Below the pieces are notes generated by a model. The model was not told the DNA's origin. It ran no database searches and saw nothing but the letters and a program-made list of their open reading frames with translations. A DNA stretch of 64,000 nucleotides from a virus (lineage: Duplodnaviria > Heunggongvirae > Uroviricota > Caudoviricetes), in the IMG/VR virus record IMGVR_UViG_3300011187_000002. One strand, given 5' to 3'. The position numbers and the translations under genes were made by a program. Each line of letters starts with the position of its first letter. Positions within the stretch are counted from its first letter, which is position 1. This document shows, piece after piece, positions 1-64,000 of this stretch.

Positions 1-146
1 ACGGTGGATTTCCGATTCACCTCGCCTTTGTCCTTGTCATAAGGCGTCATGAAACCTAGCAAATATTCGTCTTCGCCTCTACTACGGCGCTGGAACTTGA
101 CGTAGACCTCTTCGGCGAGTTTCAGGTCGTTACTGAGTGCTGCCAT
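1..146 (-). CDS. hypothetical protein (gene continues beyond window edge)
   Basis: minus-frame ORF starting ATG at 144-146 (MAALSNDLKLAEEVYVKFQRRS...) runs off position 1. Confidence 0.4.
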   Translation of the reverse strand, partial: MAALSNDLKLAEEVYVKFQRRSRGEDEYLLGFMTPYDKDKGEVNRKST

Positions 147-211
147 CGTATTTCTCTTCGTATTAGTTGGGGTCAAACACTAGCAATACGTACCACAGCG
201 GTGTGGTAACG

Positions 212-1102
212 TCAAGCCTTCAGGATTTGGTTGCCTTGGCGTTTCTTGTTAGCTTCCACGATTTTGGCAAAAGCGATTGCTTCCCTTTCGTAAGGGGTCA
301 CTTGGTTATGCAGCAAAGGGTCGGGATTTCGCATGTCTCGGAGCCAGCCCACGTGCATTTCCAGAGCGGCAGCCCGGTCCTCTTCGGCTAACTTGAGGTA
401 CGACGCCATGTGCTCTTCGACTTCCCGGAAATGGTCTTTCCAGATATTCGACCACTGCACATTTTGCATGGCGTAGTAGTGGAGCTGCATCTCCAAAAAG
501 TCAAAGGGATCCGGCGTCGTCATCGACTCTTTGCGGGCCTTGAGGAGGGCCTCTTTGGTGTTGTGGTGCGTGAAACCATGTACGGAAATATTACCGTCTA
601 CACGACGCCACGAAGTCATGGTGGCCCCATAAGGATGCAGTTTACCTCGGTCTTTCAGATACCGGTCAACCCAAATATCAAAATCGAAACTGAGATCCCG
701 CAAGCCTTTCAGTTCGAAATACACGAGGGCTTCCGAATGGACCGAAGCCAACATTTCATTCTCGCACATCTTGCGATGCCAATCGACGAACGATAGACCC
801 GTGTCGTACTCCATCGTCGCCCCGTGGACGAACTCGTGGAGGTAGTACAGGTCGTGAATCGCATCGCTATCGTAATCCGGGCGTAGTGCGTAAGCGCCCA
901 TCCATGTCGTGAATTGCGACCATTCAATGCTGGGGTCATCCATCTCGAAAAACACAACGGGCCGCTGTGCTAGATCATCAACGATACCCCGGATATACCC
1001 GTTTTCGTCGTCTTGCGAATCCCGGAAAAGATCGGTGCGCCAGAGATCTCTGACGTAAGTATGAATCTCTTCGGGGTCATGTATGGCTATGATATTTTTC
1101 AT
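212..1102 (-). CDS. hypothetical protein with HExxH motif (possible zinc metallopeptidase)
   Basis: 296-aa ORF; LHEFVHGAT motif; stop/start ATGA overlap with upstream gene. Confidence 0.5.
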   Translation of the reverse strand: MKNIIAIHDPEEIHTYVRDLWRTDLFRDSQDDENGYIRGIVDDLAQRPVVFFEMDDPSIEWSQFTTWMGAYALRPDYDSDAIHDLYYLHEFVHGATMEYDTGLSFVDWHRKMCENEMLASVHSEALVYFELKGLRDLSFDFDIWVDRYLKDRGKLHPYGATMTSWRRVDGNISVHGFTHHNTKEALLKARKESMTTPDPFDFLEMQLHYYAMQNVQWSNIWKDHFREVEEHMASYLKLAEEDRAAALEMHVGWLRDMRNPDPLLHNQVTPYEREAIAFAKIVEANKKRQGNQILKA

Positions 1103-1584
1103 ACGTCCTCTGCTTCCTCTGGGGTAGCGTATATGTCGTCAGGATTAACAGTCGTCGAATTTCGGTACCCGGATTTCTTTTTCCACTGCTTATAACGACT
1201 TCCCGACTTGCGGAAATGGTGGGTAATTGAGATAGGCTTTGCTACCGCTACATCCATCTCCCCGGTATTCTTGCACTTCTTACACTCGAAACCGTTCGGG
1301 GGCTTGCCGTTGCAGTTCGTGCAAGGTCGCTTTTCAAAGGTGCGCACATACGCAGTGTCACCGGGCGGAATTTCGTAAGCGTCGTCCAACGGGCGCTCGA
1401 CATCTACCGTCGTTTCGATTCGGTATTCCCGGATGATACAATCGGCCAGATACTCCGGGGTCCAGTCCCGACGCCTGTTACTTTCGATACGGTTCAGGGC
1501 GTTTCCAAGGTTCACGTAACGCTTGGTTAATGCCGTACCCGAAGGCTCGTGAACAATCTGATATTCGTACTCTACTTCAGCCAT
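1099..1584 (-). CDS. hypothetical zinc-ribbon protein
   Basis: 161 aa; C-terminal CTNCNGK...CKKCKNTG (CxxC-x9-CxxC). Confidence 0.5.
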   Translation of the reverse strand: MAEVEYEYQIVHEPSGTALTKRYVNLGNALNRIESNRRRDWTPEYLADCIIREYRIETTVDVERPLDDAYEIPPGDTAYVRTFEKRPCTNCNGKPPNGFECKKCKNTGEMDVAVAKPISITHHFRKSGSRYKQWKKKSGYRNSTTVNPDDIYATPEEAEDV

Positions 1585-1587
1585 GTC

Positions 1588-2697
1588 TTACTCCGTATCG
1601 TACAAACCTTGCTCCATGCACCTATCGTACATGCGCTGGGTCAAGCAATAACGATTCTTGCCGGATGCGCGCTCGTAACGGCGGGGGAGATCCCCAACAG
1701 CCGTACTCTGATACGCCAAAAGGAACACGTCGGAGGGCTTAACATCGGACCCCATCGACGGGCTCAATCTTTTGCCACCATCATCGGCCCTGAGATCTTC
1801 GACGACGGCCTCTTGTAACGACCGGTATTTGTTTGGCAACTCGAACGGCGAATACCGGTTCATGAATTGCGTGCCCAGATAAAGGGACGACAGGTTTTTG
1901 AACCATTTGTTGCCCCACAATCCGGGATGTTCCGTGTGCGTAATCATACCGCCGATGCGGTGGTAATACAACCCGAACACTTTGGACAGCGAAAAGAACA
2001 CGGTATCAACTGCATCGTGGTTTGCGGGGATACGTTCGCCCACGTACTTGTGGACTTGTGGCGTGCAGGGATACTGGCCTTTGGGGACGCACCCGATATA
2101 GCACAGATCCAACATCACCTTGAGTTCAGTCGCATCCCCAATCGTATTGAGAAACGAACTGAACTCACGCCACAGGTTGCCGTCGATCGAAGATGGATGC
2201 GAAATGTAAAACCGCTGGCCTCTACCCTTACGCGGCTCTTTACCGATAGCGTGGATCGCTTCCCGCCAGTTGTTGCGGCTATGTTCCACTACCGTGATGC
2301 CATAAGGCTCCGCAAGCGCCCTGTAACCCTCGTATTCGCCTTTGAACACGTGAATGGTAGGGACGCCAAGATGGGGGCTATACTTAGCCAGAGAAGCCAT
2401 CTGAGCGAGGCTTTCGCGAATGGCTTCCGACGACCCTGCCGTGGGATACATGAAACCGCCCGTGGGCTTGTAAATATCTCCCGACGCCCAATTCCCCCAC
2501 GCCTCGAAAAACTCCTCGTGGTAAACGTCCTGTTTACCCGTCCATGCTTCCCGGTGGCGGCTCTGCAGTATATTTTGATGATAAGGATCCGATTGGACTT
2601 CCCGGATCAAGGCTTCCGTCTCGGGCATCACCCAAGAGTAAACCGTCTTCGAAATTCGAAGCTGCTCATCCAGATTCTTAGGCAGTGTTTCCGTCAT
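1588..2697 (-). CDS. PLP-dependent aminotransferase-like protein (fold type I)
   Basis: 369 aa; SLSK lysine motif (FFSLSKVFGLYYHRIGGM) and HPSSIDGNL resembling NPxNPTG of class I/II aminotransferases. Confidence 0.5.
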   Translation of the reverse strand: MTETLPKNLDEQLRISKTVYSWVMPETEALIREVQSDPYHQNILQSRHREAWTGKQDVYHEEFFEAWGNWASGDIYKPTGGFMYPTAGSSEAIRESLAQMASLAKYSPHLGVPTIHVFKGEYEGYRALAEPYGITVVEHSRNNWREAIHAIGKEPRKGRGQRFYISHPSSIDGNLWREFSSFLNTIGDATELKVMLDLCYIGCVPKGQYPCTPQVHKYVGERIPANHDAVDTVFFSLSKVFGLYYHRIGGMITHTEHPGLWGNKWFKNLSSLYLGTQFMNRYSPFELPNKYRSLQEAVVEDLRADDGGKRLSPSMGSDVKPSDVFLLAYQSTAVGDLPRRYERASGKNRYCLTQRMYDRCMEQGLYDTE

Positions 2698-3025
2698 GGG
2701 CTATCTCTTTATGGTCGTCGTCGTGGTGGGGAATCCGTACCCGGTCTTCCCACTGCGAATAGTGTAATAGATCGTCTTCGGCAAAAATATGGAACCCGTG
2801 GTGCTCAGTAAAGACCACCACAAAATCATCGTCCCAACCTCGGGGACAGTGCTTGACCGCGAAAGCGTCGAAATACGTGAACGTAGATCCTGATTCGTCT
2901 ACGACCGTAACCAACCCGTTAAAGCCGGGGTGTCCTGCTTTGCCCGTTCGGTGGTAATGGTCTGCCCATTTGTCCTCCCAACTGATAGCCCAAGCCCGCA
3001 CCTTTTGCATAGGAACACTCATCAT
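2678..3025 (-). CDS. hypothetical protein
   Basis: 115-aa ORF in operon context, overlaps neighbours by a few nt. Confidence 0.45.
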   Translation of the reverse strand: MMSVPMQKVRAWAISWEDKWADHYHRTGKAGHPGFNGLVTVVDESGSTFTYFDAFAVKHCPRGWDDDFVVVFTEHHGFHIFAEDDLLHYSQWEDRVRIPHHDDDHKEIAHDGNTA

Positions 3026-3034
3026 TTAGGGACC

Positions 3035-3448
3035 TCAGAGAAAAGAGAAATCAGCTAACATAAGATACGTATCCCGTACCTCGGCGAGCAGGCGCATTCG
3101 GTTTTGCTTCACGGCCTCATCGTCAGCCATGACCATCACACTTTCGAAAAAAACCGCAAGGGGTTCGGTAAGGTCTTTGAGAGCTAGGAACGCTTTTTTA
3201 TGTTCACGTGCAGCTTCAAGCCGCCGAATATCCTCGGCCACCTGTTTCACCACCTCATAAAGATGAACCTCTGACTCGTCCTCGAACAGCGTTTGGTCGA
3301 TTTGTCCTAGCGTTGCTTCGTCGATCTTGCGAAGGTAATAAACAGCTAGCTGCTGGCAAACCTTACGGACCATGTTTTCACCCATGTCCGCAACTTCGGT
3401 CCGCAACTCGTCGTCGCTCATGTTTTCGATGTCTAAATCGTCGCTCAT
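3035..3448 (-). CDS. hypothetical acidic protein
   Basis: 137-aa ORF; ATGA overlap with def. Confidence 0.5.
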   Translation of the reverse strand: MSDDLDIENMSDDELRTEVADMGENMVRKVCQQLAVYYLRKIDEATLGQIDQTLFEDESEVHLYEVVKQVAEDIRRLEAAREHKKAFLALKDLTEPLAVFFESVMVMADDEAVKQNRMRLLAEVRDTYLMLADFSFL

Positions 3449-3945
3449 TTGTTCCTCCGGTTCAGGAACTTGCGATACTTTTTCAGCGCCATCCGCTTGC
3501 GCAGAGCACTCATTCGGTCGATGAACAGAACGCCGTTGAGGTGGTCGATTTCGTGCTGAAAGGCTCGGGCTAAGAACCCTTCAACTTCCCGGTCGATATC
3601 ATCACCCTCGGGGGTCTGATACTTAACCCGGATCTTCGGCGACCTTTCGACAGGGGTATACACACCGGGGAAACTAAGGCACCCTTCTTCGTCGGCTTCG
3701 GGGGTGCCTTCCCACTCTAGAATGCGGGGATTAACCAGCACGTGTAGTTCATCCTCGAACTCTACGATACATACCCGCTTAGACTCACCCACTTGCGGGG
3801 CAGCCAAGCCGACACCTTTCGCATTGTGCATGGTATCGACGAGATCCTGCACCAAGGCATGGGTATCTTCCGACGTTGCTTCAACCTCGATAGTCGGCTG
3901 AATCAAAACGTCATTCGGATATAGCACTAGGTCACGAATCGTCAT
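3445..3945 (-). CDS. def: peptide deformylase
   Basis: 166 aa with all three PDF motifs: GVGLAAPQVG, EGCLSFPG, HEIDHLNG. Confidence 0.85.
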   Translation of the reverse strand: MTIRDLVLYPNDVLIQPTIEVEATSEDTHALVQDLVDTMHNAKGVGLAAPQVGESKRVCIVEFEDELHVLVNPRILEWEGTPEADEEGCLSFPGVYTPVERSPKIRVKYQTPEGDDIDREVEGFLARAFQHEIDHLNGVLFIDRMSALRKRMALKKYRKFLNRRNK

Positions 3946-4525
3946 TGTTTTCCTTGTTTTCGAGCGCCCATTTCAAGCGCCCTTCCTTGTCGTAAGGAAC
4001 TCCGTGTTCCCGAAATACCTCTGCCACCTTGGCGATAGGCCATGCAGTCCAAATACCGAACCCTCTAGGGGGCGCACCGAACGTCTCTTCGAAATCGTGT
4101 ACGATGCTTGGCACGGCCACCCACCAATCGCCTTTACCACCCGTCTCGAAATCGGGATGGAAAATGTTGGTATTGCCTTCGCCGAAAATGAACCGGTCTG
4201 ACGCCAGAGGTGAATCCTCATATTCCGACAGGGAATTTACGGGGCCACCACGAAGATGGTCGAGGGCGTTTTCGTCCTCGTCTTCGGCAGTCCACTCTTC
4301 CATATCGAAAAGGTCGTCCGTAAGCACCATGTCTGGGTCGTTTATCCTGCCCACAAACACGTCGCCGGGGACGAAATCGTAAGCCGCCTTGGTAGCGACA
4401 GCTACGTACCAGCCCGTAGTAACACGACCTAAATCAAGGTCTTGCTGTGTAGCCTCGGGTGTCGGTGGGCCTTCGATAATGGCCACCGTTACCGTCTCGG
4501 CTAGGCATTGTTCACACATAAGCAC
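3932..4525 (-). CDS. hypothetical protein
   Basis: 197-aa ORF preceded by consensus promoter. Confidence 0.5.
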   Translation of the reverse strand: MLMCEQCLAETVTVAIIEGPPTPEATQQDLDLGRVTTGWYVAVATKAAYDFVPGDVFVGRINDPDMVLTDDLFDMEEWTAEDEDENALDHLRGGPVNSLSEYEDSPLASDRFIFGEGNTNIFHPDFETGGKGDWWVAVPSIVHDFEETFGAPPRGFGIWTAWPIAKVAEVFREHGVPYDKEGRLKWALENKENNDDS

Positions 4526-4548
4526 CTCTGGGGTTTTAATGCCTGTTA

Positions 4549-4577
4549 CTTATACCCCAGCAAATGCTACGTGTCAA
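4549..4577 (-). promoter_or_regulatory. sigma70-like promoter (TTGACA-17-TATAAG)
   Basis: minus strand reads TTGACAcgtagcatttgctggggTATAAG about 25 nt upstream of ORF start at 4525. Confidence 0.5.
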
Positions 4578-4586
4578 AACGAATTG

Positions 4587-5147
4587 TTACAGGCTCATGT
4601 CGCCGGTAATGGCGGAAGGTAGGGAGGCGGTTCCAGCGGCCACACGGTGGATGATGCGGTATTTCACGTTCTGGTCCACATAGGATTTCCACGAATCGGC
4701 TGCAGGGTCATGGATGTTCCCTAGACGGACCGCACGCTCCGAATATTCGTCTTTGCCGATCCACCCGATCACAGTCTGGAGAGTATGCCCCACCTCGGGA
4801 AAACCCTCGACGTCCTTAGCGCCTGCGGTACGAAGAACCTCGTAACGCCCGGCCTCTAAGGGAAAGCCAATGTAGACAAGACGGGTGTGATCTTCTCCGG
4901 TCGCCGTGCGCAACCGAAGCTCTAGTGCGACGGAAGGTACGTCGACGTGGTTATCTATGGCAGGATCATACTCATCTTGCCATGCCCCAACGCCCGGCCA
5001 ATCCCTCAGCCACACCTCCGACACGACCGTGCAGGGCTTAGGTAGCACCTGTGCCGGTGCGTAATCATCGTCGGATGCGGTCTTACTTCGGGAAACAGAC
5101 CGGTGCATGTAGCGGTGTGCTACGATCTTGGCGAGTTTTAGGGACAT
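4587..5147 (-). CDS. hypothetical protein
   Basis: 186-aa ORF. Confidence 0.5.
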   Translation of the reverse strand: MSLKLAKIVAHRYMHRSVSRSKTASDDDYAPAQVLPKPCTVVSEVWLRDWPGVGAWQDEYDPAIDNHVDVPSVALELRLRTATGEDHTRLVYIGFPLEAGRYEVLRTAGAKDVEGFPEVGHTLQTVIGWIGKDEYSERAVRLGNIHDPAADSWKSYVDQNVKYRIIHRVAAGTASLPSAITGDMSL

Positions 5148-5180
5148 AGTAACCTCCTAAACCCGTTTAATACAAAGGGA

Positions 5181-5636
5181 TTATCCAAGAAGCCCCACGA
5201 CATGCATTGCTTTGGTGAACTTACGAACAGCGTCACGGTATTTTTCTGGCTGCTCGTACTTCAAAGAGCTAAAGAATCGGGTGCCGTCACGGCAATACAG
5301 AAACTGGTCTTCTTGTTCCCCATTAAGCTCATGGTAATCCGGGTAAAGCTGCGCCCCACGTTCCAACTGCCCCGTTGACAACTTAACAGCCCGAAGCATT
5401 ATATCAGGGTCTTCGATACCCTTCATCGTGTGGTAAAACATCTGGATTTCATCGTCCAGACGGGGGAAATACTCGACGTCCCTCAAAGCATGAAACTGTT
5501 GGAAACGGCGGCTACCTTTCCATTTATACCCGCTGTAACAAAACTCATAGTCCCGAATGTGGCGGGAAGGTAAGCCCGCAGTGAACCCACCGACCATTGT
5601 GCCATACCCTAAGAGGTTCTGGGCGAAGTGGGCCAA
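5181..5636 (-). CDS. hypothetical protein
   Basis: 151-aa ORF. Confidence 0.5.
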   Translation of the reverse strand: MAHFAQNLLGYGTMVGGFTAGLPSRHIRDYEFCYSGYKWKGSRRFQQFHALRDVEYFPRLDDEIQMFYHTMKGIEDPDIMLRAVKLSTGQLERGAQLYPDYHELNGEQEDQFLYCRDGTRFFSSLKYEQPEKYRDAVRKFTKAMHVVGLLG

Positions 5637-6133
5637 TCGTGCCTAACCGTCCTATTCAAACGCAACAGGCGCGACCTCAGACGTTCAGCATTAATAGGGT
5701 CATAGCGCGGAACGTCCACCTGCAACCACCGGTCAACCTCTTTCCAACAACCCGTGCGCTTCTTGTGGGTGTTGAAATGGAGGGACACCTTGATGCCTCC
5801 GTCGTACAGCCAGCCCTCGATCTTTTCTTCGAACACTTGGTCACGGTATTCCCACCCGTCAAGGTTCAGGGCAATCTGTGTGCGGCTCTTGGTCTTGTAA
5901 ACCTTCGCCTTGTCTGTGTACTTGAGGCACTCTTCACGAATCCCTTCGAGGGTTTCGACCTTGTTTTTGCGGTATTCGTTTGTGGCCCAATCATAGGTCT
6001 TGATTTCCGCAATTTCCGCCTCTGCCTGCCCGAGAATGTGACCGCAATACTTGCGGTATACGAAATCCCGGACCTCCCGGTACATAACCGGTGGAACTTT
6101 CAGGAACATGTAAGGGGAATCGAAAGTTTGCAT
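5609..6133 (-). CDS. hypothetical protein
   Basis: 174-aa ORF preceded by consensus promoter. Confidence 0.5.
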   Translation of the reverse strand: MQTFDSPYMFLKVPPVMYREVRDFVYRKYCGHILGQAEAEIAEIKTYDWATNEYRKNKVETLEGIREECLKYTDKAKVYKTKSRTQIALNLDGWEYRDQVFEEKIEGWLYDGGIKVSLHFNTHKKRTGCWKEVDRWLQVDVPRYDPINAERLRSRLLRLNRTVRHDWPTSPRTS

Positions 6134-6178
6134 CGCGGCCTCCGTCGTGGTTATAAGCAGTTTCCCTGCAACTACTTA

Positions 6179-6207
6179 TATATACCCTAGCATCCCGGCC
6201 ACGTCAA
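6179..6207 (-). promoter_or_regulatory. sigma70-like promoter (TTGACG-17-TATATA)
   Basis: minus strand TTGACGtggccgggatgctagggTATATA upstream of ORF start 6133. Confidence 0.5.
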
Positions 6208-6235
6208 AACTATTCTTTGAATCCGTGGTGCGCTT

Positions 6236-6658
6236 TCATGAGTGGTAAAAGCGTGTGGTTGAGTTCTTGGGGTAAGAAGTGACGACCTTATTGACGCCCC
6301 CCTCTTCGACCAGCACGAACAACCACCCGGACGAAAACCTCCCCTCGCCCTGTCTTTTGACGTTTTTATAAGTCCCGAAAGCCCCTTGTCTGAACAAGAG
6401 AATCATCGCGAAAAGCGCGTGGTCCGAATAGTCCAGATCGAGGTGAGGGAACAAGTCACGGGTCACTTGGTCAGCCCGCGCCATGAACCGCACAATCGAA
6501 TGGAAAGTGAAGAAGTATCTATCACCTTCCAATTCGATTTCGGCCATCGTCAAGTCTTCACCTTGAACGAGTTGAACCTTATCATCCCGCCTCAATGCTT
6601 TTTGGACTGGATCTTCGAATGAATCTTCGAATGTTGCTGAAACCGGTGCCGCTGACAT
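6236..6658 (-). CDS. hypothetical protein
   Basis: 140-aa ORF. Confidence 0.5.
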   Translation of the reverse strand: MSAAPVSATFEDSFEDPVQKALRRDDKVQLVQGEDLTMAEIELEGDRYFFTFHSIVRFMARADQVTRDLFPHLDLDYSDHALFAMILLFRQGAFGTYKNVKRQGEGRFSSGWLFVLVEEGGVNKVVTSYPKNSTTRFYHS

Positions 6659-6726
6659 AATGGACTCCTAAAAGTAAAGGTACGTTGTAAGAGCCTTCTA
6701 GGGCCACCCCAGAAGATCTCTAGTAT

Positions 6727-6755
6727 CACATACCCTTACTTTTAGGTTCCGTCAA
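6727..6755 (-). promoter_or_regulatory. sigma70-like promoter (TTGACG-17-TATGTG)
   Basis: minus strand TTGACGgaacctaaaagtaagggTATGTG upstream of ORF start 6658. Confidence 0.4.
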
Positions 6756-6757
6756 AA

Positions 6758-7225
6758 CTATTCCTCTAGGAGGGTGCTCTCGAACTCGTCCAGCAAGCCC
6801 TCATAGAGGACGTCATCTGTCCCGTATGTCGTCTTGACCGTAAGGTGAATGGCACGGTCTCGTTCGCTTCCAACTTGAGGAGCACACCTAATCTCGTAGA
6901 TATACTCTTCGCCGCAATCACGGGTACCTGCGGGGTACAGATAGCTTCCACCGGCTATGCCCTTGCTGAACAAATCGGAAGGGTCCCCGCCACACTTAAA
7001 ATGCGACACAACCTGCGCCGCCAAGCAAGGCATACCGTTGGCGATATTAGATACATCTCCGCCGATACCATTGACGATACGCACACCGCGAAGCAAATCG
7101 ACAAGATCGTCACCTAACCCGGAAGGGTATCCGTCGTACTGCTTGTACATAACGGCAACTTCGGTTTCGTCTTGTTGGGGCCAATAGTTGTTATAAAATA
7201 CGGTTAATGATCGTGTGCCCATCAT
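6758..7225 (-). CDS. hypothetical protein
   Basis: ORF-track start is TTG; in-frame ATG (MMGTRS...) with GAGGAG Shine-Dalgarno 6 nt upstream chosen. Confidence 0.5.
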   Translation of the reverse strand: MMGTRSLTVFYNNYWPQQDETEVAVMYKQYDGYPSGLGDDLVDLLRGVRIVNGIGGDVSNIANGMPCLAAQVVSHFKCGGDPSDLFSKGIAGGSYLYPAGTRDCGEEYIYEIRCAPQVGSERDRAIHLTVKTTYGTDDVLYEGLLDEFESTLLEE

Positions 7226-7279
7226 GAAACTCCTCAAAGCTAAACGGGGACCCGAAGGCCCCCGTCCAGTTACGTCAAA

Positions 7280-8263
7280 TTACTTACCAACTGACACACT
7301 AGCGGCGCTACCGGGCGGAATAAGGAAATCCTTATCGATGTACCACTTGGTACCCGACTTCAGCGACTTGGCGAACTCATGCTGCACCTCAGCGCCTTTC
7401 AAAAGGCTAAGGTACTCTAGGTAATTGCCAGTCAGTTGCTGGCGGATTTCTTTGATACCCTCCGCCTCACGTTTTTTGATTTCGAGATCAGCTTCGGCCT
7501 TGATGGTCGCCACCTCTTTCTCTTTCTCAGCCATCTCACGTGATACTTCGCGCTGTTGCTGGGCTTCAAACAGTTCACGTTCTAGGCGTACTTTGGACGC
7601 ACGCTGCTTTTCGGTTTCTTTGTTGGCTTCCATGCGGGCAACTTCGATTTCCTTAATCTTGGCTGTAATAGCCTTGGGCAATGAAATCTTGGACACCGTT
7701 AGCACGTCCACTTGCACCGGAAAACCTTTCTCTTCTAGCGTCTTTTCCAGATCACTTTTCACAGCTAGAGCCAACTCACCTCGAACGTTTTTGACCTCTT
7801 CGAGGGTAGATGCCGCTAGGTGATTGCGCAGTGATTCTCGGATCGTAGGCATGACGTACTTTTCGAACACCTGCGGGGGTTGGACGAAACGTGAATCAAC
7901 GGCGGGACCCACCTTGTTGACCAACTTCAGCATACTCTTGTTGGACGAACAGTCGGCGCTGTAGGTCACGCGAAGGTCAACCGTCACTTCCATGTCGCTT
8001 TGCGTCAGAACCTTCATAGGCTCTTTGACATGGGCGTCACGACAGTTGACCCCTTGAATATGGTCGTAGATCCCCGTGAAATGGGTACCCTCGTCCAGCA
8101 CTTCTTCCTCTTGGAGGCCGTCACCGCCCGAATACAGAGCAAGGAAACCGGTCCTATCAAACATGAAACCTTTGTGTCCTGCCGGTACGTCTTGGGTGCT
8201 ACACCCCGTATTGAATGTGGCGAAAAAAATCAAAAACAGTAGTGCTAGTGCTCGTTTCATCAT
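7280..8263 (-). CDS. SPFH/band-7 (prohibitin/stomatin-like) lipoprotein
   Basis: 327 aa; lipoprotein signal MMKRALALLFLIFFATFNTGC; C-terminal Glu/Lys-rich coiled coil typical of SPFH proteins. Confidence 0.6.
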   Translation of the reverse strand: MMKRALALLFLIFFATFNTGCSTQDVPAGHKGFMFDRTGFLALYSGGDGLQEEEVLDEGTHFTGIYDHIQGVNCRDAHVKEPMKVLTQSDMEVTVDLRVTYSADCSSNKSMLKLVNKVGPAVDSRFVQPPQVFEKYVMPTIRESLRNHLAASTLEEVKNVRGELALAVKSDLEKTLEEKGFPVQVDVLTVSKISLPKAITAKIKEIEVARMEANKETEKQRASKVRLERELFEAQQQREVSREMAEKEKEVATIKAEADLEIKKREAEGIKEIRQQLTGNYLEYLSLLKGAEVQHEFAKSLKSGTKWYIDKDFLIPPGSAASVSVGK

Positions 8264-8285
8264 TACTCCTAGTAATGGGTGTTGA

Positions 8286-8807
8286 TTAAACGCGGATTTC
8301 TTGCTCCTCGGGGATTTCGAAATTCTCTAACGCCACGTCACCGCTGTTGAGATCGAGGAAAACTTTGCGCTGGTCTTCGAGTTCTTCGGTGAACTCTTCC
8401 AGTTGGTCCAAAGATCGTTGCCAATCAAATGTCGCTTCGGAAGAAATCAGATACAACCGGCTCAAGAACTCTTCCATCGAATGGCGGATTTTCCTTTCCA
8501 ATCGTTGGTGGTGCTCGGCATGGTCTGCCACCCCCACAAGCTCGGAGGCTTCCGCCTGCATCTCCCTAAGCTCTTGGAGCCGTTCGTAGGCCACAAGGGT
8601 CATGTCGAGGAAAGTCTCACAGTTCGCCAAAAGGCGTTTCGCCCGGTCTTTTTGGCTACTGTCTATGCCCTTGAGAATGAGCTTACGCATCTTGCGAAAG
8701 CGCCTCTTGAGACTCCGGTCCAACCGGTTACGCCACCTGCGGATAAGCGTAAAGGTGCCGTAGATAATCAGTCCTACGAACAATAAGAACAGGATGGGTC
8801 GTATCAT
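8286..8807 (-). CDS. membrane-anchored coiled-coil protein
   Basis: 173 aa; N-terminal TM helix ILFLLFVGLIIYGTFTLI then basic and coiled-coil region. Confidence 0.5.
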   Translation of the reverse strand: MIRPILFLLFVGLIIYGTFTLIRRWRNRLDRSLKRRFRKMRKLILKGIDSSQKDRAKRLLANCETFLDMTLVAYERLQELREMQAEASELVGVADHAEHHQRLERKIRHSMEEFLSRLYLISSEATFDWQRSLDQLEEFTEELEDQRKVFLDLNSGDVALENFEIPEEQEIRV

Positions 8808-8845
8808 CAGCCTTCCATCTCGGAAAAGTTACCGCCAGCATCTAA

Positions 8846-8874
8846 GCTATACTACATAAAAAGCAAGGCGTCAA
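8846..8874 (-). promoter_or_regulatory. sigma70-like promoter (TTGACG-17-TATAGC)
   Basis: minus strand TTGACGccttgctttttatgtagTATAGC immediately after terminator, upstream of ORF start 8807. Confidence 0.45.
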
Positions 8875-8875
8875 A

Positions 8876-8902
8876 AGAAAAACCCCTCCGATAAGGGAGG
8901 GG
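8876..8902 (-). terminator. rho-independent terminator
   Basis: CCCCTCC-gataag-GGAGGGG hairpin followed on minus strand by TTTTTCTTTT; lies just after stop of 509-aa gene. Confidence 0.6.
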
Positions 8903-8927
8903 TTCGTACTGCTAACGTATCAAGTCA

Positions 8928-10457
8928 TCAGTCTTCGATACGCTCGTCTTCCGACAGTTCAAAACTAATGGTCTTGGTACCAGTAGTTTCGTCGAAATTC
9001 GCCCGCACCCGGCCATTCGTGATGATATCGAGGGCCACCTCCGGGTTCAACATGTTCAGACGACTTTCAATAAGGTCGTCAATGAGCAATTCCAAATTAG
9101 ACGTGGCCAGCCTCTGTTGGCGGTCTTCCAGCGACCCCATCGAATATCGTTGGGGAACAGGAGCTTGATTTTCGGAAGGCGTTACCTCGGTAACGGTTTG
9201 CCCACCTACTTCCACAGGTCGCATGGTAACTTGCCCACCTTGGATAACATTCGCCGGGGCTTCGACAGCCGCAAAGGTCACATCGTCTTGCGGCTCTAGC
9301 TGCAGGACCTCTTGGACCTCGGGTTGATCACCGGGCGTCACGTTCGAGAAAATGACTTGCGGTTCGTTGCGCTCCGTCACGATGTACGTGTACGGCTTGG
9401 TTCCGGTGTTCCGGGCGATAAGGCCCCGGTCTTCCAGACCACTGATCGCAGCCGACGTCGTGCCGTTGGAGGCCGTCCAACGTGTGCGGGTCGCGATAGT
9501 GACCAGTTCGTCGCCACCAATCTGAACCTGATCATCCTCGACCGCCAACTCTTGGAGCGTGGCGTAAATAAGGCCCTGCAACCACGTAAGGTTTTCGATG
9601 CTCGAAGTCGGCTCAGTTTCGACCGGTACCGTATTGACGAGGTTACGTGCCTCATCAACGGTAAGACCGTCGAACGTCACCGTTGTCGAGTAATAGCGCT
9701 GGCGTGGATCACGGTTGATGAAAGCATGGTCCAGAAGCCACTCCGTAGCCGACGATACCAGCGAAGTTGTCATACCAGTAAGCCGTACCACATCCGACTG
9801 ACTGTACCGTTCGCCTTGGGCATCCAAATACACGAAAGCGGCCAGCGTCTTACTCAGCGATTCGCTCATGTTCTGGAACACAAGGTGCGCTTTGGACTCT
9901 TGGATATCTTCCAAGGAGCGGTACTCATCGATCGGAACGTTGGGGTCGTCCGCACGGGATGCGAGGTGCCTCGCTACAGCCCGGTTATGGGCTTCGAGAT
10001 ACAGAGGGAGGTCGTCCCTTGTGATCTTGCCACGGGCTTCACCGCTCTTTACGGCGTCTGCCAGAACGTCACGGGTAGCCTGAATGAACGGCGGCAGGCA
10101 TTGGATCATCGAATGGCGGAGGCCCTTTTCAGTGCGCGCCAGAAAGCGGTCCACGTGATAAAGGATGTTTTCGTAATCCATTTCGGATCGACCAGCTACC
10201 TCTTGCAAAATGAGGTAGTTCATGTCGAGCGAATTCTGTTCCCGGTTGTGCGTCAAGCCGTAGAGCTTGGTGCCGATCAACGGGAATTTCGTGTGGGAAA
10301 AGACTACTTCCTCACACATTTCTACGAAATAAACAGCCAGCGAAGTGGCTTCGACGTAAGACTTTCTCGAAACCACATCGTTGACGTAATTCGCCAAGTC
10401 GAGCGAATACATACGGATGAAATCTCGGTTGTTGCGGGCATTCATTTGGGTCGTCAT
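8928..10457 (-). CDS. hypothetical protein (winged-helix-like segments)
   Basis: 509-aa ORF; Gln/Val/Thr-rich middle. Confidence 0.55.
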   Translation of the reverse strand: MTTQMNARNNRDFIRMYSLDLANYVNDVVSRKSYVEATSLAVYFVEMCEEVVFSHTKFPLIGTKLYGLTHNREQNSLDMNYLILQEVAGRSEMDYENILYHVDRFLARTEKGLRHSMIQCLPPFIQATRDVLADAVKSGEARGKITRDDLPLYLEAHNRAVARHLASRADDPNVPIDEYRSLEDIQESKAHLVFQNMSESLSKTLAAFVYLDAQGERYSQSDVVRLTGMTTSLVSSATEWLLDHAFINRDPRQRYYSTTVTFDGLTVDEARNLVNTVPVETEPTSSIENLTWLQGLIYATLQELAVEDDQVQIGGDELVTIATRTRWTASNGTTSAAISGLEDRGLIARNTGTKPYTYIVTERNEPQVIFSNVTPGDQPEVQEVLQLEPQDDVTFAAVEAPANVIQGGQVTMRPVEVGGQTVTEVTPSENQAPVPQRYSMGSLEDRQQRLATSNLELLIDDLIESRLNMLNPEVALDIITNGRVRANFDETTGTKTISFELSEDERIED

Positions 10458-10514
10458 TGACGTCTCCTACAGTGGGGGTGAGTATTGCGTATCAGATTTA
10501 CTACGTATGGGGGA

Positions 10515-10862
10515 TCAAGTCAAGAGCGCTTCGCAGACTTTTTGGGTCGTTTCCTTTTCGAATTTGCCTTCCCTATCGAACACGAGGGTTATTTCACCAC
10601 GGTCCCAGATAACCTGTACCATGTCCTCAATGTCGTATTCGGCGCGTTCTTCTTCGCCCCCGGCCCACCGATCCAAAGCCAACTGGTCTTTGTGGATGAA
10701 CAACTCCCAGCGACCCGGTTCCTCTTCGAGATCTTCAAGCACCATTTCCGGCCATATCGAACGGAACGCAGCAATGATCTTAGGCTTGACCCCTTCAATC
10801 GGCCTATGCACCGGTATCACTACATCAAATCCGCCTATCATCCGTATTGCTCCACTGCCCAA
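10515..10862 (-). CDS. hypothetical protein
   Basis: 115-aa ORF. Confidence 0.45.
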   Translation of the reverse strand: MGSGAIRMIGGFDVVIPVHRPIEGVKPKIIAAFRSIWPEMVLEDLEEEPGRWELFIHKDQLALDRWAGGEEERAEYDIEDMVQVIWDRGEITLVFDREGKFEKETTQKVCEALLT

Positions 10863-11437
10863 TCCAAAAACTTGACGATTTCGGGTTCCGGGCCTTTTGC
10901 TCTTTCAGATTCAGCATAGCCCGGATCATCATACCCCATATAGTCTTCGGCCAATCCGAACACACGATAATTGATTGACTCTTGCCAATCTGTAATCGGC
11001 GTTACGGTCGTCACGACGTCCATGTAGTCAGTCGCAATCTCGGCGGCCCCTACGACGTTGTAAACGGGCCTCTGATACTTGAACGCAACGCCACCGAAAT
11101 ACAGACCATCATAGTTAGCGCGGGCGTCACGGATCATAGTCGCATGTGGCTGCTCTTTCGAACGCTCGTCGATACCGCCGTTGTCGGTCCAGATACCGTC
11201 CACGCTTTTGAAAAAGCCGAACGCCTGCTTGGGATGTAGGTCAAGCGAATTGATCCCTAGCCACAGATCGGGGGCAAAATCCTGCACCGCCTTTACGACA
11301 CGTTGCAAATGCTGCCAATCCTTATCGTGGTTCACAAGAAACACGCCGTCAGCTTCGGCTTTTAGAACAATGTCCACGTTACGCAACACTTGGCGCGTTT
11401 CAGAAACGTGGATTACAGGCAATACTTTACAAGTCAT
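10838..11437 (-). CDS. hypothetical protein
   Basis: 199-aa ORF. Confidence 0.5.
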   Translation of the reverse strand: MTCKVLPVIHVSETRQVLRNVDIVLKAEADGVFLVNHDKDWQHLQRVVKAVQDFAPDLWLGINSLDLHPKQAFGFFKSVDGIWTDNGGIDERSKEQPHATMIRDARANYDGLYFGGVAFKYQRPVYNVVGAAEIATDYMDVVTTVTPITDWQESINYRVFGLAEDYMGYDDPGYAESERAKGPEPEIVKFLDWAVEQYG

Positions 11438-12173
11438 CGGGACCTATTCCTTGTTCAATAAACGGGATCAATACACGTGGGGAGGCAAGGCCGGTGTTAG
11501 AAATCGAATGCACGTCGCCACCAATCGAAAACCGCTTGATCTGCTCATCGGCGAAATACGAACACGAGTGGGTTTCTAGCCAGCCGTATTGCTCAGTCCA
11601 GACCTCAATGTCGACTTTGTAATGGTGATAACCCGGATCGTCTTTGGTGCAATCACGGGCGCGGCATTCAATCCCAAGGTCTTCTAGGAACCGAAGCGCA
11701 TTGGACAGCAATTCGAAAAATACCCTTTCCCATTCGTCGGGATCAACAAAGGCATACTGTTCTAGTTTGCGGAACTCTTTGCACGACCGCAAACCCTCGT
11801 ACTCATCTTCGGTACGGAAACAGGCGTTCTCAGCGTACAGGAGCATCGGCTCGACGTTTTGGCCCGCATATCGCTCCAAGATACCCTGCTCCGCCGAACC
11901 CGCCAGACAATGCACCTCGTCCACGTTCAGGGTGTGATCTACGGTGACTGTGCCTTGTTTGCGAAGCGATGACCATTTCAAAGAGGAAGGGACCGACAGG
12001 TACTTGAAACCCTTGGCGATCAATCGCTCTTCGAACATTCGAAAAAGGCGGCGCTCCAGTTCCGATAGCTCGGGTCCTAAATGCACCACCCCATCTTCGA
12101 TCGTGTAATCACTCATCGGTGCCATACTGTTTCGGGTTGAAGACTGGCCCGCTGGATTTCCCATTTTCGCCAA
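11427..12173 (-). CDS. class II aminoacyl-tRNA synthetase-like minimal catalytic core (SerRS/aa:carrier-protein-ligase-like)
   Basis: 248 aa; motif-2-like NACFRTEDEYEGLRSCKEFRKLEQYAF (fRxE...GL.R..EF...E) and motif-3-like GDVHSISNTGLASPRVLIPFIE; no anticodon-binding domain. Confidence 0.45.
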   Translation of the reverse strand: MAKMGNPAGQSSTRNSMAPMSDYTIEDGVVHLGPELSELERRLFRMFEERLIAKGFKYLSVPSSLKWSSLRKQGTVTVDHTLNVDEVHCLAGSAEQGILERYAGQNVEPMLLYAENACFRTEDEYEGLRSCKEFRKLEQYAFVDPDEWERVFFELLSNALRFLEDLGIECRARDCTKDDPGYHHYKVDIEVWTEQYGWLETHSCSYFADEQIKRFSIGGDVHSISNTGLASPRVLIPFIEQGIGPDDL

Positions 12174-12843
12174 TCATTTCACCAGCCAGCCCTTTAGGCT
12201 TGCGGCCATACTGTTCGGCTTGTTCGGTGAATTTCTCAGTCAGTAAAGCAGCGAATGCTCGGAGGCCGCCGAAATGGTTAATCATTTCCCGCTCGCCACG
12301 GTTGAAATCCTCATCCAGATCAAACTTCCAGCCTTGCTTTTCAAAGACATCGCAAATCATCGGTTCATCCCCCGGCTCCAGAATCTTGAGCGGCAATTCT
12401 TCCGGGTGATTTAGGTAACGGTCCTGCATCCTGCCGATCTTTGCGGCCATCGGAATGGAAGGGTTATCCCAGATGCGCCGACAGATAACTTCCCAGCCCC
12501 CCTCAAGTTCTCGGCGTGAGGCTTTGGCGGCTTCGAGGGATTGCTTGGCCTGTTCCAGATTTTCTTGGGCTTGGGCAGCCTCTTTCGACTTAACACCCCG
12601 GACCATTTCGCTGAAGGCAATCAGTTGATCGAGGTCGAAGCCATATTGCTCTTCGGCCACACCGGCGACAGCACCGATCACATCCGCAAGCTCTATCAGA
12701 ACCAGTAAGTCGAGGCCCCGGATATCGGCGTCAACGGCCTCATCCAGTTCCTCTTGAATCTTCGACAGTTCGCCGTAGACCCCTTTGGTGACTCGGACGT
12801 CGTGGTAGGGCGATTTTTTCGTTTTGTTGTCACGCATTTTCAA
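12109..12843 (-). CDS. MazG/HisE-like all-alpha NTP pyrophosphohydrolase domain protein
   Basis: 244 aa; N-terminal ELSKIQEELDEAVDADIRGLDLLVLIELADVIGAVAGVAEEQYGFDLDQLIAF resembles MazG/HisE EExxE...DxxE core. Confidence 0.4.
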   Translation of the reverse strand: MKMRDNKTKKSPYHDVRVTKGVYGELSKIQEELDEAVDADIRGLDLLVLIELADVIGAVAGVAEEQYGFDLDQLIAFSEMVRGVKSKEAAQAQENLEQAKQSLEAAKASRRELEGGWEVICRRIWDNPSIPMAAKIGRMQDRYLNHPEELPLKILEPGDEPMICDVFEKQGWKFDLDEDFNRGEREMINHFGGLRAFAALLTEKFTEQAEQYGRKPKGLAGEMIGENGKSSGPVFNPKQYGTDE

Positions 12844-13084
12844 CCCCGGTCAAGTAAAGCATCACACGCAATTTACTATCGACGCTGTAATACATGAACT
12901 TACGACGCTTAATAGTACCCCTAACCATACTAAAATCTTCGCCCCGTCCCCCTACAACCACTTCTTCCGACACATTCGGTACGGGAACAGGGTGCGAAAA
13001 TTCGTGAAATTCGAATGGGTGATCTGACCCGGCTGTATCCTCATCATCGTAAAATTCAATGTCCATCGAATAGTTATCCGGCAT
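12830..13084 (-). CDS. hypothetical acidic protein
   Basis: 84-aa ORF. Confidence 0.4.
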   Translation of the reverse strand: MPDNYSMDIEFYDDEDTAGSDHPFEFHEFSHPVPVPNVSEEVVVGGRGEDFSMVRGTIKRRKFMYYSVDSKLRVMLYLTGVENA

Positions 13085-13154
13085 TTCTGTCCCTTTCTGT
13101 TGGATTCATTATCGCTTGATAATGCTTATTGTAAATGTCCCCAAAGGCCCGATC

Positions 13155-13370
13155 TCACTCGTAAGTGCCTTCCTCGTAAACAAGAGTGAGATCTCTTGCT
13201 TCGTTTGCAACTTCCGTGATCACTTGCCTTAATTTAGGAGTAAAATTCTTTAGTAAAAGTGCAGAGTACCCCGAAACCACTATTGGGTGTTGTGGGGGTT
13301 CTTTTTCATACTTTCTCCGAGCGGCTTTGATTAAAGTCTTCGGATGTATGGCGGGCTTATATTCAGACAT
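13155..13370 (-). CDS. hypothetical protein
   Basis: ORF-track start runs into tRNA; internal ATG (MSEYKPAIH...) at 13370 chosen. Confidence 0.4.
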   Translation of the reverse strand: MSEYKPAIHPKTLIKAARRKYEKEPPQHPIVVSGYSALLLKNFTPKLRQVITEVANEARDLTLVYEEGTYE

Positions 13371-13391
13371 GCCGTAACTCCAGTATTCAAG

Positions 13392-13468
13392 TACCCCCGG
13401 TGGGACTCGAACCCACAACTAACCGGCATTTTAAGTGCCGTGCCTCATTCCATTTGGGCCACGGGGGC
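13392..13468 (-). tRNA. tRNA with anticodon UAA (nominally Leu) but class-I-sized variable loop
   Basis: GCCCCCG/CGGGGGU acceptor, GG in D-loop, anticodon stem CGGCA/UGCCG with loop CUUAAAA, 7-nt variable loop, T-arm GUGGG-UUCGAGU-CCCAC, discriminator A; no CCA encoded. Confidence 0.65.
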
Positions 13469-13937
13469 TTAATTTTGATCTTTTAACGTCGTGTACGACG
13501 GGTCTATTGTTTCCACATCCAAAGGATCCATGCGACCATTTTGGACCTCTGCACCATACTTCCCGGCGCAGGCCCGGACCTAGATCAATACAATGGAGGA
13601 TGTAAGCTGCAGCCGTAGACCGGCTGATACCCGCTTCACAATGACAATAGACGTACTCAGCCTCTAGGAGCGTATCAGACGCATCGAGAAGCCTTTGGAT
13701 ATCGTCATCGGTTGGCGCTTGGTACCCGGCCAAAGAAGCCGTGGAGACGGCCCACGGGGACGTCACGTCGTCAAAGCAAAAGAACTCGTGGCGCGGGTTA
13801 TCCTCTTCGAAGATAGCCCACAGTGGTTCGGAAGGTGGGGAAACAAACTCCACCAGAGCATAGTCCGTACCGGCCTCTTTCATTCGGGGGAGATCACGGA
13901 GTGCCCTGAAAACGTTGAATGTAAGGATCTTTTTCAT
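13431..13937 (-). CDS. protein tyrosine/dual-specificity phosphatase-like protein
   Basis: CX5R P-loop HCEAGISRS; start placed at internal ATG (MKKILTF...) to avoid tRNA-Leu(CAA); 3' end overlaps the UAA tRNA. Confidence 0.5.
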   Translation of the reverse strand: MKKILTFNVFRALRDLPRMKEAGTDYALVEFVSPPSEPLWAIFEEDNPRHEFFCFDDVTSPWAVSTASLAGYQAPTDDDIQRLLDASDTLLEAEYVYCHCEAGISRSTAAAYILHCIDLGPGLRREVWCRGPKWSHGSFGCGNNRPVVHDVKRSKLSPRGPNGMRHGT

Positions 13938-13948
13938 AGGGGATAAGT

Positions 13949-14031
13949 GCCGAAGGTGGGAGTCGAACCCACACGACCCGAAGGCCACCTGATTTTGAAT
14001 CAGGCAAGTCTACCAATTCCATCACTTCGGC
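13949..14031 (-). tRNA. tRNA-Leu(CAA)
   Basis: 83 nt; acceptor GCCGAAG/CUUCGGC, anticodon loop UUCAAAA, long variable arm, T-loop UUCGACU, discriminator A; no CCA. Confidence 0.8.
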
Positions 14032-14038
14032 TTAAAAG

Positions 14039-14299
14039 CTATTCTTTGGTCAAGGCTGCGAGTTCCTCTTCCAATTGGGCCTCTGCGGAAAGATCAACAA
14101 GTTCCGCGCCGTTCTCATCGAATAACACGTACTTGTCGAAATCTTGGTTCGTCGAGCGTGCCCGGCGAAACCAGTGCTTAGACCCGTCAGTAAGTACGAT
14201 CAAGATAGGTAAATCCCCTTTGATTCGGGGTGCTTTACGCAGCGCTTCCCTACCTACGGGGTCACGCATTATCTTGTTTTTCAGATCGTCCATACTCAC
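14039..14299 (-). CDS. hypothetical protein
   Basis: 86-aa ORF between two tRNAs. Confidence 0.45.
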   Translation of the reverse strand: MSMDDLKNKIMRDPVGREALRKAPRIKGDLPILIVLTDGSKHWFRRARSTNQDFDKYVLFDENGAELVDLSAEAQLEEELAALTKE

Positions 14300-14303
14300 C
14301 TCA

Positions 14304-14377
14304 AGCCCACGGACGGATTCGAACCGCCGACCAGCTACTTACAAGGTAGCCGCTCTGCCAGACTGAGCTACGTGGGC
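14304..14377 (-). tRNA. tRNA-Thr(UGU)
   Basis: 74 nt; GCCCACG acceptor, D-arm GCUCAGUCUGGCAGAGC, anticodon loop CUUGUAA, T-loop UUCGAAU. Confidence 0.8.
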
Positions 14378-14420
14378 GTGCTTTGGGGACAACAACAGAA
14401 TACCTGTTGCTCATTCCCGA

Positions 14421-14672
14421 CTATATGACCGATATCCAATTACCAGTCATGACGTCAAGCATCAAAAGGACTTTCTCATCCCCTTCCGGCGCTTGATATT
14501 CGAAAATCTCGTACCCCAACTTACTGCGCTCAGTACGTAAACACGTATAGCCTGTAAGGTCAAGGAGGGATTGCAAAGTTACAGCCTTGGAGACTTCGAC
14601 CTCATCTATCGAACCGCCCGCTTCTTCTACGTACTCTGTAGCGAATTCAAGCAAGTCGTCCATAGCCGTCAT
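14421..14672 (-). CDS. hypothetical protein
   Basis: 83-aa ORF. Confidence 0.45.
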   Translation of the reverse strand: MTAMDDLLEFATEYVEEAGGSIDEVEVSKAVTLQSLLDLTGYTCLRTERSKLGYEIFEYQAPEGDEKVLLMLDVMTGNWISVI

Positions 14673-15073
14673 AGCATTTCCTGTAAATCTTCGGCACCGA
14701 TAAGTATCGCCGATAGTACCATGAGGAAGTCACCCCATGCAACCACCCACCAGTTTTCAACCAGATAGGAAAATGTCGACAGGGAAGGGTAATCATACCG
14801 GTGCGCCATCAACAGGACAAACACCATGATGAATATCAAGAAGCCGACGCATCGAGCGATATGAAAAATAAGGGTTTTCATTGATCGCCCCGCCAAAAGG
14901 CATAAACAAGGGCGATCAGCATCACCAACACCATGACAGCTAAGAAAAAGACCATGATGCTTACAACAGTAAACGCCATTGGCTCCAGAGCACTGTAGCC
15001 AGTATCGGAGGCTTCGATCTGCTTGAAAGGTAAAAGGGGCATCATGCGTGCAACTCTGCGAGGACCTCATCAA
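14669..15073 (-). CDS. hypothetical membrane protein
   Basis: 134 aa with hydrophobic helix FHIARCVGFLIFIMVFVLLMA. Confidence 0.45.
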   Translation of the reverse strand: MMRSSQSCTHDAPFTFQADRSLRYWLQCSGANGVYCCKHHGLFLSCHGVGDADRPCLCLLAGRSMKTLIFHIARCVGFLIFIMVFVLLMAHRYDYPSLSTFSYLVENWWVVAWGDFLMVLSAILIGAEDLQEML

Positions 15074-15278
15074 CCGACAGGGGTGCCGGGTAAGAATCCC
15101 CGTCTGTTACTGAATCTTGTATCGCGCAAAAAACAACTTCTTCGATCGCCGCATACGCCTGCTCGACTGTAAGTCCATCTGCGGACAACAGAGGGAACTC
15201 CAGACAAAAGCCAATGAAATAGCCCTCGTCCTCATCATGCTTGATCACATAGGTGTAGCGACTTGCTTCAGTAGTCAT
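15042..15278 (-). CDS. HicB-like (UPF0150) domain protein
   Basis: YTYVIKHDEDEGYFIGFCLEFPLLSADGLTVEQAYAAIEEVV matches Y..VIE.DE.GGY.A.VPELPG...G.T.EEA pattern; internal start chosen; no HicA partner nearby. Confidence 0.4.
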   Translation of the reverse strand: MTTEASRYTYVIKHDEDEGYFIGFCLEFPLLSADGLTVEQAYAAIEEVVFCAIQDSVTDGDSYPAPLSVDEVLAELHA

Positions 15279-15522
15279 TAGGGTCAATCTCGACAAAACC
15301 CAGCGGCCCGGTGAACTCGTAAGTTTCTTCGAAGATCTCAGCATCACAGACGTAAAGTTCACCCTTAACGCCCCGCATCAAAAAATCACCGGCCTTGCCC
15401 GTCATAGTGCCCTCCATCGTCACGACACTGAAAGGCTCGTTGATCTTCTTGGCGTGGGCCGGGGCCTTTTTCTTGCACTTTTTCAGACCTTCGACCTTTT
15501 CGTACTCTGCGAACTTCAACAT
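15268..15522 (-). CDS. hypothetical protein
   Basis: 84-aa ORF. Confidence 0.45.
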   Translation of the reverse strand: MLKFAEYEKVEGLKKCKKKAPAHAKKINEPFSVVTMEGTMTGKAGDFLMRGVKGELYVCDAEIFEETYEFTGPLGFVEIDPNDY

Positions 15523-15822
15523 TCAAAATGCCCGGTTAGTCTGAACTTGGTTTATGACCACATCCGTTTCGGTGTACAGGTAAGACGTTGCGAATTCGAT
15601 GATTTCCATCACTCGCCAATCTTCGGTTCGGATAGGCCGGAAAATAACGACCTCATCGCTCCCATACTTAGCGGTACCCTCAACAAAAAGATTCTGGTTG
15701 CCGATGGTGTAAATACCACGAGGCAAATTGTCCAGATCAATAGGTATGGTCTTGGGCTTGACAGGAACCACACGTTGCTCTGGTCCGTTGCCTAAGCCCA
15801 AGATCCGCTTGAAAAACGACAT
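15523..15822 (-). CDS. hypothetical protein
   Basis: 99-aa ORF. Confidence 0.45.
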   Translation of the reverse strand: MSFFKRILGLGNGPEQRVVPVKPKTIPIDLDNLPRGIYTIGNQNLFVEGTAKYGSDEVVIFRPIRTEDWRVMEIIEFATSYLYTETDVVINQVQTNRAF

Positions 15823-15836
15823 ACTGTCTCCTAAAG

Positions 15837-15924
15837 GGTGCCTGACGGGACTTGAACCCGCAGTAAAACCGCAGTAAAACCGCAGTCACAGTGCGGCGCG
15901 TCTACCAATTCCGCCACAGGCACC
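15837..15924 (-). tRNA. tRNA-His(GUG) with encoded G-1 and an 11-nt tandem duplication in the variable region
   Basis: 8-bp acceptor GGUGCCUG/CAGGCACC (G-1:C73), anticodon stem CCGCA/UGCGG with loop CUGUGAC; between the anticodon stem and T-arm there is UGCGGUUUUAC x2 (plus-strand ccgcagtaaaa x2 at 15861-15882), about 14 nt longer than a normal tRNA-His. Confidence 0.6.
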
Positions 15925-15959
15925 ATACATCTTGATACTATCAGATACGTATCGCTACG

Positions 15960-16193
15960 TCAATACGCAAATTGCGGCTCGATATCGTAAGCCTTGCAAA
16001 TAGCCGCAAACAACCCTTTCGACCCCCGGATGTAACCCATCAAGCCGGGACATGCCTTGTAGGCTTCCAAGAGCTTTGCATCCGGCGTGTCGTCAAGGGC
16101 ATTGTTGTATTTTACGAACTGATCATGCACCCGCTGTACTTCTTCTTTCGTCATCATAATGTTCCTAGTTAGGGTAAACAGCGACGAACCCAT
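15960..16193 (-). CDS. hypothetical protein
   Basis: 77-aa ORF. Confidence 0.45.
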   Translation of the reverse strand: MGSSLFTLTRNIMMTKEEVQRVHDQFVKYNNALDDTPDAKLLEAYKACPGLMGYIRGSKGLFAAICKAYDIEPQFAY

Positions 16194-16471
16194 TTAACCG
16201 GGTCGTCCTCGTGTTCGGGAACCTCTTTTGTCTCTTCGGCCCACGCATGGGGGCTTCGATTCGACATACTAGATAAAGCCGTGGCCTTATCAAAATCTTC
16301 CAACAGGGCGCGTAGCAAGATGTAACACCGGGGGCCTAGAAACTTCTTGCTGGGATACTTCGACGCCCGGACAGGGATCACAGCACCCGCGTCGTTTTCA
16401 AGCAACACACCAAGGGGGAATTCCACGCCCTCGAAATGGCTCGGGGTAAACAGAATCCGGCAATACCTCAC
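16169..16471 (-). CDS. hypothetical protein
   Basis: 100-aa ORF. Confidence 0.45.
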   Translation of the reverse strand: MRYCRILFTPSHFEGVEFPLGVLLENDAGAVIPVRASKYPSKKFLGPRCYILLRALLEDFDKATALSSMSNRSPHAWAEETKEVPEHEDDPVKWVRRCLP

Positions 16472-16671
16472 GTCAAGCTCCGCATGGCCGCAATAGCTTT
16501 GTTCTGACGATCACGGCGTTTGCGTGCCCTTTCAAGGCGGCTCTGCCGGGACTTTTCGCTGGCCCTACGCACAGACTCCTTACCCTTATCGGACTGGAGC
16601 CATTCGTTGATCTTACGGACTTGTTCGTCGGCTTCGGCCTGTTCTTCTTCGGTCAATTCGAGATCACTCAT
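16468..16671 (-). CDS. hypothetical basic protein
   Basis: start placed at second ATG (MSDLELTEEE...) forming ATGAGTGA overlap with upstream small ORF. Confidence 0.4.
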   Translation of the reverse strand: MSDLELTEEEQAEADEQVRKINEWLQSDKGKESVRRASEKSRQSRLERARKRRDRQNKAIAAMRSLT

Positions 16672-16810
16672 TTTCGACCTTTCCCGGCTCCACATTCACG
16701 TAAATCTGATTGCAAGTCGCACATGAGATCCAATAAGGATACAGCGTTTTGGGAGGCTCAACACTCCCAAAGGGGCGATCACAGTCGGGACACACTTTCT
16801 CAGAGGACAT
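16664..16810 (-). CDS. small zinc-ribbon protein (48 aa)
   Basis: ORF MSSEKVCPDCDRPFGSVEPPKTLYPYWISCATCNQIYVNVEPGKVENE (CPxC...CxxC), below ORF-track size cutoff; sits between tRNA-Thr(CGU) and next gene. Confidence 0.4.
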   Translation of the reverse strand: MSSEKVCPDCDRPFGSVEPPKTLYPYWISCATCNQIYVNVEPGKVENE

Positions 16811-16826
16811 AATTGCCTACCCTAAA

Positions 16827-16899
16827 AGCCCGGAGCCGGATTCGAACCGGCGACCTTTTCGTTACGAATGAAATGCTCTGCCAACTGAGCTATCCGGGC
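16827..16899 (-). tRNA. tRNA-Thr(CGU)
   Basis: 73 nt; GCCCGGA acceptor, D-arm GCUCAGUUGGCAGAGC, anticodon loop UUCGUAA, T-loop UUCGAAU. Confidence 0.8.
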
Positions 16900-17441
16900 G
16901 TATACGACGTGAATTCCTGTGGGCTTTCTAACCGAACCTTCAAAACGATACGGCGGGGATACCCCTGCCCGTTCAAAGATTCAGTAGCGATCAACCCTTT
17001 GTGGGTGAGGCGGGTCAAGCAAGCTGAGGCCGCGCCCCTCGTCACCGGGTCAAAGTTCGTGCTGGCAGCCCGCATCAACTCCTTGGTTGATACTACTACG
17101 GACCACCGGCCCTGTTCATCACGCTTAGACATAACCTGCAAGGTCGCTAGGATATGCCGCTCACGTTCCGGTAATTCTGAGGCCGCTAGGAACGTGTCTC
17201 CGTCCACCGCATAGGTTTCGGGGGTGCTATACCGTGCGTGATTGTCCGTCGCCTCTAAGTCGCTTCTGAGGGCTTCTAGCTCTTGCTGGAAATCTTCGAC
17301 AAGAACTTCACGCTCAAGGAGTTCGGCTTCCCGACGTTCAAGGTCGGATGCGCATGTCTCAAGGGCTTCGAACATCTCGTCCACTACGGACGCCAGTTGA
17401 GCCTTGAATTTACGCTTCAGGTCTTGAACGTCGGAAGCCAT
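16890..17441 (-). CDS. coiled-coil plus C-terminal winged-helix-like protein (paralog A)
   Basis: 183 aa; C-terminal ...LTRLTHKGLIATESLNGQGYPRRIVLKVRLESPQEF alignable with downstream paralog; last 10 nt overlap tRNA-Thr(CGU). Confidence 0.5.
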   Translation of the reverse strand: MASDVQDLKRKFKAQLASVVDEMFEALETCASDLERREAELLEREVLVEDFQQELEALRSDLEATDNHARYSTPETYAVDGDTFLAASELPERERHILATLQVMSKRDEQGRWSVVVSTKELMRAASTNFDPVTRGAASACLTRLTHKGLIATESLNGQGYPRRIVLKVRLESPQEFTSYTPG

Positions 17442-17453
17442 GCGGTCCTCGAT

Positions 17454-18192
17454 TCAGGCGGAATTGCGGGCGCTTTCGATGAACTGTTCCGGGTTGCGAA
17501 GCCGGTAATTCAACACGACCTCACGACGCCTTTTGCCGTCAATGACGACCTTGTTGCTCGCAAGCACACCCTCTTTGTTGAGGGTACAGATGACGCTGGT
17601 GATGGTCCCTTCGGGGATCGTATAGTCCATCATCCGGTGCAACTCACGGTTGGTCAGGTCGCAGACCCCGTGGGTCTTGTTCTCATCGCAATAGTTCTGG
17701 ATGAAAGCGTAGACCTGACGCTCACGAGGACAGAGATCGTCGCCTTCGATGAACTTGGCCTTGCTTTCTTTCGAAAACAATTGACCCGAACGGGCGTCGT
17801 CGAGGACCACGACACGTGAACCTTCGGCATCTTCGGGCGCAACCAGACCGCGCACCTGTTCGTCGAAGTCCCGGAATGACGACCGGAAATCGCTGTACGT
17901 GGCTTGAAAGTCACGCACGTTGGACTCGTGCTGGTCGAGCTTCTTTTCGAGCTGCCCAGCCATGCGCTGAAGAGCATCTTCGCGTGCCACAAGGCTCTTT
18001 TCCCGACGATCGAGATTGCTTTCCTTTTGGGACAATTCGTTTGCACGCTTGTCCAAATGGCCCTTGCGACGGTCGAGGCTCCGCTCACGTTCCTCCAACG
18101 GGGCGAACACGTCGTCGGCACCGTCGTTGAGGAACTCCATGAACCGCTGCTGAATGTTCGTGAACATCGACTCTTGTTTCTGTGACGACATC
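17454..18192 (-). CDS. coiled-coil plus C-terminal winged-helix-like protein (paralog B)
   Basis: start chosen at ATG (MSSQKQES...) with AAGAGAGG Shine-Dalgarno; C-terminal ...TSVICTLNKEGVLASNKVVIDGKRRREVVLNYRLRNPEQF matches paralog A; ORF-track N-extension would overlap tRNA-Arg. Confidence 0.5.
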
Positions 18193-18255
18193 TGTACCTC
18201 TCTTGTAGTCATAAGTATCGTAAGGGTTCGTCGTCTCACCGCTAGATAGCGGTAG

Positions 18256-18330
18256 CACGCCCGGCAGGATTCGAACCTGCGACCCGGAGGGTAGAAACCT
18301 CCTGCTCTGTCCTGACTGAGCCACGGGCGC
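18256..18330 (-). tRNA. tRNA-Arg(UCU)
   Basis: 75 nt; GCGCCCG acceptor, D-arm GCUCAGUCAGGACAGAGC, anticodon loop UUUCUAC, T-loop UUCGAAU. Confidence 0.8.
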
Positions 18331-18374
18331 TCAATGAATACCACAATGAATCTAGTACGTTAACATACGTATCA

Positions 18375-18674
18375 CTATTTTACTTCCATAAAATCTGGAT
18401 GAGGCCGCCAACCGGTGCCTCGACATGCTCGGCATTGGGGGTGGTATTCGTTGATACCGGCCCCTTCGCACATCGGGCAAAGCAGGTTGTAGAGCTTGCC
18501 TTCACCAAAACAGGCGGGGCACCCCTCACCTTCGCAAGTAGGGCATAGGACCTCTTCCAACTCACCTAAACCGTCGCATTCGGAACATTCTTCCGATTCC
18601 AACTCGGCGTAATCCACTTTCTCGCCCATGCAAGACGGGCATAGAACCATCATTTCCGGGGGCATTTCGGCCAT
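18375..18674 (-). CDS. DnaJ-type CxxCxGxG zinc-finger protein
   Basis: 99 aa with five repeats: CSECDGLG, CPTCEGEG, CPACFGEG, CPMCEGAG, CRACRGTG. Confidence 0.6.
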   Translation of the reverse strand: MAEMPPEMMVLCPSCMGEKVDYAELESEECSECDGLGELEEVLCPTCEGEGCPACFGEGKLYNLLCPMCEGAGINEYHPQCRACRGTGWRPHPDFMEVK

Positions 18675-18742
18675 AAATCGTACCTACACAAACGCCCCTG
18701 TACCATAAAGTATCAGGGGCGTCAAAGAATGAAAAGGGCCGA

Positions 18743-21100
18743 TTACTCAGCGGCAGGTGCAGCCTTCACCGCTTCAACCGGGTCTTTTTCGAAAACCAGC
18801 GGCAAAAGCTCGGCGACGTCATCCACAAAGTGGAATTCCAAATCACCCTTCACGTGCTCGTCCACATCCACAAGGTCTTTCTTGCAAATAGCGGGCATGA
18901 CGATCGTCTTGATTCCCGCACGGTGCGCCGCGATAATCTTCTCCTTGATACCGCCCACGGGAAGCACATTACCCGACAGGGTGATTTCACCCGTCATAGC
19001 AACGTCTTTGCGCACTTTGACGTTCGTGAGGCGGCTCAGAAGGGCCGTGAACATCGTGATACCGGCGCTAGGACCATCCTTGGGGATAGCCCCCGCTGGG
19101 ACGTGGATATGGACGTCGGACTTCTTCTCGTTGAAATTAGCGTCCACACCGAACTTCTCGGAATTGGCTCGGATGTAGGAAAGGGCAGCGTGAACCGACT
19201 CTTTCATCACATCGCCAAGTTGGCCGGTGAGTTTCAGGTCGCCTTTACCGGGCATTTCTTGCGCTTCGATGAACAGGATATCGCCACCGCTTTGCGTCCA
19301 TGCCAGTCCCGTCGCCACACCCACTCGGTTAACCCGTTGGGCCACTTCGGAAAGGTAACGCTCCGGTCCAAGGGCCTCTTGGACAAAATCGTTATCCACT
19401 TCGATATGAATGGCAGCCCTATCATCGGGATCGGATTTAGCAACCTCGACCGCTACGCTACGGCAAAGATCCGCGAACCGACGCTCAAGGTTACGCACAC
19501 CGGCTTCGCGGGTGTACTTGTCGACCACGTATCGAACCGTGTCCTCGGGGAATTCGATATTGTCTTCGCTGATGCCGTGCGCTTCGATTTGCTTCGGGAT
19601 AAGGAACCGCTGGGCAATCTGCTGCTTTTCGTACAACGTGTAAGAAGGCACGTCGATGATTTCCATCCGGTCGCGAAGCGGCGGGGAAATCGTGTCCAGA
19701 CCGTTGGCCGTAGCGATAAACAGCACTTGGGAAAGGTCGAGATCTACTTCCAGATAGTGGTCGCTGAATGCGTGGTTTTGCTCAGGATCCAACACCTCCA
19801 AGAGGGCCGCACTCGGGTCGCCCCGGAAATCACGCCCCACCTTGTCGATTTCGTCAAGCAAAATCACGGGGTTCGTCGTGCCTGCTTTCGTGACCGCTTG
19901 GACAATACGTCCCGGAAGCGCTCCGACATAGGTACGACGGTGGCCGCGAATCTCGGACTCGTCGTGAACACCACCAAGGCTGATACGCTGGAACTTCCGG
20001 CCCAAGGTACGGGCGATCGACCGACCTAGCGAAGTTTTACCAACGCCGGGGGGTCCGTGGAGGCACAGGATAGGCCCTTTCATATCGGCCTTGAGGCCGC
20101 GAACAGCGAGGTACTCAATGATGCGGTCCTTGACCTTTTCCAAACCGTAATGGTCGTCGTCGAGGACTGCCTGTGCCCGCGTCAGATTGAGGCTATCTTC
20201 GCTCTTGCGATCCCACGGGACTTCAATGAGCGTTTCGATATAGTTCAGGGTGACGCTGTACTCCGACGACGATTGTTGCATCCCCGAAAGCCGGTTGAAC
20301 TGCTTCATCGCAGCCTCGTAGGCTTCTTCGGGCATACCCGCCTCTTCAATGCGGGTTTCCAATTCGTCGGTCTCGTCGTTGAAAGTCCCAAGCTGTTCTT
20401 GGATCGCTTTCAACTGTTGACGGAGGTAATATTCTCGCTGCTGGCTGTCCGATTGCTCACGAATCCGTTCCCGGATTTTTTCGGACACCTTCGAGATTTC
20501 GATTTGCTCCGTCATGATGCGGATGCACCCTTCCAGCCGCGTGTTGATGTCGAACTCGCTCAAAAATTCTTGCTTCTCAGCGACGTCCAAGCTGGCATGG
20601 GTGGTGATGAAATCCGCCAAGCGTGACGGATCCTCCATGTTTTGAATGAGTTGGATAGACTCGGAGGGGATGTCCGGGCTATTTTCGATAACCTCGGTCG
20701 CCGTATCCTTGAGCGACTTGACCAAAGCCCCTTCCGCATCGTCAAAGGTGCGGCGCTCTTCTACCTCTTCGAACTGTCCGAAAAAATAACCCTTGTCCGG
20801 GTCGTCTTCCAAATCAGTCAAGCGGATGCGTCGCTCGCCCTGTACGATGGCCGTGTACGTCCCATCCTGTGAAATAACTTTCAAGACCGAACAGACGGTA
20901 CCAATCTCGTAAAGATCGTCTTGCGTCGGCTCGTCAACGTCTTCGTCACGTTGCGAAAGCAAGACCATCTGTTTGTCCCCACCCATAACTTCTTCGAGTA
21001 GGGCCACGCTTTTGGGGCGTCCGACTCCAATCGGAACAACCGCGTGGGGGAAAAGAACCGTGTTTCGGAGCGGTAAGACTGAGTACTGATTGGTTGCCAT
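18743..21100 (-). CDS. lon: ATP-dependent Lon protease
   Basis: 785 aa; Lon N-domain (LPLRNTVLFPHAVVPIGVGR), Walker A GPPGVGKTS, Walker B LLDEIDK, protease Ser motif PKDGPSAGITMFTAL. Confidence 0.9.
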   Translation of the reverse strand: MATNQYSVLPLRNTVLFPHAVVPIGVGRPKSVALLEEVMGGDKQMVLLSQRDEDVDEPTQDDLYEIGTVCSVLKVISQDGTYTAIVQGERRIRLTDLEDDPDKGYFFGQFEEVEERRTFDDAEGALVKSLKDTATEVIENSPDIPSESIQLIQNMEDPSRLADFITTHASLDVAEKQEFLSEFDINTRLEGCIRIMTEQIEISKVSEKIRERIREQSDSQQREYYLRQQLKAIQEQLGTFNDETDELETRIEEAGMPEEAYEAAMKQFNRLSGMQQSSSEYSVTLNYIETLIEVPWDRKSEDSLNLTRAQAVLDDDHYGLEKVKDRIIEYLAVRGLKADMKGPILCLHGPPGVGKTSLGRSIARTLGRKFQRISLGGVHDESEIRGHRRTYVGALPGRIVQAVTKAGTTNPVILLDEIDKVGRDFRGDPSAALLEVLDPEQNHAFSDHYLEVDLDLSQVLFIATANGLDTISPPLRDRMEIIDVPSYTLYEKQQIAQRFLIPKQIEAHGISEDNIEFPEDTVRYVVDKYTREAGVRNLERRFADLCRSVAVEVAKSDPDDRAAIHIEVDNDFVQEALGPERYLSEVAQRVNRVGVATGLAWTQSGGDILFIEAQEMPGKGDLKLTGQLGDVMKESVHAALSYIRANSEKFGVDANFNEKKSDVHIHVPAGAIPKDGPSAGITMFTALLSRLTNVKVRKDVAMTGEITLSGNVLPVGGIKEKIIAAHRAGIKTIVMPAICKKDLVDVDEHVKGDLEFHFVDDVAELLPLVFEKDPVEAVKAAPAAE

Positions 21101-21194
21101 AAAACGTATCCCTGATGATGCCTTTGTAAGCCAGTATATTTGCTACGTAGAGAATACACCCGCTATCGTGATAAATCAAGCCCGATTGGAACGT

Positions 21195-21734
21195 ATGAAA
21201 CTTATAGTCCTCGACCTTGAAATGAATCAGCCCAGCCGAAAAATTATTCAGGTGGGTGCGGTAAGTGTCGACATTCACAAGCTCGATATTATACCCTTCT
21301 TTTCCGAGACCGTCAACCCCGGTGAGCTACCAAATAGCTACATTTCCAAGCTCACAGGGATAACGCCAGAAGACGTTAAAGCCGGGAAACCGCTTGAAAA
21401 AGCGTTATCCGACTTCTGGTCTAAGCTCGACCTGCTTGACGCTCCCATACGTATTGCGGCATGGGGTGACGATTGTCAAAAGCTCTACAAAGATTCGGTC
21501 AAGCTAGGGGTCGATGTCCCTACAGTCCAGATGTTTGATCTTCGGAAACTTTGCGACTTCCACCGTATCGCCGAGGCGGGGGACATTCGAAAGGGGAACG
21601 GTCTAATGAAAATGCTCAAAAACTACGACCTCCCCTTCGAAGGCCACCACCACAACGCCTATGACGACGCCTACATGACCGGGAAACTGTTCCTAGCCAT
21701 GCTGGACCAACTGCGCCCTATGCTCGTAGGCTAA
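21195..21734 (+). CDS. DEDDh 3'-5' exonuclease (DnaQ/RNase T-like)
   Basis: Exo I LIVLDLEMN, Exo III HNAYDDAYMTGKLF; start at ATG (MKLIVLDLEM); only plus-strand gene here, embedded between minus-strand lon and topoisomerase. Confidence 0.7.
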   Translation: MKLIVLDLEMNQPSRKIIQVGAVSVDIHKLDIIPFFSETVNPGELPNSYISKLTGITPEDVKAGKPLEKALSDFWSKLDLLDAPIRIAAWGDDCQKLYKDSVKLGVDVPTVQMFDLRKLCDFHRIAEAGDIRKGNGLMKMLKNYDLPFEGHHHNAYDDAYMTGKLFLAMLDQLRPMLVG

Positions 21735-21737
21735 CCG

Positions 21738-23666
21738 CTAGATATCTAGCTCGTCAACCGAAGACAGGTTATCGACGATGAAATCGTACCGGGCCTGACT
21801 GCTACGACCTAGAAGCGCCTTGATCGTGTCGTCGGTCACTTCTTCCAATTCGGTAGGCACTTCCACCGGAAGCAGGCTACGGGTATTTGGATCCAACGTC
21901 GTTTCACGCAAGGTATCCTTCATCATCTCGCCCAGCCCCTTGAAACGCGAAATTTCAGCGTTCTTGGCCCGACGCTTGCCCAATTTCTTTAGCACCTCAT
22001 CCCTTTCATCGTCGTCACCGGCCCAATGCACATCGGACCCGGACAAAATACGGTAAAGAGGCGGTTGGGCGATGTACAGGTGGCCAGCCGTAATTAGCTC
22101 GGTCATGTAACGATAAAAGAACGTCAACATCAACGTCGTGATATGGTGGCCGTCGCTATCCGCGTCCATCAACAGGATGATCTTGTGGTAGCGCAGCTTG
22201 GACATATCAACCTTATCGTCCATCCCACAGCCAAGCGCCTCCACGATGTCCCCAATCTCCTTGTTTCGGAGGATGGACTTCATCGTCGCCGACTCGGTGT
22301 TCAGAATCTTACCCCGCAAAGGTAAGACCGCCTGTGTGTGTCGATCACGGGCCTGCTTGGCGTTACCCCCAGCGGAATCGCCCTCTACAATGAAAAGTTC
22401 GCATTCAGCGGCGTCCGTAGAGGTGCAATCTGCCAGCTTGCCGGGCAATGTCAACTTCTTACTGATAGGCTTTTTACGGCGGACATGTTTCGATGCAGAG
22501 CGACTGGCCGCACGGGCCTTGGCTGCCTGTATGATGCGCTGGGTGATAGCGTCGGCAACCGAACTGTTGTTCAGGAGGTATTGCTCTAGGAAATTGCGCA
22601 CGACGCTGGTTACAAGCGGCTGGACCTCGGTGTTGTTGAGTCGCTCTTTGGTCTGGCCTTCGATTTCCATGTCCCCGTCGAGGAAAATCGACACAACCGC
22701 TTTCAAGCCCTCGCGGATATCTTCGGCGGCCACATCAAGACTCTTGGGCACCGAACTGTTGACCTCGAAATAGGTCCGTACAGCTTTCATCAACCCGGCC
22801 CTGAATCCGTTTTCGTGGGTACCGCCGCTTTTCGTGGGAATCGTGTTGACGAACGACCGTGTATCCTCGTTCGTGTCTTCGGTCCACTGCAGGGCAATAT
22901 CTATTTTCAAGCCTTTGGCCACGTCTTCGATCACAATAGGCTTGAGGTGGATGGGCGGCACCTTCGCCTCCTTAACCACCACTTCGAGGTACTCCTCTAC
23001 ACCGCCGTCGTGCTGACACGTCTCTTCGGTGTTATCCACCTCGTTGCGGAAAACAATGCGCAACCCCTTGTTGAGGAACGTCTTGATTTCAAGGCGCTCC
23101 TTGATGATATCCGGGTCAAACGTCTGGTTGCCAAACACCTCTGGGTCGGGGACAAACGTCACCTGCGTCCCCGTGTTGTTTTTGCGGCACTTGTCGACCT
23201 TCTTGACTGGACCGTCCGGGGTCCCTTGGGTGAAAGTCTGCTCGTGGACTTCTCCGCCCCTCCAGACCTTTGTCTCTAGCCTAGCGCTCAGAAAGTTAAC
23301 GACGGACGCTCCGACGCCGTGAAGCCCTCCTGACGCCCCATACGAGCCGCCGCCGAACTTACCCCCGGCGTGTAGGACCGTAAACACGACCTCCAGCGTA
23401 CTGACGCCCTTATCGGGGTGCTTGGCAATAGGGATACCACGCCCGTCGTCTTTGACCGTGATCTTTTTGCCGTCCTCATGCAACGTCACTTCGATGCTCG
23501 ACGCATGACCGTTCATGGCTTCGTCGACGCTATTGTCTACGACCTCCCACACGAGGTGATGATATCCTGTTTTGCCGGTACCACCAATATACATACCGGG
23601 TCGTTGCCGTACCGCATCGCGGTTTTCAAGAACCCGAATTGCATTTTCATCATATTTTTTACTCAT
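21738..23666 (-). CDS. type IIA DNA topoisomerase subunit B (GyrB/ParE-like: GHKL ATPase plus TOPRIM)
   Basis: 642 aa; GHKL ATPase motifs EVVDNSVDEA...DDGRGIP, GLHGVGASVVN; TOPRIM ELFIVEGDSAGG and PLRGKILN. Confidence 0.85.
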   Translation of the reverse strand: MSKKYDENAIRVLENRDAVRQRPGMYIGGTGKTGYHHLVWEVVDNSVDEAMNGHASSIEVTLHEDGKKITVKDDGRGIPIAKHPDKGVSTLEVVFTVLHAGGKFGGGSYGASGGLHGVGASVVNFLSARLETKVWRGGEVHEQTFTQGTPDGPVKKVDKCRKNNTGTQVTFVPDPEVFGNQTFDPDIIKERLEIKTFLNKGLRIVFRNEVDNTEETCQHDGGVEEYLEVVVKEAKVPPIHLKPIVIEDVAKGLKIDIALQWTEDTNEDTRSFVNTIPTKSGGTHENGFRAGLMKAVRTYFEVNSSVPKSLDVAAEDIREGLKAVVSIFLDGDMEIEGQTKERLNNTEVQPLVTSVVRNFLEQYLLNNSSVADAITQRIIQAAKARAASRSASKHVRRKKPISKKLTLPGKLADCTSTDAAECELFIVEGDSAGGNAKQARDRHTQAVLPLRGKILNTESATMKSILRNKEIGDIVEALGCGMDDKVDMSKLRYHKIILLMDADSDGHHITTLMLTFFYRYMTELITAGHLYIAQPPLYRILSGSDVHWAGDDDERDEVLKKLGKRRAKNAEISRFKGLGEMMKDTLRETTLDPNTRSLLPVEVPTELEEVTDDTIKALLGRSSQARYDFIVDNLSSVDELDI

Positions 23667-24430
23667 GAATTTCCCGGTAAGTATGAATCTTCGCCCGGTA
23701 AGTCCCGCGCATCCAGATCCGCCACCAAATGTAGTGACACGTCTTCTAGGTCGTCGATATAAACCGACTCTTTCGATTGGATCAACTGAAGGAGGGTAAT
23801 TTCCCGTGCTTCAAAATCAACTATTTCTTGTGCCGTGACTTCAATGTACATGTAACGTTCATCGGGGAGCGCTGTCCCTATCATTCGGGAACCGGCTCCG
23901 TCAATGTAATGAACCAGTACAGGTCCATCATACCAGACGTAAGTGATATACGACTCGTCTTCGAACCGCCACCTGAAAAATGTACGATCACGGTTATCAA
24001 TCATGCTTCGGGTATCTTTGCTATACCGCTCTAGACAATAGTCACAGCGGTAAGAGCCTTCGTTGAAACCCTCTTCTTCCCGGACCTCATCTACCAACTG
24101 ATCAAACCACCAGCTTAGATTTTGCTCTGGCTGAATACCAGCACCACGCTCTTCCGTCCCACTGAAATTAGAAGGCCCGAAATACCCGTACCCCATAACA
24201 TGCATCGCCCTCATCAACCCAAAGGCTTCGCAATAGTAGGGCTCCGTGTGCCCAAGGCGCTCATTCCGGGTATCAACACCTCGGTTCCGCATCGCATCCC
24301 ACCCTGCATGTAAAAGCGCCTTGACCGTACCGGCGACCTGTTGAAGCAACCAGTCGGGCATTTTACGAAAGCGGGGCTTAGGGTATTTCTGGTAAGCAGG
24401 TTCGATTACAGTCGACATAAGATCGGTCAT
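23663..24430 (-). CDS. hypothetical protein
   Basis: 255-aa ORF preceded by consensus promoter. Confidence 0.5.
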   Translation of the reverse strand: MTDLMSTVIEPAYQKYPKPRFRKMPDWLLQQVAGTVKALLHAGWDAMRNRGVDTRNERLGHTEPYYCEAFGLMRAMHVMGYGYFGPSNFSGTEERGAGIQPEQNLSWWFDQLVDEVREEEGFNEGSYRCDYCLERYSKDTRSMIDNRDRTFFRWRFEDESYITYVWYDGPVLVHYIDGAGSRMIGTALPDERYMYIEVTAQEIVDFEAREITLLQLIQSKESVYIDDLEDVSLHLVADLDARDLPGEDSYLPGNS

Positions 24431-24452
24431 CCGTCTAGTGCTTCAAAGCCAT

Positions 24453-24481
24453 ACCATACCAAATGTTCACGGCTTTGTCAA
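24453..24481 (-). promoter_or_regulatory. sigma70-like promoter (TTGACA-17-TATGGT)
   Basis: minus strand TTGACAaagccgtgaacatttggTATGGT about 20 nt upstream of ORF start 24430. Confidence 0.5.
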
Positions 24482-24821
24482 AAATCTTTTAATACACGCG
24501 GAATAGTGAGTACGGGCTATACGCTCTATTACTCTAACAAACTAAACCAGCAAGCGAGTACATTCGTGTTTGGACACTTAATATCCCCAATCAGCCGGAA
24601 AAGAGGCCATGTCAGTCTCTTGGTGGATTGGTGTGTCCTCACAGGTACCGAAGCTGGAAGTTTTGGCGGCAAAATCGAAGGCCGCATTTACGGAACGGAT
24701 GCAACGGTACAGGCAAACGCCTCGCTACCCTGCTGAATCTTTCCCCCTAGCCTTCGGGCGAGTCTCCAGTGGGAAAGAGCCACCGGGGGCGAAAGCATCC
24801 GGCCAACTCAATCACATACAA

Positions 24822-25370
24822 TTAGTAAATAGCCTCGACGGTAAGCTCCGGGTCAACTTCTCGGCGTAGCATGGCTTCCACACCCTTTAGGGTCCCTGAC
24901 ATTGAAGCCGGGCAACCCGAACAAGCACCTTGGTATCGCACATAGAGGGTGTTGTCCTCCAGTGCGGCGAGTTCCAGCGAACCCCCGTGGCTATTGAGAT
25001 AGGGCATAACGTCCTGTTTGATCACGATACGAATCAAAGCTACCCTCGGGTCATCCTCGGGTAATTGAGATTTGGAATCATCTGTCGTAGCGTCCCCGCC
25101 AACTTCTGGCTGATATTGGCGGAGGACCCCAGCGATTTGCCGGGATAATACGTCCCAAGACGTATCTGGCGAGTGGGTTATGGTAACCCAATTCCCTTGC
25201 AGGAATACCTCGTCTACCCCGGCTAAGTCAAGCAGGGTAGTTGCCAAAGCATGGTCCGATATGGTATCTTGAGTTGCGTGGACACTACTGAATGCAGGAA
25301 CGACCACCGTATCTAATACGAACCTTTTCGCATTTGGATTCGGGGTGTCTGCCAAGTCTTGGATTTTCAT
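24822..25370 (-). CDS. Nfu/NifU-like Fe-S cluster scaffold domain protein
   Basis: 182 aa; C-terminal Nfu motif GACSGCPASMSGTLKGVEAML. Confidence 0.6.
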   Translation of the reverse strand: MKIQDLADTPNPNAKRFVLDTVVVPAFSSVHATQDTISDHALATTLLDLAGVDEVFLQGNWVTITHSPDTSWDVLSRQIAGVLRQYQPEVGGDATTDDSKSQLPEDDPRVALIRIVIKQDVMPYLNSHGGSLELAALEDNTLYVRYQGACSGCPASMSGTLKGVEAMLRREVDPELTVEAIY

Positions 25371-25392
25371 AACGCTAAAGAGGTGGTCGATA

Positions 25393-25958
25393 TGGAATTC
25401 GAAAAAGAAATGACGTCATACTCGAAAGAGTTGTTCGCCAACGCTTTGAAGTTTTGCAAAAACGAACAAGACGCTGCCGATCTCTTGCAAGACACGTATA
25501 TCAAAGCGTTGAAATACAAGCATAATTTCGAGCCGGGTACCAATATGCGTGCATGGCTATACACAATTATGCGTAACACCTTCATCAACGGGTACCGCCG
25601 TAAAAAGCGGTTCTATGAATTTCTTGAAGAGGAAAAGCAATTCCTCGAAGAGGAAAAAGAGGGTCTGGGCAACGTGTCTGACGACGTGCTTGGCCGCTGC
25701 GAATTTCAACGGCTGATTGACGACCTCGAAAGCTACTTGGAAGATTGCTTTTTCTCGGTGCTTGTTCTGGTCGATGTCAAAAATAAGAGCTATAAGGAAG
25801 CGGCGGCCCTTCTTGAAATCCCTATCGGGACCATCATGTCTCGGCTGTATCGGGCACGCAAGTACTCCCGCGAGTACTTGCTGGAAAACTACGACGTGGA
25901 TCTCATCAATGAGTTCGTGTCGAAAGAAACCATCGAAGAACGCACGGAAGCCGCATAA
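25393..25958 (+). CDS. ECF-type sigma-70 family RNA polymerase sigma factor
   Basis: region 2 (LLQDTYIKALKY...MRAWLYTIMRNTFINGYRR) and region 4 (SYKEAAALLEIPIGTIMSRLYRARK); ATG with AGAGGTGG Shine-Dalgarno; ORF-track TTG start at 25359 rejected. Confidence 0.8.
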
Positions 25959-25973
25959 CCTAAAGGTACCACC

Positions 25974-27032
25974 ATGAAACATGACGAACTACTAAAACAA
26001 GTGACGACGGAGCTTCAATCCAACGGTCTGTATTCCGTAGGGTTTGTTGACCCGGACTTGGTGAACAGTAAAGGCCACGACTTCCGAAAGGGGCCGTTGG
26101 AAAATGTCCTGTTTCTATCCAAGTTCGGGTCACACCTGCACGGCACAACTACGCCCACTTCCGATCTGGACCTGAAAGCTGTTTTCATGTCCTCGTTGAA
26201 CAGCATCGTACTCGGCAAAGACCGGGAAACGGTTACGTCCAGCAGTGGCGGCAAAGGGCGGAACGGTGCCGACGACCTCGATATCGAATTCATCGAAATC
26301 CGCAAGTTCCTTTCAGATGCGATGAAAGGGCAGACCTATGCCGTAGAGCTACTACACGCTACGGGCGACTGTGTGGTCTTCTCAACGGACCTGTACGCCA
26401 ATCTAAGGGATAACAAGGACAAGCTGCTTACGTCCAATGTGTGGCCGTTCGTAGGTTACTGTATGGGGCAAGCCAAAAAGTATGGCATGAAAGGTGCCCG
26501 GCTGCAGGCCACAGAAGATGCGATGCACTTCTTGATGGGCCAAAACCCGTACTACCGCGTCGAAGATATCATCGATGAAATCCCCAAAAACGAAGTGGTT
26601 TTCATCGTAGAAAAGGACCTCGACGGCCAAGACGATCCTATTGAATTGCTAGAAATCAATGGCAAGCAATTCGATATGCGGGTCAAGATTCAAGATGTGG
26701 CTAAAGTTCTAAAGAAACTCGTCGGCAAATACGGTAATCGTGCGCGGCGGGCGAAAGATGGGGTTGATTGGAAAGCGGTCAGCCACGCTTACCGGGTCAT
26801 CTTCGAACTCGAAGAGCTTCTGAAAACCGGTGGTATCCAATTCCCCCTGAAAGACCGGGATTTCCTTCGGAAAGTCAAGTTGGGTGAGGTGGATTACGAC
26901 CAAGTTCAAGACGACCTGCCCGAACTCATTGAGAAGTCTAAGGATTTGGACAGCAACTTGCCGGAAAAAGCGGATGCGGAATTTTGGGAAAAATGGACCT
27001 TGACAGCGTACCAAAAATACGTATCGTTCTAG
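25974..27032 (+). CDS. Pol-beta superfamily nucleotidyltransferase (CD-NTase/SMODS-like motif)
   Basis: 352 aa; FGSHLHGTTTPTSDLDLKAVF (GS-x9-DxD) then acidic DDLDIEFIE about 30 aa later; long helical C-terminal half; 15 nt after sigma-factor stop. Confidence 0.5.
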   Translation: MKHDELLKQVTTELQSNGLYSVGFVDPDLVNSKGHDFRKGPLENVLFLSKFGSHLHGTTTPTSDLDLKAVFMSSLNSIVLGKDRETVTSSSGGKGRNGADDLDIEFIEIRKFLSDAMKGQTYAVELLHATGDCVVFSTDLYANLRDNKDKLLTSNVWPFVGYCMGQAKKYGMKGARLQATEDAMHFLMGQNPYYRVEDIIDEIPKNEVVFIVEKDLDGQDDPIELLEINGKQFDMRVKIQDVAKVLKKLVGKYGNRARRAKDGVDWKAVSHAYRVIFELEELLKTGGIQFPLKDRDFLRKVKLGEVDYDQVQDDLPELIEKSKDLDSNLPEKADAEFWEKWTLTAYQKYVSF

Positions 27033-27108
27033 CCATCACCGCAGTGAAATGACGAACTCGACCGTAGCTTACCACCAAGGCCCACCACCCTTACTTGCCT
27101 GAGTAACT

Positions 27109-27783
27109 TCACTTACCTGTAGAACCAAACCCGCCACGGTCGAGTTCGTCAAACTCCTCAATAGCAGCTTCCACCAAATCGGGTCGAGCATAGGGAATGA
27201 AGATCACCTGAGCGAACCGGCTCCCCGCTTCGACCACGAGCGTATCTTCCGCCTTCTCTTGGTGGGTAAACACGTCGAAAATCGGCTGGTTGGGAGCACC
27301 CACCTTGAGCAACTCCGTATCTTCAGGAGTCATAGACACCCCAAATTTCCGATTAGCTTGTGCCATGTTAGTACCCAAGCCCGGTGAACTCTCAAAGGTT
27401 CCCACATACGTTTTGCGGCGGGCACCACGTTCCAGATACACCTTGAGGGTATCGTCTTTGCCCTGATAGCTCGGGTCAATGATACCTACCGTGTTGGCAA
27501 TCCGCACAGAGCGCGCCCGCTTGGTTCCGGTGCTACTTCGGGGCACGAGGAGCATGAATAGCTTGATCGGGGTCTGCACAACCACGCCAGTATCCACCAT
27601 ACGGCGGCTCTGGAACGGCATGTGGATATCGTTACCCGGAGGGGCGTACAGGTCGTATCCGGCAGAGCCGGGTTCAGCCTGCTTAGGCACCAGACCATGC
27701 TTGCCGTGAACCTTGACCTCGAAACCATCAAGTTTCAGAAGGTCGAGTCCGATTTGCAATTTCTTCTCCGTCTTTTCCGTCAT
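27109..27783 (-). CDS. dut: dUTP pyrophosphatase (dUTPase) with internal insertion
   Basis: motifs AGYDLY, PRSS, GIIDPSYQG, RGGFGSTG; 224 aa (about 55-aa insert between motifs 3 and 4). Confidence 0.8.
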   Translation of the reverse strand: MTEKTEKKLQIGLDLLKLDGFEVKVHGKHGLVPKQAEPGSAGYDLYAPPGNDIHMPFQSRRMVDTGVVVQTPIKLFMLLVPRSSTGTKRARSVRIANTVGIIDPSYQGKDDTLKVYLERGARRKTYVGTFESSPGLGTNMAQANRKFGVSMTPEDTELLKVGAPNQPIFDVFTHQEKAEDTLVVEAGSRFAQVIFIPYARPDLVEAAIEEFDELDRGGFGSTGK

Positions 27784-27979
27784 TGATCTCCCTTACTTTA
27801 CCCATCAGGGTGTTAACTACAGCAACCACGTACTTTTCGCTGGCCTCCGTCTCGATTTCCAAGCCGGGGCGTAATAGTGGGTGCCCTACTTTGATCACGT
27901 ACTTGTTATTCATGTGCGACCCAATAGAAAAAGGACCAGTCAGAACTGGCCCTTACTCTATCTTCGGTATGATCTGGTG

Positions 27980-28234
27980 TCAAGCGAGATCGGCGAACGG
28001 GTTGAACGATACCTCCTCCGTGTAGCTGGAGGGTCCGTCTACATCCGTCTTGTCGAACAGTACAACTTCCTCTTCGGCATCAACCGGAACTTCTACCTCT
28101 TGACGGCACAGGGTCCGCTCATACTCTTTGCGCGGGTCCTGAATAACCCGGTGGCCGAAGCGACCATCGTAAGCGCCAGCTTCCGCTGCGGCTTGACGAC
28201 GTGCGCCTTTCACAATGTTAAGTAGCTTGCTCAT
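27980..28234 (-). CDS. hypothetical protein
   Basis: 84-aa ORF preceded by consensus promoter. Confidence 0.4.
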   Translation of the reverse strand: MSKLLNIVKGARRQAAAEAGAYDGRFGHRVIQDPRKEYERTLCRQEVEVPVDAEEEVVLFDKTDVDGPSSYTEEVSFNPFADLA

Positions 28235-28280
28235 GTCTGACTCCGTGTGATCTTAGGTTAGTGTGCGTCCCTTACAACAC

Positions 28281-28309
28281 CTTATACCCTAACACCGGAA
28301 CCCTGTCAA
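28281..28309 (-). promoter_or_regulatory. sigma70-like promoter (TTGACA-17-TATAAG)
   Basis: minus strand TTGACAgggttccggtgttagggTATAAG upstream of ORF start 28234. Confidence 0.5.
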
Positions 28310-28330
28310 AAGTTTCTTAGCTAGAGGTGC

Positions 28331-28717
28331 CTACCTCTTTTCGATAAGGCGCTTGAAACGGTTGCCTTTCTTTTCCATATCCGTCTTGCCTTCCATCCCA
28401 AGGGGAACGAGCCGTTTAGCCAGTTCGCCGTGGTGGTCGTAAGAGGTCAAGGTCTTTACAGCTTTCCCGGACAAGAAATTATTGGTTTCCCATTCTTCAA
28501 CCGTGAAATGATCACAGTCGGATACCCGAAGACCATAGGTTTCGAGTTCCTCTTCCAACTCCGTCTCTACGGCGTCTTCACACCGTGACCGGTTATCGAA
28601 TATAGCCAGAGGGATACGCCTGCTTTCCACCGAAGCTAAAAGCACATAAACAAATGTAGGTTCGTTACTCATTGATCTCGACTCCCAAAAAGCACCTGAA
28701 ATCGGCATGGCTTCCAA
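28331..28717 (-). CDS. hypothetical protein
   Basis: 128-aa ORF. Confidence 0.45.
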   Translation of the reverse strand: MEAMPISGAFWESRSMSNEPTFVYVLLASVESRRIPLAIFDNRSRCEDAVETELEEELETYGLRVSDCDHFTVEEWETNNFLSGKAVKTLTSYDHHGELAKRLVPLGMEGKTDMEKKGNRFKRLIEKR

Positions 28718-28917
28718 CCGAACCGAACGTCAATCGTGTAGTAAGACGGGATGTAATGGGCGGCGATCAGACGACTAAGACTGATAAGGCACAGGGAAGT
28801 CTGGGGGGTAGCACTCACTACGACTATAACGTCACCATCCATACAAAAAGACACGTCCCAGACACCGGGGTATTCGTTCATGATCGTGTCTTTGACGTGG
28901 CTTTCAAGGGGTGGCAT
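28669..28917 (-). CDS. hypothetical protein
   Basis: 82-aa ORF, 49-nt overlap with downstream gene (start uncertain). Confidence 0.35.
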   Translation of the reverse strand: MPPLESHVKDTIMNEYPGVWDVSFCMDGDVIVVVSATPQTSLCLISLSRLIAAHYIPSYYTIDVRFGWKPCRFQVLFGSRDQ

Positions 28918-28921
28918 AGCC

Positions 28922-29146
28922 TTAGCTCGGAAATTCTCTTTCGAGGTCCACTTCGGAGACTATTGACAGTCTTCGAAGCGCTGCCTCGGGATTATTAGAG
29001 AAATGCCGAAGGTCTTGCACTCGGGGATCATTTTCCGCCTCGGCCCGTTCAAGAGCCTTACGATAAAGGCGCTCCCACTTTACTTGCACCTTCGACTTGC
29101 CCGGTTTGGGTTTCCGAAGATACTTGCGCATCGTGCGTTTCGGCAT
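28922..29146 (-). CDS. hypothetical basic protein
   Basis: 74-aa Lys/Arg-rich ORF. Confidence 0.4.
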   Translation of the reverse strand: MPKRTMRKYLRKPKPGKSKVQVKWERLYRKALERAEAENDPRVQDLRHFSNNPEAALRRLSIVSEVDLEREFPS

Positions 29147-29147
29147 A

Positions 29148-29582
29148 TCAACTACCTTCGCCGGGCCGCTTGACCTTTCCGTTGTCGATCTCCATAACGG
29201 TCTTGCCTTTGGTTCCCGGCATAAAAATCCTCTTGAATTCCGTACTGATCTTATCGAGGGCTATATCCCACACAAGATCAATCTGTAGTCCCGCCGTAAC
29301 TGGAAGTGCTTGGTTGTGGTAACGGGTCGACTTAGTATCTTCGAAAACCGTCCTACCGTCCCTCAGCTTCAAGCGAAGCGTAAAGAAATTGACAGGCACT
29401 TGGATGTCCACAGGCTTGACGAACTCCATCATAAAGCGCACCTGAAGCCGCTTGTCGCCCGCCGTGATAGTAGGGTTGTTGTGGTAGCCCCAACCTACAA
29501 CCTCTACGTAGGCGTCTTGCCCTTCAATCATTCGTTGGAGGCTTTCCTGCTCATCGTCCAGTAAAGGTGTGTATGATGCCAT
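29148..29582 (-). CDS. hypothetical protein
   Basis: 144-aa ORF. Confidence 0.5.
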   Translation of the reverse strand: MASYTPLLDDEQESLQRMIEGQDAYVEVVGWGYHNNPTITAGDKRLQVRFMMEFVKPVDIQVPVNFFTLRLKLRDGRTVFEDTKSTRYHNQALPVTAGLQIDLVWDIALDKISTEFKRIFMPGTKGKTVMEIDNGKVKRPGEGS

Positions 29583-29587
29583 GCCTT

Positions 29588-30031
29588 TTAACTCCCATCG
29601 TCTTCTTTATTCAGGATTTGAATTTTGTAGGCGCGATCTCGACCGTCCCGGCCTCGGCGCACCATAAATCTAACACTGTCACCTTCGGTCAAACCGAGAT
29701 CACGTTGTTCCTCTACGATATCCGTAAAGTGGGCAAAAACATCCGCTTTTCCCTCACGCTCTACGAATCCGTAACCACGATCTTCGTTGTAGAACTTGAC
29801 TAAACCCTCCTCTTCGGATAGGTCCGGTGGTCCTACACGGGTGACTTCGATCGCCTGCCAACCTTTGTGGCCGCGCACCGCTTTGAATTCCACTTCTTCA
29901 TCTTCAAGTAGAATATCCCCATTCTGGATATCTGTGACATGGACAAAGTAATCCTCGTCCCCCTCACAAATAAACCCGAAGCCCTTCATATAGTTGAAGA
30001 ACTTAACTTTCCCGCGCTTCAATTCGCTCAC
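29588..30031 (-). CDS. tandem cold-shock-domain protein
   Basis: two CSDs: GKVKFFNYMKGFGFI and GLVKFYNEDRGYGFV (RNP1-like KGFGFI / RGYGFV); GTG start. Confidence 0.8.
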   Translation of the reverse strand: MSELKRGKVKFFNYMKGFGFICEGDEDYFVHVTDIQNGDILLEDEEVEFKAVRGHKGWQAIEVTRVGPPDLSEEEGLVKFYNEDRGYGFVEREGKADVFAHFTDIVEEQRDLGLTEGDSVRFMVRRGRDGRDRAYKIQILNKEDDGS

Positions 30032-30099
30032 TACGTCATCTCACTGGTATCAGAGTTTGACCGTACAAGTGTCAGCGAGCGTGGAAAATAAATACATTA

Positions 30100-30486
30100 T
30101 CAACCGCTTGTAGCTTGGGGATCAACGCCTTCAGCTTCTTCTGACTTGGCAACATCTGTGAAGAATGTGATCACCGCCAATACCGCCAAATACTCTTGCT
30201 GATATTCTTGGGCCGTCGTCACCATGATCTCCGGGTCCATCCGGGCGTCACTTTCCAGATCGAAATGCCCATTATAACCCATACGAAGCTGTACCCAAAA
30301 ATTCATTTCGAGCGCCTGCTCCAACACATAAATACTGTTCAGAGCCTCGTCCAACTTGTCCGTGTGATCTGCAAGCCCGTCCTTGAGCACCTCAGCCACA
30401 TCTTCGATCTGCGTTAGTGTCTTGGCGACGTGGGTATTGATCGGGTTCTCATATTGCTTACGCCTACGTCGGTTTTTCTTGGACAT
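30100..30486 (-). CDS. hypothetical protein
   Basis: 128-aa ORF. Confidence 0.45.
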   Translation of the reverse strand: MSKKNRRRRKQYENPINTHVAKTLTQIEDVAEVLKDGLADHTDKLDEALNSIYVLEQALEMNFWVQLRMGYNGHFDLESDARMDPEIMVTTAQEYQQEYLAVLAVITFFTDVAKSEEAEGVDPQATSG

Positions 30487-30806
30487 TACTCGTCCTCGGC
30501 GTCAGGATCTTTTGGCGTGGTCGGGTTAGCTTCCGCCAACCGTTGTGCATCATTGTACCGGTTGATCTTATCCATCAATTCCTGATTGGCGATGGTCTGG
30601 TCTTTGACCATCGTGTCCGGGTTGCTGGCGAACTTGATGAACACATCATCCACCTCCGGGCATTTCAGTCCACATTCAACGATGGAGTCCCGCGCCGCTG
30701 GGACACGGGTAAGAATCGAAAACAGCATCTCTTCGGGCATCGTGTACAACTGACACTTGCCTTGCGAATACCAATAGCAACCTAGCTGGTGTTTCTTTTC
30801 CGCCAT
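30486..30806 (-). CDS. hypothetical protein
   Basis: 106-aa ORF; ATGA overlaps both sides. Confidence 0.45.
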   Translation of the reverse strand: MAEKKHQLGCYWYSQGKCQLYTMPEEMLFSILTRVPAARDSIVECGLKCPEVDDVFIKFASNPDTMVKDQTIANQELMDKINRYNDAQRLAEANPTTPKDPDAEDE

Positions 30807-32188
30807 TAAAAGTCCTCCTCGTCGCCGTCCATCTCATCGAAATGGGGACTCCCATCCCGTTGGTCAATAGAATGGACGCTCAACCCCTCGGGACGGTATT
30901 GGGAAGGACGCCACTGGTCGGAAAAGGTGAGATCCCTCGGGTCGAATTCAATGCTATCCCAATCATCGCCCACATCACCCATAACCACCCGACGAATAAT
31001 CTCGCGAATGTGGGCACCGGACAGCTTCTTATCACCGCTAATATTGGAAATCACTTCCAACTGGCCTTCCGTAAGCTCCACGCCTTCAAGTCCTGCAAGA
31101 TACTGAATCACGCGGCCACGAACTTCCGGGGGCGGCGGGGCAATTTCCCAAATCTCATCGAACCGGCCCGGTCGCTTAATCGCATCCGGCAGTCGGTCGA
31201 GGTGGTTGGTCGTCGCCAGTAACAGCGGAACGTGGTTTTCCGTCTCTTCAAACAGCGACAAAAGCCGTTCGAGGTTGGACTTCATGCGGTCGATGTCGTC
31301 AATGATCACAACATCTGGCTGTACGATTTCCAAAGCGTCGGCGAAATACTTCACCGAATTGGCCTCGATAATCGTGTCGATAGGGACGTAAAGCACGTTG
31401 GCCCCAATATCTACCCCAAGCTGGCGGGCCAGAGTACTCTTGCCGGTTCCGGGAGGACCGTGAAGGATGATGAACCGTCGAATATCCAATTCGAACGCCT
31501 TTTTCCAGCGCTCAATCAGCGTAACCCCGAACTCACCTTCGTAACGCCACGGGTGATCGGGTTTCTTACGGAAAGAAAATTCGCGGTTTTGACCCCACAG
31601 CATCTCTACTTGGGTGCCATGTTTTTTCCACAACACACGAGCCAACACCTTCTTGACATGCGCCTTGTCGAAATCTTTGGAGCAAATGATCTCCGTATAC
31701 TCCATACCGTCACTATACCAATAGACGGGGATGTATTTTACCTCATCCTCGTCCTTCACGGTAAAGACATAACGGTACAGGGTGGGGCCTTTGCGTTTCT
31801 GGTCCCCATCGGAAGACTCTAATTCTTCGATGCGTTCAGGGTCGAACAACTGCACGAAAAGGTGCGACACATCATCGGTCGTAAGCTCATGGCCCTTTTC
31901 CTTGAGAGCATTGAACTTCTTTAGAGCCGCTGGTGTCGTGACCTTATCGAACTCGTAGAAAACCTCCGCCGTCTTAGCGACAGCGTGGGCAATCGAAAAC
32001 GGATTACTTGGTTTGACTCCCTTTGCTACTTTGAAAAGGCGCTCGGCCTTGCGAATAGTATCCTTGACCTCTTTCTTGTTGTAGAAATCACGGGCTTTCT
32101 TGACGGCTTCCTTGACAGCGCCGTCTTCCGGGAGATCATCGGGGGGTGCTGCACCCGGCCCGATATCCTCAAACGGGTTGTCGCTCAT
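30806..32188 (-). CDS. AAA+ ATPase (classic AAA clade)
   Basis: Walker A ILHGPPGTGKSTLA, Walker B VVIIDDIDRM, sensor-1/Arg-finger region LLLATTNHLDRLPDAIKRPGRFD. Confidence 0.8.
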   Translation of the reverse strand: MSDNPFEDIGPGAAPPDDLPEDGAVKEAVKKARDFYNKKEVKDTIRKAERLFKVAKGVKPSNPFSIAHAVAKTAEVFYEFDKVTTPAALKKFNALKEKGHELTTDDVSHLFVQLFDPERIEELESSDGDQKRKGPTLYRYVFTVKDEDEVKYIPVYWYSDGMEYTEIICSKDFDKAHVKKVLARVLWKKHGTQVEMLWGQNREFSFRKKPDHPWRYEGEFGVTLIERWKKAFELDIRRFIILHGPPGTGKSTLARQLGVDIGANVLYVPIDTIIEANSVKYFADALEIVQPDVVIIDDIDRMKSNLERLLSLFEETENHVPLLLATTNHLDRLPDAIKRPGRFDEIWEIAPPPPEVRGRVIQYLAGLEGVELTEGQLEVISNISGDKKLSGAHIREIIRRVVMGDVGDDWDSIEFDPRDLTFSDQWRPSQYRPEGLSVHSIDQRDGSPHFDEMDGDEEDF

Positions 32189-32256
32189 TTACATCCTCAG
32201 GGATTTGATCACGAGCCAATAGTTACGTAAGACTATATAGCCCGACCCCTAAGATT

Positions 32257-33135
32257 TCAAGCGTCTTTTGGTACCTTTGTAAATGGTACGTAGCAATATT
32301 CGCAACCCGAAGCGCACCCGAACTGTTTACCTTGGCAGGGGTCAAGCGAAAGCTGGCACCCACAACCGTTCTCGTCTATCTGTGGCGTGTCCATCCCGAA
32401 AACCCGGTCAAGGGTGCCTCTGTCCAGACAACGTGTCTCAAAGGCGTTCTCAGCCAGTCCTGCGTCGAGGGTTTTCAGCAGTCGCAAGTCGTCGGCACAA
32501 GTGCCCACACGAATGCCGTGGAACTTCGCCATACCGACCAAGCGCCTTACCACGTCGGCGCGGGCTTCTTCTTCGTCGGGGATAGCGTCGTGGGCGTAGC
32601 CCTTATCCCAATGCGGACTAGGCTGTAGGAGGCTGATATCCACCTCGTCGATCCCGTACAACTTCATCCACTGGCACAGGGTGGTGAACTTTTTCCGACG
32701 CACCTTGCCTGCCGTGTTTTGATAGCCAAAGTCGTTAGGAATCGGGCTGTACCGCCAACGTACCTTTTCAGGGCCAACCAATTCGATATGGTTGCCAAAG
32801 GCTTCTAGTTGCTCTTTCAGGGGCGGTACGCGGGTTTCGACCTCGTGCCATCCCGTGATAGTCACCGCCGTAAACACACGATAGGGCGCAAGCCACGTCT
32901 GCATCGCCGACGTCAGTTTGGGCGGGTATTTGGTCCAGAAAAATAGCGAATGGATTTCGTCCGGGTCCGCTTTCCAGAACGAAAGAGAAAGGGATTTCGG
33001 GTCTGTCGCCGGGATAACACCCTTGACAGTCATCATATCCTGCAGCCACGGCATGTACCAGTGAGCTACATCAGTCCAGCGGGATAGTGATATTGGTAGG
33101 CCCCGCTCAAGCGAGCTTTTAAGGGGGATAGCCAT
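32257..33135 (-). CDS. hypothetical protein with C-terminal cysteine cluster (possible Fe-S site)
   Basis: 292 aa ending ENGCGCQLSLDPCQGKQFGCASGCEYCYVPF (CxC-x7-C-x6-C-x3-C-x2-C). Confidence 0.5.
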   Translation of the reverse strand: MAIPLKSSLERGLPISLSRWTDVAHWYMPWLQDMMTVKGVIPATDPKSLSLSFWKADPDEIHSLFFWTKYPPKLTSAMQTWLAPYRVFTAVTITGWHEVETRVPPLKEQLEAFGNHIELVGPEKVRWRYSPIPNDFGYQNTAGKVRRKKFTTLCQWMKLYGIDEVDISLLQPSPHWDKGYAHDAIPDEEEARADVVRRLVGMAKFHGIRVGTCADDLRLLKTLDAGLAENAFETRCLDRGTLDRVFGMDTPQIDENGCGCQLSLDPCQGKQFGCASGCEYCYVPFTKVPKDA

Positions 33136-33172
33136 ACGTATCGTCTCGTAGGGGTAACGTTCAACGTTACGT

Positions 33173-33201
33173 ATGGTACCCTATCCCTCGGGGTCCGTCA
33201 A
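33173..33201 (-). promoter_or_regulatory. sigma70-like promoter (TTGACG-17-TACCAT)
   Basis: minus strand TTGACGgaccccgagggatagggTACCAT upstream of ORF start 33135; weak -10. Confidence 0.3.
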
Positions 33202-33204
33202 TCG

Positions 33205-33735
33205 TCAAGAGAAGGGTTCCTCAGCTTGGGCTTGTGCTTGTTCTTTTCGTACCACCGCTTGCTTACCGATTTCCCACGGCCACGGTCGTATTTGTTTTTG
33301 GCGCTTTTTTCCGGGGTTGCGCTCGTAATCCCGTCGCCTTTCGCGATTCTCCGACCTGTTTTTGACCGGCTTGCGGTCGTGGTATTTACGACCTTTGCTT
33401 AACGCATCGACGCCCGCATCGAAATCTTCCTCTTGCTCTTCAGTCAAAATCGTGAAGTCCATATACTCGTCTTCGACCGAATCTTCGTACCGGCTGCCCG
33501 GATCACTAAGAGGCGCTTCGGCATAGAGGAAATCATCTTCTTGTGCCTCATCCCAATCATCAGGCAAAATCATCGGCTCTTCGCTTACCGAAAAGCTACT
33601 GTCTTTACACGAGCAATCGTCGCAATTGCCGTCACAGTCGCCGCCGCAATCACCACCGCAGCCACAAGAGGCACTACGGTAGAGATCTTCAACATGCGAG
33701 TAAAGTTGTGACGCTGTACGTACTAGATCAATCAT
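33205..33735 (-). CDS. hypothetical Cys-rich acidic protein
   Basis: 176 aa; SCGCGGDCGGDCDGNCDDCSC cluster, acidic middle, basic C-terminus. Confidence 0.45.
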   Translation of the reverse strand: MIDLVRTASQLYSHVEDLYRSASCGCGGDCGGDCDGNCDDCSCKDSSFSVSEEPMILPDDWDEAQEDDFLYAEAPLSDPGSRYEDSVEDEYMDFTILTEEQEEDFDAGVDALSKGRKYHDRKPVKNRSENRERRRDYERNPGKKRQKQIRPWPWEIGKQAVVRKEQAQAQAEEPFS

Positions 33736-34424
33736 ATTTTCTCCTCAAAGGTAAGGGCTTTTGCCCCAAAAGTGTCAGTTGAACGATGGCAACCCACGCA
33801 TAGTGTACGACCATTGCTTAGATCCCAAACCTCCGGTGTATTACGAGCATCTTCCACACAAGCCACACCAGAGGTGCGTAGCAGGTGAGACAAGGGGATG
33901 ATATGATCTGCTTGAAGATCCCCACCTCGGACTCCACAGTTCTGGCACGTCCAGTCGTCCCTCTCAAATATCGAAGATCTCCACTCAGAATACTCCGGCA
34001 TATTACGAACCGAATCCCAAATATGGCTACGTCCATCAATATATTGGGGATGGTCTGGCCCGGATAGCTCACCTAAAGGAGGTCTACGTGGTATATTATG
34101 CCGTTTTAACCATCGGTGGACGGTAGTGGTACTACTTCCGGCTTCATCTGCAATGGCCTGAATACTAAGACGCTCACTTAAATATTTTTCTCGCAACCAA
34201 TCTGCGTCTGTGTGTTTCCCGCCCTTATACAAGGGATGCTCTTCAATAGGCAACTTAGAGGCTGCTGCGAGAGAAGGCCGGGCAGGTATATCATGCCGCT
34301 TCAACCATGTGGAGATGGTTCTAGCAGCTACACCACATATTGACCCAATCTTGGTAGTGGAGAGCCCTTTATCCATATACTGCTCACGCAGCCAACCTGC
34401 ATTTCTGTACTTCGGGTCACTCAT
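33732..34424 (-). CDS. HNH endonuclease with two N-terminal sigma-70-region-4-like HTH repeats
   Basis: two repeats (GLSTTKIGSICGVAARTISTWLKRHDIP / LSIQAIADEAGSSTTTVHRWLKRHNIP) then HNH CQNCGVRGGDLQADHIIPLS...NGRTLCVGCH. Confidence 0.75.
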   Translation of the reverse strand: MSDPKYRNAGWLREQYMDKGLSTTKIGSICGVAARTISTWLKRHDIPARPSLAAASKLPIEEHPLYKGGKHTDADWLREKYLSERLSIQAIADEAGSSTTTVHRWLKRHNIPRRPPLGELSGPDHPQYIDGRSHIWDSVRNMPEYSEWRSSIFERDDWTCQNCGVRGGDLQADHIIPLSHLLRTSGVACVEDARNTPEVWDLSNGRTLCVGCHRSTDTFGAKALTFEEKI

Positions 34425-35505
34425 AACCTAGCAACCCTCTGACCTTAGCATGGAAGTGACGGACACCCTCCACGCCCAAAGACCCTAAAATTTTAGGCCT
34501 CTCAAATTCTCTATCTCTGTCCAAATACTCAACAAAGTCACACTGGCCGGGCTTCGGTTTGGCAGGGTTAGGTACATCTGTCCACCACGTCGTTACGAGC
34601 CGGGCAGATCTATTGTCCACCACAAACACAACGGTCAAACCTATCTTACGAGCGTCGAAACGGACTGGCTCGCCATAGGCTAGCTGTTCAAAAATCTTGC
34701 GTGCTTTGGGCTTCATGTTCTGGGCGTCACGCTTTCGAGCAGCGTACCACCGGCTAAACTCGTCCAAAGCCTTTTGCATCTCGGGTACGGTAATACCACG
34801 CTGATCCATCCGGTACTGAGAGTGGGCCGTCAGTTCCAACTGGCTGAACAAGTCAATTTTGGTGGGGATCTTCTTGGGGTCGTAGATTTTGTCTGCCTGT
34901 GCATTCGACAGCTCCTTACCCCTCTGAATATCCTCAATCAGCTCACCCTTGATCCTGTCAGGGAGACGCTCTTCTTCGATGTTGCGGATGATATGGCAAG
35001 GGCCACCCGGAATACCAAGCGGCGTCGATCTAGCATTTACAGCGCGATTCACAGGGGACTCCTTTGTTACCCATTGTGCGTTTTCATCTCGTCCTAACGT
35101 CACGACGCCTACCGATTCACCGTGTTTCCACGCCTGCAACTCGAACTCGTTGAACATCGTTCGCCCGTACATATCCCGCGAATGATCACGGGTCTTGTCC
35201 ATGAGCATCACCTTGATATCGTACAGGGGCTCAAAAGGGATCGCCAATTGCATTTCCGCCAAATCTTCACGGTTGATGATTGCCGTCTGTGCGCCTACCG
35301 CTTCCCAATTGGGAGCCAGTTTGTATTCGGTGTTCAAGCGGCTTAGATAAACCGAAGCTGGATCTTCGAGGCGGTCTGGTCGGGCCTCTAGCAACTCAAC
35401 TTTCCCGTCTATGACGAGAAAATAAAGGTATGTGATTTCGCCTATCATGAGCATCGGGAAAGCCTCCTTGAGGTTCTGTGCCCACGGAGTACAAAAGGAA
35501 AACAA
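34417..35505 (-). CDS. hypothetical protein
   Basis: 362-aa ORF between two HNH genes. Confidence 0.5.
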   Translation of the reverse strand: MFSFCTPWAQNLKEAFPMLMIGEITYLYFLVIDGKVELLEARPDRLEDPASVYLSRLNTEYKLAPNWEAVGAQTAIINREDLAEMQLAIPFEPLYDIKVMLMDKTRDHSRDMYGRTMFNEFELQAWKHGESVGVVTLGRDENAQWVTKESPVNRAVNARSTPLGIPGGPCHIIRNIEEERLPDRIKGELIEDIQRGKELSNAQADKIYDPKKIPTKIDLFSQLELTAHSQYRMDQRGITVPEMQKALDEFSRWYAARKRDAQNMKPKARKIFEQLAYGEPVRFDARKIGLTVVFVVDNRSARLVTTWWTDVPNPAKPKPGQCDFVEYLDRDREFERPKILGSLGVEGVRHFHAKVRGLLGYE

Positions 35506-35537
35506 AAAGCCCGGCGTTTGAAGGCCGGGCTTTTCTC
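35503..35537. terminator. bidirectional rho-independent terminator
   Basis: AAAAA-GCCCGGC-gtttgaag-GCCGGGC-TTTT; perfect 7-bp GC stem with A-tract and T-tract on either side; just downstream of HNH gene stop. Confidence 0.6.
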
Positions 35538-35556
35538 GGTATAGAACGTATAAGGA

Positions 35557-36192
35557 TCAGGCGGTCAAAGATAAAGCGTCGTCCGTCAGGAAATCTTTCC
35601 AGATTTCGGGGACTTCACGCCCGATGAGGCCGAACTCAATGTTGTTGAGGTTGCTCGGCTCGTAAGGCTTTTGCAACAGAGGCATCTTAGCCTCTTTGGG
35701 CAACAAGTCGCCTTTGACCCGGTTGCATGTCCGGCACGCAGCCACAATGTTTTGCCACGTCGTCAAGCCACCACGGGACCGGGGGAGTACGTGGTCGAAA
35801 GTCAAATCACGCACCCTCAGATCGCCATTCTTTACACAGTCGCCGCAATACTGACAGGTGAAATTATCCCGGATGTAAAGGTTCGTCCGGCAAAAATTCA
35901 CCCGTCTATGACGATGCACATACTGCTTGAGCATGAGGATGGCAGGAACCGTAAATGCTGCGGATGCGCTGCGTACCAGCCATTCGTCATATTCCGCCAA
36001 GACGTACACCACGTCTCGCAGTTTGTATTCGATCGCCTTTTGCCATTTCACGACGGCTTTAGGCTTGTAATCAGCATTTAGCAATAAGGTATCCATGTTC
36101 CTACCCTTTAGATCAATGTTACGTCTTACTGTAACTGTCGCGGTTGTAAATGAGCCCCTTTTGACTGGCTCCGACATTGACTCTTTCTGCAC
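35557..36192 (-). CDS. HNH endonuclease
   Basis: CQYCGDCVKNGDLRVRDLTFDHVLPRSRGGLTTWQNIVAACRTCNRVKG. Confidence 0.75.
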   Translation of the reverse strand: MQKESMSEPVKRGSFTTATVTVRRNIDLKGRNMDTLLLNADYKPKAVVKWQKAIEYKLRDVVYVLAEYDEWLVRSASAAFTVPAILMLKQYVHRHRRVNFCRTNLYIRDNFTCQYCGDCVKNGDLRVRDLTFDHVLPRSRGGLTTWQNIVAACRTCNRVKGDLLPKEAKMPLLQKPYEPSNLNNIEFGLIGREVPEIWKDFLTDDALSLTA

Positions 36193-36273
36193 CCGTAACG
36201 GTTATCGTTTTCATCGCCGCATATCTCGTGTTGCGCATCATGCATCTCCTAGTAAGGAGCGCGTAAAAGTAAA

Positions 36274-37074
36274 TTACAGTTCGAACGTCTGGTGCTTTCG
36301 CGCTAGACGCATTCCCTGTAAGTCCTCGGGAGCGTTATCAGGATTTCCGTAATGCATCAAGTACGTTCTTTTGCGAACGGACTCAGGCAAATCCACCATC
36401 TCTTCGAAATGGGTGTGGACCGTGGCCGGATAACGCGGCATAAACATACAGTCGTGGAACACTATATCGAAGGCTTCAAGATCGACTGTCCGTTCCGATG
36501 TAGAGTCCGCTGAGAAGAACACCGTAGTACCCGTCTCTGATTCCAATACAAGGCCATAAGAGGTTTTATTTGGTACGTGGTTCGTCTTCACAAAGATGAA
36601 CTTGATACCTCCCACCTTTATCGGATCCTTGGGGGACTCGGAGACGTGGACATTGAAATACGTGTCCATATCGGCCTGTACCGCGTTGCCTTCGGCGTCC
36701 TGAATGTGTACCATACCGCCTTTAAGGCAATTGTGCCAGAGGTCCGGGTAAACATCGCTATCGTAACCTACGACGGCTCTGGAGGGCACCAGCAAGTTCG
36801 GTACGTACATATCAAACTTTTGCTTGGGACCGAGGAACAAGCCTCGGAACCCTAATTCTTCAAGACCGCCTACGTGATCTGCATGGACATGTGTTACGAT
36901 CACCCCGTCGATATCAAGAGGATCAACCCCAAGTTCATCTAAACTTTCGAGGGCCGTGCCCCCGCAATCAATCAACAGTTTTTTGCCCGAATCCGTTTGG
37001 ATCAAGACGTTGTTGTGAAAATTTTCGTGTGACCGGCTGAACGCGCCACCCGTACCTAAAAATGTAAATTTCAT
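36274..37074 (-). CDS. metallo-beta-lactamase fold hydrolase (RNase Z-like / phosphodiesterase)
   Basis: FLGTGGAFS ... VIVTHVHADHVGGL (HxHxDH) ... further His/Asp ligands. Confidence 0.65.
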   Translation of the reverse strand: MKFTFLGTGGAFSRSHENFHNNVLIQTDSGKKLLIDCGGTALESLDELGVDPLDIDGVIVTHVHADHVGGLEELGFRGLFLGPKQKFDMYVPNLLVPSRAVVGYDSDVYPDLWHNCLKGGMVHIQDAEGNAVQADMDTYFNVHVSESPKDPIKVGGIKFIFVKTNHVPNKTSYGLVLESETGTTVFFSADSTSERTVDLEAFDIVFHDCMFMPRYPATVHTHFEEMVDLPESVRKRTYLMHYGNPDNAPEDLQGMRLARKHQTFEL

Positions 37075-37076
37075 AC

Positions 37077-37739
37077 CTACTCCAAAAATCCCGAATTGAC
37101 TAGTTTTTCGATTGTCTTATGCACGAAAGGGCGCTGACTAAACTGCGGCAACAAAGCCCGTAATAGATTGTACGTATCCTTTTGTCCGATAGCTTCCAGA
37201 TCCGCATTGACTTTTCCCACGACGCCCGGACATTCACGGTTCACTGTCAGTGCTCGGTTACAGCGCCAATACGTATCCTCTTTGTCCCAAGCATCTATCC
37301 ACTTGGACTCGCAAAAATCAGTGCGATCATGTGGCTTTTTGCGGTCTGCATACGCCCATTTCTTCGGGTAACTTACCCGGCTGCGAACACTGGTTGCGTG
37401 GTGGCCCGGCTCACGTAAAGAATACACCTCCCCGATTCGGACACCGAACGTTGAAATTCGATAGTTCGAAGGGTAATAGGCCGCACGCCATAACCGGGAG
37501 GGCATTTCACCTTTGGTTTGCATCAAGAAAAAAGGCGCTATCTGTTTACATTCTTCCGGGGTGAATTCCGAAGGGTTCTTCGAATTAGGCCGCCGCATAT
37601 ACAAAAGCTGGTCGCCTATTTTCAGGTCGGACTCAAATCGGCAATAGCGCAACTTTGAATGGTAAGGCCAAAACTCGATTTTCAGGAGTTTCAAAGCCAT
37701 GTGCGCCGCGTACCTATAATCAAGGTGGTTCGTAATCAT
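37077..37739 (-). CDS. hypothetical protein (tandem paralog 1)
   Basis: 220 aa; N-terminal MITNHLDYRYAAHMALKLLKIEFW and C-terminal LLRALLPQFSQRPFVHKTIEKL align with neighbour. Confidence 0.5.
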   Translation of the reverse strand: MITNHLDYRYAAHMALKLLKIEFWPYHSKLRYCRFESDLKIGDQLLYMRRPNSKNPSEFTPEECKQIAPFFLMQTKGEMPSRLWRAAYYPSNYRISTFGVRIGEVYSLREPGHHATSVRSRVSYPKKWAYADRKKPHDRTDFCESKWIDAWDKEDTYWRCNRALTVNRECPGVVGKVNADLEAIGQKDTYNLLRALLPQFSQRPFVHKTIEKLVNSGFLE

Positions 37740-38428
37740 TCCAACGCCTCACCTAGATCAATACCAAGTTCCTCAGTCCACTTTTCCACGGCCCCCACCA
37801 CCGAAGGTCGGAACGGTTCATTGGACTGTAACGCCCTGAAAAGAGCATGAAATTCACCATTGCCCCCTGCAGGATTTACCACATACCCGAAACTCGAAAA
37901 ATGGTTGTCGAGGCCGTCCTTAAACTTCCCGATGATACCGTAATGATCGCCGTCAGGCTTGAGGGTGAAATTACGCCTCTTATGGCTTCCCCCCGCATAC
38001 TCCTTTTTGTCATACCATTTGGTATCGTAACCCATCGAAGGATTCGGTTTGAAACCCCAACCACTAGGTCTACTATAAAGCGACTCCGCCTCGAAAAAAG
38101 ACCGGTGCTCATTGACGTTGAAAAGCTCGCTGACGTGAAGGACCCGGAAAGCTGTGCTACAGCGCTTACTCTGAGGCAAAAAACCAATATCCCCGTAGTC
38201 AAGGTCAAAATGACGGATGACCGGCGGTAATTGGTTTCGATCCTCATCCTTATACCGGTGTCCCGCCACACTCAAACCCGGCCTTCGGTACTGCAAAAAC
38301 CAATCACCTTCTTCGACTTCATCGAAAAAAGACACCGACCGGATTTGGTCCGCACTGTAAAATTCTAAACCCAGCGCCTTGGCAGCCACTACAGCATAAG
38401 GGTGGTCAAGAAAATGGTTACGAATCAT
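37736..38428 (-). CDS. hypothetical protein (tandem paralog 2)
   Basis: 230 aa; N-terminal MIRNHFLDHPYAVVAAKALGLEFY and C-terminal LFRALQSNEPFRPSVVGAVEKW; ATGA overlap with paralog 1. Confidence 0.5.
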   Translation of the reverse strand: MIRNHFLDHPYAVVAAKALGLEFYSADQIRSVSFFDEVEEGDWFLQYRRPGLSVAGHRYKDEDRNQLPPVIRHFDLDYGDIGFLPQSKRCSTAFRVLHVSELFNVNEHRSFFEAESLYSRPSGWGFKPNPSMGYDTKWYDKKEYAGGSHKRRNFTLKPDGDHYGIIGKFKDGLDNHFSSFGYVVNPAGGNGEFHALFRALQSNEPFRPSVVGAVEKWTEELGIDLGEALE

Positions 38429-38513
38429 CGTTTCCTCTAGACGGAGTGGGTCGTAGCGCTACGCTCTAATACGTAGTGACCCTACCCCATCTAAAGGAAA
38501 ACGTCAAACCGGC

Positions 38514-39623
38514 TTAGGCACCGGAAAGGTGGCGGATGATACGCTTGGTCAAGGTATCTTTGACGAACCCACTGAGCTTTTCGCGAAGCTCATCATCGTC
38601 GTCGGGAGAGTAAAGGAATCCGATAGGCACTTTGGCTCCACCGGCCCCCTGCTTGCCGCCTGCTACATCGGGTCCGAAGACCTTCTGACAGAACGTGTGG
38701 ACGTTTACCGAACTGTTGCGGCTACGAACGGACGCCTGAATGCACCCGTCAATCATAGCGAACACCACAACCGTTTCCACACCCTCCATGCGCAAGAACT
38801 CATCCGAAATAATCGGAAGTGCGTCACGCCGCTTGTCGGATAGAATCCCCAGATAGGAAATCAAAATAGACGCTTCCGACACCATGTTCTCGGCGGCCAA
38901 GGCCCTCAGCTTGAACAGGTAAGGTGGCAAGGGGTGGTCCAGAATATCACGATACTTTTTCGTGTCGATGTACGGGTGGAGGGCCGCCCACGCATCCCGA
39001 TCCAGATTACTTACGTTGTCGTCACCAAATTGGTGGGTATCATTTACGATCCCGAACAAGAGGGCGGTAGCTACGACAGCGCCCCTTTCGGTCGAAAAGT
39101 CCATCTCGAATTCCCGGATGTAATCCCAGATGATCGATGAACAAGCACCGCACGCACGAATATCCGTAACGGGGAGATCCAATTCAAACTGGTGGTGGTC
39201 AAATACGCAATGCCATTCGTCGATCAAGTCTTCGAAACCCGTGTTTTGCGGTACCGTATCTACCGTCACATAGGTCGAATACTTGGTGGGGTCAAAGTCG
39301 TCTCGCTGTTTCATCTGCACATTGAGGACGTTGACTTCCGTCTGATTCTGGGCATGGGAAATCTGGCCCGCGTAATAAATGTCACTCATCAGTCCATATT
39401 TGCACTCCAACAACCAACCCAAACCTAGAGCGCTACCAATGGCATCGGGATCCGGTGTGTGTTGCATCACAATACACACCTTCAAGTCTTCGGGGCAATC
39501 CGAAAAAAATTCATCGAACCGCCTGTAGCGATCCGATGTATCAACTGAAGCCATATCAGACTCGTCAAAAGACGTTTTTGAGACTGCGGATTTTGGTTCT
39601 ACGAGGTTCGCTTGACTTGTCAT
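38514..39623 (-). CDS. DHH/DHHA1 family phosphoesterase (NrnA/GdpP-like)
   Basis: motif I-II HTPDPDAIGSALGL, DHH motif CVFDHHQ, DHHA1 GGKQGAGGAKV. Confidence 0.7.
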   Translation of the reverse strand: MTSQANLVEPKSAVSKTSFDESDMASVDTSDRYRRFDEFFSDCPEDLKVCIVMQHTPDPDAIGSALGLGWLLECKYGLMSDIYYAGQISHAQNQTEVNVLNVQMKQRDDFDPTKYSTYVTVDTVPQNTGFEDLIDEWHCVFDHHQFELDLPVTDIRACGACSSIIWDYIREFEMDFSTERGAVVATALLFGIVNDTHQFGDDNVSNLDRDAWAALHPYIDTKKYRDILDHPLPPYLFKLRALAAENMVSEASILISYLGILSDKRRDALPIISDEFLRMEGVETVVVFAMIDGCIQASVRSRNSSVNVHTFCQKVFGPDVAGGKQGAGGAKVPIGFLYSPDDDDELREKLSGFVKDTLTKRIIRHLSGA

Positions 39624-39839
39624 CTTCTACCACTTCTCGCCTGTTAAGCTCTAAAGTAACTTCCCTAACCTTCTGGACCTGCGTGATCTTTTCTTTCGAA
39701 CTGTCTGGCTCTGGGGCAAGCCGTAAATCCAATAGCTCGGCTATTAATACACCGAGCTTCATATTCGCAACCGTTTCACGGTATGTGTCTAATTCATCGG
39801 ACATTCAAACCCCCACCTTACACCTTTCGATACGTATCA

Positions 39840-40214
39840 TCAAGACGTCTCCCCTTGCGCTAGCTCCTCGTCATCGTCGTCCTCATCGTCATAGTCGGCT
39901 TCGGGTAACTCCACCCCTTCCTCTTTGACGGGCAAAAGCTCAATCTTTCCGGCCAATTGCCCCATCAAGAAACTCGCTTTCACTAGATAGTCAAAGTAAG
40001 TTTCAGTGGTCGACTCCTCCTCTTTGAGCAAGAAGAAAACCGCCTCTTCCGGGCGTAGCCTAACTTTCATCTCCCGCCAGTACGTCCCCGCGCTAATCTT
40101 GTGGGCGTACATGTGGTCCTTGTCCCCTGTCGGCTTAAAGCCGAAGGTTTCGATTAACTGTTGCACATCGGCCATACGGGCCTTGTGATTGATCGACCAT
40201 TTGAAAACGCTCAT
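39840..40214 (-). CDS. hypothetical protein with acidic C-terminus
   Basis: 124-aa ORF. Confidence 0.45.
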   Translation of the reverse strand: MSVFKWSINHKARMADVQQLIETFGFKPTGDKDHMYAHKISAGTYWREMKVRLRPEEAVFFLLKEEESTTETYFDYLVKASFLMGQLAGKIELLPVKEEGVELPEADYDDEDDDDEELAQGETS

Positions 40215-40525
40215 GGAACTTCCTCCAGTGCTTCAATAAACCGTCCGTCCAAATAATAACCGTCGTAAGGAGCCTGATCGTCGTACAAATAAACGCGCAA
40301 CCCCTTGTATTCCTTGGCCCGGCTCGAAATGATGCAATACTCGTGGGGATCGAAATAGGCTATCGTACCGCAGGGATCGGCATACTGCCGAAATAGAAGC
40401 ATTAGTGATTGGTTGGCCTGCGCGGTATCAAAGTCGGCGTGCGGCACGTACAGAAGGTTTAGGTAATCGGTCTTCTGTTCCAACCGTATGTAATAACGCG
40501 GTCCGTCGTTGTCGAATTCAAACAT
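40211..40525 (-). CDS. hypothetical protein
   Basis: 104-aa ORF, ATGA overlap. Confidence 0.45.
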   Translation of the reverse strand: MFEFDNDGPRYYIRLEQKTDYLNLLYVPHADFDTAQANQSLMLLFRQYADPCGTIAYFDPHEYCIISSRAKEYKGLRVYLYDDQAPYDGYYLDGRFIEALEEVP

Positions 40526-41372
40526 CTTGACTCATGATCTGGTGAGCGCAATTACGTCCGTGTGCGATGGCCGCCTCTTTCAACGGGGAATTGAAATTCA
40601 GCTTGGAGTACCCAAGGTTCCGTAAAGGGCGGATCACCCGCACGTCTATATTCCTGTACCCGTCTTGGTTGTTCCTCGCAAGGAGCGTTCGGAGATCACT
40701 ACGTAACCTTGACATAGAACTAATATCGAGGATGCGAAGAGCCGTCTGTACCACTCCCGTAGGCAACGCGGGTTCCGGCTCATGAATTTCGAGAGATACT
40801 ACCACGATCTCGGTGGCCCCTAACAAGACAGCCGGTTTCAACGGAGCATACTGTAACAGAGATCCATCCCATTCGCCACGGGACCACGGAAACACCAAAG
40901 GGATTGCTGTCGAGGACATCACAGCATCCACGTCAAGCAAGTCTGGACGGTAAAGGCGACGGAACTTCGGGGGCAACCCTGTTACCCTGTTAGCGTAGCC
41001 CTGAAGGTGTCCAGTACGGACGTCCACACTGAAACACGTAACGGTTTGCGGTGAGTGCTGAAGTTCGTCGAAATCTACGTATTTGTTGAGGAGTTTCGAA
41101 AGAGGTGTGGTATCGAGGACATGGCTCCATTTCCAGAACTTCAGCCATTGGTTAGGGGGACGCCACCGGTACACATCCCGACTCGTAACCTTGCGCCAGA
41201 GTTCACACAGGTGCTCCGGTGATTTACCCGAAGCTAGACCAGCGGCATTGATGGCCCCCACCGATGATCCGCAAATGATCTCGGGTATCCACCCTATTTC
41301 GTAGAGGGCCTGAATCGCCCCGGCCTGAAAAGCACCGTGGGCGGCACCTCCTGATAAAACTAAAGCTCTCAT
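40518..41372 (-). CDS. patatin-like phospholipase
   Basis: oxyanion motif LSGGAAHGAFQAG and nucleophile elbow GSSVGA (GxSxG) at N-terminus. Confidence 0.7.
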   Translation of the reverse strand: MRALVLSGGAAHGAFQAGAIQALYEIGWIPEIICGSSVGAINAAGLASGKSPEHLCELWRKVTSRDVYRWRPPNQWLKFWKWSHVLDTTPLSKLLNKYVDFDELQHSPQTVTCFSVDVRTGHLQGYANRVTGLPPKFRRLYRPDLLDVDAVMSSTAIPLVFPWSRGEWDGSLLQYAPLKPAVLLGATEIVVVSLEIHEPEPALPTGVVQTALRILDISSMSRLRSDLRTLLARNNQDGYRNIDVRVIRPLRNLGYSKLNFNSPLKEAAIAHGRNCAHQIMSQDV

Positions 41373-41427
41373 ACGGCCTCCACTATACAGACCGTATAAG
41401 AGCTTTTTGGGTTGAGCTAGGCCCGGC

Positions 41428-43407
41428 CTAGGATTTTACGCGGCAAGTCACTGGAGCGTTGGTATCGTGGCTAGGGCAATGCTGGTACGAATTCTCTTGG
41501 GCTTTATCACACACACCACAGCCATCTCCTTGGTATTGTCCATTCTGGTAATCTACCAGATCGGGGTGGTTCCCTTGGATATCAATAATGTACTGACTGG
41601 CGGCATTCGCACCCTGCACCGTCAATGAACTGGAAAACGCTCCGCCCAACGAAACAAGATCCGGGTTTTGTTGAATATACATTACGCCACCCACGGACGT
41701 GACGGACTGAAAACCAGACACCGTGTAAAAATCCGTAAAAATGATTTGTAAATCCCCACCAACCGTAAGGAGTGCGTTGAAAGCATCCATTGTCAAGGGG
41801 TTAGTGGTGTTAGCCTCTTTGGCCCCATCGCGGATAAACATGTCACCACCAATAGTGGTCAAAGAGGGAAAGCCCACAAAATCAACAGCATCGCCTTGGT
41901 TAGTGACGAGATCCGTGACCACGAAATTATCCATTTCAAAATTACTCGTGACGGTTTCCAAATCCGCAAAAGCCACTTCGTTATTGACGTATTCAAAACG
42001 TGCCTTATTTCCCGTGCTATTGTTGAGGTCCAGACGAAAAGTCCCCAGAATCTCGCGCAACGTGTGGACTTCAAACAGTTGGGTAGCGGTTCCGGTGATG
42101 GTTACATTACCGTCTACCGAACAATACCCGGAAAGGGTAATCAAGTCTGAGTTTGTGTTTGCTGTGAAATCCCCCACGTACTGTTCACAGGGATTCAGGC
42201 ACGGGGCACCCCCGATGCACGTGTATCCAGTAGCAACAGCACAGGATGCCGTACAACCCGGCCCTCCATCACATTCTTCGCCTTCATTAACGTCGAGGTT
42301 GCCGTTACCGCAAGTCGCCCCGGTTTCCGTCACCACTTGGGTACACGAATCACACCAAGTGCAAGTCTGTCCATATCCGGGGACACATACGTCGCCCGTG
42401 CTCGCACCCTCGTCACAAACCTCTGCCGAATCCACGATACCGTCGCCGCAAACGTTTAGCTCCCGGCAACTGAACCCGTCGCCTGTGAAGCCGCTATCGC
42501 AAGCACATGAAAATGATCCGTAAGTGTTTGTGCATGTTGCGTTTGAATCGCAAACCGCTGTGCCGTTGGCGCACTCGTTGTTATCTACGCAAGCGTAAGT
42601 ATCGTTGTCTGTGTTAGGGTCGAGATCTTGGCAGGTGGTTCCCGTTTGGCAATTGGCGGACCCGTTGCTGCACTCATCCACGTTGGCGCAAGTGAAAGCC
42701 TGTTCCCCATTAAGAGGATCACCGTCTATACATTCGGTTCCAGCGCTGCAGGAATCCGTACCGTCAACACACTCATCCACGTTCAAACACTCATATCCGC
42801 CCAGCGTGTTGTTGCATTCGGTACCGTTTCCACAAACGTTGGGGTCGTCGCATTCGTTCACATCCTCACAGGTACCAGCCACATCCGCATAGCCCGCGTC
42901 ACAGGTACAGTCGTAATCGCCTTCGGTATCGGCACAAGTTGCGTTGGGACCACAAACATTGGGGTCGTTGCACTCGTCGATATTGGCGCACGCACCATTG
43001 ACCACCTCGTACCCCGGATCACAATCAATCTCAGGGGTGTCCGTTTCTACCTCGTCTCCCGTATCACCACCATCGTCTCCCGTATCGGTACTGGTGTCCT
43101 CCGCATCCATGCCGGTGTCGGTGTCCGTGTCCGTACCCGAATCTGTACCGATGTCTTGCTCTCCGGTATCGGTATCCGAACCCGCATCTTCACCCGTATC
43201 CAAACCGGTTTCCTGATCGGTGCCACTGTCCGTATCAGGAACAATTCCCGTGTCGCTGTCCACCCGAACTTCTTCAGTGTAAGTGTCCGTACCAGCATCA
43301 GGGCTGGTTACGGTGTCCGTGGTTACGGGATAGGTCGGAACCTCTTCGGTACAACCAAAGGCCGTCAAGACCAGAACAAGTAAGGCTAATGTCGTGTAGT
43401 GTCGCAT
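41428..43407 (-). CDS. secreted lipoprotein with D/T-rich acidic region and calcium-binding-EGF-like cysteine modules
   Basis: signal plus lipobox LLVLVLTAFGC; low-complexity TDTD/DTGT region; at least 5 modules of form (N/D)(I/V)(D/N)EC...C...C.N..G.Y.C.C (NIDECNDPNVCGPNATC...GDYDCTCDAGY; DVNECDDPNVCGNGTECNNTLGGYECL; etc.). Confidence 0.6.
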   Translation of the reverse strand: MRHYTTLALLVLVLTAFGCTEEVPTYPVTTDTVTSPDAGTDTYTEEVRVDSDTGIVPDTDSGTDQETGLDTGEDAGSDTDTGEQDIGTDSGTDTDTDTGMDAEDTSTDTGDDGGDTGDEVETDTPEIDCDPGYEVVNGACANIDECNDPNVCGPNATCADTEGDYDCTCDAGYADVAGTCEDVNECDDPNVCGNGTECNNTLGGYECLNVDECVDGTDSCSAGTECIDGDPLNGEQAFTCANVDECSNGSANCQTGTTCQDLDPNTDNDTYACVDNNECANGTAVCDSNATCTNTYGSFSCACDSGFTGDGFSCRELNVCGDGIVDSAEVCDEGASTGDVCVPGYGQTCTWCDSCTQVVTETGATCGNGNLDVNEGEECDGGPGCTASCAVATGYTCIGGAPCLNPCEQYVGDFTANTNSDLITLSGYCSVDGNVTITGTATQLFEVHTLREILGTFRLDLNNSTGNKARFEYVNNEVAFADLETVTSNFEMDNFVVTDLVTNQGDAVDFVGFPSLTTIGGDMFIRDGAKEANTTNPLTMDAFNALLTVGGDLQIIFTDFYTVSGFQSVTSVGGVMYIQQNPDLVSLGGAFSSSLTVQGANAASQYIIDIQGNHPDLVDYQNGQYQGDGCGVCDKAQENSYQHCPSHDTNAPVTCRVKS

Positions 43408-43465
43408 TTATGATTCCTTGAGTCTCAGGATAATTTATGCGAAGGACATACCACCCTCGCATTAA

Positions 43466-43494
43466 CATATACCCTAAAACGAGCAATTCGTCAA
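43466..43494 (-). promoter_or_regulatory. sigma70-like promoter (TTGACG-17-TATATG)
   Basis: minus strand TTGACGaattgctcgttttagggTATATG about 55 nt upstream of lipoprotein gene start 43407. Confidence 0.5.
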
Positions 43495-43581
43495 AAACTT
43501 TAGACATTCAACACACTTAGCCGTCCTCATTTGAGGACAGCTATCGGTAAGTACCTAATTTTGTTGAAGAAACCGGGATCC

Positions 43582-44310
43582 TCAGAAACTCTCAAGGTGG
43601 GGAACTACCATGAAAGGTGTTTGCCGCCAATCACCCTGACCGAAGAGTTTGGTCATGCGGGAGTTGGCTTTTTCGACCAGAAAACCGTGGCGCTTTTCGA
43701 CCCGCCACCGGAGGTCCTTTGCTCGTACAAGTTCAAGTTCATCCGAAGATACCCGTACCTCGGAGTTCCATTTGAGCAACCGGGAAAGCTGGTTGGCCGC
43801 TTTCTTATGTGTGGTGAAAAGCGTGGCCTTATCTAAGGGCTGCAAAAGCACCCCTCTCAGGTTACACCGGTAAAAGTAAGACTCTAAGGTGGTTTCCCGC
43901 AAGGCGTAGTAAGTAAACGGCCCCTTGTCGGCGTGAATGAACGCTGAGGAAGTCGAAGGGAACGTACCTGCCACATCACACTGCATTGGGTATACAGAAC
44001 AAGGTATTTTCACGACCTGTAGCTCCGGGCGTGGTTTTTTAGTCGTCAACTCACGCTCTGCATCCAAGCCATAAAGGTCTTGCTTTGAAGCCGAGATCAC
44101 TGCAGCGGCTGCATCATCCGGGTCTGTGAAGCATACGGAATTGTACAGCGCCGGTTTACCGCTCATGGGCAAAAAATCCAAAACGTATTTGCCCGGTGCG
44201 TGTTCGCGAAGCCATGCTTGACCGCTATAGCCGTTGCTAACATCACCACCATAATGGACATCACGTATGAAATAGACGGGGAGCATTTTCCTACCCTCTT
44301 GGAAAATCAT
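43582..44310 (-). CDS. hypothetical protein
   Basis: 242-aa ORF. Confidence 0.5.
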   Translation of the reverse strand: MIFQEGRKMLPVYFIRDVHYGGDVSNGYSGQAWLREHAPGKYVLDFLPMSGKPALYNSVCFTDPDDAAAAVISASKQDLYGLDAERELTTKKPRPELQVVKIPCSVYPMQCDVAGTFPSTSSAFIHADKGPFTYYALRETTLESYFYRCNLRGVLLQPLDKATLFTTHKKAANQLSRLLKWNSEVRVSSDELELVRAKDLRWRVEKRHGFLVEKANSRMTKLFGQGDWRQTPFMVVPHLESF

Positions 44311-44610
44311 AACCTATCGCGGAAGTACTCTTCGAACGCTTACCTGCTCAAAGAATATCCGCGCCAGTGTGACGGGCATTATAGGACAACCCCTACGGAT
44401 CCAACCTTTAATATAGGCGGTTGAACCCGTTGTTCCCCTGCCCTCATGTCCCATCGGCTGGATTCAGTCTGCTCACCATCTCGTTTCCCTGTAAGTGTGT
44501 AGGGCAACACCTTCAGGCGTTGAAATGGTCCCGCATTCCCTTCCCCAAACCGCCGTGGCTGTGCATCGCCACATGTTATAGGCTTGGCGGTTATAACACA
44601 CCCCAAGGAG

Positions 44611-44637
44611 GGGGTCAAAAGAAAAGGCCGCCCCTAA
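44611..44637 (-). terminator. putative rho-independent terminator
   Basis: minus strand GGTCGCC-tttagg-GGCGGCC (one G-U) followed by TTTTCTTTT, after HD-hydrolase stop. Confidence 0.4.
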
Positions 44638-44669
44638 AGGCGACCTTGATACGTGTGTTACCAACCCTG

Positions 44670-45161
44670 TTACGTAATAGCTTCCAGATGCGCCCACAAC
44701 GAGGCAGTCTCAGGGGCGTCTACGAAAAGGGCTTTGCGGAATTCGGGCTGCTCTTTGCAATACATACCGTACAGACCCCGCTTTCCCGTGGCTATGCAAT
44801 TCTCTACGTTGGCAATTCGATCGGCCAACTTAATGAGGGTGGCCGATACATCCCCCTTAATCTTGGGGTAAGTCTTAGCCTTACGTTCCTTACGGTTAGC
44901 GCCCGGCTCATCGGTCACACGTTGCACGATGTCGGCTACCACATCGCCCACAAGGGCTTGTACGTCTTCGACGGTGGTATCGGTATCCTCTACCACATCG
45001 TGAAGCCATGCGGCCACGTGAAGGTCGGTGTCGTCGAAACCAAAACGGGTCAGGACATTCGCTACCTGTACCAAATGGTACGTGTAGGGCTGACTTCCAT
45101 ACATCTGCCCTTTATGGGCTTTTGCCGCGAAGTCTTGCGCTGTCTGTATAGAGTCACTCAT
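44670..45161 (-). CDS. small alarmone hydrolase (RelA/SpoT-type HD domain (p)ppGpp hydrolase)
   Basis: 163 aa; HLVQVANVL...VAAWLHDVVEDT...IKLADRIANVEN matches SpoT hydrolase signature (H..HD.vEDT ... KLADRLhNmr). Confidence 0.75.
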   Translation of the reverse strand: MSDSIQTAQDFAAKAHKGQMYGSQPYTYHLVQVANVLTRFGFDDTDLHVAAWLHDVVEDTDTTVEDVQALVGDVVADIVQRVTDEPGANRKERKAKTYPKIKGDVSATLIKLADRIANVENCIATGKRGLYGMYCKEQPEFRKALFVDAPETASLWAHLEAIT

Positions 45162-45168
45162 AGTATCA

Positions 45169-45197
45169 CCTATACCTTAAACGTCCTGACCCGTCAA
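45169..45197 (-). promoter_or_regulatory. sigma70-like promoter (TTGACG-17-TATAGG), near-leaderless
   Basis: minus strand TTGACGggtcaggacgtttaaggTATAGG; -10 ends 7 nt before the ATG at 45161. Confidence 0.45.
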
Positions 45198-45199
45198 GT

Positions 45200-46897
45200 T
45201 TATTCATCTTCGTCGGGCTTATTGTCCTTCGAAGCGAATCCGATAGCACACGAAGTCGTAATCAAAAGAGACGATACCGACACCGCGTTCTTGATTCCCT
45301 CTTCGACAACCAGTACCGGGTCAACGATACCAGCTTCAAAGCAGGGACGAATCTCTTCGGCGTTCACATCGAACACAAGATCCGGCGTCTCACGCTTTTC
45401 GACTTCCGTGCGGTACTGGTGCAACAGCACTTCCGGCGAAAGGCCCGCATTTTTCACGATTTGCTGGAACGGGGCTTCAAGAGCCTTGGCTACCAGAACC
45501 CAACCAGCTTTCTCTTCCTCGTTGACGAACACCGTCTCCTCGTCCTCCGCCAAGATGTTGAGCATGTTGGAGACTTCGATCAATGTGCAACCTCCTCCGG
45601 GACACACACCACCTTTCACAGCGGCTTTCGTGGCGCTGAGGGCGTCTTCCACACGGGCCTTGTACTCCTTGAGTTCAACCTCCGAATTGGCACCAACCCG
45701 GATCACAGCCATACCACCACCAAGCTGGCTGATACGCTGTTGGGTGAATTCCTGATCGTGCGGGCTACCGGAAAGTTTGACCTGTCCGCGAAGGACTTTG
45801 ATGCGTTGTGCAATAGCATCATCTTCGCCGTCACCACCCAAGAAGGTCGTGTGTTGCTTGGCAGCGGACGCCGTGGCGCAACCACCCAGATAGTCACCGG
45901 GATGTACCGACTTGAACGTGATTCCCTTTTCCGGGGAAATAACTTGACCACCCGTGAGGACCGCAAGGTCTTCGAGTACCTGCGACCGCTTGTCCCCAAT
46001 GCGTGGAGCTTTCACGGCACATGCCTTGAGCTTACCCTGCAAGTGGTTGGTAATCAGCATCGCAAGGGCTTCACCTTCCACATCATGTGCTACGACGAAC
46101 AAGGGGCGTCGCTGGGATGCCGCGTGCTCCATCGCACTCATGATGTCTTGGGCGGATGAAATGCGCTTGTCAGCCAACAGAACCAGAGGGTTCTCTAGGC
46201 TCACGACACCATCTTCTTCCATTCGGGCGAAGTCCGGGTTCAGGTATCCCCGGTCCAGTTGCATACCCTCGGAAAACTCCAGAACGGTGTTGGTGGACTT
46301 GCCTTCTTCAACGGAGATCACACCACCCTTGCCGACTTTTTCCATCGCTTCGGCGATCATTTCACCGAGGGCTTCGTCGCCGTTCGAAGAGATAGTAGCA
46401 ACCCATTTGATTTCTTCGACGTTATCGACCTCTTTGGCGAGGTAACGGAGGTAATTCACACCCTCGGCTACGGCCCGGTCCATACCGCGCTTCAGAGGGA
46501 TCGGGGAAAGTCCTGAAGCCACCATCTTGCGGGCTTCGTTGAAAAGCGCCTGTGCGATAACCGTTGCGGTCGTCGTACCGTCACCTGCCATTTCAGCCGT
46601 GCGGATAGCCGCCTCTTTGATCGTCTGAGCGCCCATGTTCTCGAATCGGTCTTCGATTTCGATTTCACGAGCCACGGACACGCCGTCTTTGGTGACGTTA
46701 GGCTGACCGAACTGCTTTTGCAACGCAACGTTACGTCCACGCGGCCCCAGCGTTACCTTTACCGCATCGGCCAACGTGTTTACGCCCGCTTGCAAACGAT
46801 TGAGCGCTTTGTTGTCAAATAGAATCGTCTTTTTCTGTCCCACAAATTCCTCCGTAATTAACCAAATAAACCCGATATATCGGGCGGGCTTGCCCAC
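45200..46897 (-). CDS. groL: chaperonin GroEL (Cpn60)
   Basis: 565 aa; canonical GroEL sequence (AVKAP..GDKRSQVLEDLAVLTGG, GGGMAVIRVGA); lacks C-terminal GGM repeats. Confidence 0.9.
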   Translation of the reverse strand: MGKPARYIGFIWLITEEFVGQKKTILFDNKALNRLQAGVNTLADAVKVTLGPRGRNVALQKQFGQPNVTKDGVSVAREIEIEDRFENMGAQTIKEAAIRTAEMAGDGTTTATVIAQALFNEARKMVASGLSPIPLKRGMDRAVAEGVNYLRYLAKEVDNVEEIKWVATISSNGDEALGEMIAEAMEKVGKGGVISVEEGKSTNTVLEFSEGMQLDRGYLNPDFARMEEDGVVSLENPLVLLADKRISSAQDIMSAMEHAASQRRPLFVVAHDVEGEALAMLITNHLQGKLKACAVKAPRIGDKRSQVLEDLAVLTGGQVISPEKGITFKSVHPGDYLGGCATASAAKQHTTFLGGDGEDDAIAQRIKVLRGQVKLSGSPHDQEFTQQRISQLGGGMAVIRVGANSEVELKEYKARVEDALSATKAAVKGGVCPGGGCTLIEVSNMLNILAEDEETVFVNEEEKAGWVLVAKALEAPFQQIVKNAGLSPEVLLHQYRTEVEKRETPDLVFDVNAEEIRPCFEAGIVDPVLVVEEGIKNAVSVSSLLITTSCAIGFASKDNKPDEDE

Positions 46898-47742
46898 AGA
46901 TCACTAAGACCGTGATCGCTAACTTCAACTGCTGGTTCAACTTTTTGCCGCTTTATCTCCGCCTTTTCCACATCGTACTCAAACACGACCTCCGTCTGTG
47001 ACAACGGCAGGTCTCGGAGCTTCGCTTTAGCCTCCGTCGTATCCACGCCGTACTTATCATGAAAACGTTTCAGCCGGGAGTACGTCCGCATCCGGTCGTG
47101 TGTATGTAAAATTTCAACGGGCAACTCGCCCTTGAGCTTTTTGTCCAAAACATCGAGCGGCGGCGAACTGTCCACTGTAATCAATCGCTCTCTATTGTAC
47201 CCATACATACAAATGTCAAGGTCAAATGTTGCTACGATTTCATCCAGCGTCCTACAATGCGTGTAGCACATTATCTGGACGGGATACCCAAAAGCAACGC
47301 CACCCCTATCAAGGGTCGTATCAAATGGGTCGTCTGGTCCAATATGCCCGTTAGCAATCCGGTCACGGCGATCTACTTCATCGATATCAACCACTTCACC
47401 TAACACAACCACAGCATCCTTGTCTTGGATACGAGTGATCGACGTGGAATCTACAACCGACCATACGTGATGAGTCGGGCTGAAATGTGATAGGATCTGA
47501 CTGACTTTGGTGCGAAGTAATTGCCCCACACTGTCTTTCATGAGGCGGGCAAAGACGCCACGCTTGTTACCCCCGGTGATAAATACGTCGATGTCCTTCG
47601 GGTCGTTACCGGTAAGGATGTCCCTTACCGCACCGCCCGCGATCATCATATTGTGTGGACCGGTATCGGGGAAAGCCTTTTGGAGTTCCGTATAAACGAA
47701 ATCCAGCTTCCGAAGACGTGCCAAAGGGGTTGTGATCGTCAT
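46858..47742 (-). CDS. class II nucleotidyltransferase, minimal CCA/poly(A)-polymerase-family head-neck protein
   Basis: 294 aa; motif A MMIAGGAVRDILTGNDPKDIDVFI (GGxVRD...DxD), motif B DRRDRIANG (RRD). Confidence 0.6.
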   Translation of the reverse strand: MTITTPLARLRKLDFVYTELQKAFPDTGPHNMMIAGGAVRDILTGNDPKDIDVFITGGNKRGVFARLMKDSVGQLLRTKVSQILSHFSPTHHVWSVVDSTSITRIQDKDAVVVLGEVVDIDEVDRRDRIANGHIGPDDPFDTTLDRGGVAFGYPVQIMCYTHCRTLDEIVATFDLDICMYGYNRERLITVDSSPPLDVLDKKLKGELPVEILHTHDRMRTYSRLKRFHDKYGVDTTEAKAKLRDLPLSQTEVVFEYDVEKAEIKRQKVEPAVEVSDHGLSDLWASPPDISGLFG

Positions 47743-47776
47743 AGTAGTAATTCAAACGAAAGCGTTAGCAATGGTG

Positions 47777-47805
47777 ATTATAGGGGGCGATCAACTAAAT
47801 GTCAA
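47777..47805 (-). promoter_or_regulatory. sigma70 consensus promoter (TTGACA-17-TATAAT)
   Basis: minus strand TTGACAtttagttgatcgcccccTATAAT upstream of ORF start 47742. Confidence 0.55.
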
Positions 47806-48149
47806 GTCTTGGGATTTAGATAAACTCCCGCTTCCGGGAGACACTCAAAGGACTCTGTAATCTGATCTGCTTCGAGTGTTTCCACGGCCCAATGTCCGGC
47901 GTGGGAATGCTCCAGTCGGTACGCTTTACCTGACGTCGGATTCAAAAGAAAATCCCGAAGGGGCAGCCGGTCGTTAACCAAATCTTGATATTGATCTTCA
48001 GTGGCCGCCACGCAAAGAATCAGGTCATATTCGGTACCCTCTTCGGACAGATAATGTGCCCATGCCTGATTGTTGGCGTCAAAGCCGAAACGTAACAAAG
48101 TGGCCCCATTATACGTGACCACATCCAATGTGCGTTCAAAGTCGATCAT
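47802..48149 (-). CDS. hypothetical protein
   Basis: 115-aa ORF. Confidence 0.45.
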   Translation of the reverse strand: MIDFERTLDVVTYNGATLLRFGFDANNQAWAHYLSEEGTEYDLILCVAATEDQYQDLVNDRLPLRDFLLNPTSGKAYRLEHSHAGHWAVETLEADQITESFECLPEAGVYLNPKT

Positions 48150-48874
48150 ACTTTTTCCAATTCTTCAACCACGTTAAGCATCGTCTTAGTTGCTACCTTG
48201 TTCTCAGCGCTATCTTTTGCCATGCGATACAGTTCTTGGGCAAGCTCCTTATCGATATACGAAAGCATCTCGACTACCGACATACCTTTATAGCCCGGAC
48301 CTAGAATTCGCAAAGAGACGTCCGAATCACTTTGATAACTCCACTTCACCCGGAACAGCTTGATGTAAAAATGCCCGCTGTCCAATTCGACCTGCGTCTT
48401 GTAGTAATCTTGGACGTACTTCTTATTGCCAATCCCAACGTGATCAGCCGACACATGCGCCATGTTTCCTGTTTCCCACTCGACGTCCCCCTCATAGGTT
48501 TTGTTGATGATAGCGTTCGCCCATTTCACGACGTACTTCTTACGGGCGTCCTTTAGGTAATAGAGCTTTTTAGCCTCGGGTTCGTCCGGGGCACCATCAT
48601 CTAGGACCACTTCGTCCTCTTCGATCACCTCACCATCTTCGTTTAAGAGGCGCTCGAAAAGCTCGATAGCTTCATCGTGATCGTCAAGCATCAGAAACTT
48701 CTCAGACGTGTCCAAATTCTCGTCGCCAAGGACTTGGGAAACCCGAGCTTCACGCATCTCTTCGAGCATCTTGCCTTGGTTATCAAGCTGTTTTTTGGCG
48801 GGCACTGAAAAGGAAAGGAGGTGGTAAATCAGATACGTAAGCCCGATAAACAAAAGGATGGTATTAACTTCCAT
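48146..48874 (-). CDS. hypothetical membrane-anchored protein
   Basis: 242 aa; N-terminal TM ILLFIGLTYLIYHLLSF. Confidence 0.5.
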   Translation of the reverse strand: MEVNTILLFIGLTYLIYHLLSFSVPAKKQLDNQGKMLEEMREARVSQVLGDENLDTSEKFLMLDDHDEAIELFERLLNEDGEVIEEDEVVLDDGAPDEPEAKKLYYLKDARKKYVVKWANAIINKTYEGDVEWETGNMAHVSADHVGIGNKKYVQDYYKTQVELDSGHFYIKLFRVKWSYQSDSDVSLRILGPGYKGMSVVEMLSYIDKELAQELYRMAKDSAENKVATKTMLNVVEELEKV

Positions 48875-48893
48875 TGATCCTACAACCTCTACT

Positions 48894-49607
48894 TTAGATT
48901 TCGAGGAAAGCGAAGTCGTGAGGTCCGCCGTGGCGGATCATATCAACACATCTCCATTCACATCCTCGGTACGTGCCACTCATCTTGCGATGATAATGGC
49001 CGAAATACCAACGTTCGGGGTGAACCATATCTAATACGTGTTGAAGGAACTTACGATTCCCGTCCACCACATCATTGCCAGTATATACGCAGGCTTCCGA
49101 AACGTCAATACCACCGGGACAGTCGTGGCTTATGACGGTGTGGATAGGGATCACCTCCGGGTCTGTCTTGGCCCGTTCTTGATACGTATCAATAGCTTGG
49201 AGGATATACTCTTGCTCGGCATACGATATGTTCTCTTCCGGCCACCAATCAAGGCCCCGCTGTCTATGCTCGGCGTCGATGGAACGTGCTCCACCGATGA
49301 ATAAAATACCCTGTCGGATAGCTCCCCGTGGGATATACTCCCATTGGCCATACACCAGTTCGTCGGATTCCAGTTCACGGAGCATTTCGTGGTCGTCGTG
49401 GTTCCCGTCGATAAACCAGCACGGGTGATCGAACTCACGTTCCCATCTATTTTTGGGGTCCAGACGAGGGAAAAAGCCGAAGTCCCCCAACTGAATCATG
49501 AGATCAATCCGGTCCTTATAAACTTGACGGATCACATCGTAAAGGGCGTCAGCTTGGTCGAAACGTCCGTGTATGTCGCCTAACAGCAGGATGTTCATTG
49601 GTACCAC
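48894..49607 (-). CDS. calcineurin-like metallophosphoesterase (Ser/Thr phosphatase family)
   Basis: motifs LLGDIHG, GDFG, GNHDDHE, GHYH. Confidence 0.75.
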   Translation of the reverse strand: MVPMNILLLGDIHGRFDQADALYDVIRQVYKDRIDLMIQLGDFGFFPRLDPKNRWEREFDHPCWFIDGNHDDHEMLRELESDELVYGQWEYIPRGAIRQGILFIGGARSIDAEHRQRGLDWWPEENISYAEQEYILQAIDTYQERAKTDPEVIPIHTVISHDCPGGIDVSEACVYTGNDVVDGNRKFLQHVLDMVHPERWYFGHYHRKMSGTYRGCEWRCVDMIRHGGPHDFAFLEI

Positions 49608-49635
49608 CTCAGATCAAGTGTAATGGGAAATATCT

Positions 49636-49661
49636 CAAAAGAAAACCCCCGTCTCCGGGGG
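49636..49661 (-). terminator. rho-independent terminator
   Basis: minus strand GCCCCCG-gaga-CGGGGGC followed by TTTTCTTTTG. Confidence 0.6.
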
Positions 49662-49739
49662 CTTCCATTCACACAACATCCAGTATTCAGGCAGTCCAAC
49701 ACTTCCGTAATGCAACTGAGATCACACGCGGAAGGCTTA

Positions 49740-49934
49740 GTCGTCCTTTTTGTCGTCGTCCTTATCCTTTTTCTTCTTGGCTTCCTCTTGCTTTTTCTAG
49801 GCCTGCTCACGCAGTGCCGGGGGCAAGTTTTCCAAGCCGCCAGCCTTTTTGACCTTCTTCTTGCACTTGACGCAATAGCCGGTCTGCTCCAGAACCTTCG
49901 TGCCTCAATTCGGGCATTCGAAAGTGTCCGCAGC
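49740..49934 (-). pseudogene. decayed zinc-ribbon module (copy of upstream gene's CPxC...CxxC knuckle) with TGA at Cys codon and later TAG, no start codon
   Basis: minus-strand -1 frame relative to 269-aa gene reads ...SKVSCGHFECPN*GTKVLEQTGYCVKCKKKVKKAGGLENLPPALREQA*KKQEE..., versus intact ...GSTFTCPHCEGKVLEQTKYCVSCQKKVKK in the gene. Confidence 0.4.
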
Positions 49935-50744
49935 TTACTTTAGAATGGGAAGGAGCGCCCCACGAAGCTCGGGCTTATTGTACGCAAGCCGAATAAGATC
50001 ATCGCGTAGTGCGCTTTCACGCTCTTTCTTGAGCTTGTCCTTGTATTTCTCGTTCATCGCCTCCCACTCCGCCGCTTCCTCGGGCGTCATGTTCTGCGTG
50101 GGATCGGCGGGGACACCTTCTTCGAATCGAGCTCGCCTGCGTGTGGCAGATTTCTTGACCTTCTTTTGGCAACTCACGCAGTATTTTGTCTGCTCGAGCA
50201 CCTTACCCTCACAGTGGGGGCACGTGAATGTGGATCCGTCGGCCTGCCGGTTTCGGCTCGACGCGTTCCTGTCGAAAAGACTCTCATCAAGGGCCTCAAG
50301 GAGTTCGGTGCGCCAGTTTTTGAGATAGTCGACGAACCCAGCTTCAAGATCCGCATAGGACTCATCCCGATAGGCGGGATCCTGTTTCGCGCTGTACGCC
50401 AACTCCTCAGCGATGGCCCCGTAATTTCTACGATCAAGATCCTTGAGGGTTTCCTTTCTCAGATCCCAAGCCCAGGTGAGGAATCCAGGGATGTGCTGAC
50501 TGCTGCCGTAATTTTCGGTGTACCCTTGGTTCCAACCGGCCAAGTGGTCCTCGGCGTCGGAGGTGTCGAAGGCAAAGCGGCGTCTGTGCGTTTCGGTGCG
50601 TCTCATAGCGTAACCCTCGTGGGGGAATTCTGCGATTTTGAAGGTGTCTTTGTTGCCCGCATCCCGGAGAAGGGGCACGAGGTCCTCTCGGATCTCAGGA
50701 TTGTCATAGGCGAGCTTGATGATGGCTTTGCGTAGATCAGTCAT
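49935..50744 (-). CDS. zinc-ribbon protein with N- and C-terminal copies of the 'LAY..PELR..L.PIL' head module
   Basis: 269 aa; N-terminal MTDLRKAIIKLAYDNPEIREDLVPLLRDA, C-terminal DDLIRLAYNKPELRGALLPILK, central CPHC...CVSC. Confidence 0.55.
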   Translation of the reverse strand: MTDLRKAIIKLAYDNPEIREDLVPLLRDAGNKDTFKIAEFPHEGYAMRRTETHRRRFAFDTSDAEDHLAGWNQGYTENYGSSQHIPGFLTWAWDLRKETLKDLDRRNYGAIAEELAYSAKQDPAYRDESYADLEAGFVDYLKNWRTELLEALDESLFDRNASSRNRQADGSTFTCPHCEGKVLEQTKYCVSCQKKVKKSATRRRARFEEGVPADPTQNMTPEEAAEWEAMNEKYKDKLKKERESALRDDLIRLAYNKPELRGALLPILK

Positions 50745-50783
50745 AACAGGGCACCTTCTAGTGTCTAAAAATTACAAGTTGAG

Positions 50784-50801
50784 GGGGCCTTATGGCCCCC
50801 G
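50784..50801 (-). other. stable GC hairpin between sheath gene and downstream gene (terminator-like / mRNA-stabilising)
   Basis: GGGGGCC-ttat-GGCCCCC perfect 7-bp stem; weak T-tract 13 nt after on minus strand. Confidence 0.4.
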
Positions 50802-50811
50802 TTGCATCCGT

Positions 50812-53800
50812 TTACAGTGAGTTCGCGCTTCCGATCGTGTACGTGATCGGGATGTACTTCAAGGGGAAGATCGGTGCGTAAAAAGCACTGACTCGAAGTA
50901 CGGTCGGATCGTTAGGATCCGGCTCGGCACGAACACCCTTGAAGTCTACAATGATCTGCTGCTCCATAAGGGTGTTAAGTAGTCCCGAAAGGGCCAACTC
51001 TACATCCTGCGCCCGGCTGGTGAGGAACTTCAAACCGATGAAACGGTCCAAGCTCTTGCGTGCCTGTTGCTGGACGTGATCCTTAATAGCGACAATCGAA
51101 GGCGTTGACGTGAACCGGTTGGTAACGTCGGTGGTTAGACCGTCACGTACCTGTAGGAACGATCCTCGATCTTCGAGGACTGTAACACCACCGACAGCAA
51201 GCTGGTTCTTTTCGATCTCATCAAGCGATCGGTTAAGGCGTCTGAAACCGACAAGGCGACGTCGTGTTAACGGGGTTGCAACATCGAACTGCGGACTTAC
51301 CAGAACACCGGCAAGTGCCGCCGCTACATACGTTCCGTCGACGATGAAACTCTCATCTTCCCCAAGCTCGTTCGTCAGTGTGACGATTGCGCTATCGGGG
51401 TATACGAGAATCGACCGTCCGCTCTTGAGGCTCTTCGCGATGTTAGCCGCGTCTTCAGGACGAGTGCCCGAAGCAACACCGAAGATGCACCGGCGTTCCT
51501 GACGGAAACGCTGGCTCGACTGGATCTCGGAGTGGTTAACATAGGCACCCATAACATCCGGGTCCGTCGTAAGAGGGACCAAAAGATCAGGGGTAATGCC
51601 CGAAGCCAGCGGCTTTTTAAGCTCTTCCAAAGCGTCCATGAACGCCGCTGTAGGAGCTTGACTGAAGCCGGGGGTCTTTAGTACCTGCTTGCACCCGACG
51701 ATGACCGCACCGTTCAACACAGCGAGGTATGACGCCAAAGTAAGCGGGTTCTCAGCGGACAGCTTGCCGTAATTGCGCTGAATGTCCCGGAACCGAGTGA
51801 ACAGACGGGTTGAGAAATCCGTCTTTTCGTATTCGTAAGAGATATAGTAGAAATCTCCGATTCCCGGCTCGGCACCTGACTTGTTGTAAGTCGTTACTAC
51901 CGCCGTATCACCTACTCCGATATCCGTCGTGTTGTCCACCCGAACTTCAGTGCCCGGAACGGCCTTGACGACTTTGCTGAATCCCGTAGTGAAAGTATCC
52001 GACACATTCAGTGTGAAAGACTGTCCGTCCGTATAATCGCCGGTACCAGCCTCCAAAATCGTGAACCGAAGTCCCGTGTTGGAATCCTGATACGTTTGAC
52101 CAACCACACCTTCGCCGGTTGAGCCGTTGGTAGCCGAAGAGGCCACATCGAACCCATCCCGTGCATCTGTTCCCGCAACCGAATCACCGGCTTCGATCCC
52201 AATGCCCGTATCGTTAAGTGCCGAATCCGTTCCGGTACCAAACGTGAAGGATGCTGTGGAACCTTCCGCGAATGTAGTCAAGCGGAGGTAAGTCCCTTCG
52301 CCCGGCTTTACAAACGTATCAGCAAAGGCCGATGCAATGTACTCGGTAGCAGCCGTTGGGCTGTACCAATCCGAGGCTTGACTGTTCAGAACAGCAGCGA
52401 TCTCGTGGGCTTCAACACGTCGTTGCGAGGCACTATCACCTTCGCTGAATCCAACGTACTGGTTAGCTGTTCCGGCACGAACCTCAATGCGACTCTGGTT
52501 CGTGTCCAAGTTGGAAGTGATGCGGATCTTGTCCGTATCTTCTACGGCCACCGTGGCATCTGTGAGGGCTGCATCCAAAGCGGTCTGGATTGCGCTTACC
52601 GAGGCTAGGCTCGATAGATCCACCGTATGCTCAGTGCCATTTACCGCTACAACAAAGTCTGCGGTAGAAGCGCTATTAAGGGAAGCAAGGTCTGAGGCCG
52701 AGATCGCACCACTAAGAAGCGTAGCTCCTTTGTTAACAGCTTTCTCGGTGCCCTCGGCATACTGGAAGTCAGTGAAACCGAGAGTCCCGTTAGCGTTGCC
52801 GTCCTGCACCCTGATATGGGATGCATCTGCAGGTCCCGAAGGAGACACTTTCGATCGAAGGAGGAAACGCTCATCATCAGCACCCGAATCCCGGTAGCTC
52901 GCTACCAGAATGTTCTCATGCGAATCACCGTTGGTGAAACCAAGGACCGGGTTGGCTGTGCCTGTACCAATCGTAAGGCTTTCAGAAGCCAAGAGTTGGA
53001 CTTTACCCGAACCATCATCAACCGCATGTCCGTCGTTGCCAACAACTGCCGGATCACCTACCGTAAGATTTGCGTTGGTGATCTCGGTGTTAATCAACGT
53101 AGCTAATTGTGCAGCCGTTTGACCTGTCAATGTTCCAAAATCAACATTAACGGGGGTACCGTTCATGTCAAAATCGAAAAGATCATCGGACGCATCGGTG
53201 AATGCAAAGCTCTCCGTTGATGTACCAGTAATAGTAGCATCAGTCGGTACCGACCGCCAGATATCTTCGGCAATGTCAGCACCTGTTCGGCCCAACCCTG
53301 CTGTAAGAGTGACGCTATAGTCCGTACCGTCTACTTCAAACTCAAATACGTCGTTTTCGGTAGCAACGATGTCGTAAGTCGAACCATCGTCATGTCCGTC
53401 AGAAACGGTCACACCGAAAGCAGACTGGTTAAGGTCTACCGTTAGGCTGTTACCGTCTACATCCACATACAAGGTGTCAGACGCATCCGCATAGAGCGAA
53501 TACGGGTCAGCCGCGTAATTCGTGAATACAGCAGGCTCGGCCCCGATCTCTTTGAACGTCACCGTCACGGTTTCGTCCACACCATCAGCGCCCGCAATGA
53601 ATGCGTCCGGGTTAGTTTCCACACCGGAAGGCCACTGGATCGTTTCGTTAACTCCGGTGGTACCGAAATCAACCCCGAAAAGCTGCTCGCCTCTGCGGGA
53701 ACTGTAAACGCTATACTGGCCGGGTGTCGTAGCCGTCGACTGGCTCAAGACTTCGAAGGTTAGTTCATCATCCTGAAGCTGGTTGTACCAATACGTTGCC

Positions 53801-55365
53801 CACACCGTGTGACTCGGCGGAATAGCATCTTCAACCGTCACTTTACGGGTTTCAGGATCAACGTCCACAACCCCTACCGGGCCATTAGCCATCGCCTCGG
53901 ATAGATTGTCTCCGTGGTATACTTTAACAAGATCGGCCCGGTGCGTGCTCACGCCTACCCGGCTGTTCGATACATTGCCAAAGAGCTTCGAGTCTAGAGA
54001 CGTGCTCCGTCCGTTACCCGTCGTAGGTACATTACCTAGTAGGACAGTCGTGTCGGAGGTCACAGCCGGGCTGACCGAACGATCTACAAATCGGCTGGTC
54101 TCTTCGAAATACATCCGGTTATCAACCAGCGATGCACTGATCTGAGTCTCGTCGAAAAACTCCGTGCCTGCCGTATGCAGGCCAGATTCGATCGTTGCCG
54201 CCGAACCCCAGAGAAGTCGACCGTTCTCGTCAACTACGTAATCGTTACCCTCGATATAATCGGTGCGTCCGGGGCTGATACCAACCTGTTGGACTTTCCG
54301 AATTCCCGTATTGGGGAGGTAATCGAAAGTGTCTTGCCACGTGTTGTGGAAATACTCAACGGAAACGACGGCCCCTACAATCGGAGCCTGCTTGAGCGTG
54401 ACCGCTCCGTTAGTTCCATCAACCTCTTCGGGCACTACTTGGTTGCCGTCTACCTTGACCACAACATCGGAAGGATCCGTCGTGATGATCCCGCCGTTAT
54501 CGCCCGTAACAATCGGAGCCTGATAGACGTAAAAGGTACGGTTGCGCGTGGTTTTTTGACCAGCACCAAAACCAAGAACCGAGTTAGCTGTTCCCGAAAG
54601 GATCTCAATCGACCCTTGGGCTTCCAACTGAATTCGGTTATTGCCTTCGTTGTCCGCAGCTACACTGGCGGTAAGACCTACAATGCCCGCAGCGTTAATG
54701 TCGTTGACCACATTGTTGGCGCTCTGAGTCGCACCTGTCGTGAGGGTCACACTTGCGTCTGCACCGTCCACGTTGAGATTCAGGACGTTAGCCCCGGATA
54801 GAATCTCATAGTCTTCGACTTGCGACGAAAGGAGGATTGCGGACTCTTCAGCCACCTGACCCGAAAGGTCATCGGTGAACTTCGTGTCGGTACGGTTGAA
54901 GAAATACGTAACACGCACATCTTCACCGGTCTGTGGCGGCACTTGCAAGGTGATAACACCCCGCGCACCGTCTACAGCAGCAGGCGACACGAGATCGCCA
55001 TCTACGGTTACTGTGATATCGGAAGTATCACTCGTCACTAACCCTTGCCCATTACCCGATACAATCGGATAATTCTGGACACGAAACTTGACTTCACTGC
55101 CAGTCTTCGCACCCAAAACAGGGTTATCAGGGTTAGCATTGTCGAGGATGAACCTGTCGTTCACGTCCTCATTGACAATACGTTGATCTACCGATGCCGA
55201 AGAACCACGCACCAGCTCAAAGTCGTCTTGGGATAGAGTCTCCCGACCGACACCAATAAGAACCGGAATCCGGTTCCCCGTTGGAGGGCCTGACGAACCT
55301 TGCTGAGTTTGTGTTTTTGTGTATACTCCGGGTGGAGCGTAACTATCGAATGGTCCAAATGCCAC
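50812..55365 (-). CDS. tail sheath-like structural protein with multiple inserted repeat domains
   Basis: ORF-track GTG start trimmed to second GTG with TGAGG Shine-Dalgarno; N-terminal MAFGPFDSYAPPGVYTKTQ resembles sheath ...PGVY..E start; C-terminal ...VLRVSAFYAPIFPLKYIPITYTIGS; about 60-aa repeats (VTLT.G...A..I...IN...... GTAN.VLGF) recur at least 5 times. Confidence 0.5.
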   Translation of the reverse strand: MAFGPFDSYAPPGVYTKTQTQQGSSGPPTGNRIPVLIGVGRETLSQDDFELVRGSSASVDQRIVNEDVNDRFILDNANPDNPVLGAKTGSEVKFRVQNYPIVSGNGQGLVTSDTSDITVTVDGDLVSPAAVDGARGVITLQVPPQTGEDVRVTYFFNRTDTKFTDDLSGQVAEESAILLSSQVEDYEILSGANVLNLNVDGADASVTLTTGATQSANNVVNDINAAGIVGLTASVAADNEGNNRIQLEAQGSIEILSGTANSVLGFGAGQKTTRNRTFYVYQAPIVTGDNGGIITTDPSDVVVKVDGNQVVPEEVDGTNGAVTLKQAPIVGAVVSVEYFHNTWQDTFDYLPNTGIRKVQQVGISPGRTDYIEGNDYVVDENGRLLWGSAATIESGLHTAGTEFFDETQISASLVDNRMYFEETSRFVDRSVSPAVTSDTTVLLGNVPTTGNGRSTSLDSKLFGNVSNSRVGVSTHRADLVKVYHGDNLSEAMANGPVGVVDVDPETRKVTVEDAIPPSHTVWATYWYNQLQDDELTFEVLSQSTATTPGQYSVYSSRRGEQLFGVDFGTTGVNETIQWPSGVETNPDAFIAGADGVDETVTVTFKEIGAEPAVFTNYAADPYSLYADASDTLYVDVDGNSLTVDLNQSAFGVTVSDGHDDGSTYDIVATENDVFEFEVDGTDYSVTLTAGLGRTGADIAEDIWRSVPTDATITGTSTESFAFTDASDDLFDFDMNGTPVNVDFGTLTGQTAAQLATLINTEITNANLTVGDPAVVGNDGHAVDDGSGKVQLLASESLTIGTGTANPVLGFTNGDSHENILVASYRDSGADDERFLLRSKVSPSGPADASHIRVQDGNANGTLGFTDFQYAEGTEKAVNKGATLLSGAISASDLASLNSASTADFVVAVNGTEHTVDLSSLASVSAIQTALDAALTDATVAVEDTDKIRITSNLDTNQSRIEVRAGTANQYVGFSEGDSASQRRVEAHEIAAVLNSQASDWYSPTAATEYIASAFADTFVKPGEGTYLRLTTFAEGSTASFTFGTGTDSALNDTGIGIEAGDSVAGTDARDGFDVASSATNGSTGEGVVGQTYQDSNTGLRFTILEAGTGDYTDGQSFTLNVSDTFTTGFSKVVKAVPGTEVRVDNTTDIGVGDTAVVTTYNKSGAEPGIGDFYYISYEYEKTDFSTRLFTRFRDIQRNYGKLSAENPLTLASYLAVLNGAVIVGCKQVLKTPGFSQAPTAAFMDALEELKKPLASGITPDLLVPLTTDPDVMGAYVNHSEIQSSQRFRQERRCIFGVASGTRPEDAANIAKSLKSGRSILVYPDSAIVTLTNELGEDESFIVDGTYVAAALAGVLVSPQFDVATPLTRRRLVGFRRLNRSLDEIEKNQLAVGGVTVLEDRGSFLQVRDGLTTDVTNRFTSTPSIVAIKDHVQQQARKSLDRFIGLKFLTSRAQDVELALSGLLNTLMEQQIIVDFKGVRAEPDPNDPTVLRVSAFYAPIFPLKYIPITYTIGSANSL

Positions 55366-55437
55366 GACGAACCTCACTTATCGCTTAAATGATATGCGAT
55401 CAACCACTGAAGGCAAATATCAATAAAATACCGGGCG

Positions 55438-55875
55438 TCACTGATCAGACGATTCCGATTCACGTTTCTTGTGCTCTCGGATTACCCGATCATTCTCTTT
55501 ATGAAGACGCTGGAACCGTTGCACGTCCTTGTTGGGCATCGGTTCGTAATTGCCTTCCGAGTTGAGACGAAGCGGTACTTGACCTTCGTCTCCGTATTCT
55601 CGTTGAACTTTTCTTTTTCGACTAGTGCGATCCTTAACGTGTTCCCACCTAACTTCCGCATCCCGACCAATTCGCTTATCATGATCTCGGTCAAGCGAAT
55701 CAACCCCGGTGTTTCCCGGAACTTTTCCGTCTCCGAAAGCAAAACCAAAGTCAGAAATCAACCGTTCAGCCTCGGCCCCACAAGAGGAGCACGAAAGCGT
55801 TTTGGGGGGCTCTTTTCTAAAGAGCTTTTCTTGGCGGAGTCCGCAAGAATCACAACCATACTCAAATACTGCCAT
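55438..55875 (-). CDS. FmdB-family zinc-ribbon protein
   Basis: MAVFEYGCDSCGLRQEKLFRK...LSCSSCGAEAERL matches MP.YEYRC..CG..FE.....CP.CG. Confidence 0.55.
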   Translation of the reverse strand: MAVFEYGCDSCGLRQEKLFRKEPPKTLSCSSCGAEAERLISDFGFAFGDGKVPGNTGVDSLDRDHDKRIGRDAEVRWEHVKDRTSRKRKVQREYGDEGQVPLRLNSEGNYEPMPNKDVQRFQRLHKENDRVIREHKKRESESSDQ

Positions 55876-55912
55876 AAGGACCCTCTACTAACCGATACGG
55901 TATATAAACACT

Positions 55913-57709
55913 TTAGCGGATCTTCTCTAAATCACCCTTGGAATCTACCACGTATACCAAACCGAACCCGTTGAGGTTGTTTTCCCCACGTGAGTCCATG
56001 TTATCGGGCCTTTCAAGAAGGATCCCATCGTCAGCTACGGCCCCTCTTGCATCTTGATCAAAGGATTCTGGAGTGATTCTCTTAATAAAGAGCGGCTTCG
56101 CTATGTAAATCTCCCAATCGGTCATAAGGGAAAGTGAGATATTGGCGAGGTAGTAATAGTCGTCACCCGTATCGTCATAAGGCTCTTCGGACTCGCCACC
56201 AAACGACACACTGTTCAGGATGAGGCCCTCTTCGGCCAACCGTTCACGTCGCCATTGCCAGAGGTACATAACTACAAGATCAGCCAACTCGCCCCGCGTC
56301 ATTGAATCACGAGCAATGATATCGAAATCAATCGACATATCGATCTTGCCCCCATACACATCCGCCACATCCGAACGTTTCTCTTCGACAACGACGGCCA
56401 TCGCATCACCGCCCTCTAGCTCTTTTCCGAAAGCCAAAACGACGCCGGGGATCGCTTCATTATTCGAAACCTCCCCGCCACCAATATAATAAGGCCCCCG
56501 AGAAGCAACGGGATAACGATAGTCCGCAATGACCTGTGTTCCCGGCGTAAAGGAACGAAGGAAAGTTATTTCGCCAGTGGAAGCGTCAAGAGTGTAATCC
56601 CCTGCGTCTTCCGTACCCACTGCAAGCGAAGTCACAGCGAACCCGTTCTCAAGCTCTAAGGCAATATCTTCAACGGGGCGTGTGCCTTCCCTCAGATCGT
56701 ATTCGATAGCCGTACCATCCACTTCCAGACGAATGGTGGAACCCTTCGGCACATGGGGCTGAACCATGAGGCCCGTTACTTCCGGTGCTACATACCCGGA
56801 GGTAAAACCAAGCGTTGGGTTGGCTGTGCTGGTTGCATCATCCTCGATGCGCAAACTCTGGGAGGCCGTGATCTCAACCGCATTTGAAACGACGTCTACC
56901 GAATAGAGCGTCCCGTCCAAACCCGTAGCTACGATAGCCGCTTCGATTTCATCCGCCACATCGGCTGCCCCAAAGTTGCCCGCCGTCAGTGTTACGGAGA
57001 CAGACATGCCGTTGATCTCGAAAGCAAAGACGTCGTTGGAACCGCTGATAATCGTGTAGGGCTGTGTATTCGATCCCTTAACCGACACTGGCACATAGCC
57101 TTCGTCGAACCCGAAAAGGATGTTCGTGTTTCCGCCGCCGATGTACAGCGATTGGGCCGCTGTAAGGCGTAGGGCTTTCCCTGTGTGGAGCAAATGGTCG
57201 GGGTAAGCATAGAGGCGGACGCTACCCTCCAGCACCGGAGCATACGCTAGGATAGCCGACGTCTCGGTTCCGGTTTGAAACTCAATGATCGGTTCCTCTA
57301 GAACCGAAAGGAGGGGGTCCACCCAAAACTGAAATTCAGGTACATCACCCGTTGGGGTAATGTCTTCGATCTGGACATAATAGACGCCCGGCTCGGAGGG
57401 GAAATTACCACCATACTCTTCGACGGCGGCAGTGTCCTCACGTACCCATTCAAGGGCGGTACCCCGGTGGTCGTCTACTTTAGCCAACATGATGTACGAA
57501 TACATCGTGCCGATGTAATTGTCGGCGGCCAGTGACATGGGGTTGGCGCTGGCGCTCTGTAGAACGATCCCCTTCTGGGGACGCTCTGAAAACTCATACT
57601 TTTCCCGAATGTGCTTGACAACATCCCGATGCCGTGGGTTTGCATCGAAGCAAAACCTGAGCGTCTCCATAAGACGCTTTTTCACGGCACGTGATAGATA
57701 GTGATACAT
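55913..57709 (-). CDS. virion structural protein sharing repeat modules with the sheath-like protein
   Basis: 598 aa; repeats FEINGMSVSVTLTAGNFGAADVADEIEAAI... and ...TANPTLGFTSGYV as in sheath gene. Confidence 0.5.
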   Translation of the reverse strand: MYHYLSRAVKKRLMETLRFCFDANPRHRDVVKHIREKYEFSERPQKGIVLQSASANPMSLAADNYIGTMYSYIMLAKVDDHRGTALEWVREDTAAVEEYGGNFPSEPGVYYVQIEDITPTGDVPEFQFWVDPLLSVLEEPIIEFQTGTETSAILAYAPVLEGSVRLYAYPDHLLHTGKALRLTAAQSLYIGGGNTNILFGFDEGYVPVSVKGSNTQPYTIISGSNDVFAFEINGMSVSVTLTAGNFGAADVADEIEAAIVATGLDGTLYSVDVVSNAVEITASQSLRIEDDATSTANPTLGFTSGYVAPEVTGLMVQPHVPKGSTIRLEVDGTAIEYDLREGTRPVEDIALELENGFAVTSLAVGTEDAGDYTLDASTGEITFLRSFTPGTQVIADYRYPVASRGPYYIGGGEVSNNEAIPGVVLAFGKELEGGDAMAVVVEEKRSDVADVYGGKIDMSIDFDIIARDSMTRGELADLVVMYLWQWRRERLAEEGLILNSVSFGGESEEPYDDTGDDYYYLANISLSLMTDWEIYIAKPLFIKRITPESFDQDARGAVADDGILLERPDNMDSRGENNLNGFGLVYVVDSKGDLEKIR

Positions 57710-57759
57710 AGCACATCGGCAATATTAGGGTGTCCATTAACTGCCCCCACGAATTCGCT

Positions 57760-58185
57760 TTAAGCTACGAAATCATGGAGATCGTACATCTGGATGATAT
57801 CTTCCACCGCTTTCTCAAGGAGGCGCTTGTCAAGGCCCTGTGCGAACTCGTCAGCCAATTTATCGGTGTCCCGGAAATGGCGTTCAAATTTGCGCAAAAG
57901 AGTACCCGCCCGATCACGAGACTCGACCTCTACGGGAAGATCCCACATACGGGCGATTTGTTCGAACTGCTCACGACTTTCACGGTCCCCCACGTATCCC
58001 ATCAAATTGCTGAGAGCTTCTGTGGCACCGAGCATTTCCCGGACTTGCGACCACTTGCCCCACGGCCCTGATCGGTAGGCTTCACGGGTATTACTTTCCA
58101 GTGCCTTGAGGATAGGTTGGAGGTGTGTGCGAAGCCCCTTTTTCTTGTTCCCCAACTTGATCAACTGGTCTTTAAGGTCGGTCAT
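57760..58185 (-). CDS. hypothetical protein, 'DLKDQLIKLG' head-module paralog
   Basis: 141 aa; MTDLKDQLIKLGNKKKGLRTHLQPILKALE. Confidence 0.5.
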   Translation of the reverse strand: MTDLKDQLIKLGNKKKGLRTHLQPILKALESNTREAYRSGPWGKWSQVREMLGATEALSNLMGYVGDRESREQFEQIARMWDLPVEVESRDRAGTLLRKFERHFRDTDKLADEFAQGLDKRLLEKAVEDIIQMYDLHDFVA

Positions 58186-58215
58186 AAGATACTCTCACAC
58201 GGTTAGAGGGATTAA

Positions 58216-60489
58216 TTAAACATATTCTTGCATGGATTGGACCAACAGTCCCTGAGCCACGGAGGTCATGGGGTCGTCGGCTTGTCGAATTTCACTGATC
58301 TCAATTGGAAAACGCTTGCGCTGTTTTTCGAATACTTCCTTGAACAAGTCGAGGAATCCACCGGCCAACGATGTTCCCCCGGACACGATGATGGGGATAG
58401 CTTCTTTGAGTTCCGTGTCATTCTGTGTGTTCTTGAACTGCTTGCCGATATTGTCGAGGGCGTATTTGATCAGTGACTTGTAATAGACAACCAGCGCTTC
58501 CTCTTCGCGGCTTTGAGGGTTCGTGAGGTCTATCCCTTTCTCTTTGATGGAACAGAGGCGGGAAGCGGTCGAACCCACAGCCTTCGAAGCGTTCTGGTCA
58601 ATCCAGTCGCCGCAGTTGTGTACGACAGCACCCCACGTCGCGAAAGCATGATGGGATTCTCCAATGGAAATATCATACACATCATCGTCATAGGGGATAG
58701 TCTCAACGGAAAGCACTTTCCTTTCCGCAAAATGCCCAGAGGGGTACCGCAAAGAGTTGCCCTCCTTGGAAATAAGGGCTCCCAACACGGAAACCGCTAC
58801 CGCATCTCTGATACGAACTGTGTAAGAATCCTTACGGCCCTCGATCTGAACTCCTCTTGAGTTTACACCACCTTGCCTTGGATCTCGTTTCTCGATTGTA
58901 TGCCAGATGCCAAATCTATTCAGAAGGTGACTCATGCTGCGGACAAGAGTCTCAGACGTGTTATAAAACTCGAAACCTTTTTCCGTCCGTGACCCGTCAC
59001 TATCTAATAGACCCTCTAGTACCCCTACTGCCATCTGATCGGGAATTTCGTGTACAGGAAGCGGGAGGATCTTATCCCCCACCCCATTATAACATTTACT
59101 CTTGAGATGGTCTGCAATCTTATGGTATTCAAGGTTGATAAGATCCATTTCAACCTCAGTCCTAGACACCACAGATGGAAACCGACCAAAGAGGTCGTTA
59201 ATAACATCTTGGTATTTCTGGACCAGTTGTGCATCCTTCCGGTTAAACGCCAAACGAACTCGACCCCCAGAATTGCCCTGTCCGTTCTTATAAAGACAGG
59301 TGCTGCCATCCCCTAAGAACATCCCCAAAAATCTACCCAAGTTGCGAGACTTCGTAACCGTGACATTTTGACCATCTTCCCGGCAAAAATAGTACGAGCT
59401 GTGGTTCCCACGGTAGGGGATACGAGGTACCCCTACGATGTCCCCCTCCCGAGCATCCTGTGCTGCTACCCACTCCCACTGAGCGCCACGGCGAACACTA
59501 ATTTTGTGATCACCTGTAACATCAACCGGTGCAAAGGGCAGACCTTCTAGTTGGAGTTGATAAAGTTCTTCACGATGCCCGTTGTTAAATACTTCTAGGA
59601 CTTCGGTATATGCTCCGTCCTGACCTAATACCAAGTCACCGGGTCGGATTCCCGAAACTGGTTTCATACCAGAAGGCGTATCAATCGGGAAATCTTTAGA
59701 CAGGCATCGGGCCAACGAAAACTCCATGATCGGCATGGTCATGTACGAAAGGGCGCAGTTGACCATCCCGGAACCGAAGCTAATGCCGATTCCGCTAAAA
59801 TTGTCGCTAGCGCATTCCGAATAAATGATCGCCATCGCCTCGTTGCCCGAAATAGGGTCGTATCCTAGCTCGTCGAGGATCTTTGCGAACACAGCCTCGT
59901 GGTACACGACGTCTTGACCCGGCATATCCAGAGGGGCTGCAGGGATCGAATAGTAGCAAACTTCACCCTCCTCTTGGGGCTTGCCTACCACCTGTTCGAT
60001 CAAAATCGACAGGACTTCGAGCGCATCAATTTCCGAAGAGGAAATCAGACCCTGTGACAAGGGACGCCGAGCTTCCCGCTTAAACAGGTTGGCTGTTTCG
60101 ATTGCGGGGTCGCCCAAAATCAGAATGCGATCATCATATTCGATGAAACTAACACCCGACAGCTTGAGCATCTTCTTGGCGTCGATATCGAGGTCAAGGA
60201 AAGCATCACGCACACGTTTCGTCTCAACCGACGTACCGATCTTACGAGCGGACACAAGGTTCATCGTACCAATGTCCAACCCGATACCCATCTCTGGCTT
60301 TTTATCTTCACTCATATCGTCACTCCGATTTTCACTTGACTCCAAAGGTTTATCCAAACCGTACTCCTTTGCCCGTTTACTAATCGTGGATGCGCTGCAC
60401 CCATACTTGTCGGCAATATCAGCATACGACAAACCGGCTTCGAGGTGATATCGAAGGTCGTCACGTGGTATGTCTATGCGCTTTGCCAT
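58216..60489 (-). CDS. actin-like (MreB/ParM-fold) ATPase with N-terminal HTH, interrupted by an intein
   Basis: phosphate-1 MGIGLDIGTMNLVSAR, phosphate-2 GIGISFGSGMVNCAL, adenosine motif PIIVSGGTSLAGGFLDLF; N-terminal HTH LSYADIADKYGCSASTISKRAKEYGL; 364-aa intein inside. Confidence 0.65.
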   Translation of the reverse strand: MAKRIDIPRDDLRYHLEAGLSYADIADKYGCSASTISKRAKEYGLDKPLESSENRSDDMSEDKKPEMGIGLDIGTMNLVSARKIGTSVETKRVRDAFLDLDIDAKKMLKLSGVSFIEYDDRILILGDPAIETANLFKREARRPLSQGLISSSEIDALEVLSILIEQVVGKPQEEGEVCYYSIPAAPLDMPGQDVVYHEAVFAKILDELGYDPISGNEAMAIIYSECASDNFSGIGISFGSGMVNCALSYMTMPIMEFSLARCLSKDFPIDTPSGMKPVSGIRPGDLVLGQDGAYTEVLEVFNNGHREELYQLQLEGLPFAPVDVTGDHKISVRRGAQWEWVAAQDAREGDIVGVPRIPYRGNHSSYYFCREDGQNVTVTKSRNLGRFLGMFLGDGSTCLYKNGQGNSGGRVRLAFNRKDAQLVQKYQDVINDLFGRFPSVVSRTEVEMDLINLEYHKIADHLKSKCYNGVGDKILPLPVHEIPDQMAVGVLEGLLDSDGSRTEKGFEFYNTSETLVRSMSHLLNRFGIWHTIEKRDPRQGGVNSRGVQIEGRKDSYTVRIRDAVAVSVLGALISKEGNSLRYPSGHFAERKVLSVETIPYDDDVYDISIGESHHAFATWGAVVHNCGDWIDQNASKAVGSTASRLCSIKEKGIDLTNPQSREEEALVVYYKSLIKYALDNIGKQFKNTQNDTELKEAIPIIVSGGTSLAGGFLDLFKEVFEKQRKRFPIEISEIRQADDPMTSVAQGLLVQSMQEYV
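58615..59706 (-). mobile_element. intein with LAGLIDADG homing-endonuclease domain (aa 262-625 of host protein)
   Basis: starts C (FSLAR|CLSKDFPIDT), block B VTGDHKIS, LAGLIDADG blocks LGMFLGDGS and GLLDSDGS, ends GAVVHN|C. Confidence 0.7.
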
Positions 60490-60495
60490 GATTGG

Positions 60496-60867
60496 TTAAA
60501 AGTTGACCGGGGTCTTGATACCTAGAAGGTCCGCAATCTTAGCTACCTGATTGCGCAACATGTTCGCATCGCTAGGCGGGCGTCCCAGCATATTGTTGAG
60601 CCTGTTGAACGCTTTCTCTTCGCCACCGTCCAACTGAAGCCGATCGGAAAAATGCTTAAAAATGTCTTTGAGCATATCCGCCGTCTGTTCATCCCCACCC
60701 TTACGAGCCTGTGATCTGAGCTTCCCAGAAGCGCGGAGATCCACGATATCCCGCATCAGATTGAGTTTGGATGTTCGCTGTAGTTCGGCCAAAACCGGAC
60801 GGATATGTGGGCGAAGTTCCGGGTTGGTGGACCCGAGGCGAATGAGTTGATCTTTAAGGTCTGCCAT
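60496..60867 (-). CDS. hypothetical protein, 'DLKDQLIKLG' head-module paralog
   Basis: 123 aa; MADLKDQLIRLGSTNPELRPHIRPVLAELQ. Confidence 0.5.
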   Translation of the reverse strand: MADLKDQLIRLGSTNPELRPHIRPVLAELQRTSKLNLMRDIVDLRASGKLRSQARKGGDEQTADMLKDIFKHFSDRLQLDGGEEKAFNRLNNMLGRPPSDANMLRNQVAKIADLLGIKTPVNF

Positions 60868-60935
60868 CGGCGCAGCTCCGTATATGATTTAGGTACAGAT
60901 AGGCGTCACAGTAAACGGAGCATATAAGTAGATTC

Positions 60936-62369
60936 TCACCGCTTGCGATACAGAACCTTGACTGCTTCGGTAAGGTTCCGAGGGCTTTTCCGCAGGCCCG
61001 GCTGCCGAAGCAAAACGTCGCGAGCCACTTCCATGAGGTTGCGGATTTCCCGGCCTTGGAGGTCAAATTCACCAATCAACGCTTGGGTATCCATCTGGCG
61101 GCCCGGCTGTTTCAGGAGGTCAACGAACTTGTCCGCCTCCCGTGCTTCCATCTCTAGGGCAACCGTGCGCAACCGGGCCATCTGAGCGTCGTCTAGGAAA
61201 CGAAGCCGTGTGTTCAACGGGAGGCCGATATCCATCATGTCGAAAAGGAACAGGACCTTCGCATCCCGACCCGCCCAATTCACAAGGGTTTTACGGAAAG
61301 GCTTATTGCTTTCGAGCATCTCTTTGACCACATCGAGCAGGCCCAGATTCTTGAGCACTTTCAGGGTGGTCTTCGACTGGCTCATCTGTAAAATGTCATT
61401 GACGAGGATCTCGCTAATGGCATTTTGCGGGGCCTTCTTGAGCTTATCAGCGTTTCGACGAATAGCCTTGGCGACAGGTGGATCAATCTTGAAGCCGTAC
61501 TTGACCAAGAACTTCACCGCCCGCAACATCCGGGTGGGGTCATCCGAAAATGTCTTGTCCGGGTCGCTAGGACACTTCATAACGCCTTCTTGAAGGTCAT
61601 CCACGCCACAACCCGTGAGGTCAATAATCTCTGCCTTATCCGGCCCGTGAGCAAGCTCTGAGAGCTGCCACAGCAACGTATTGAACGTGAACTCACGCCG
61701 TTTGATATCCTCTTCGATAGTCGAAGGCTCTACCATGTGTGGCTTGTATCCTTTCCCCTCGTCACCGCCGTAGGACTCTTTGCGGGCATTGGCGATTTCG
61801 ATAACTTCGCCTTGGAGGTCCGCGCCGTCCACTACCCACGATTCATTGACGGACAGGATAGCTACGCCGTACTGATTCGTCTGGAGGCTGGTCTTAGCCG
61901 GAATCGCCCCCTGTAACTTCTTGGCGAACCATGCCGAGTCCTTTCCCCCAAGCGCTACCGAATCTATCACGACGTCGATATCTTTGATGGGCCGGTCGAT
62001 GATGAAATTGCGCACAGCACCGCCTACTACATATACGTGTTCCCCAACCCCTAGCCGCTTGGCGACTTTGGATAGAAACCGCATCAGGGCGATCGACTGT
62101 TCATGTGCTTGTTCGGAAATCACGGTACGTCTCGAAGCTAAACGGGTCTGTTCCCGGTAAAAGAACGACCCATCACGGAACGTTAAATCACCCATGTTAA
62201 CGAGGGATTCGATAATATCCCCCATCAGGTCAGGTGCATCGGTCATAGCTTCTACCAAATCATCATATTGGTTGAAAGCCTGTTCCATAACATTCGATGC
62301 GGTACGATTACGTCCCGAGGCTAGAGATAGGAGGTAGCGTCGTGCGACCTTTTTAGATAGATCAATCAT
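60936..62369 (-). CDS. class II tRNA nucleotidyltransferase (CCA-adding enzyme / poly(A) polymerase family)
   Basis: 477 aa; motif A VYVVGGAVRNFIIDRPIKDIDVVI, motif B DIKRREFTFNTL. Confidence 0.7.
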   Translation of the reverse strand: MIDLSKKVARRYLLSLASGRNRTASNVMEQAFNQYDDLVEAMTDAPDLMGDIIESLVNMGDLTFRDGSFFYREQTRLASRRTVISEQAHEQSIALMRFLSKVAKRLGVGEHVYVVGGAVRNFIIDRPIKDIDVVIDSVALGGKDSAWFAKKLQGAIPAKTSLQTNQYGVAILSVNESWVVDGADLQGEVIEIANARKESYGGDEGKGYKPHMVEPSTIEEDIKRREFTFNTLLWQLSELAHGPDKAEIIDLTGCGVDDLQEGVMKCPSDPDKTFSDDPTRMLRAVKFLVKYGFKIDPPVAKAIRRNADKLKKAPQNAISEILVNDILQMSQSKTTLKVLKNLGLLDVVKEMLESNKPFRKTLVNWAGRDAKVLFLFDMMDIGLPLNTRLRFLDDAQMARLRTVALEMEAREADKFVDLLKQPGRQMDTQALIGEFDLQGREIRNLMEVARDVLLRQPGLRKSPRNLTEAVKVLYRKR

Positions 62370-63060
62370 CGCTATCCTCCTGTTTCTTCTTACCTTTCTT
62401 AGACCCCCGGAGCGCTTTGAGTGCTTCGGCGGCTTTATTTAATTGGTCACTACCCTCTTTGGCTTCGGACTGAATTTCGACCGCCGAAGAGGTTTTGGCT
62501 TTTCCCGACCGAATTTTCGACGGGATGAACGTAGGAGTGTCATCCACAACACCACTATCCGAAGTCGGTACGGGCGCTGTGCCTGTGGAGGGTACACCTT
62601 CGATCTTGATGGGGCGTTCCATGTACTCGGAAAACTTTTCCATCATAAGCTGTTGCTGTTGCATGAGCTTTTCAAGATTGCCCCGCAGCTTTGCGTTCTC
62701 TTCGAGGGTTTGCTCAAGCATCTTTTCCGACTTGGAGTCGGACTTTTTATCGTCAGTGGCGGAAACCTTCTTGGTAGTAGTGGAAGGCGGAGGTGCAGGT
62801 GCGGGTGTCGTGTGTTTTTGGACGGGCTTCGACCGAGGTTTAGACTTTTTAGGTACAGGCGAAGCCGTATTAAGGTCATGCCCGCTGATTACCTTCTTCT
62901 TGACTACCAAACCCTGTTGGAGGGCATGGTTAAGATCACGGCTCCAGTTGGCACGCTCGTAGTTGAGGACCTCTTCCTTCTGGTACGCCACATCCAACCC
63001 CAAATCTTGGATTGTATGTCCCCCGAGGACGCGCCCTTCTATGACGAGAAACTTTTCCAC
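62362..63060 (-). CDS. hypothetical protein (coiled coil, Lys/Pro-rich linker)
   Basis: 232-aa ORF. Confidence 0.5.
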   Translation of the reverse strand: MEKFLVIEGRVLGGHTIQDLGLDVAYQKEEVLNYERANWSRDLNHALQQGLVVKKKVISGHDLNTASPVPKKSKPRSKPVQKHTTPAPAPPPSTTTKKVSATDDKKSDSKSEKMLEQTLEENAKLRGNLEKLMQQQQLMMEKFSEYMERPIKIEGVPSTGTAPVPTSDSGVVDDTPTFIPSKIRSGKAKTSSAVEIQSEAKEGSDQLNKAAEALKALRGSKKGKKKQEDSDD

Positions 63061-63072
63061 TCAACACCTCTG

Positions 63073-63579
63073 TTACTTGCCTTGCAACCGGCTCTTGATG
63101 CGATCTTTAATGCTCTGGGCAATACGTTCCTTGACCTTTTCACGGGCCTTTTCTACGCCCCGCTCAATGAAATTCTTTCCCTTGATTCCGGGGTGCTGCC
63201 ATTTGCCCTCTTGCATGGATTTCGGTGTGGCACTACGGAAAATCACGTCGCCCTCATCCGTGAGGATAGGGATCGGCTTATCCGATTTCGACAAATAAGT
63301 CATCTGGTGCGCTTTGACCCCTTTGTCGAGATACTTTGCAGCCGGGTGGTCGGACTCCAGTACCAAGGTACTTTTGCCTTCGACCCGATAACTGAACGAA
63401 TCCAGAAGATCCTTGGGCTGCCCTTTGAAAGACGTGCGCCGGATCTCTTTCTGGACCGCTTTGATCGCCTCCTTGCCCGTCTCTTCAAGCAAATCGGAAC
63501 GGTCCTCATCGTCTTTGAGGGGTGTCCCTTTGACGAGGGGTTTACCGTATACGCCTCTGAGTCTGTATTTACCGGCCAT
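63073..63579 (-). CDS. hypothetical protein
   Basis: 168-aa ORF. Confidence 0.5.
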   Translation of the reverse strand: MAGKYRLRGVYGKPLVKGTPLKDDEDRSDLLEETGKEAIKAVQKEIRRTSFKGQPKDLLDSFSYRVEGKSTLVLESDHPAAKYLDKGVKAHQMTYLSKSDKPIPILTDEGDVIFRSATPKSMQEGKWQHPGIKGKNFIERGVEKAREKVKERIAQSIKDRIKSRLQGK

Positions 63580-63805
63580 AGGTCTTTAAGATGGCTTTAG
63601 ACGCCCAACGGTTACGGGCAGCGGTACGCTCCCGAACCGTGCCCACACATTTCGCATGGGCCTCCTGCTGGTTGATGAAAATGCGATACAATGGTCCCTT
63701 AACTTTGGAACTCACCCGAACCTTTAGCCGCACACCGTCTTCGGCAGCAACACGTTCGAGCCGTTCACTGCCCAGAAGTTTTGAGTTGTGATCTCGCAAT
63801 GTCAT
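63569..63805 (-). CDS. hypothetical protein
   Basis: 78-aa ORF. Confidence 0.4.
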   Translation of the reverse strand: MTLRDHNSKLLGSERLERVAAEDGVRLKVRVSSKVKGPLYRIFINQQEAHAKCVGTVRERTAARNRWASKAILKTYGR

Positions 63806-63965
63806 AGTCCACGCATTTGAGTGACGACAGTAGTTCAGCGTTCGCTTCGATCTCTATATCAACGGGATGTACCCATTTTTCGGTATCCAACCCGTCGCTC
63901 ATAACCGAAATGATCTTAGTGCCATGTGCGGTATAAGGTGAAATCGTCTGTAACAGTTGGCCCAT
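63765..63965 (-). CDS. hypothetical protein
   Basis: 66-aa ORF near window end. Confidence 0.35.
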   Translation of the reverse strand: MGQLLQTISPYTAHGTKIISVMSDGLDTEKWVHPVDIEIEANAELLSSLKCVDYDIARSQLKTSGQ

Positions 63966-64000
63966 GCTATCCGCAAATTGACGGAAACCTAGATCTAAAA

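What the first reader, a model, noticed from the sequence alone, without database searches (positions are those of the whole stretch)
58615..59706. LAGLIDADG intein splitting an actin-like ATPase that carries an N-terminal HTH
The 757-aa ORF (58216..60489) reads as an actin/MreB/ParM-fold protein. It has the phosphate-1 motif GIGLDIGTMNLVSAR and the phosphate-2 motif GIGISFGSGMVNCAL. It also has the adenosine motif IIVSGGTSLAGGFLDLF. Right after phosphate-2 it is interrupted by a 364-aa element with canonical intein ends (…FSLAR|C LSKDFPIDT … GAVVHN|C GDW). The element contains a TxxH block and two LAGLIDADG blocks (LGMFLGDGS, GLLDSDGS). The 393-aa extein additionally begins with a sigma-70-region-4-like HTH (LSYADIADKYGCSASTISKRAKEYGL). 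A DNA-binding head fused to an actin-like filament protein is unusual and suggests a DNA-positioning or segregation cytomotive protein. Inteins usually target replication enzymes, not cytoskeletal ATPases. The gene is bracketed by two paralogous small genes.
Basis: partly seen in the sequence, partly recalled or inferred. Interest (0 to 1): 0.75.

Follow-up and report, generated by a model that had tools for sequence, protein, structure and literature searches.

The report
Intein-split, DNA-binding actin of a jumbo phage
A giant bacteriophage carries its own actin-like filament protein with a DNA-binding head, and the gene is interrupted by a self-splicing, recently mobile intein; it belongs to a large group of phage actins that I found described in no paper I could search.

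Summary
With residues 262-625 removed (window 58615..59706), the 393-aa extein matches Pfam Volactin end to end (260.9 bits, cutoff 35). It models as an actin fold (pLDDT 90; best PDB matches MamK, MreB, BeeR, actin), preceded by a three-helix HTH and a disordered linker.

The insert is a class-1 intein with a two-motif LAGLIDADG endonuclease. It sits exactly between ...EFSLAR and GGDWID of 12 intein-less homologues.

It is 1092/1092 nt identical in a sister phage whose N-extein is only 75% identical. This points to very recent homing.

The host is a jumbo myophage (contig up to 231 kb). The actin family occurs on 496 IMG/VR contigs and forms a clade separate from its closest cellular relatives, mostly Planctomycetota.

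At least 34 other family representatives carry inteins, at this site or inside phosphate-2. An intein here is therefore recurrent, not unique.

The HTH fusion is limited to one subclade. It retains an internal Shine-Dalgarno-like element plus ATG in 7/7 lineages, suggesting HTH-tagged and untagged isoforms.

The "paralogous" flanking genes share only a ~30-aa N-terminal motif. A DNA-organising filament function is inferred, not shown.

The parts
58216..60489 (-). Precursor gene: 757 codons plus stop. Encodes HTH, linker, actin N-part, intein and actin C-part.
   Evidence: ORF list and translation. The exact protein is on public contigs up to 230,823 bp.
60352..60489 (-). N-terminal helix-turn-helix domain, aa 1-46 (helices 9-17, 22-29, 33-43).
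   Evidence: AF2 pLDDT 92-96. Sub-threshold HTH_23, Sigma70_r4 and HTH_38 hits, and phrog_664 'DNA binding protein' at 1.3e-5. Conserved in 7 lineages; pN 0.27-0.35 against pS about 0.8.
60292..60351 (-). Acidic disordered linker, aa 47-66. Contains a conserved internal start: GGAG at 60323-60326 and the ATG of Met59 at 60313-60315.
   Evidence: pLDDT <50 for aa 49-60. An SD-like element at the right spacing occurs in 7/7 HTH-bearing lineages, against 0.07 background in the same linkers.
59707..60291 (-). N-extein actin core, aa 67-261. Includes phosphate-1 (60244-60288) and phosphate-2 (59749-59793).
   Evidence: Pfam Volactin profile positions 1-196. Alignment A1/A2 invariant D72, G74, T75, S237, G239, G241.
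58615..59706 (-). Class-1 intein, 364 aa, with an embedded LAGLIDADG homing endonuclease. Landmarks: Cys1 (59704-59706), block B TGDH (59506-59517), LAGLIDADG-1 (59302-59328), LAGLIDADG-2 (58990-59013), block F (58642-58680), terminal His-Asn (58615-58620).
   Evidence: Pfam. PDB sequence hits to gp41-1 intein, I-DmoI and Pho RadA intein. Precursor model matches TliVMA intein at 1e-17, PI-SceI and PI-PfuI. GC3 0.46 against 0.59/0.63 in the exteins. 1092/1092 nt identical in L165.
58219..58614 (-). C-extein actin core, aa 626-757. Includes +1 Cys626 (58612-58614), the GDWID motif and the adenosine motif (58342-58392).
   Evidence: Volactin profile positions to 319/321 once spliced. Homologues have G or S where Cys626 sits.
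60496..60867 (-). Upstream small gene (123 aa) headed by the motif MADLKDQLIRLGSTNPELRPHIRPVLAEL.
   Evidence: No Pfam, PHROG or NCBIfam hit. Motif HMM 8.9e-17. Syntenic gene present in L001/L002.
57760..58185 (-). Downstream small gene (141 aa) headed by the same ~30-aa motif.
   Evidence: 50% identical orthologue directly after the actin gene in L001-L004. Motif HMM 6.7e-14.
49935..50744 (-). 269-aa ORF carrying the same motif at both its N- and C-terminus. It may belong to the same module.
   Evidence: Motif HMM 4.6e-13 and 4.7e-11.

Best explanation
This is the actin-like gene of an uncultured jumbo myophage, interrupted by a selfish but splicing-competent intein.

Shown:
- The gene encodes an 84-kDa precursor.
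- Residues 262-625 have every sequence and fold hallmark of a class-1 Hint intein carrying a two-motif LAGLIDADG endonuclease.
- The intein lies in the loop between the last strand of the phosphate-2 sheet and the following GGDWID helix, a stretch that is near-invariant across the family.

Inferred from established intein chemistry:
- Cys262 forms a thioester.
- The N-extein is transferred to Cys626.
- Asn625 cyclises.
- R261 is ligated to C626.
- This releases a 43.4-kDa HTH-actin protein and a 40.6-kDa endonuclease.
- The unspliced precursor should be inactive, because the nucleotide cleft is split.

Inferred from comparative data:
- The endonuclease cuts intein-less alleles of co-infecting related phages at the conserved ...CGx|GGxGGxGACTGGAT... 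site, and repair copies the intein in.
- This happened very recently between this phage and a sister phage.

Inferred by homology to volactin, MamK, MreB and ParM:
- The mature protein binds ATP and polymerises into dynamic filaments.
- The N-terminal HTH, on a flexible ~20-residue acidic tether, couples the polymer to DNA. The phage would then organise or position its own DNA with an actin filament, without a separate ParR/AlpA-type adaptor.
- A conserved internal ribosome-binding site and ATG (Met59) probably also yields an untagged 335-aa subunit. Filaments would then be copolymers in which only some subunits carry a DNA-binding head.

My probabilities for each step:
- intein identity: 0.97
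- actin-family identity: 0.97
- recent homing: 0.9
- HTH is a functional DNA binder: 0.7
- two isoforms: 0.5
- DNA-organising filament role: 0.35-0.4

The overall confidence given (0.7) refers to the account as a whole, identity plus splicing/homing mechanism; the functional role is the least certain part.
For: Extein:
- Pfam Volactin 260.9 bits, profile 1-319/321.
- AF2 pLDDT 90.1.
- Foldseek: MamK 3.4e-14, then MreB, BeeR, actin, crenactin.

Intein:
- Pfam hits and PDB sequence hits.
- Precursor model matches TliVMA, PI-SceI and PI-PfuI inteins and I-DmoI.
- Exact in-frame insertion relative to 12 homologues.
- C1, T-x-x-H, both LAGLIDADG Asp residues, a conserved Lys, block F and HN are all conserved across 10 inteins at the same site.
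- Foreign composition: GC3 0.46 vs 0.59-0.63.

Homing:
- 0 mismatches in 1092 nt, plus a 101-nt identical 3' flank, between the window and L165.
- The N-extein is 75% identical and the C-extein 88%.
- The nearest 5' mismatch is 4 nt from the junction.
- Inteins at the same site occur in divergent family members.

Phage context:
- Tail sheath, Lon, GyrB, GroEL, CCA-adding enzyme and 6 tRNAs.
- Synteny with the intein-less relative L001.
- 496 IMG/VR contigs carry a relative.
- Clean viral vs cellular split in an NJ tree.

HTH:
- In-frame fusion kept in 7 lineages with divergent linkers.
- pN far below pS.

Internal start:
- SD plus ATG in 7/7 lineages, against 0.07 background.

Precedent:
- Volactin forms dynamic filaments in vivo (PMC10869688).
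- Prophage actin AlpC with its DNA adaptor supports viral DNA replication (PMC4446434).
Against: - No experiment here. Splicing, endonuclease activity, polymerisation and DNA binding are all inferred.
- The HTH matches no Pfam model above its gathering score.
- Most phage members of the family (about 335 aa) lack any HTH. The core role of the phage actin therefore cannot depend on a fused DNA-binding head.
- In the sister phage L165 the HTH is a separate ORF, split from the actin by an endonuclease gene.
- No iterated centromere-like repeats lie within 57-63.5 kb.
- The gene sits between neck/tail-completion and tail-sheath genes. This hints at a late, morphogenesis-linked role rather than genome segregation.
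- The family has Ser where MreB, ParM and actin have the phosphate-2 Asp. Its catalytic behaviour may therefore differ.
Confidence: 0.7

Rival explanations
1. The HTH is a regulatory head rather than a cargo tether. It would bind an operator and auto-repress the actin operon, as the N-terminal HTH of type Ia ParA proteins (P1 ParA, F SopA) does. The filament function would be independent of DNA.
For: The HTH is dispensable in most family members. No centromere-like repeat array lies nearby. The HTH diverges faster than the core: 35-59% identity against 60-81%. The ParA analogy comes from my own knowledge.
Against: The gene is tightly packed in a long co-directional gene string, with only 6 nt to the upstream gene. 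No obvious promoter or operator region lies in front of it. A stoichiometric fusion to a polymer-forming subunit is an odd design for a repressor.
Confidence: 0.2
2. The phage actin works in virion morphogenesis or in remodelling the infected cell. Examples would be organising assembly sites or altering host shape, possibly by interfering with a host homologue. Under this view the HTH is a lineage-specific add-on of minor importance.
For: The gene lies between a Neck1/tail-completion-like gene and the giant tail-sheath gene. The same placement next to the sheath gene is seen in LR745208. Most phage homologues have no DNA-binding domain. The closest cellular relatives are chromosomal genes of Planctomycetota, paired with a coiled-coil partner. 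That suggests a cytoskeletal rather than a segregation role.
Against: Gene order alone is weak evidence in jumbo phages. The HTH fusion is kept in frame and under purifying selection in 7 lineages. The phage clade is cleanly separated from the cellular clade, so mimicry of a particular host protein is not indicated.
Confidence: 0.2
3. The HTH is a relic of a mobile endonuclease gene that landed upstream and became fused by accident. It would have no role in actin function.
For: In L165 a Vsr/DUF559 plus NUMOD3 endonuclease gene sits exactly in the linker position. Its own N-terminal HTH weakly resembles the actin HTH (26% over 31 aa, pairwise E 0.003). PHROG and BFVD matches of the HTH include HNH endonuclease, invertase and resolvase HTH domains.
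Against: The open reading frame is maintained across 7 lineages whose linkers are no longer alignable. pN/pS is about 0.35-0.4. The similarity to the endonuclease HTH is marginal.
Confidence: 0.1
4. The protein is a non-polymerising ASKHA-fold ATPase (Hsp70-like, sugar-kinase-like or EutJ-like), not a cytomotive filament.
For: The phosphate-2 Asp is replaced by Ser in the whole family. The BFVD search returns mainly viral Hsp70 homologues. EutJ appears among the PDB matches.
Against: The best PDB matches are all filament formers: MamK, MreB/Mbl, BeeR, actin, crenactin. Pfam places it in the Volactin family with 260.9 bits, and the founding member of that family forms dynamic filaments in vivo (PMC10869688). 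There is no Hsp70 substrate-binding domain.
Confidence: 0.07
5. The intein is decayed, so the gene is effectively a pseudogene.
For: None specific. Splicing was not tested.
Against: All splice-junction and block residues are intact and the ORF is unbroken. The same sequence is maintained in two phages. The exteins remain highly conserved relative to intein-less homologues, at 81%.
Confidence: 0.03

Closest known systems
Volactin (HVO_2015) of Haloferax volcanii / Pfam PF25216
   Same: Same Pfam family at full length (260.9 bits). Actin fold, about 330-aa core. The founding member forms dynamically unstable filaments in vivo (PMC10869688).
   Different: This one is encoded by a jumbo phage, not an archaeon. 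It carries an N-terminal HTH and an intein. It belongs to a viral clade distinct from the closest cellular members, which are mostly Planctomycetota at 40-48% identity. I did not compare it directly with HVO_2015.
AlpC/AlpA of Corynebacterium glutamicum prophage CGP3, and plasmid ParM/ParR/parC
   Same: An actin-like ATPase encoded by a virus or plasmid and coupled to its DNA. This is the best functional precedent for a phage actin acting on viral DNA (PMC4446434).
   Different: Those systems use a separate adaptor protein and a centromere-like site. Here the DNA-binding module is fused to the actin itself. No adaptor homologue or repeat array was found. There is no detectable sequence similarity to ParM/AlpC families beyond the fold.
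PhuZ tubulin spindle of nucleus-forming jumbo phages
   Same: A cytoskeletal polymer encoded by jumbo phages and used to organise infection (PMC8314001, PMC7950403).
   Different: Different superfamily: tubulin rather than actin. No chimallin or PhuZ was seen in this 64-kb window, but most of the genome is outside it.
Type Ia ParA (P1 ParA, F SopA)
   Same: A partition ATPase with an N-terminal HTH (my own knowledge).
   Different: Walker-type ATPase, not actin fold. Its HTH serves auto-repression.
HE-associated class-1 inteins: PI-SceI, TliVMA/PhoVMA, PI-PfuI; I-DmoI-type LAGLIDADG domain
   Same: Hint splicing domain split by a two-motif LAGLIDADG endonuclease. Cys1, TxxH, HN and +1 Cys are present. 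Insertion is in a conserved nucleotide-binding region of an ATPase.
   Different: The host protein is an actin-family ATPase. My literature searches found no paper describing an intein in an actin-like protein. Closest intein relatives are 38-46% identical and all sit at the same site of the same family.

Membership tests
Pfam PF25216 Volactin (actin-like ATPase family) | Profile HMM score above the curated cutoff over the full domain | tested here: met
   260.9 bits against a cutoff of 35; profile 1-319 of 321 on the spliced extein.
Pfam PF25216 Volactin (actin-like ATPase family) | Actin/ASKHA fold with phosphate-1, phosphate-2 and adenosine motifs | tested here: met
   AF2 pLDDT 90.1. Foldseek MamK 3.4e-14, then MreB, BeeR, actin. 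Motifs are present and invariant in 43 homologues. The family has Ser instead of the usual phosphate-2 Asp.
Pfam PF25216 Volactin (actin-like ATPase family) | ATP-dependent dynamic filament formation | not testable with these tools
   Shown only for H. volcanii volactin (PMC10869688).
Class-1 intein | Cys/Ser at position 1, block B T-x-x-H, C-terminal His-Asn, and Cys/Ser/Thr at +1 | tested here: met
   C262, T325-G-D-H328, H624-N625, C626. All are conserved in 10 inteins at the same site.
Class-1 intein | Precise in-frame insertion relative to intein-less homologues | tested here: met
   Alignment A1: the gap spans exactly aa 262-625, between EFSLAR and (G/S)GDWID, in 12 homologues.
Class-1 intein | Hint fold | tested here: met
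   Intein_splicing 36.3 bits (cutoff 35.8). Precursor model matches TliVMA intein at 1e-17 and PI-SceI at 1.3e-16.
Class-1 intein | Protein splicing activity | not testable with these tools
   Needs expression and detection of the 43-kDa ligated product.
LAGLIDADG homing endonuclease (two-motif, monomeric) | Two LAGLIDADG helices, each ending in a catalytic acidic residue | tested here: met
   FLGMFLGDGS and LEGLLDSDGS. LAGLIDADG_3 2.6e-11. I-DmoI sequence and fold matches.
LAGLIDADG homing endonuclease (two-motif, monomeric) | Mobility by homing into the cognate intein-less site | tested here: met
   Indirect evidence only. The intein is 1092/1092 nt identical, with a 101-nt 3' co-conversion tract, between phages whose exteins are 75-88% identical. 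Cleavage itself was not tested.
ParMRC / AlpAC-type actin segregation module | A separate DNA-binding adaptor gene and an adjacent array of centromere-like repeats | tested here: not met
   Flanking genes have no hit in any HMM library. Only chance-level short repeats lie in 57000-63500.
Sigma-70 region 4 / HTH_23-type helix-turn-helix | Pfam score above the gathering cutoff | tested here: not met
   HTH_23 23.0 against 24.6 bits. Sigma70_r4 19.7 against 24.1 bits.
Sigma-70 region 4 / HTH_23-type helix-turn-helix | Three-helix bundle with a basic recognition helix | tested here: met
   Helices 9-17, 22-29 and 33-43 at pLDDT 92-96. The third helix is STISKRAKEYG. DNA binding was not tested.

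The most novel reading that the evidence does not exclude
Many jumbo and huge phages build their own actin cytoskeleton, a counterpart of the PhuZ tubulin spindle that I found in no paper I could search. In this subclade a nested gene pair would make HTH-tagged and untagged subunits that copolymerise. Filament dynamics would then be coupled directly to phage DNA without any adaptor. Intein splicing would add an obligatory post-translational maturation step.
Probability: 0.22. Interest if true: 0.85.

Novelty: new variant of a known kind. Interest (0 to 1): 0.66.

Why it matters
Phage-encoded cytoskeletons are currently known mainly as the PhuZ tubulin of nucleus-forming jumbo phages and a few ParM/AlpC-type actins of temperate elements.

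This locus opens onto a large, coherent clade of actin homologues on jumbo and huge phage contigs. There are 496 such contigs in IMG/VR, up to 618 kb. The literature I could search does not describe it.

The HTH fusion offers a direct, testable link between an actin polymer and DNA. The conserved internal start suggests a built-in way to set the ratio of DNA-binding to plain subunits.

For intein biology, this adds an actin-family ATPase as a recurrent intein host with two independent insertion sites, both in nucleotide-binding elements. It also provides a clear natural example of very recent homing between diverged phages.

In practice, the intein-less alleles supply a ready substrate for testing a new LAGLIDADG specificity. 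The spliced extein is a tractable candidate for filament structural work.

Tried and rejected
- Megablast of 50000-64000 against GenBank phages found nothing.
- tblastn of the extein found only two unannotated huge-phage records, LR745208 and LR756511. No cultured phage carries it.
- phmmer of the extein against PDB sequences gave nothing meaningful. Fold comparison was needed instead.
- The word-indexed search with the intein found only one relative. The exhaustive representative search found 1456.
- A repeat search for a parC-like site gave only chance-level repeats.
- I tested whether the phage flanking genes are related to the conserved upstream coiled-coil partner of the Planctomycetota homologues. 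There were no hits in any phage locus.
- NCBIfam adds nothing for the actin, the flanking genes or the motif.
- The database search with the flanking-gene motif returned only 88 tiny unannotated proteins and no informative domain fusions. The first attempt failed because the query was too short.
- BFVD has no close viral relative.
- The Uab amorphum 'actin-like protein' of a planctomycete is a different, eukaryote-like actin and is unrelated to this family.
- The dS estimate for the HTH is saturated, so only pN and pS are reported. The L168 row was misaligned and is ignored.
Full report
**Observation.** The ORF is real but lies on the minus strand. The complement of 58216..60489 encodes 757 aa, and the + strand frame is full of stops. 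Residues 262-625 (CLSKDF...AVVHN) map to window 58615..59706, exactly the finding's coordinates. Removing them leaves a 393-aa, 43.4-kDa protein.

**The extein.**
- The spliced sequence matches Pfam PF25216 'Volactin' over the whole profile (positions 1-319 of 321; 260.9 bits; cutoff 35; E 2.6e-77).
- In the unspliced protein the same profile splits into two stretches that end and resume at the intein borders.
- An AlphaFold model built on 43 homologues has mean pLDDT 90.1. It shows three N-terminal helices (9-17, 22-29, 33-43), a disordered stretch (49-60), then a complete actin fold.
- Foldseek against the PDB ranks filament-forming actin homologues first: MamK (3.4e-14), Mbl/MreB, BeeR, eukaryotic actin, crenactin.
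- Sequence-only comparison with PDB chains finds nothing. NCBIfam gives only a faint MamK hit. The family is therefore remote from the classical bacterial actins.
- Phosphate-1 (D72, G74, T75), phosphate-2 (S237, G239, G241) and the adenosine motif (G340-G341-T342-S343 in extein numbering) are invariant among homologues. The usual phosphate-2 Asp is Ser throughout the family.

**The intein.**
- The insert scores on LAGLIDADG_3 (2.6e-11) and Intein_splicing (36.3 bits, cutoff 35.8).
- Its N-terminal part resembles the gp41-1 intein, the centre resembles I-DmoI, and the C-terminus resembles the Pho RadA intein.
- A model of the whole precursor (pLDDT 85.8) finds endonuclease-bearing inteins as its best structural matches: TliVMA (1e-17), PI-SceI (1.3e-16), PhoVMA and PI-PfuI, followed by I-DmoI.
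- In an alignment with 12 intein-less homologues the insert is one clean gap between ...EFSLAR and (G/S)GDWID. The +1 residue is Cys here, and Gly or Ser in the others.
- In the model this is the loop between strand 252-259 and helix 263-274, immediately after the phosphate-2 sheet.
- Cys1, T-G-D-H, both LAGLIDADG Asp residues, a conserved Lys, block F and His-Asn are all conserved among ten inteins that occupy this site.
- The intein is compositionally foreign: GC3 0.46 against 0.59 and 0.63 in the exteins, with lower codon adaptation.

**Evidence for recent homing.**
- An IMG/VR contig from a sister phage (L165) carries the same intein with 0 mismatches in 1092 nt.
- Identity continues for 101 nt into the C-extein.
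- The aligned N-extein is only 75% identical, with the nearest mismatch 4 nt from the junction. The C-extein overall is 88% identical.
- This is the pattern expected from endonuclease-driven gene conversion with a one-sided co-conversion tract. It implies the endonuclease is, or very recently was, active.
- The DNA around the insertion point (GGxGGxGACTGGATxGA) is conserved across phage and even cellular homologues, which makes it a good homing target.
- One phage allele (L122) has Cys at +1 but no intein. This could be a footprint of precise loss.

**How unusual is an intein here?**
- An exhaustive HMMER search of 1.84 billion cluster representatives with the intein gave 1456 hits at E <= 1e-3.
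- Of the best 150, 34 are Volactin-family proteins.
  - At least 11 carry the intein at this same site; these inteins are 38-46% identical to the window's.
  - At least 18 carry a more distant intein (25-32% identical) at a second site inside the phosphate-2 loop (GIS|C...HN|CGxGMxN).
- None of those has the HTH.
- The combination seen here is therefore rare, but inteins in this actin family are recurrent.
- Literature searches on intein with actin-like or MreB found no description of such inteins.

**Genomic and evolutionary context.**
- The window is part of a jumbo myophage.
  - It carries a 1521-aa protein with a tail-sheath C-terminus, Lon protease, GyrB, GroEL, two nucleotidyltransferases including a CCA-adding enzyme, a Neck1-like gene and six tRNAs.
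  - The exact protein occurs on contigs up to 230,823 bp.
- The closest relative (P0001, 81% identical, no intein) sits in the same gene order: CCA enzyme, small gene, actin, small gene, ~590-aa gene, Zn-ribbon gene, giant sheath gene.
- The family has more than 2100 database members, mostly about 335 aa.
- It occurs on 496 IMG/VR contigs up to 618 kb.
- Among GenBank phages only two unannotated huge-phage records have it. BFVD holds no close relative.
- In species-representative genomes the nearest cellular homologues (40-48% identity) are almost all chromosomal genes of Planctomycetota, plus Desulfosarcina.
- A neighbour-joining tree separates all 84 viral sequences from all 70 cellular ones by a single branch.
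  - Five short contigs binned into unrelated MAGs fall on the viral side and are probably mis-binned phage DNA.
- The Planctomycetota genes have a conserved upstream acidic coiled-coil partner that is absent from phage loci.
- Neither the huge-phage survey nor the jumbo-phage cell-biology reviews mention actin homologues.

**The HTH head.**
- Only the closest subclade carries the N-terminal extension: P0001-P0010; L085-L088, L091, L166-L168.
- It hits HTH_23, Sigma70_r4 and HTH_38 just below Pfam thresholds, and phage 'DNA binding protein', invertase and small-terminase HTH families in PHROGs.
- It stays in frame in seven lineages whose linkers are no longer alignable. Non-synonymous divergence (0.27-0.35) is far below saturated synonymous divergence (about 0.8).
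- In all seven lineages an ATG lies 6-23 codons before the actin core and starts MS(E/D).../MT(E).... It is preceded at 6-9 nt by GGAG, GAGG or AAGGAG.
  - Such an element occurs at only 7% of other positions in the same linkers.
  - Starting there gives 335 aa, the length and N-terminus of the HTH-less homologues.
  - I infer that the ancestral start was kept and that both a tagged and an untagged subunit are probably made.
- In L165 the HTH is a separate 146-aa ORF. A 304-aa Vsr/DUF559 plus NUMOD3 endonuclease gene sits in the linker position. The actin (with intein) then starts afresh behind an AGGAG. The two modules can therefore be uncoupled.

**Flanking genes.**
- The 123-aa and 141-aa genes share only residues 1-34.
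- That segment is a ~27-aa motif, LRxxLIRLAxxxPELRPHLxPLL.
- It also occurs at both ends of ORF 49935-50744, in small co-directional genes near the actin gene in 22 viral loci, and in no cellular locus.
- A database search found 88 tiny unannotated proteins with it, some from marine samples.
- Its function is unknown. An actin-docking peptide is one speculative idea.

**Mechanism and rivals.**
- Shown: the domain identities, the insertion site, the intact catalytic residues and the homing signature.
- Inferred: splicing to a 43-kDa HTH-actin, ATP-dependent polymerisation, DNA binding by the head, and a role in organising phage DNA. For the last, prophage AlpC/AlpA is the precedent (PMC4446434) and volactin shows that this family polymerises (PMC10869688).
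- Against a segregation-type role: there is no adaptor, no repeat array, and most homologues lack the HTH. The gene also sits in the neck/tail morphogenesis region.
- Rivals, with my probabilities:
  - an autoregulatory HTH as in type Ia ParA: 0.2
  - a morphogenesis or host-remodelling role: 0.2
  - an HTH relic of a mobile endonuclease: 0.1
  - a non-polymerising ASKHA ATPase: 0.07
  - a dead intein: 0.03

**Verdict.** The finding is real and correctly read. It is a new variant of known kinds: a class-1 LAGLIDADG intein and a Volactin-family actin. Three features raise its interest:
- a large viral actin clade that I found described in no paper I could search;
- a fused DNA-binding head with a probable nested short isoform;
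- clear evidence of ongoing intein homing at one of two recurrent sites in an actin-family ATPase.

Noticed in passing
window 60313-60326 (minus strand); L001, L087, L091, L166, L167, L168: A conserved internal Shine-Dalgarno-like element plus ATG (Met59) lies in the HTH-actin linker in 7/7 HTH-bearing lineages. It would give a 335-aa HTH-less isoform the same size as ordinary family members.
   Followed up: yes
window 60496-60867, 57760-58185, 49935-50744 (all minus strand); 22 viral loci: A ~27-aa motif, LRxxLIRLAxxxPELRPHLxPLL, heads many small co-directional genes near the phage actin gene. It is absent from cellular loci, has no family annotation, and its function is unknown.
   Followed up: partly
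L165 1914-5491: In the sister phage the HTH is a separate 146-aa ORF. A Vsr/DUF559 plus NUMOD3 endonuclease gene (2419-3333) occupies the linker position ahead of the intein-containing actin gene. One gene has therefore been hit by two mobile elements.
   Followed up: partly
proteins P0141-P0170, P0274: A second, independent intein insertion site exists in the same actin family, inside the phosphate-2 loop (GIS|C...HN|CGxGMxN). It is found in at least 18 cluster representatives.
   Followed up: partly
L122, about 6600: An intein-less phage allele with Cys at the +1 position (ALAR|CGDWVD). This is a possible footprint of precise intein loss, or a pre-adapted site.
   Followed up: no
L010-L084 (Planctomycetota contigs), gene immediately upstream of the actin homologue: The closest cellular homologues are chromosomal genes of Planctomycetota. 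They are preceded, in at least 34 loci, by a conserved ~280-aa acidic coiled-coil gene. This looks like an uncharacterised two-gene cytoskeletal module. The partner is absent from phages.
   Followed up: partly
L005-L008 (MAGs labelled Thermoplasmata, Actinomycetota, Legionellales, uncultured bacterium): Short contigs in unrelated MAGs carry actin genes that fall inside the viral clade. They are probably phage contigs mis-binned into MAGs.
   Followed up: partly
L108 and L116 (IMGVR_UViG_3300025141_000016, 297 kb): Two copies of the phage actin gene, 81% identical, lie on one contig. They are either true paralogues or a chimeric assembly of two related phages.
   Followed up: no
window 50812-55377 (minus strand): A very large (1521-aa) protein in which only the C-terminal ~350 residues match tail sheath. 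Related giant sheath genes occur next to the actin gene in LR745208 and in Tunturiibacter phage Tunturi_5 (308 kb). Tunturi_5 gave no extein match at the E 1e-5 limit.
   Followed up: partly
window 13391-18330 and 60936-62369, 46858-47742 (minus strand): A cluster of six tRNA genes (Leu x2, Thr x2, His, Arg) occurs together with a CCA-adding-type nucleotidyltransferase and a second nucleotidyltransferase. Phage-encoded Lon protease (18743-21100) and GroEL (45200-46897) are also present.
   Followed up: no
window 41428-43407 (minus strand): A 659-aa phage protein with calcium-binding EGF-like domains (EGF_CA 5.8e-15), which is unusual in a bacteriophage.
   Followed up: no
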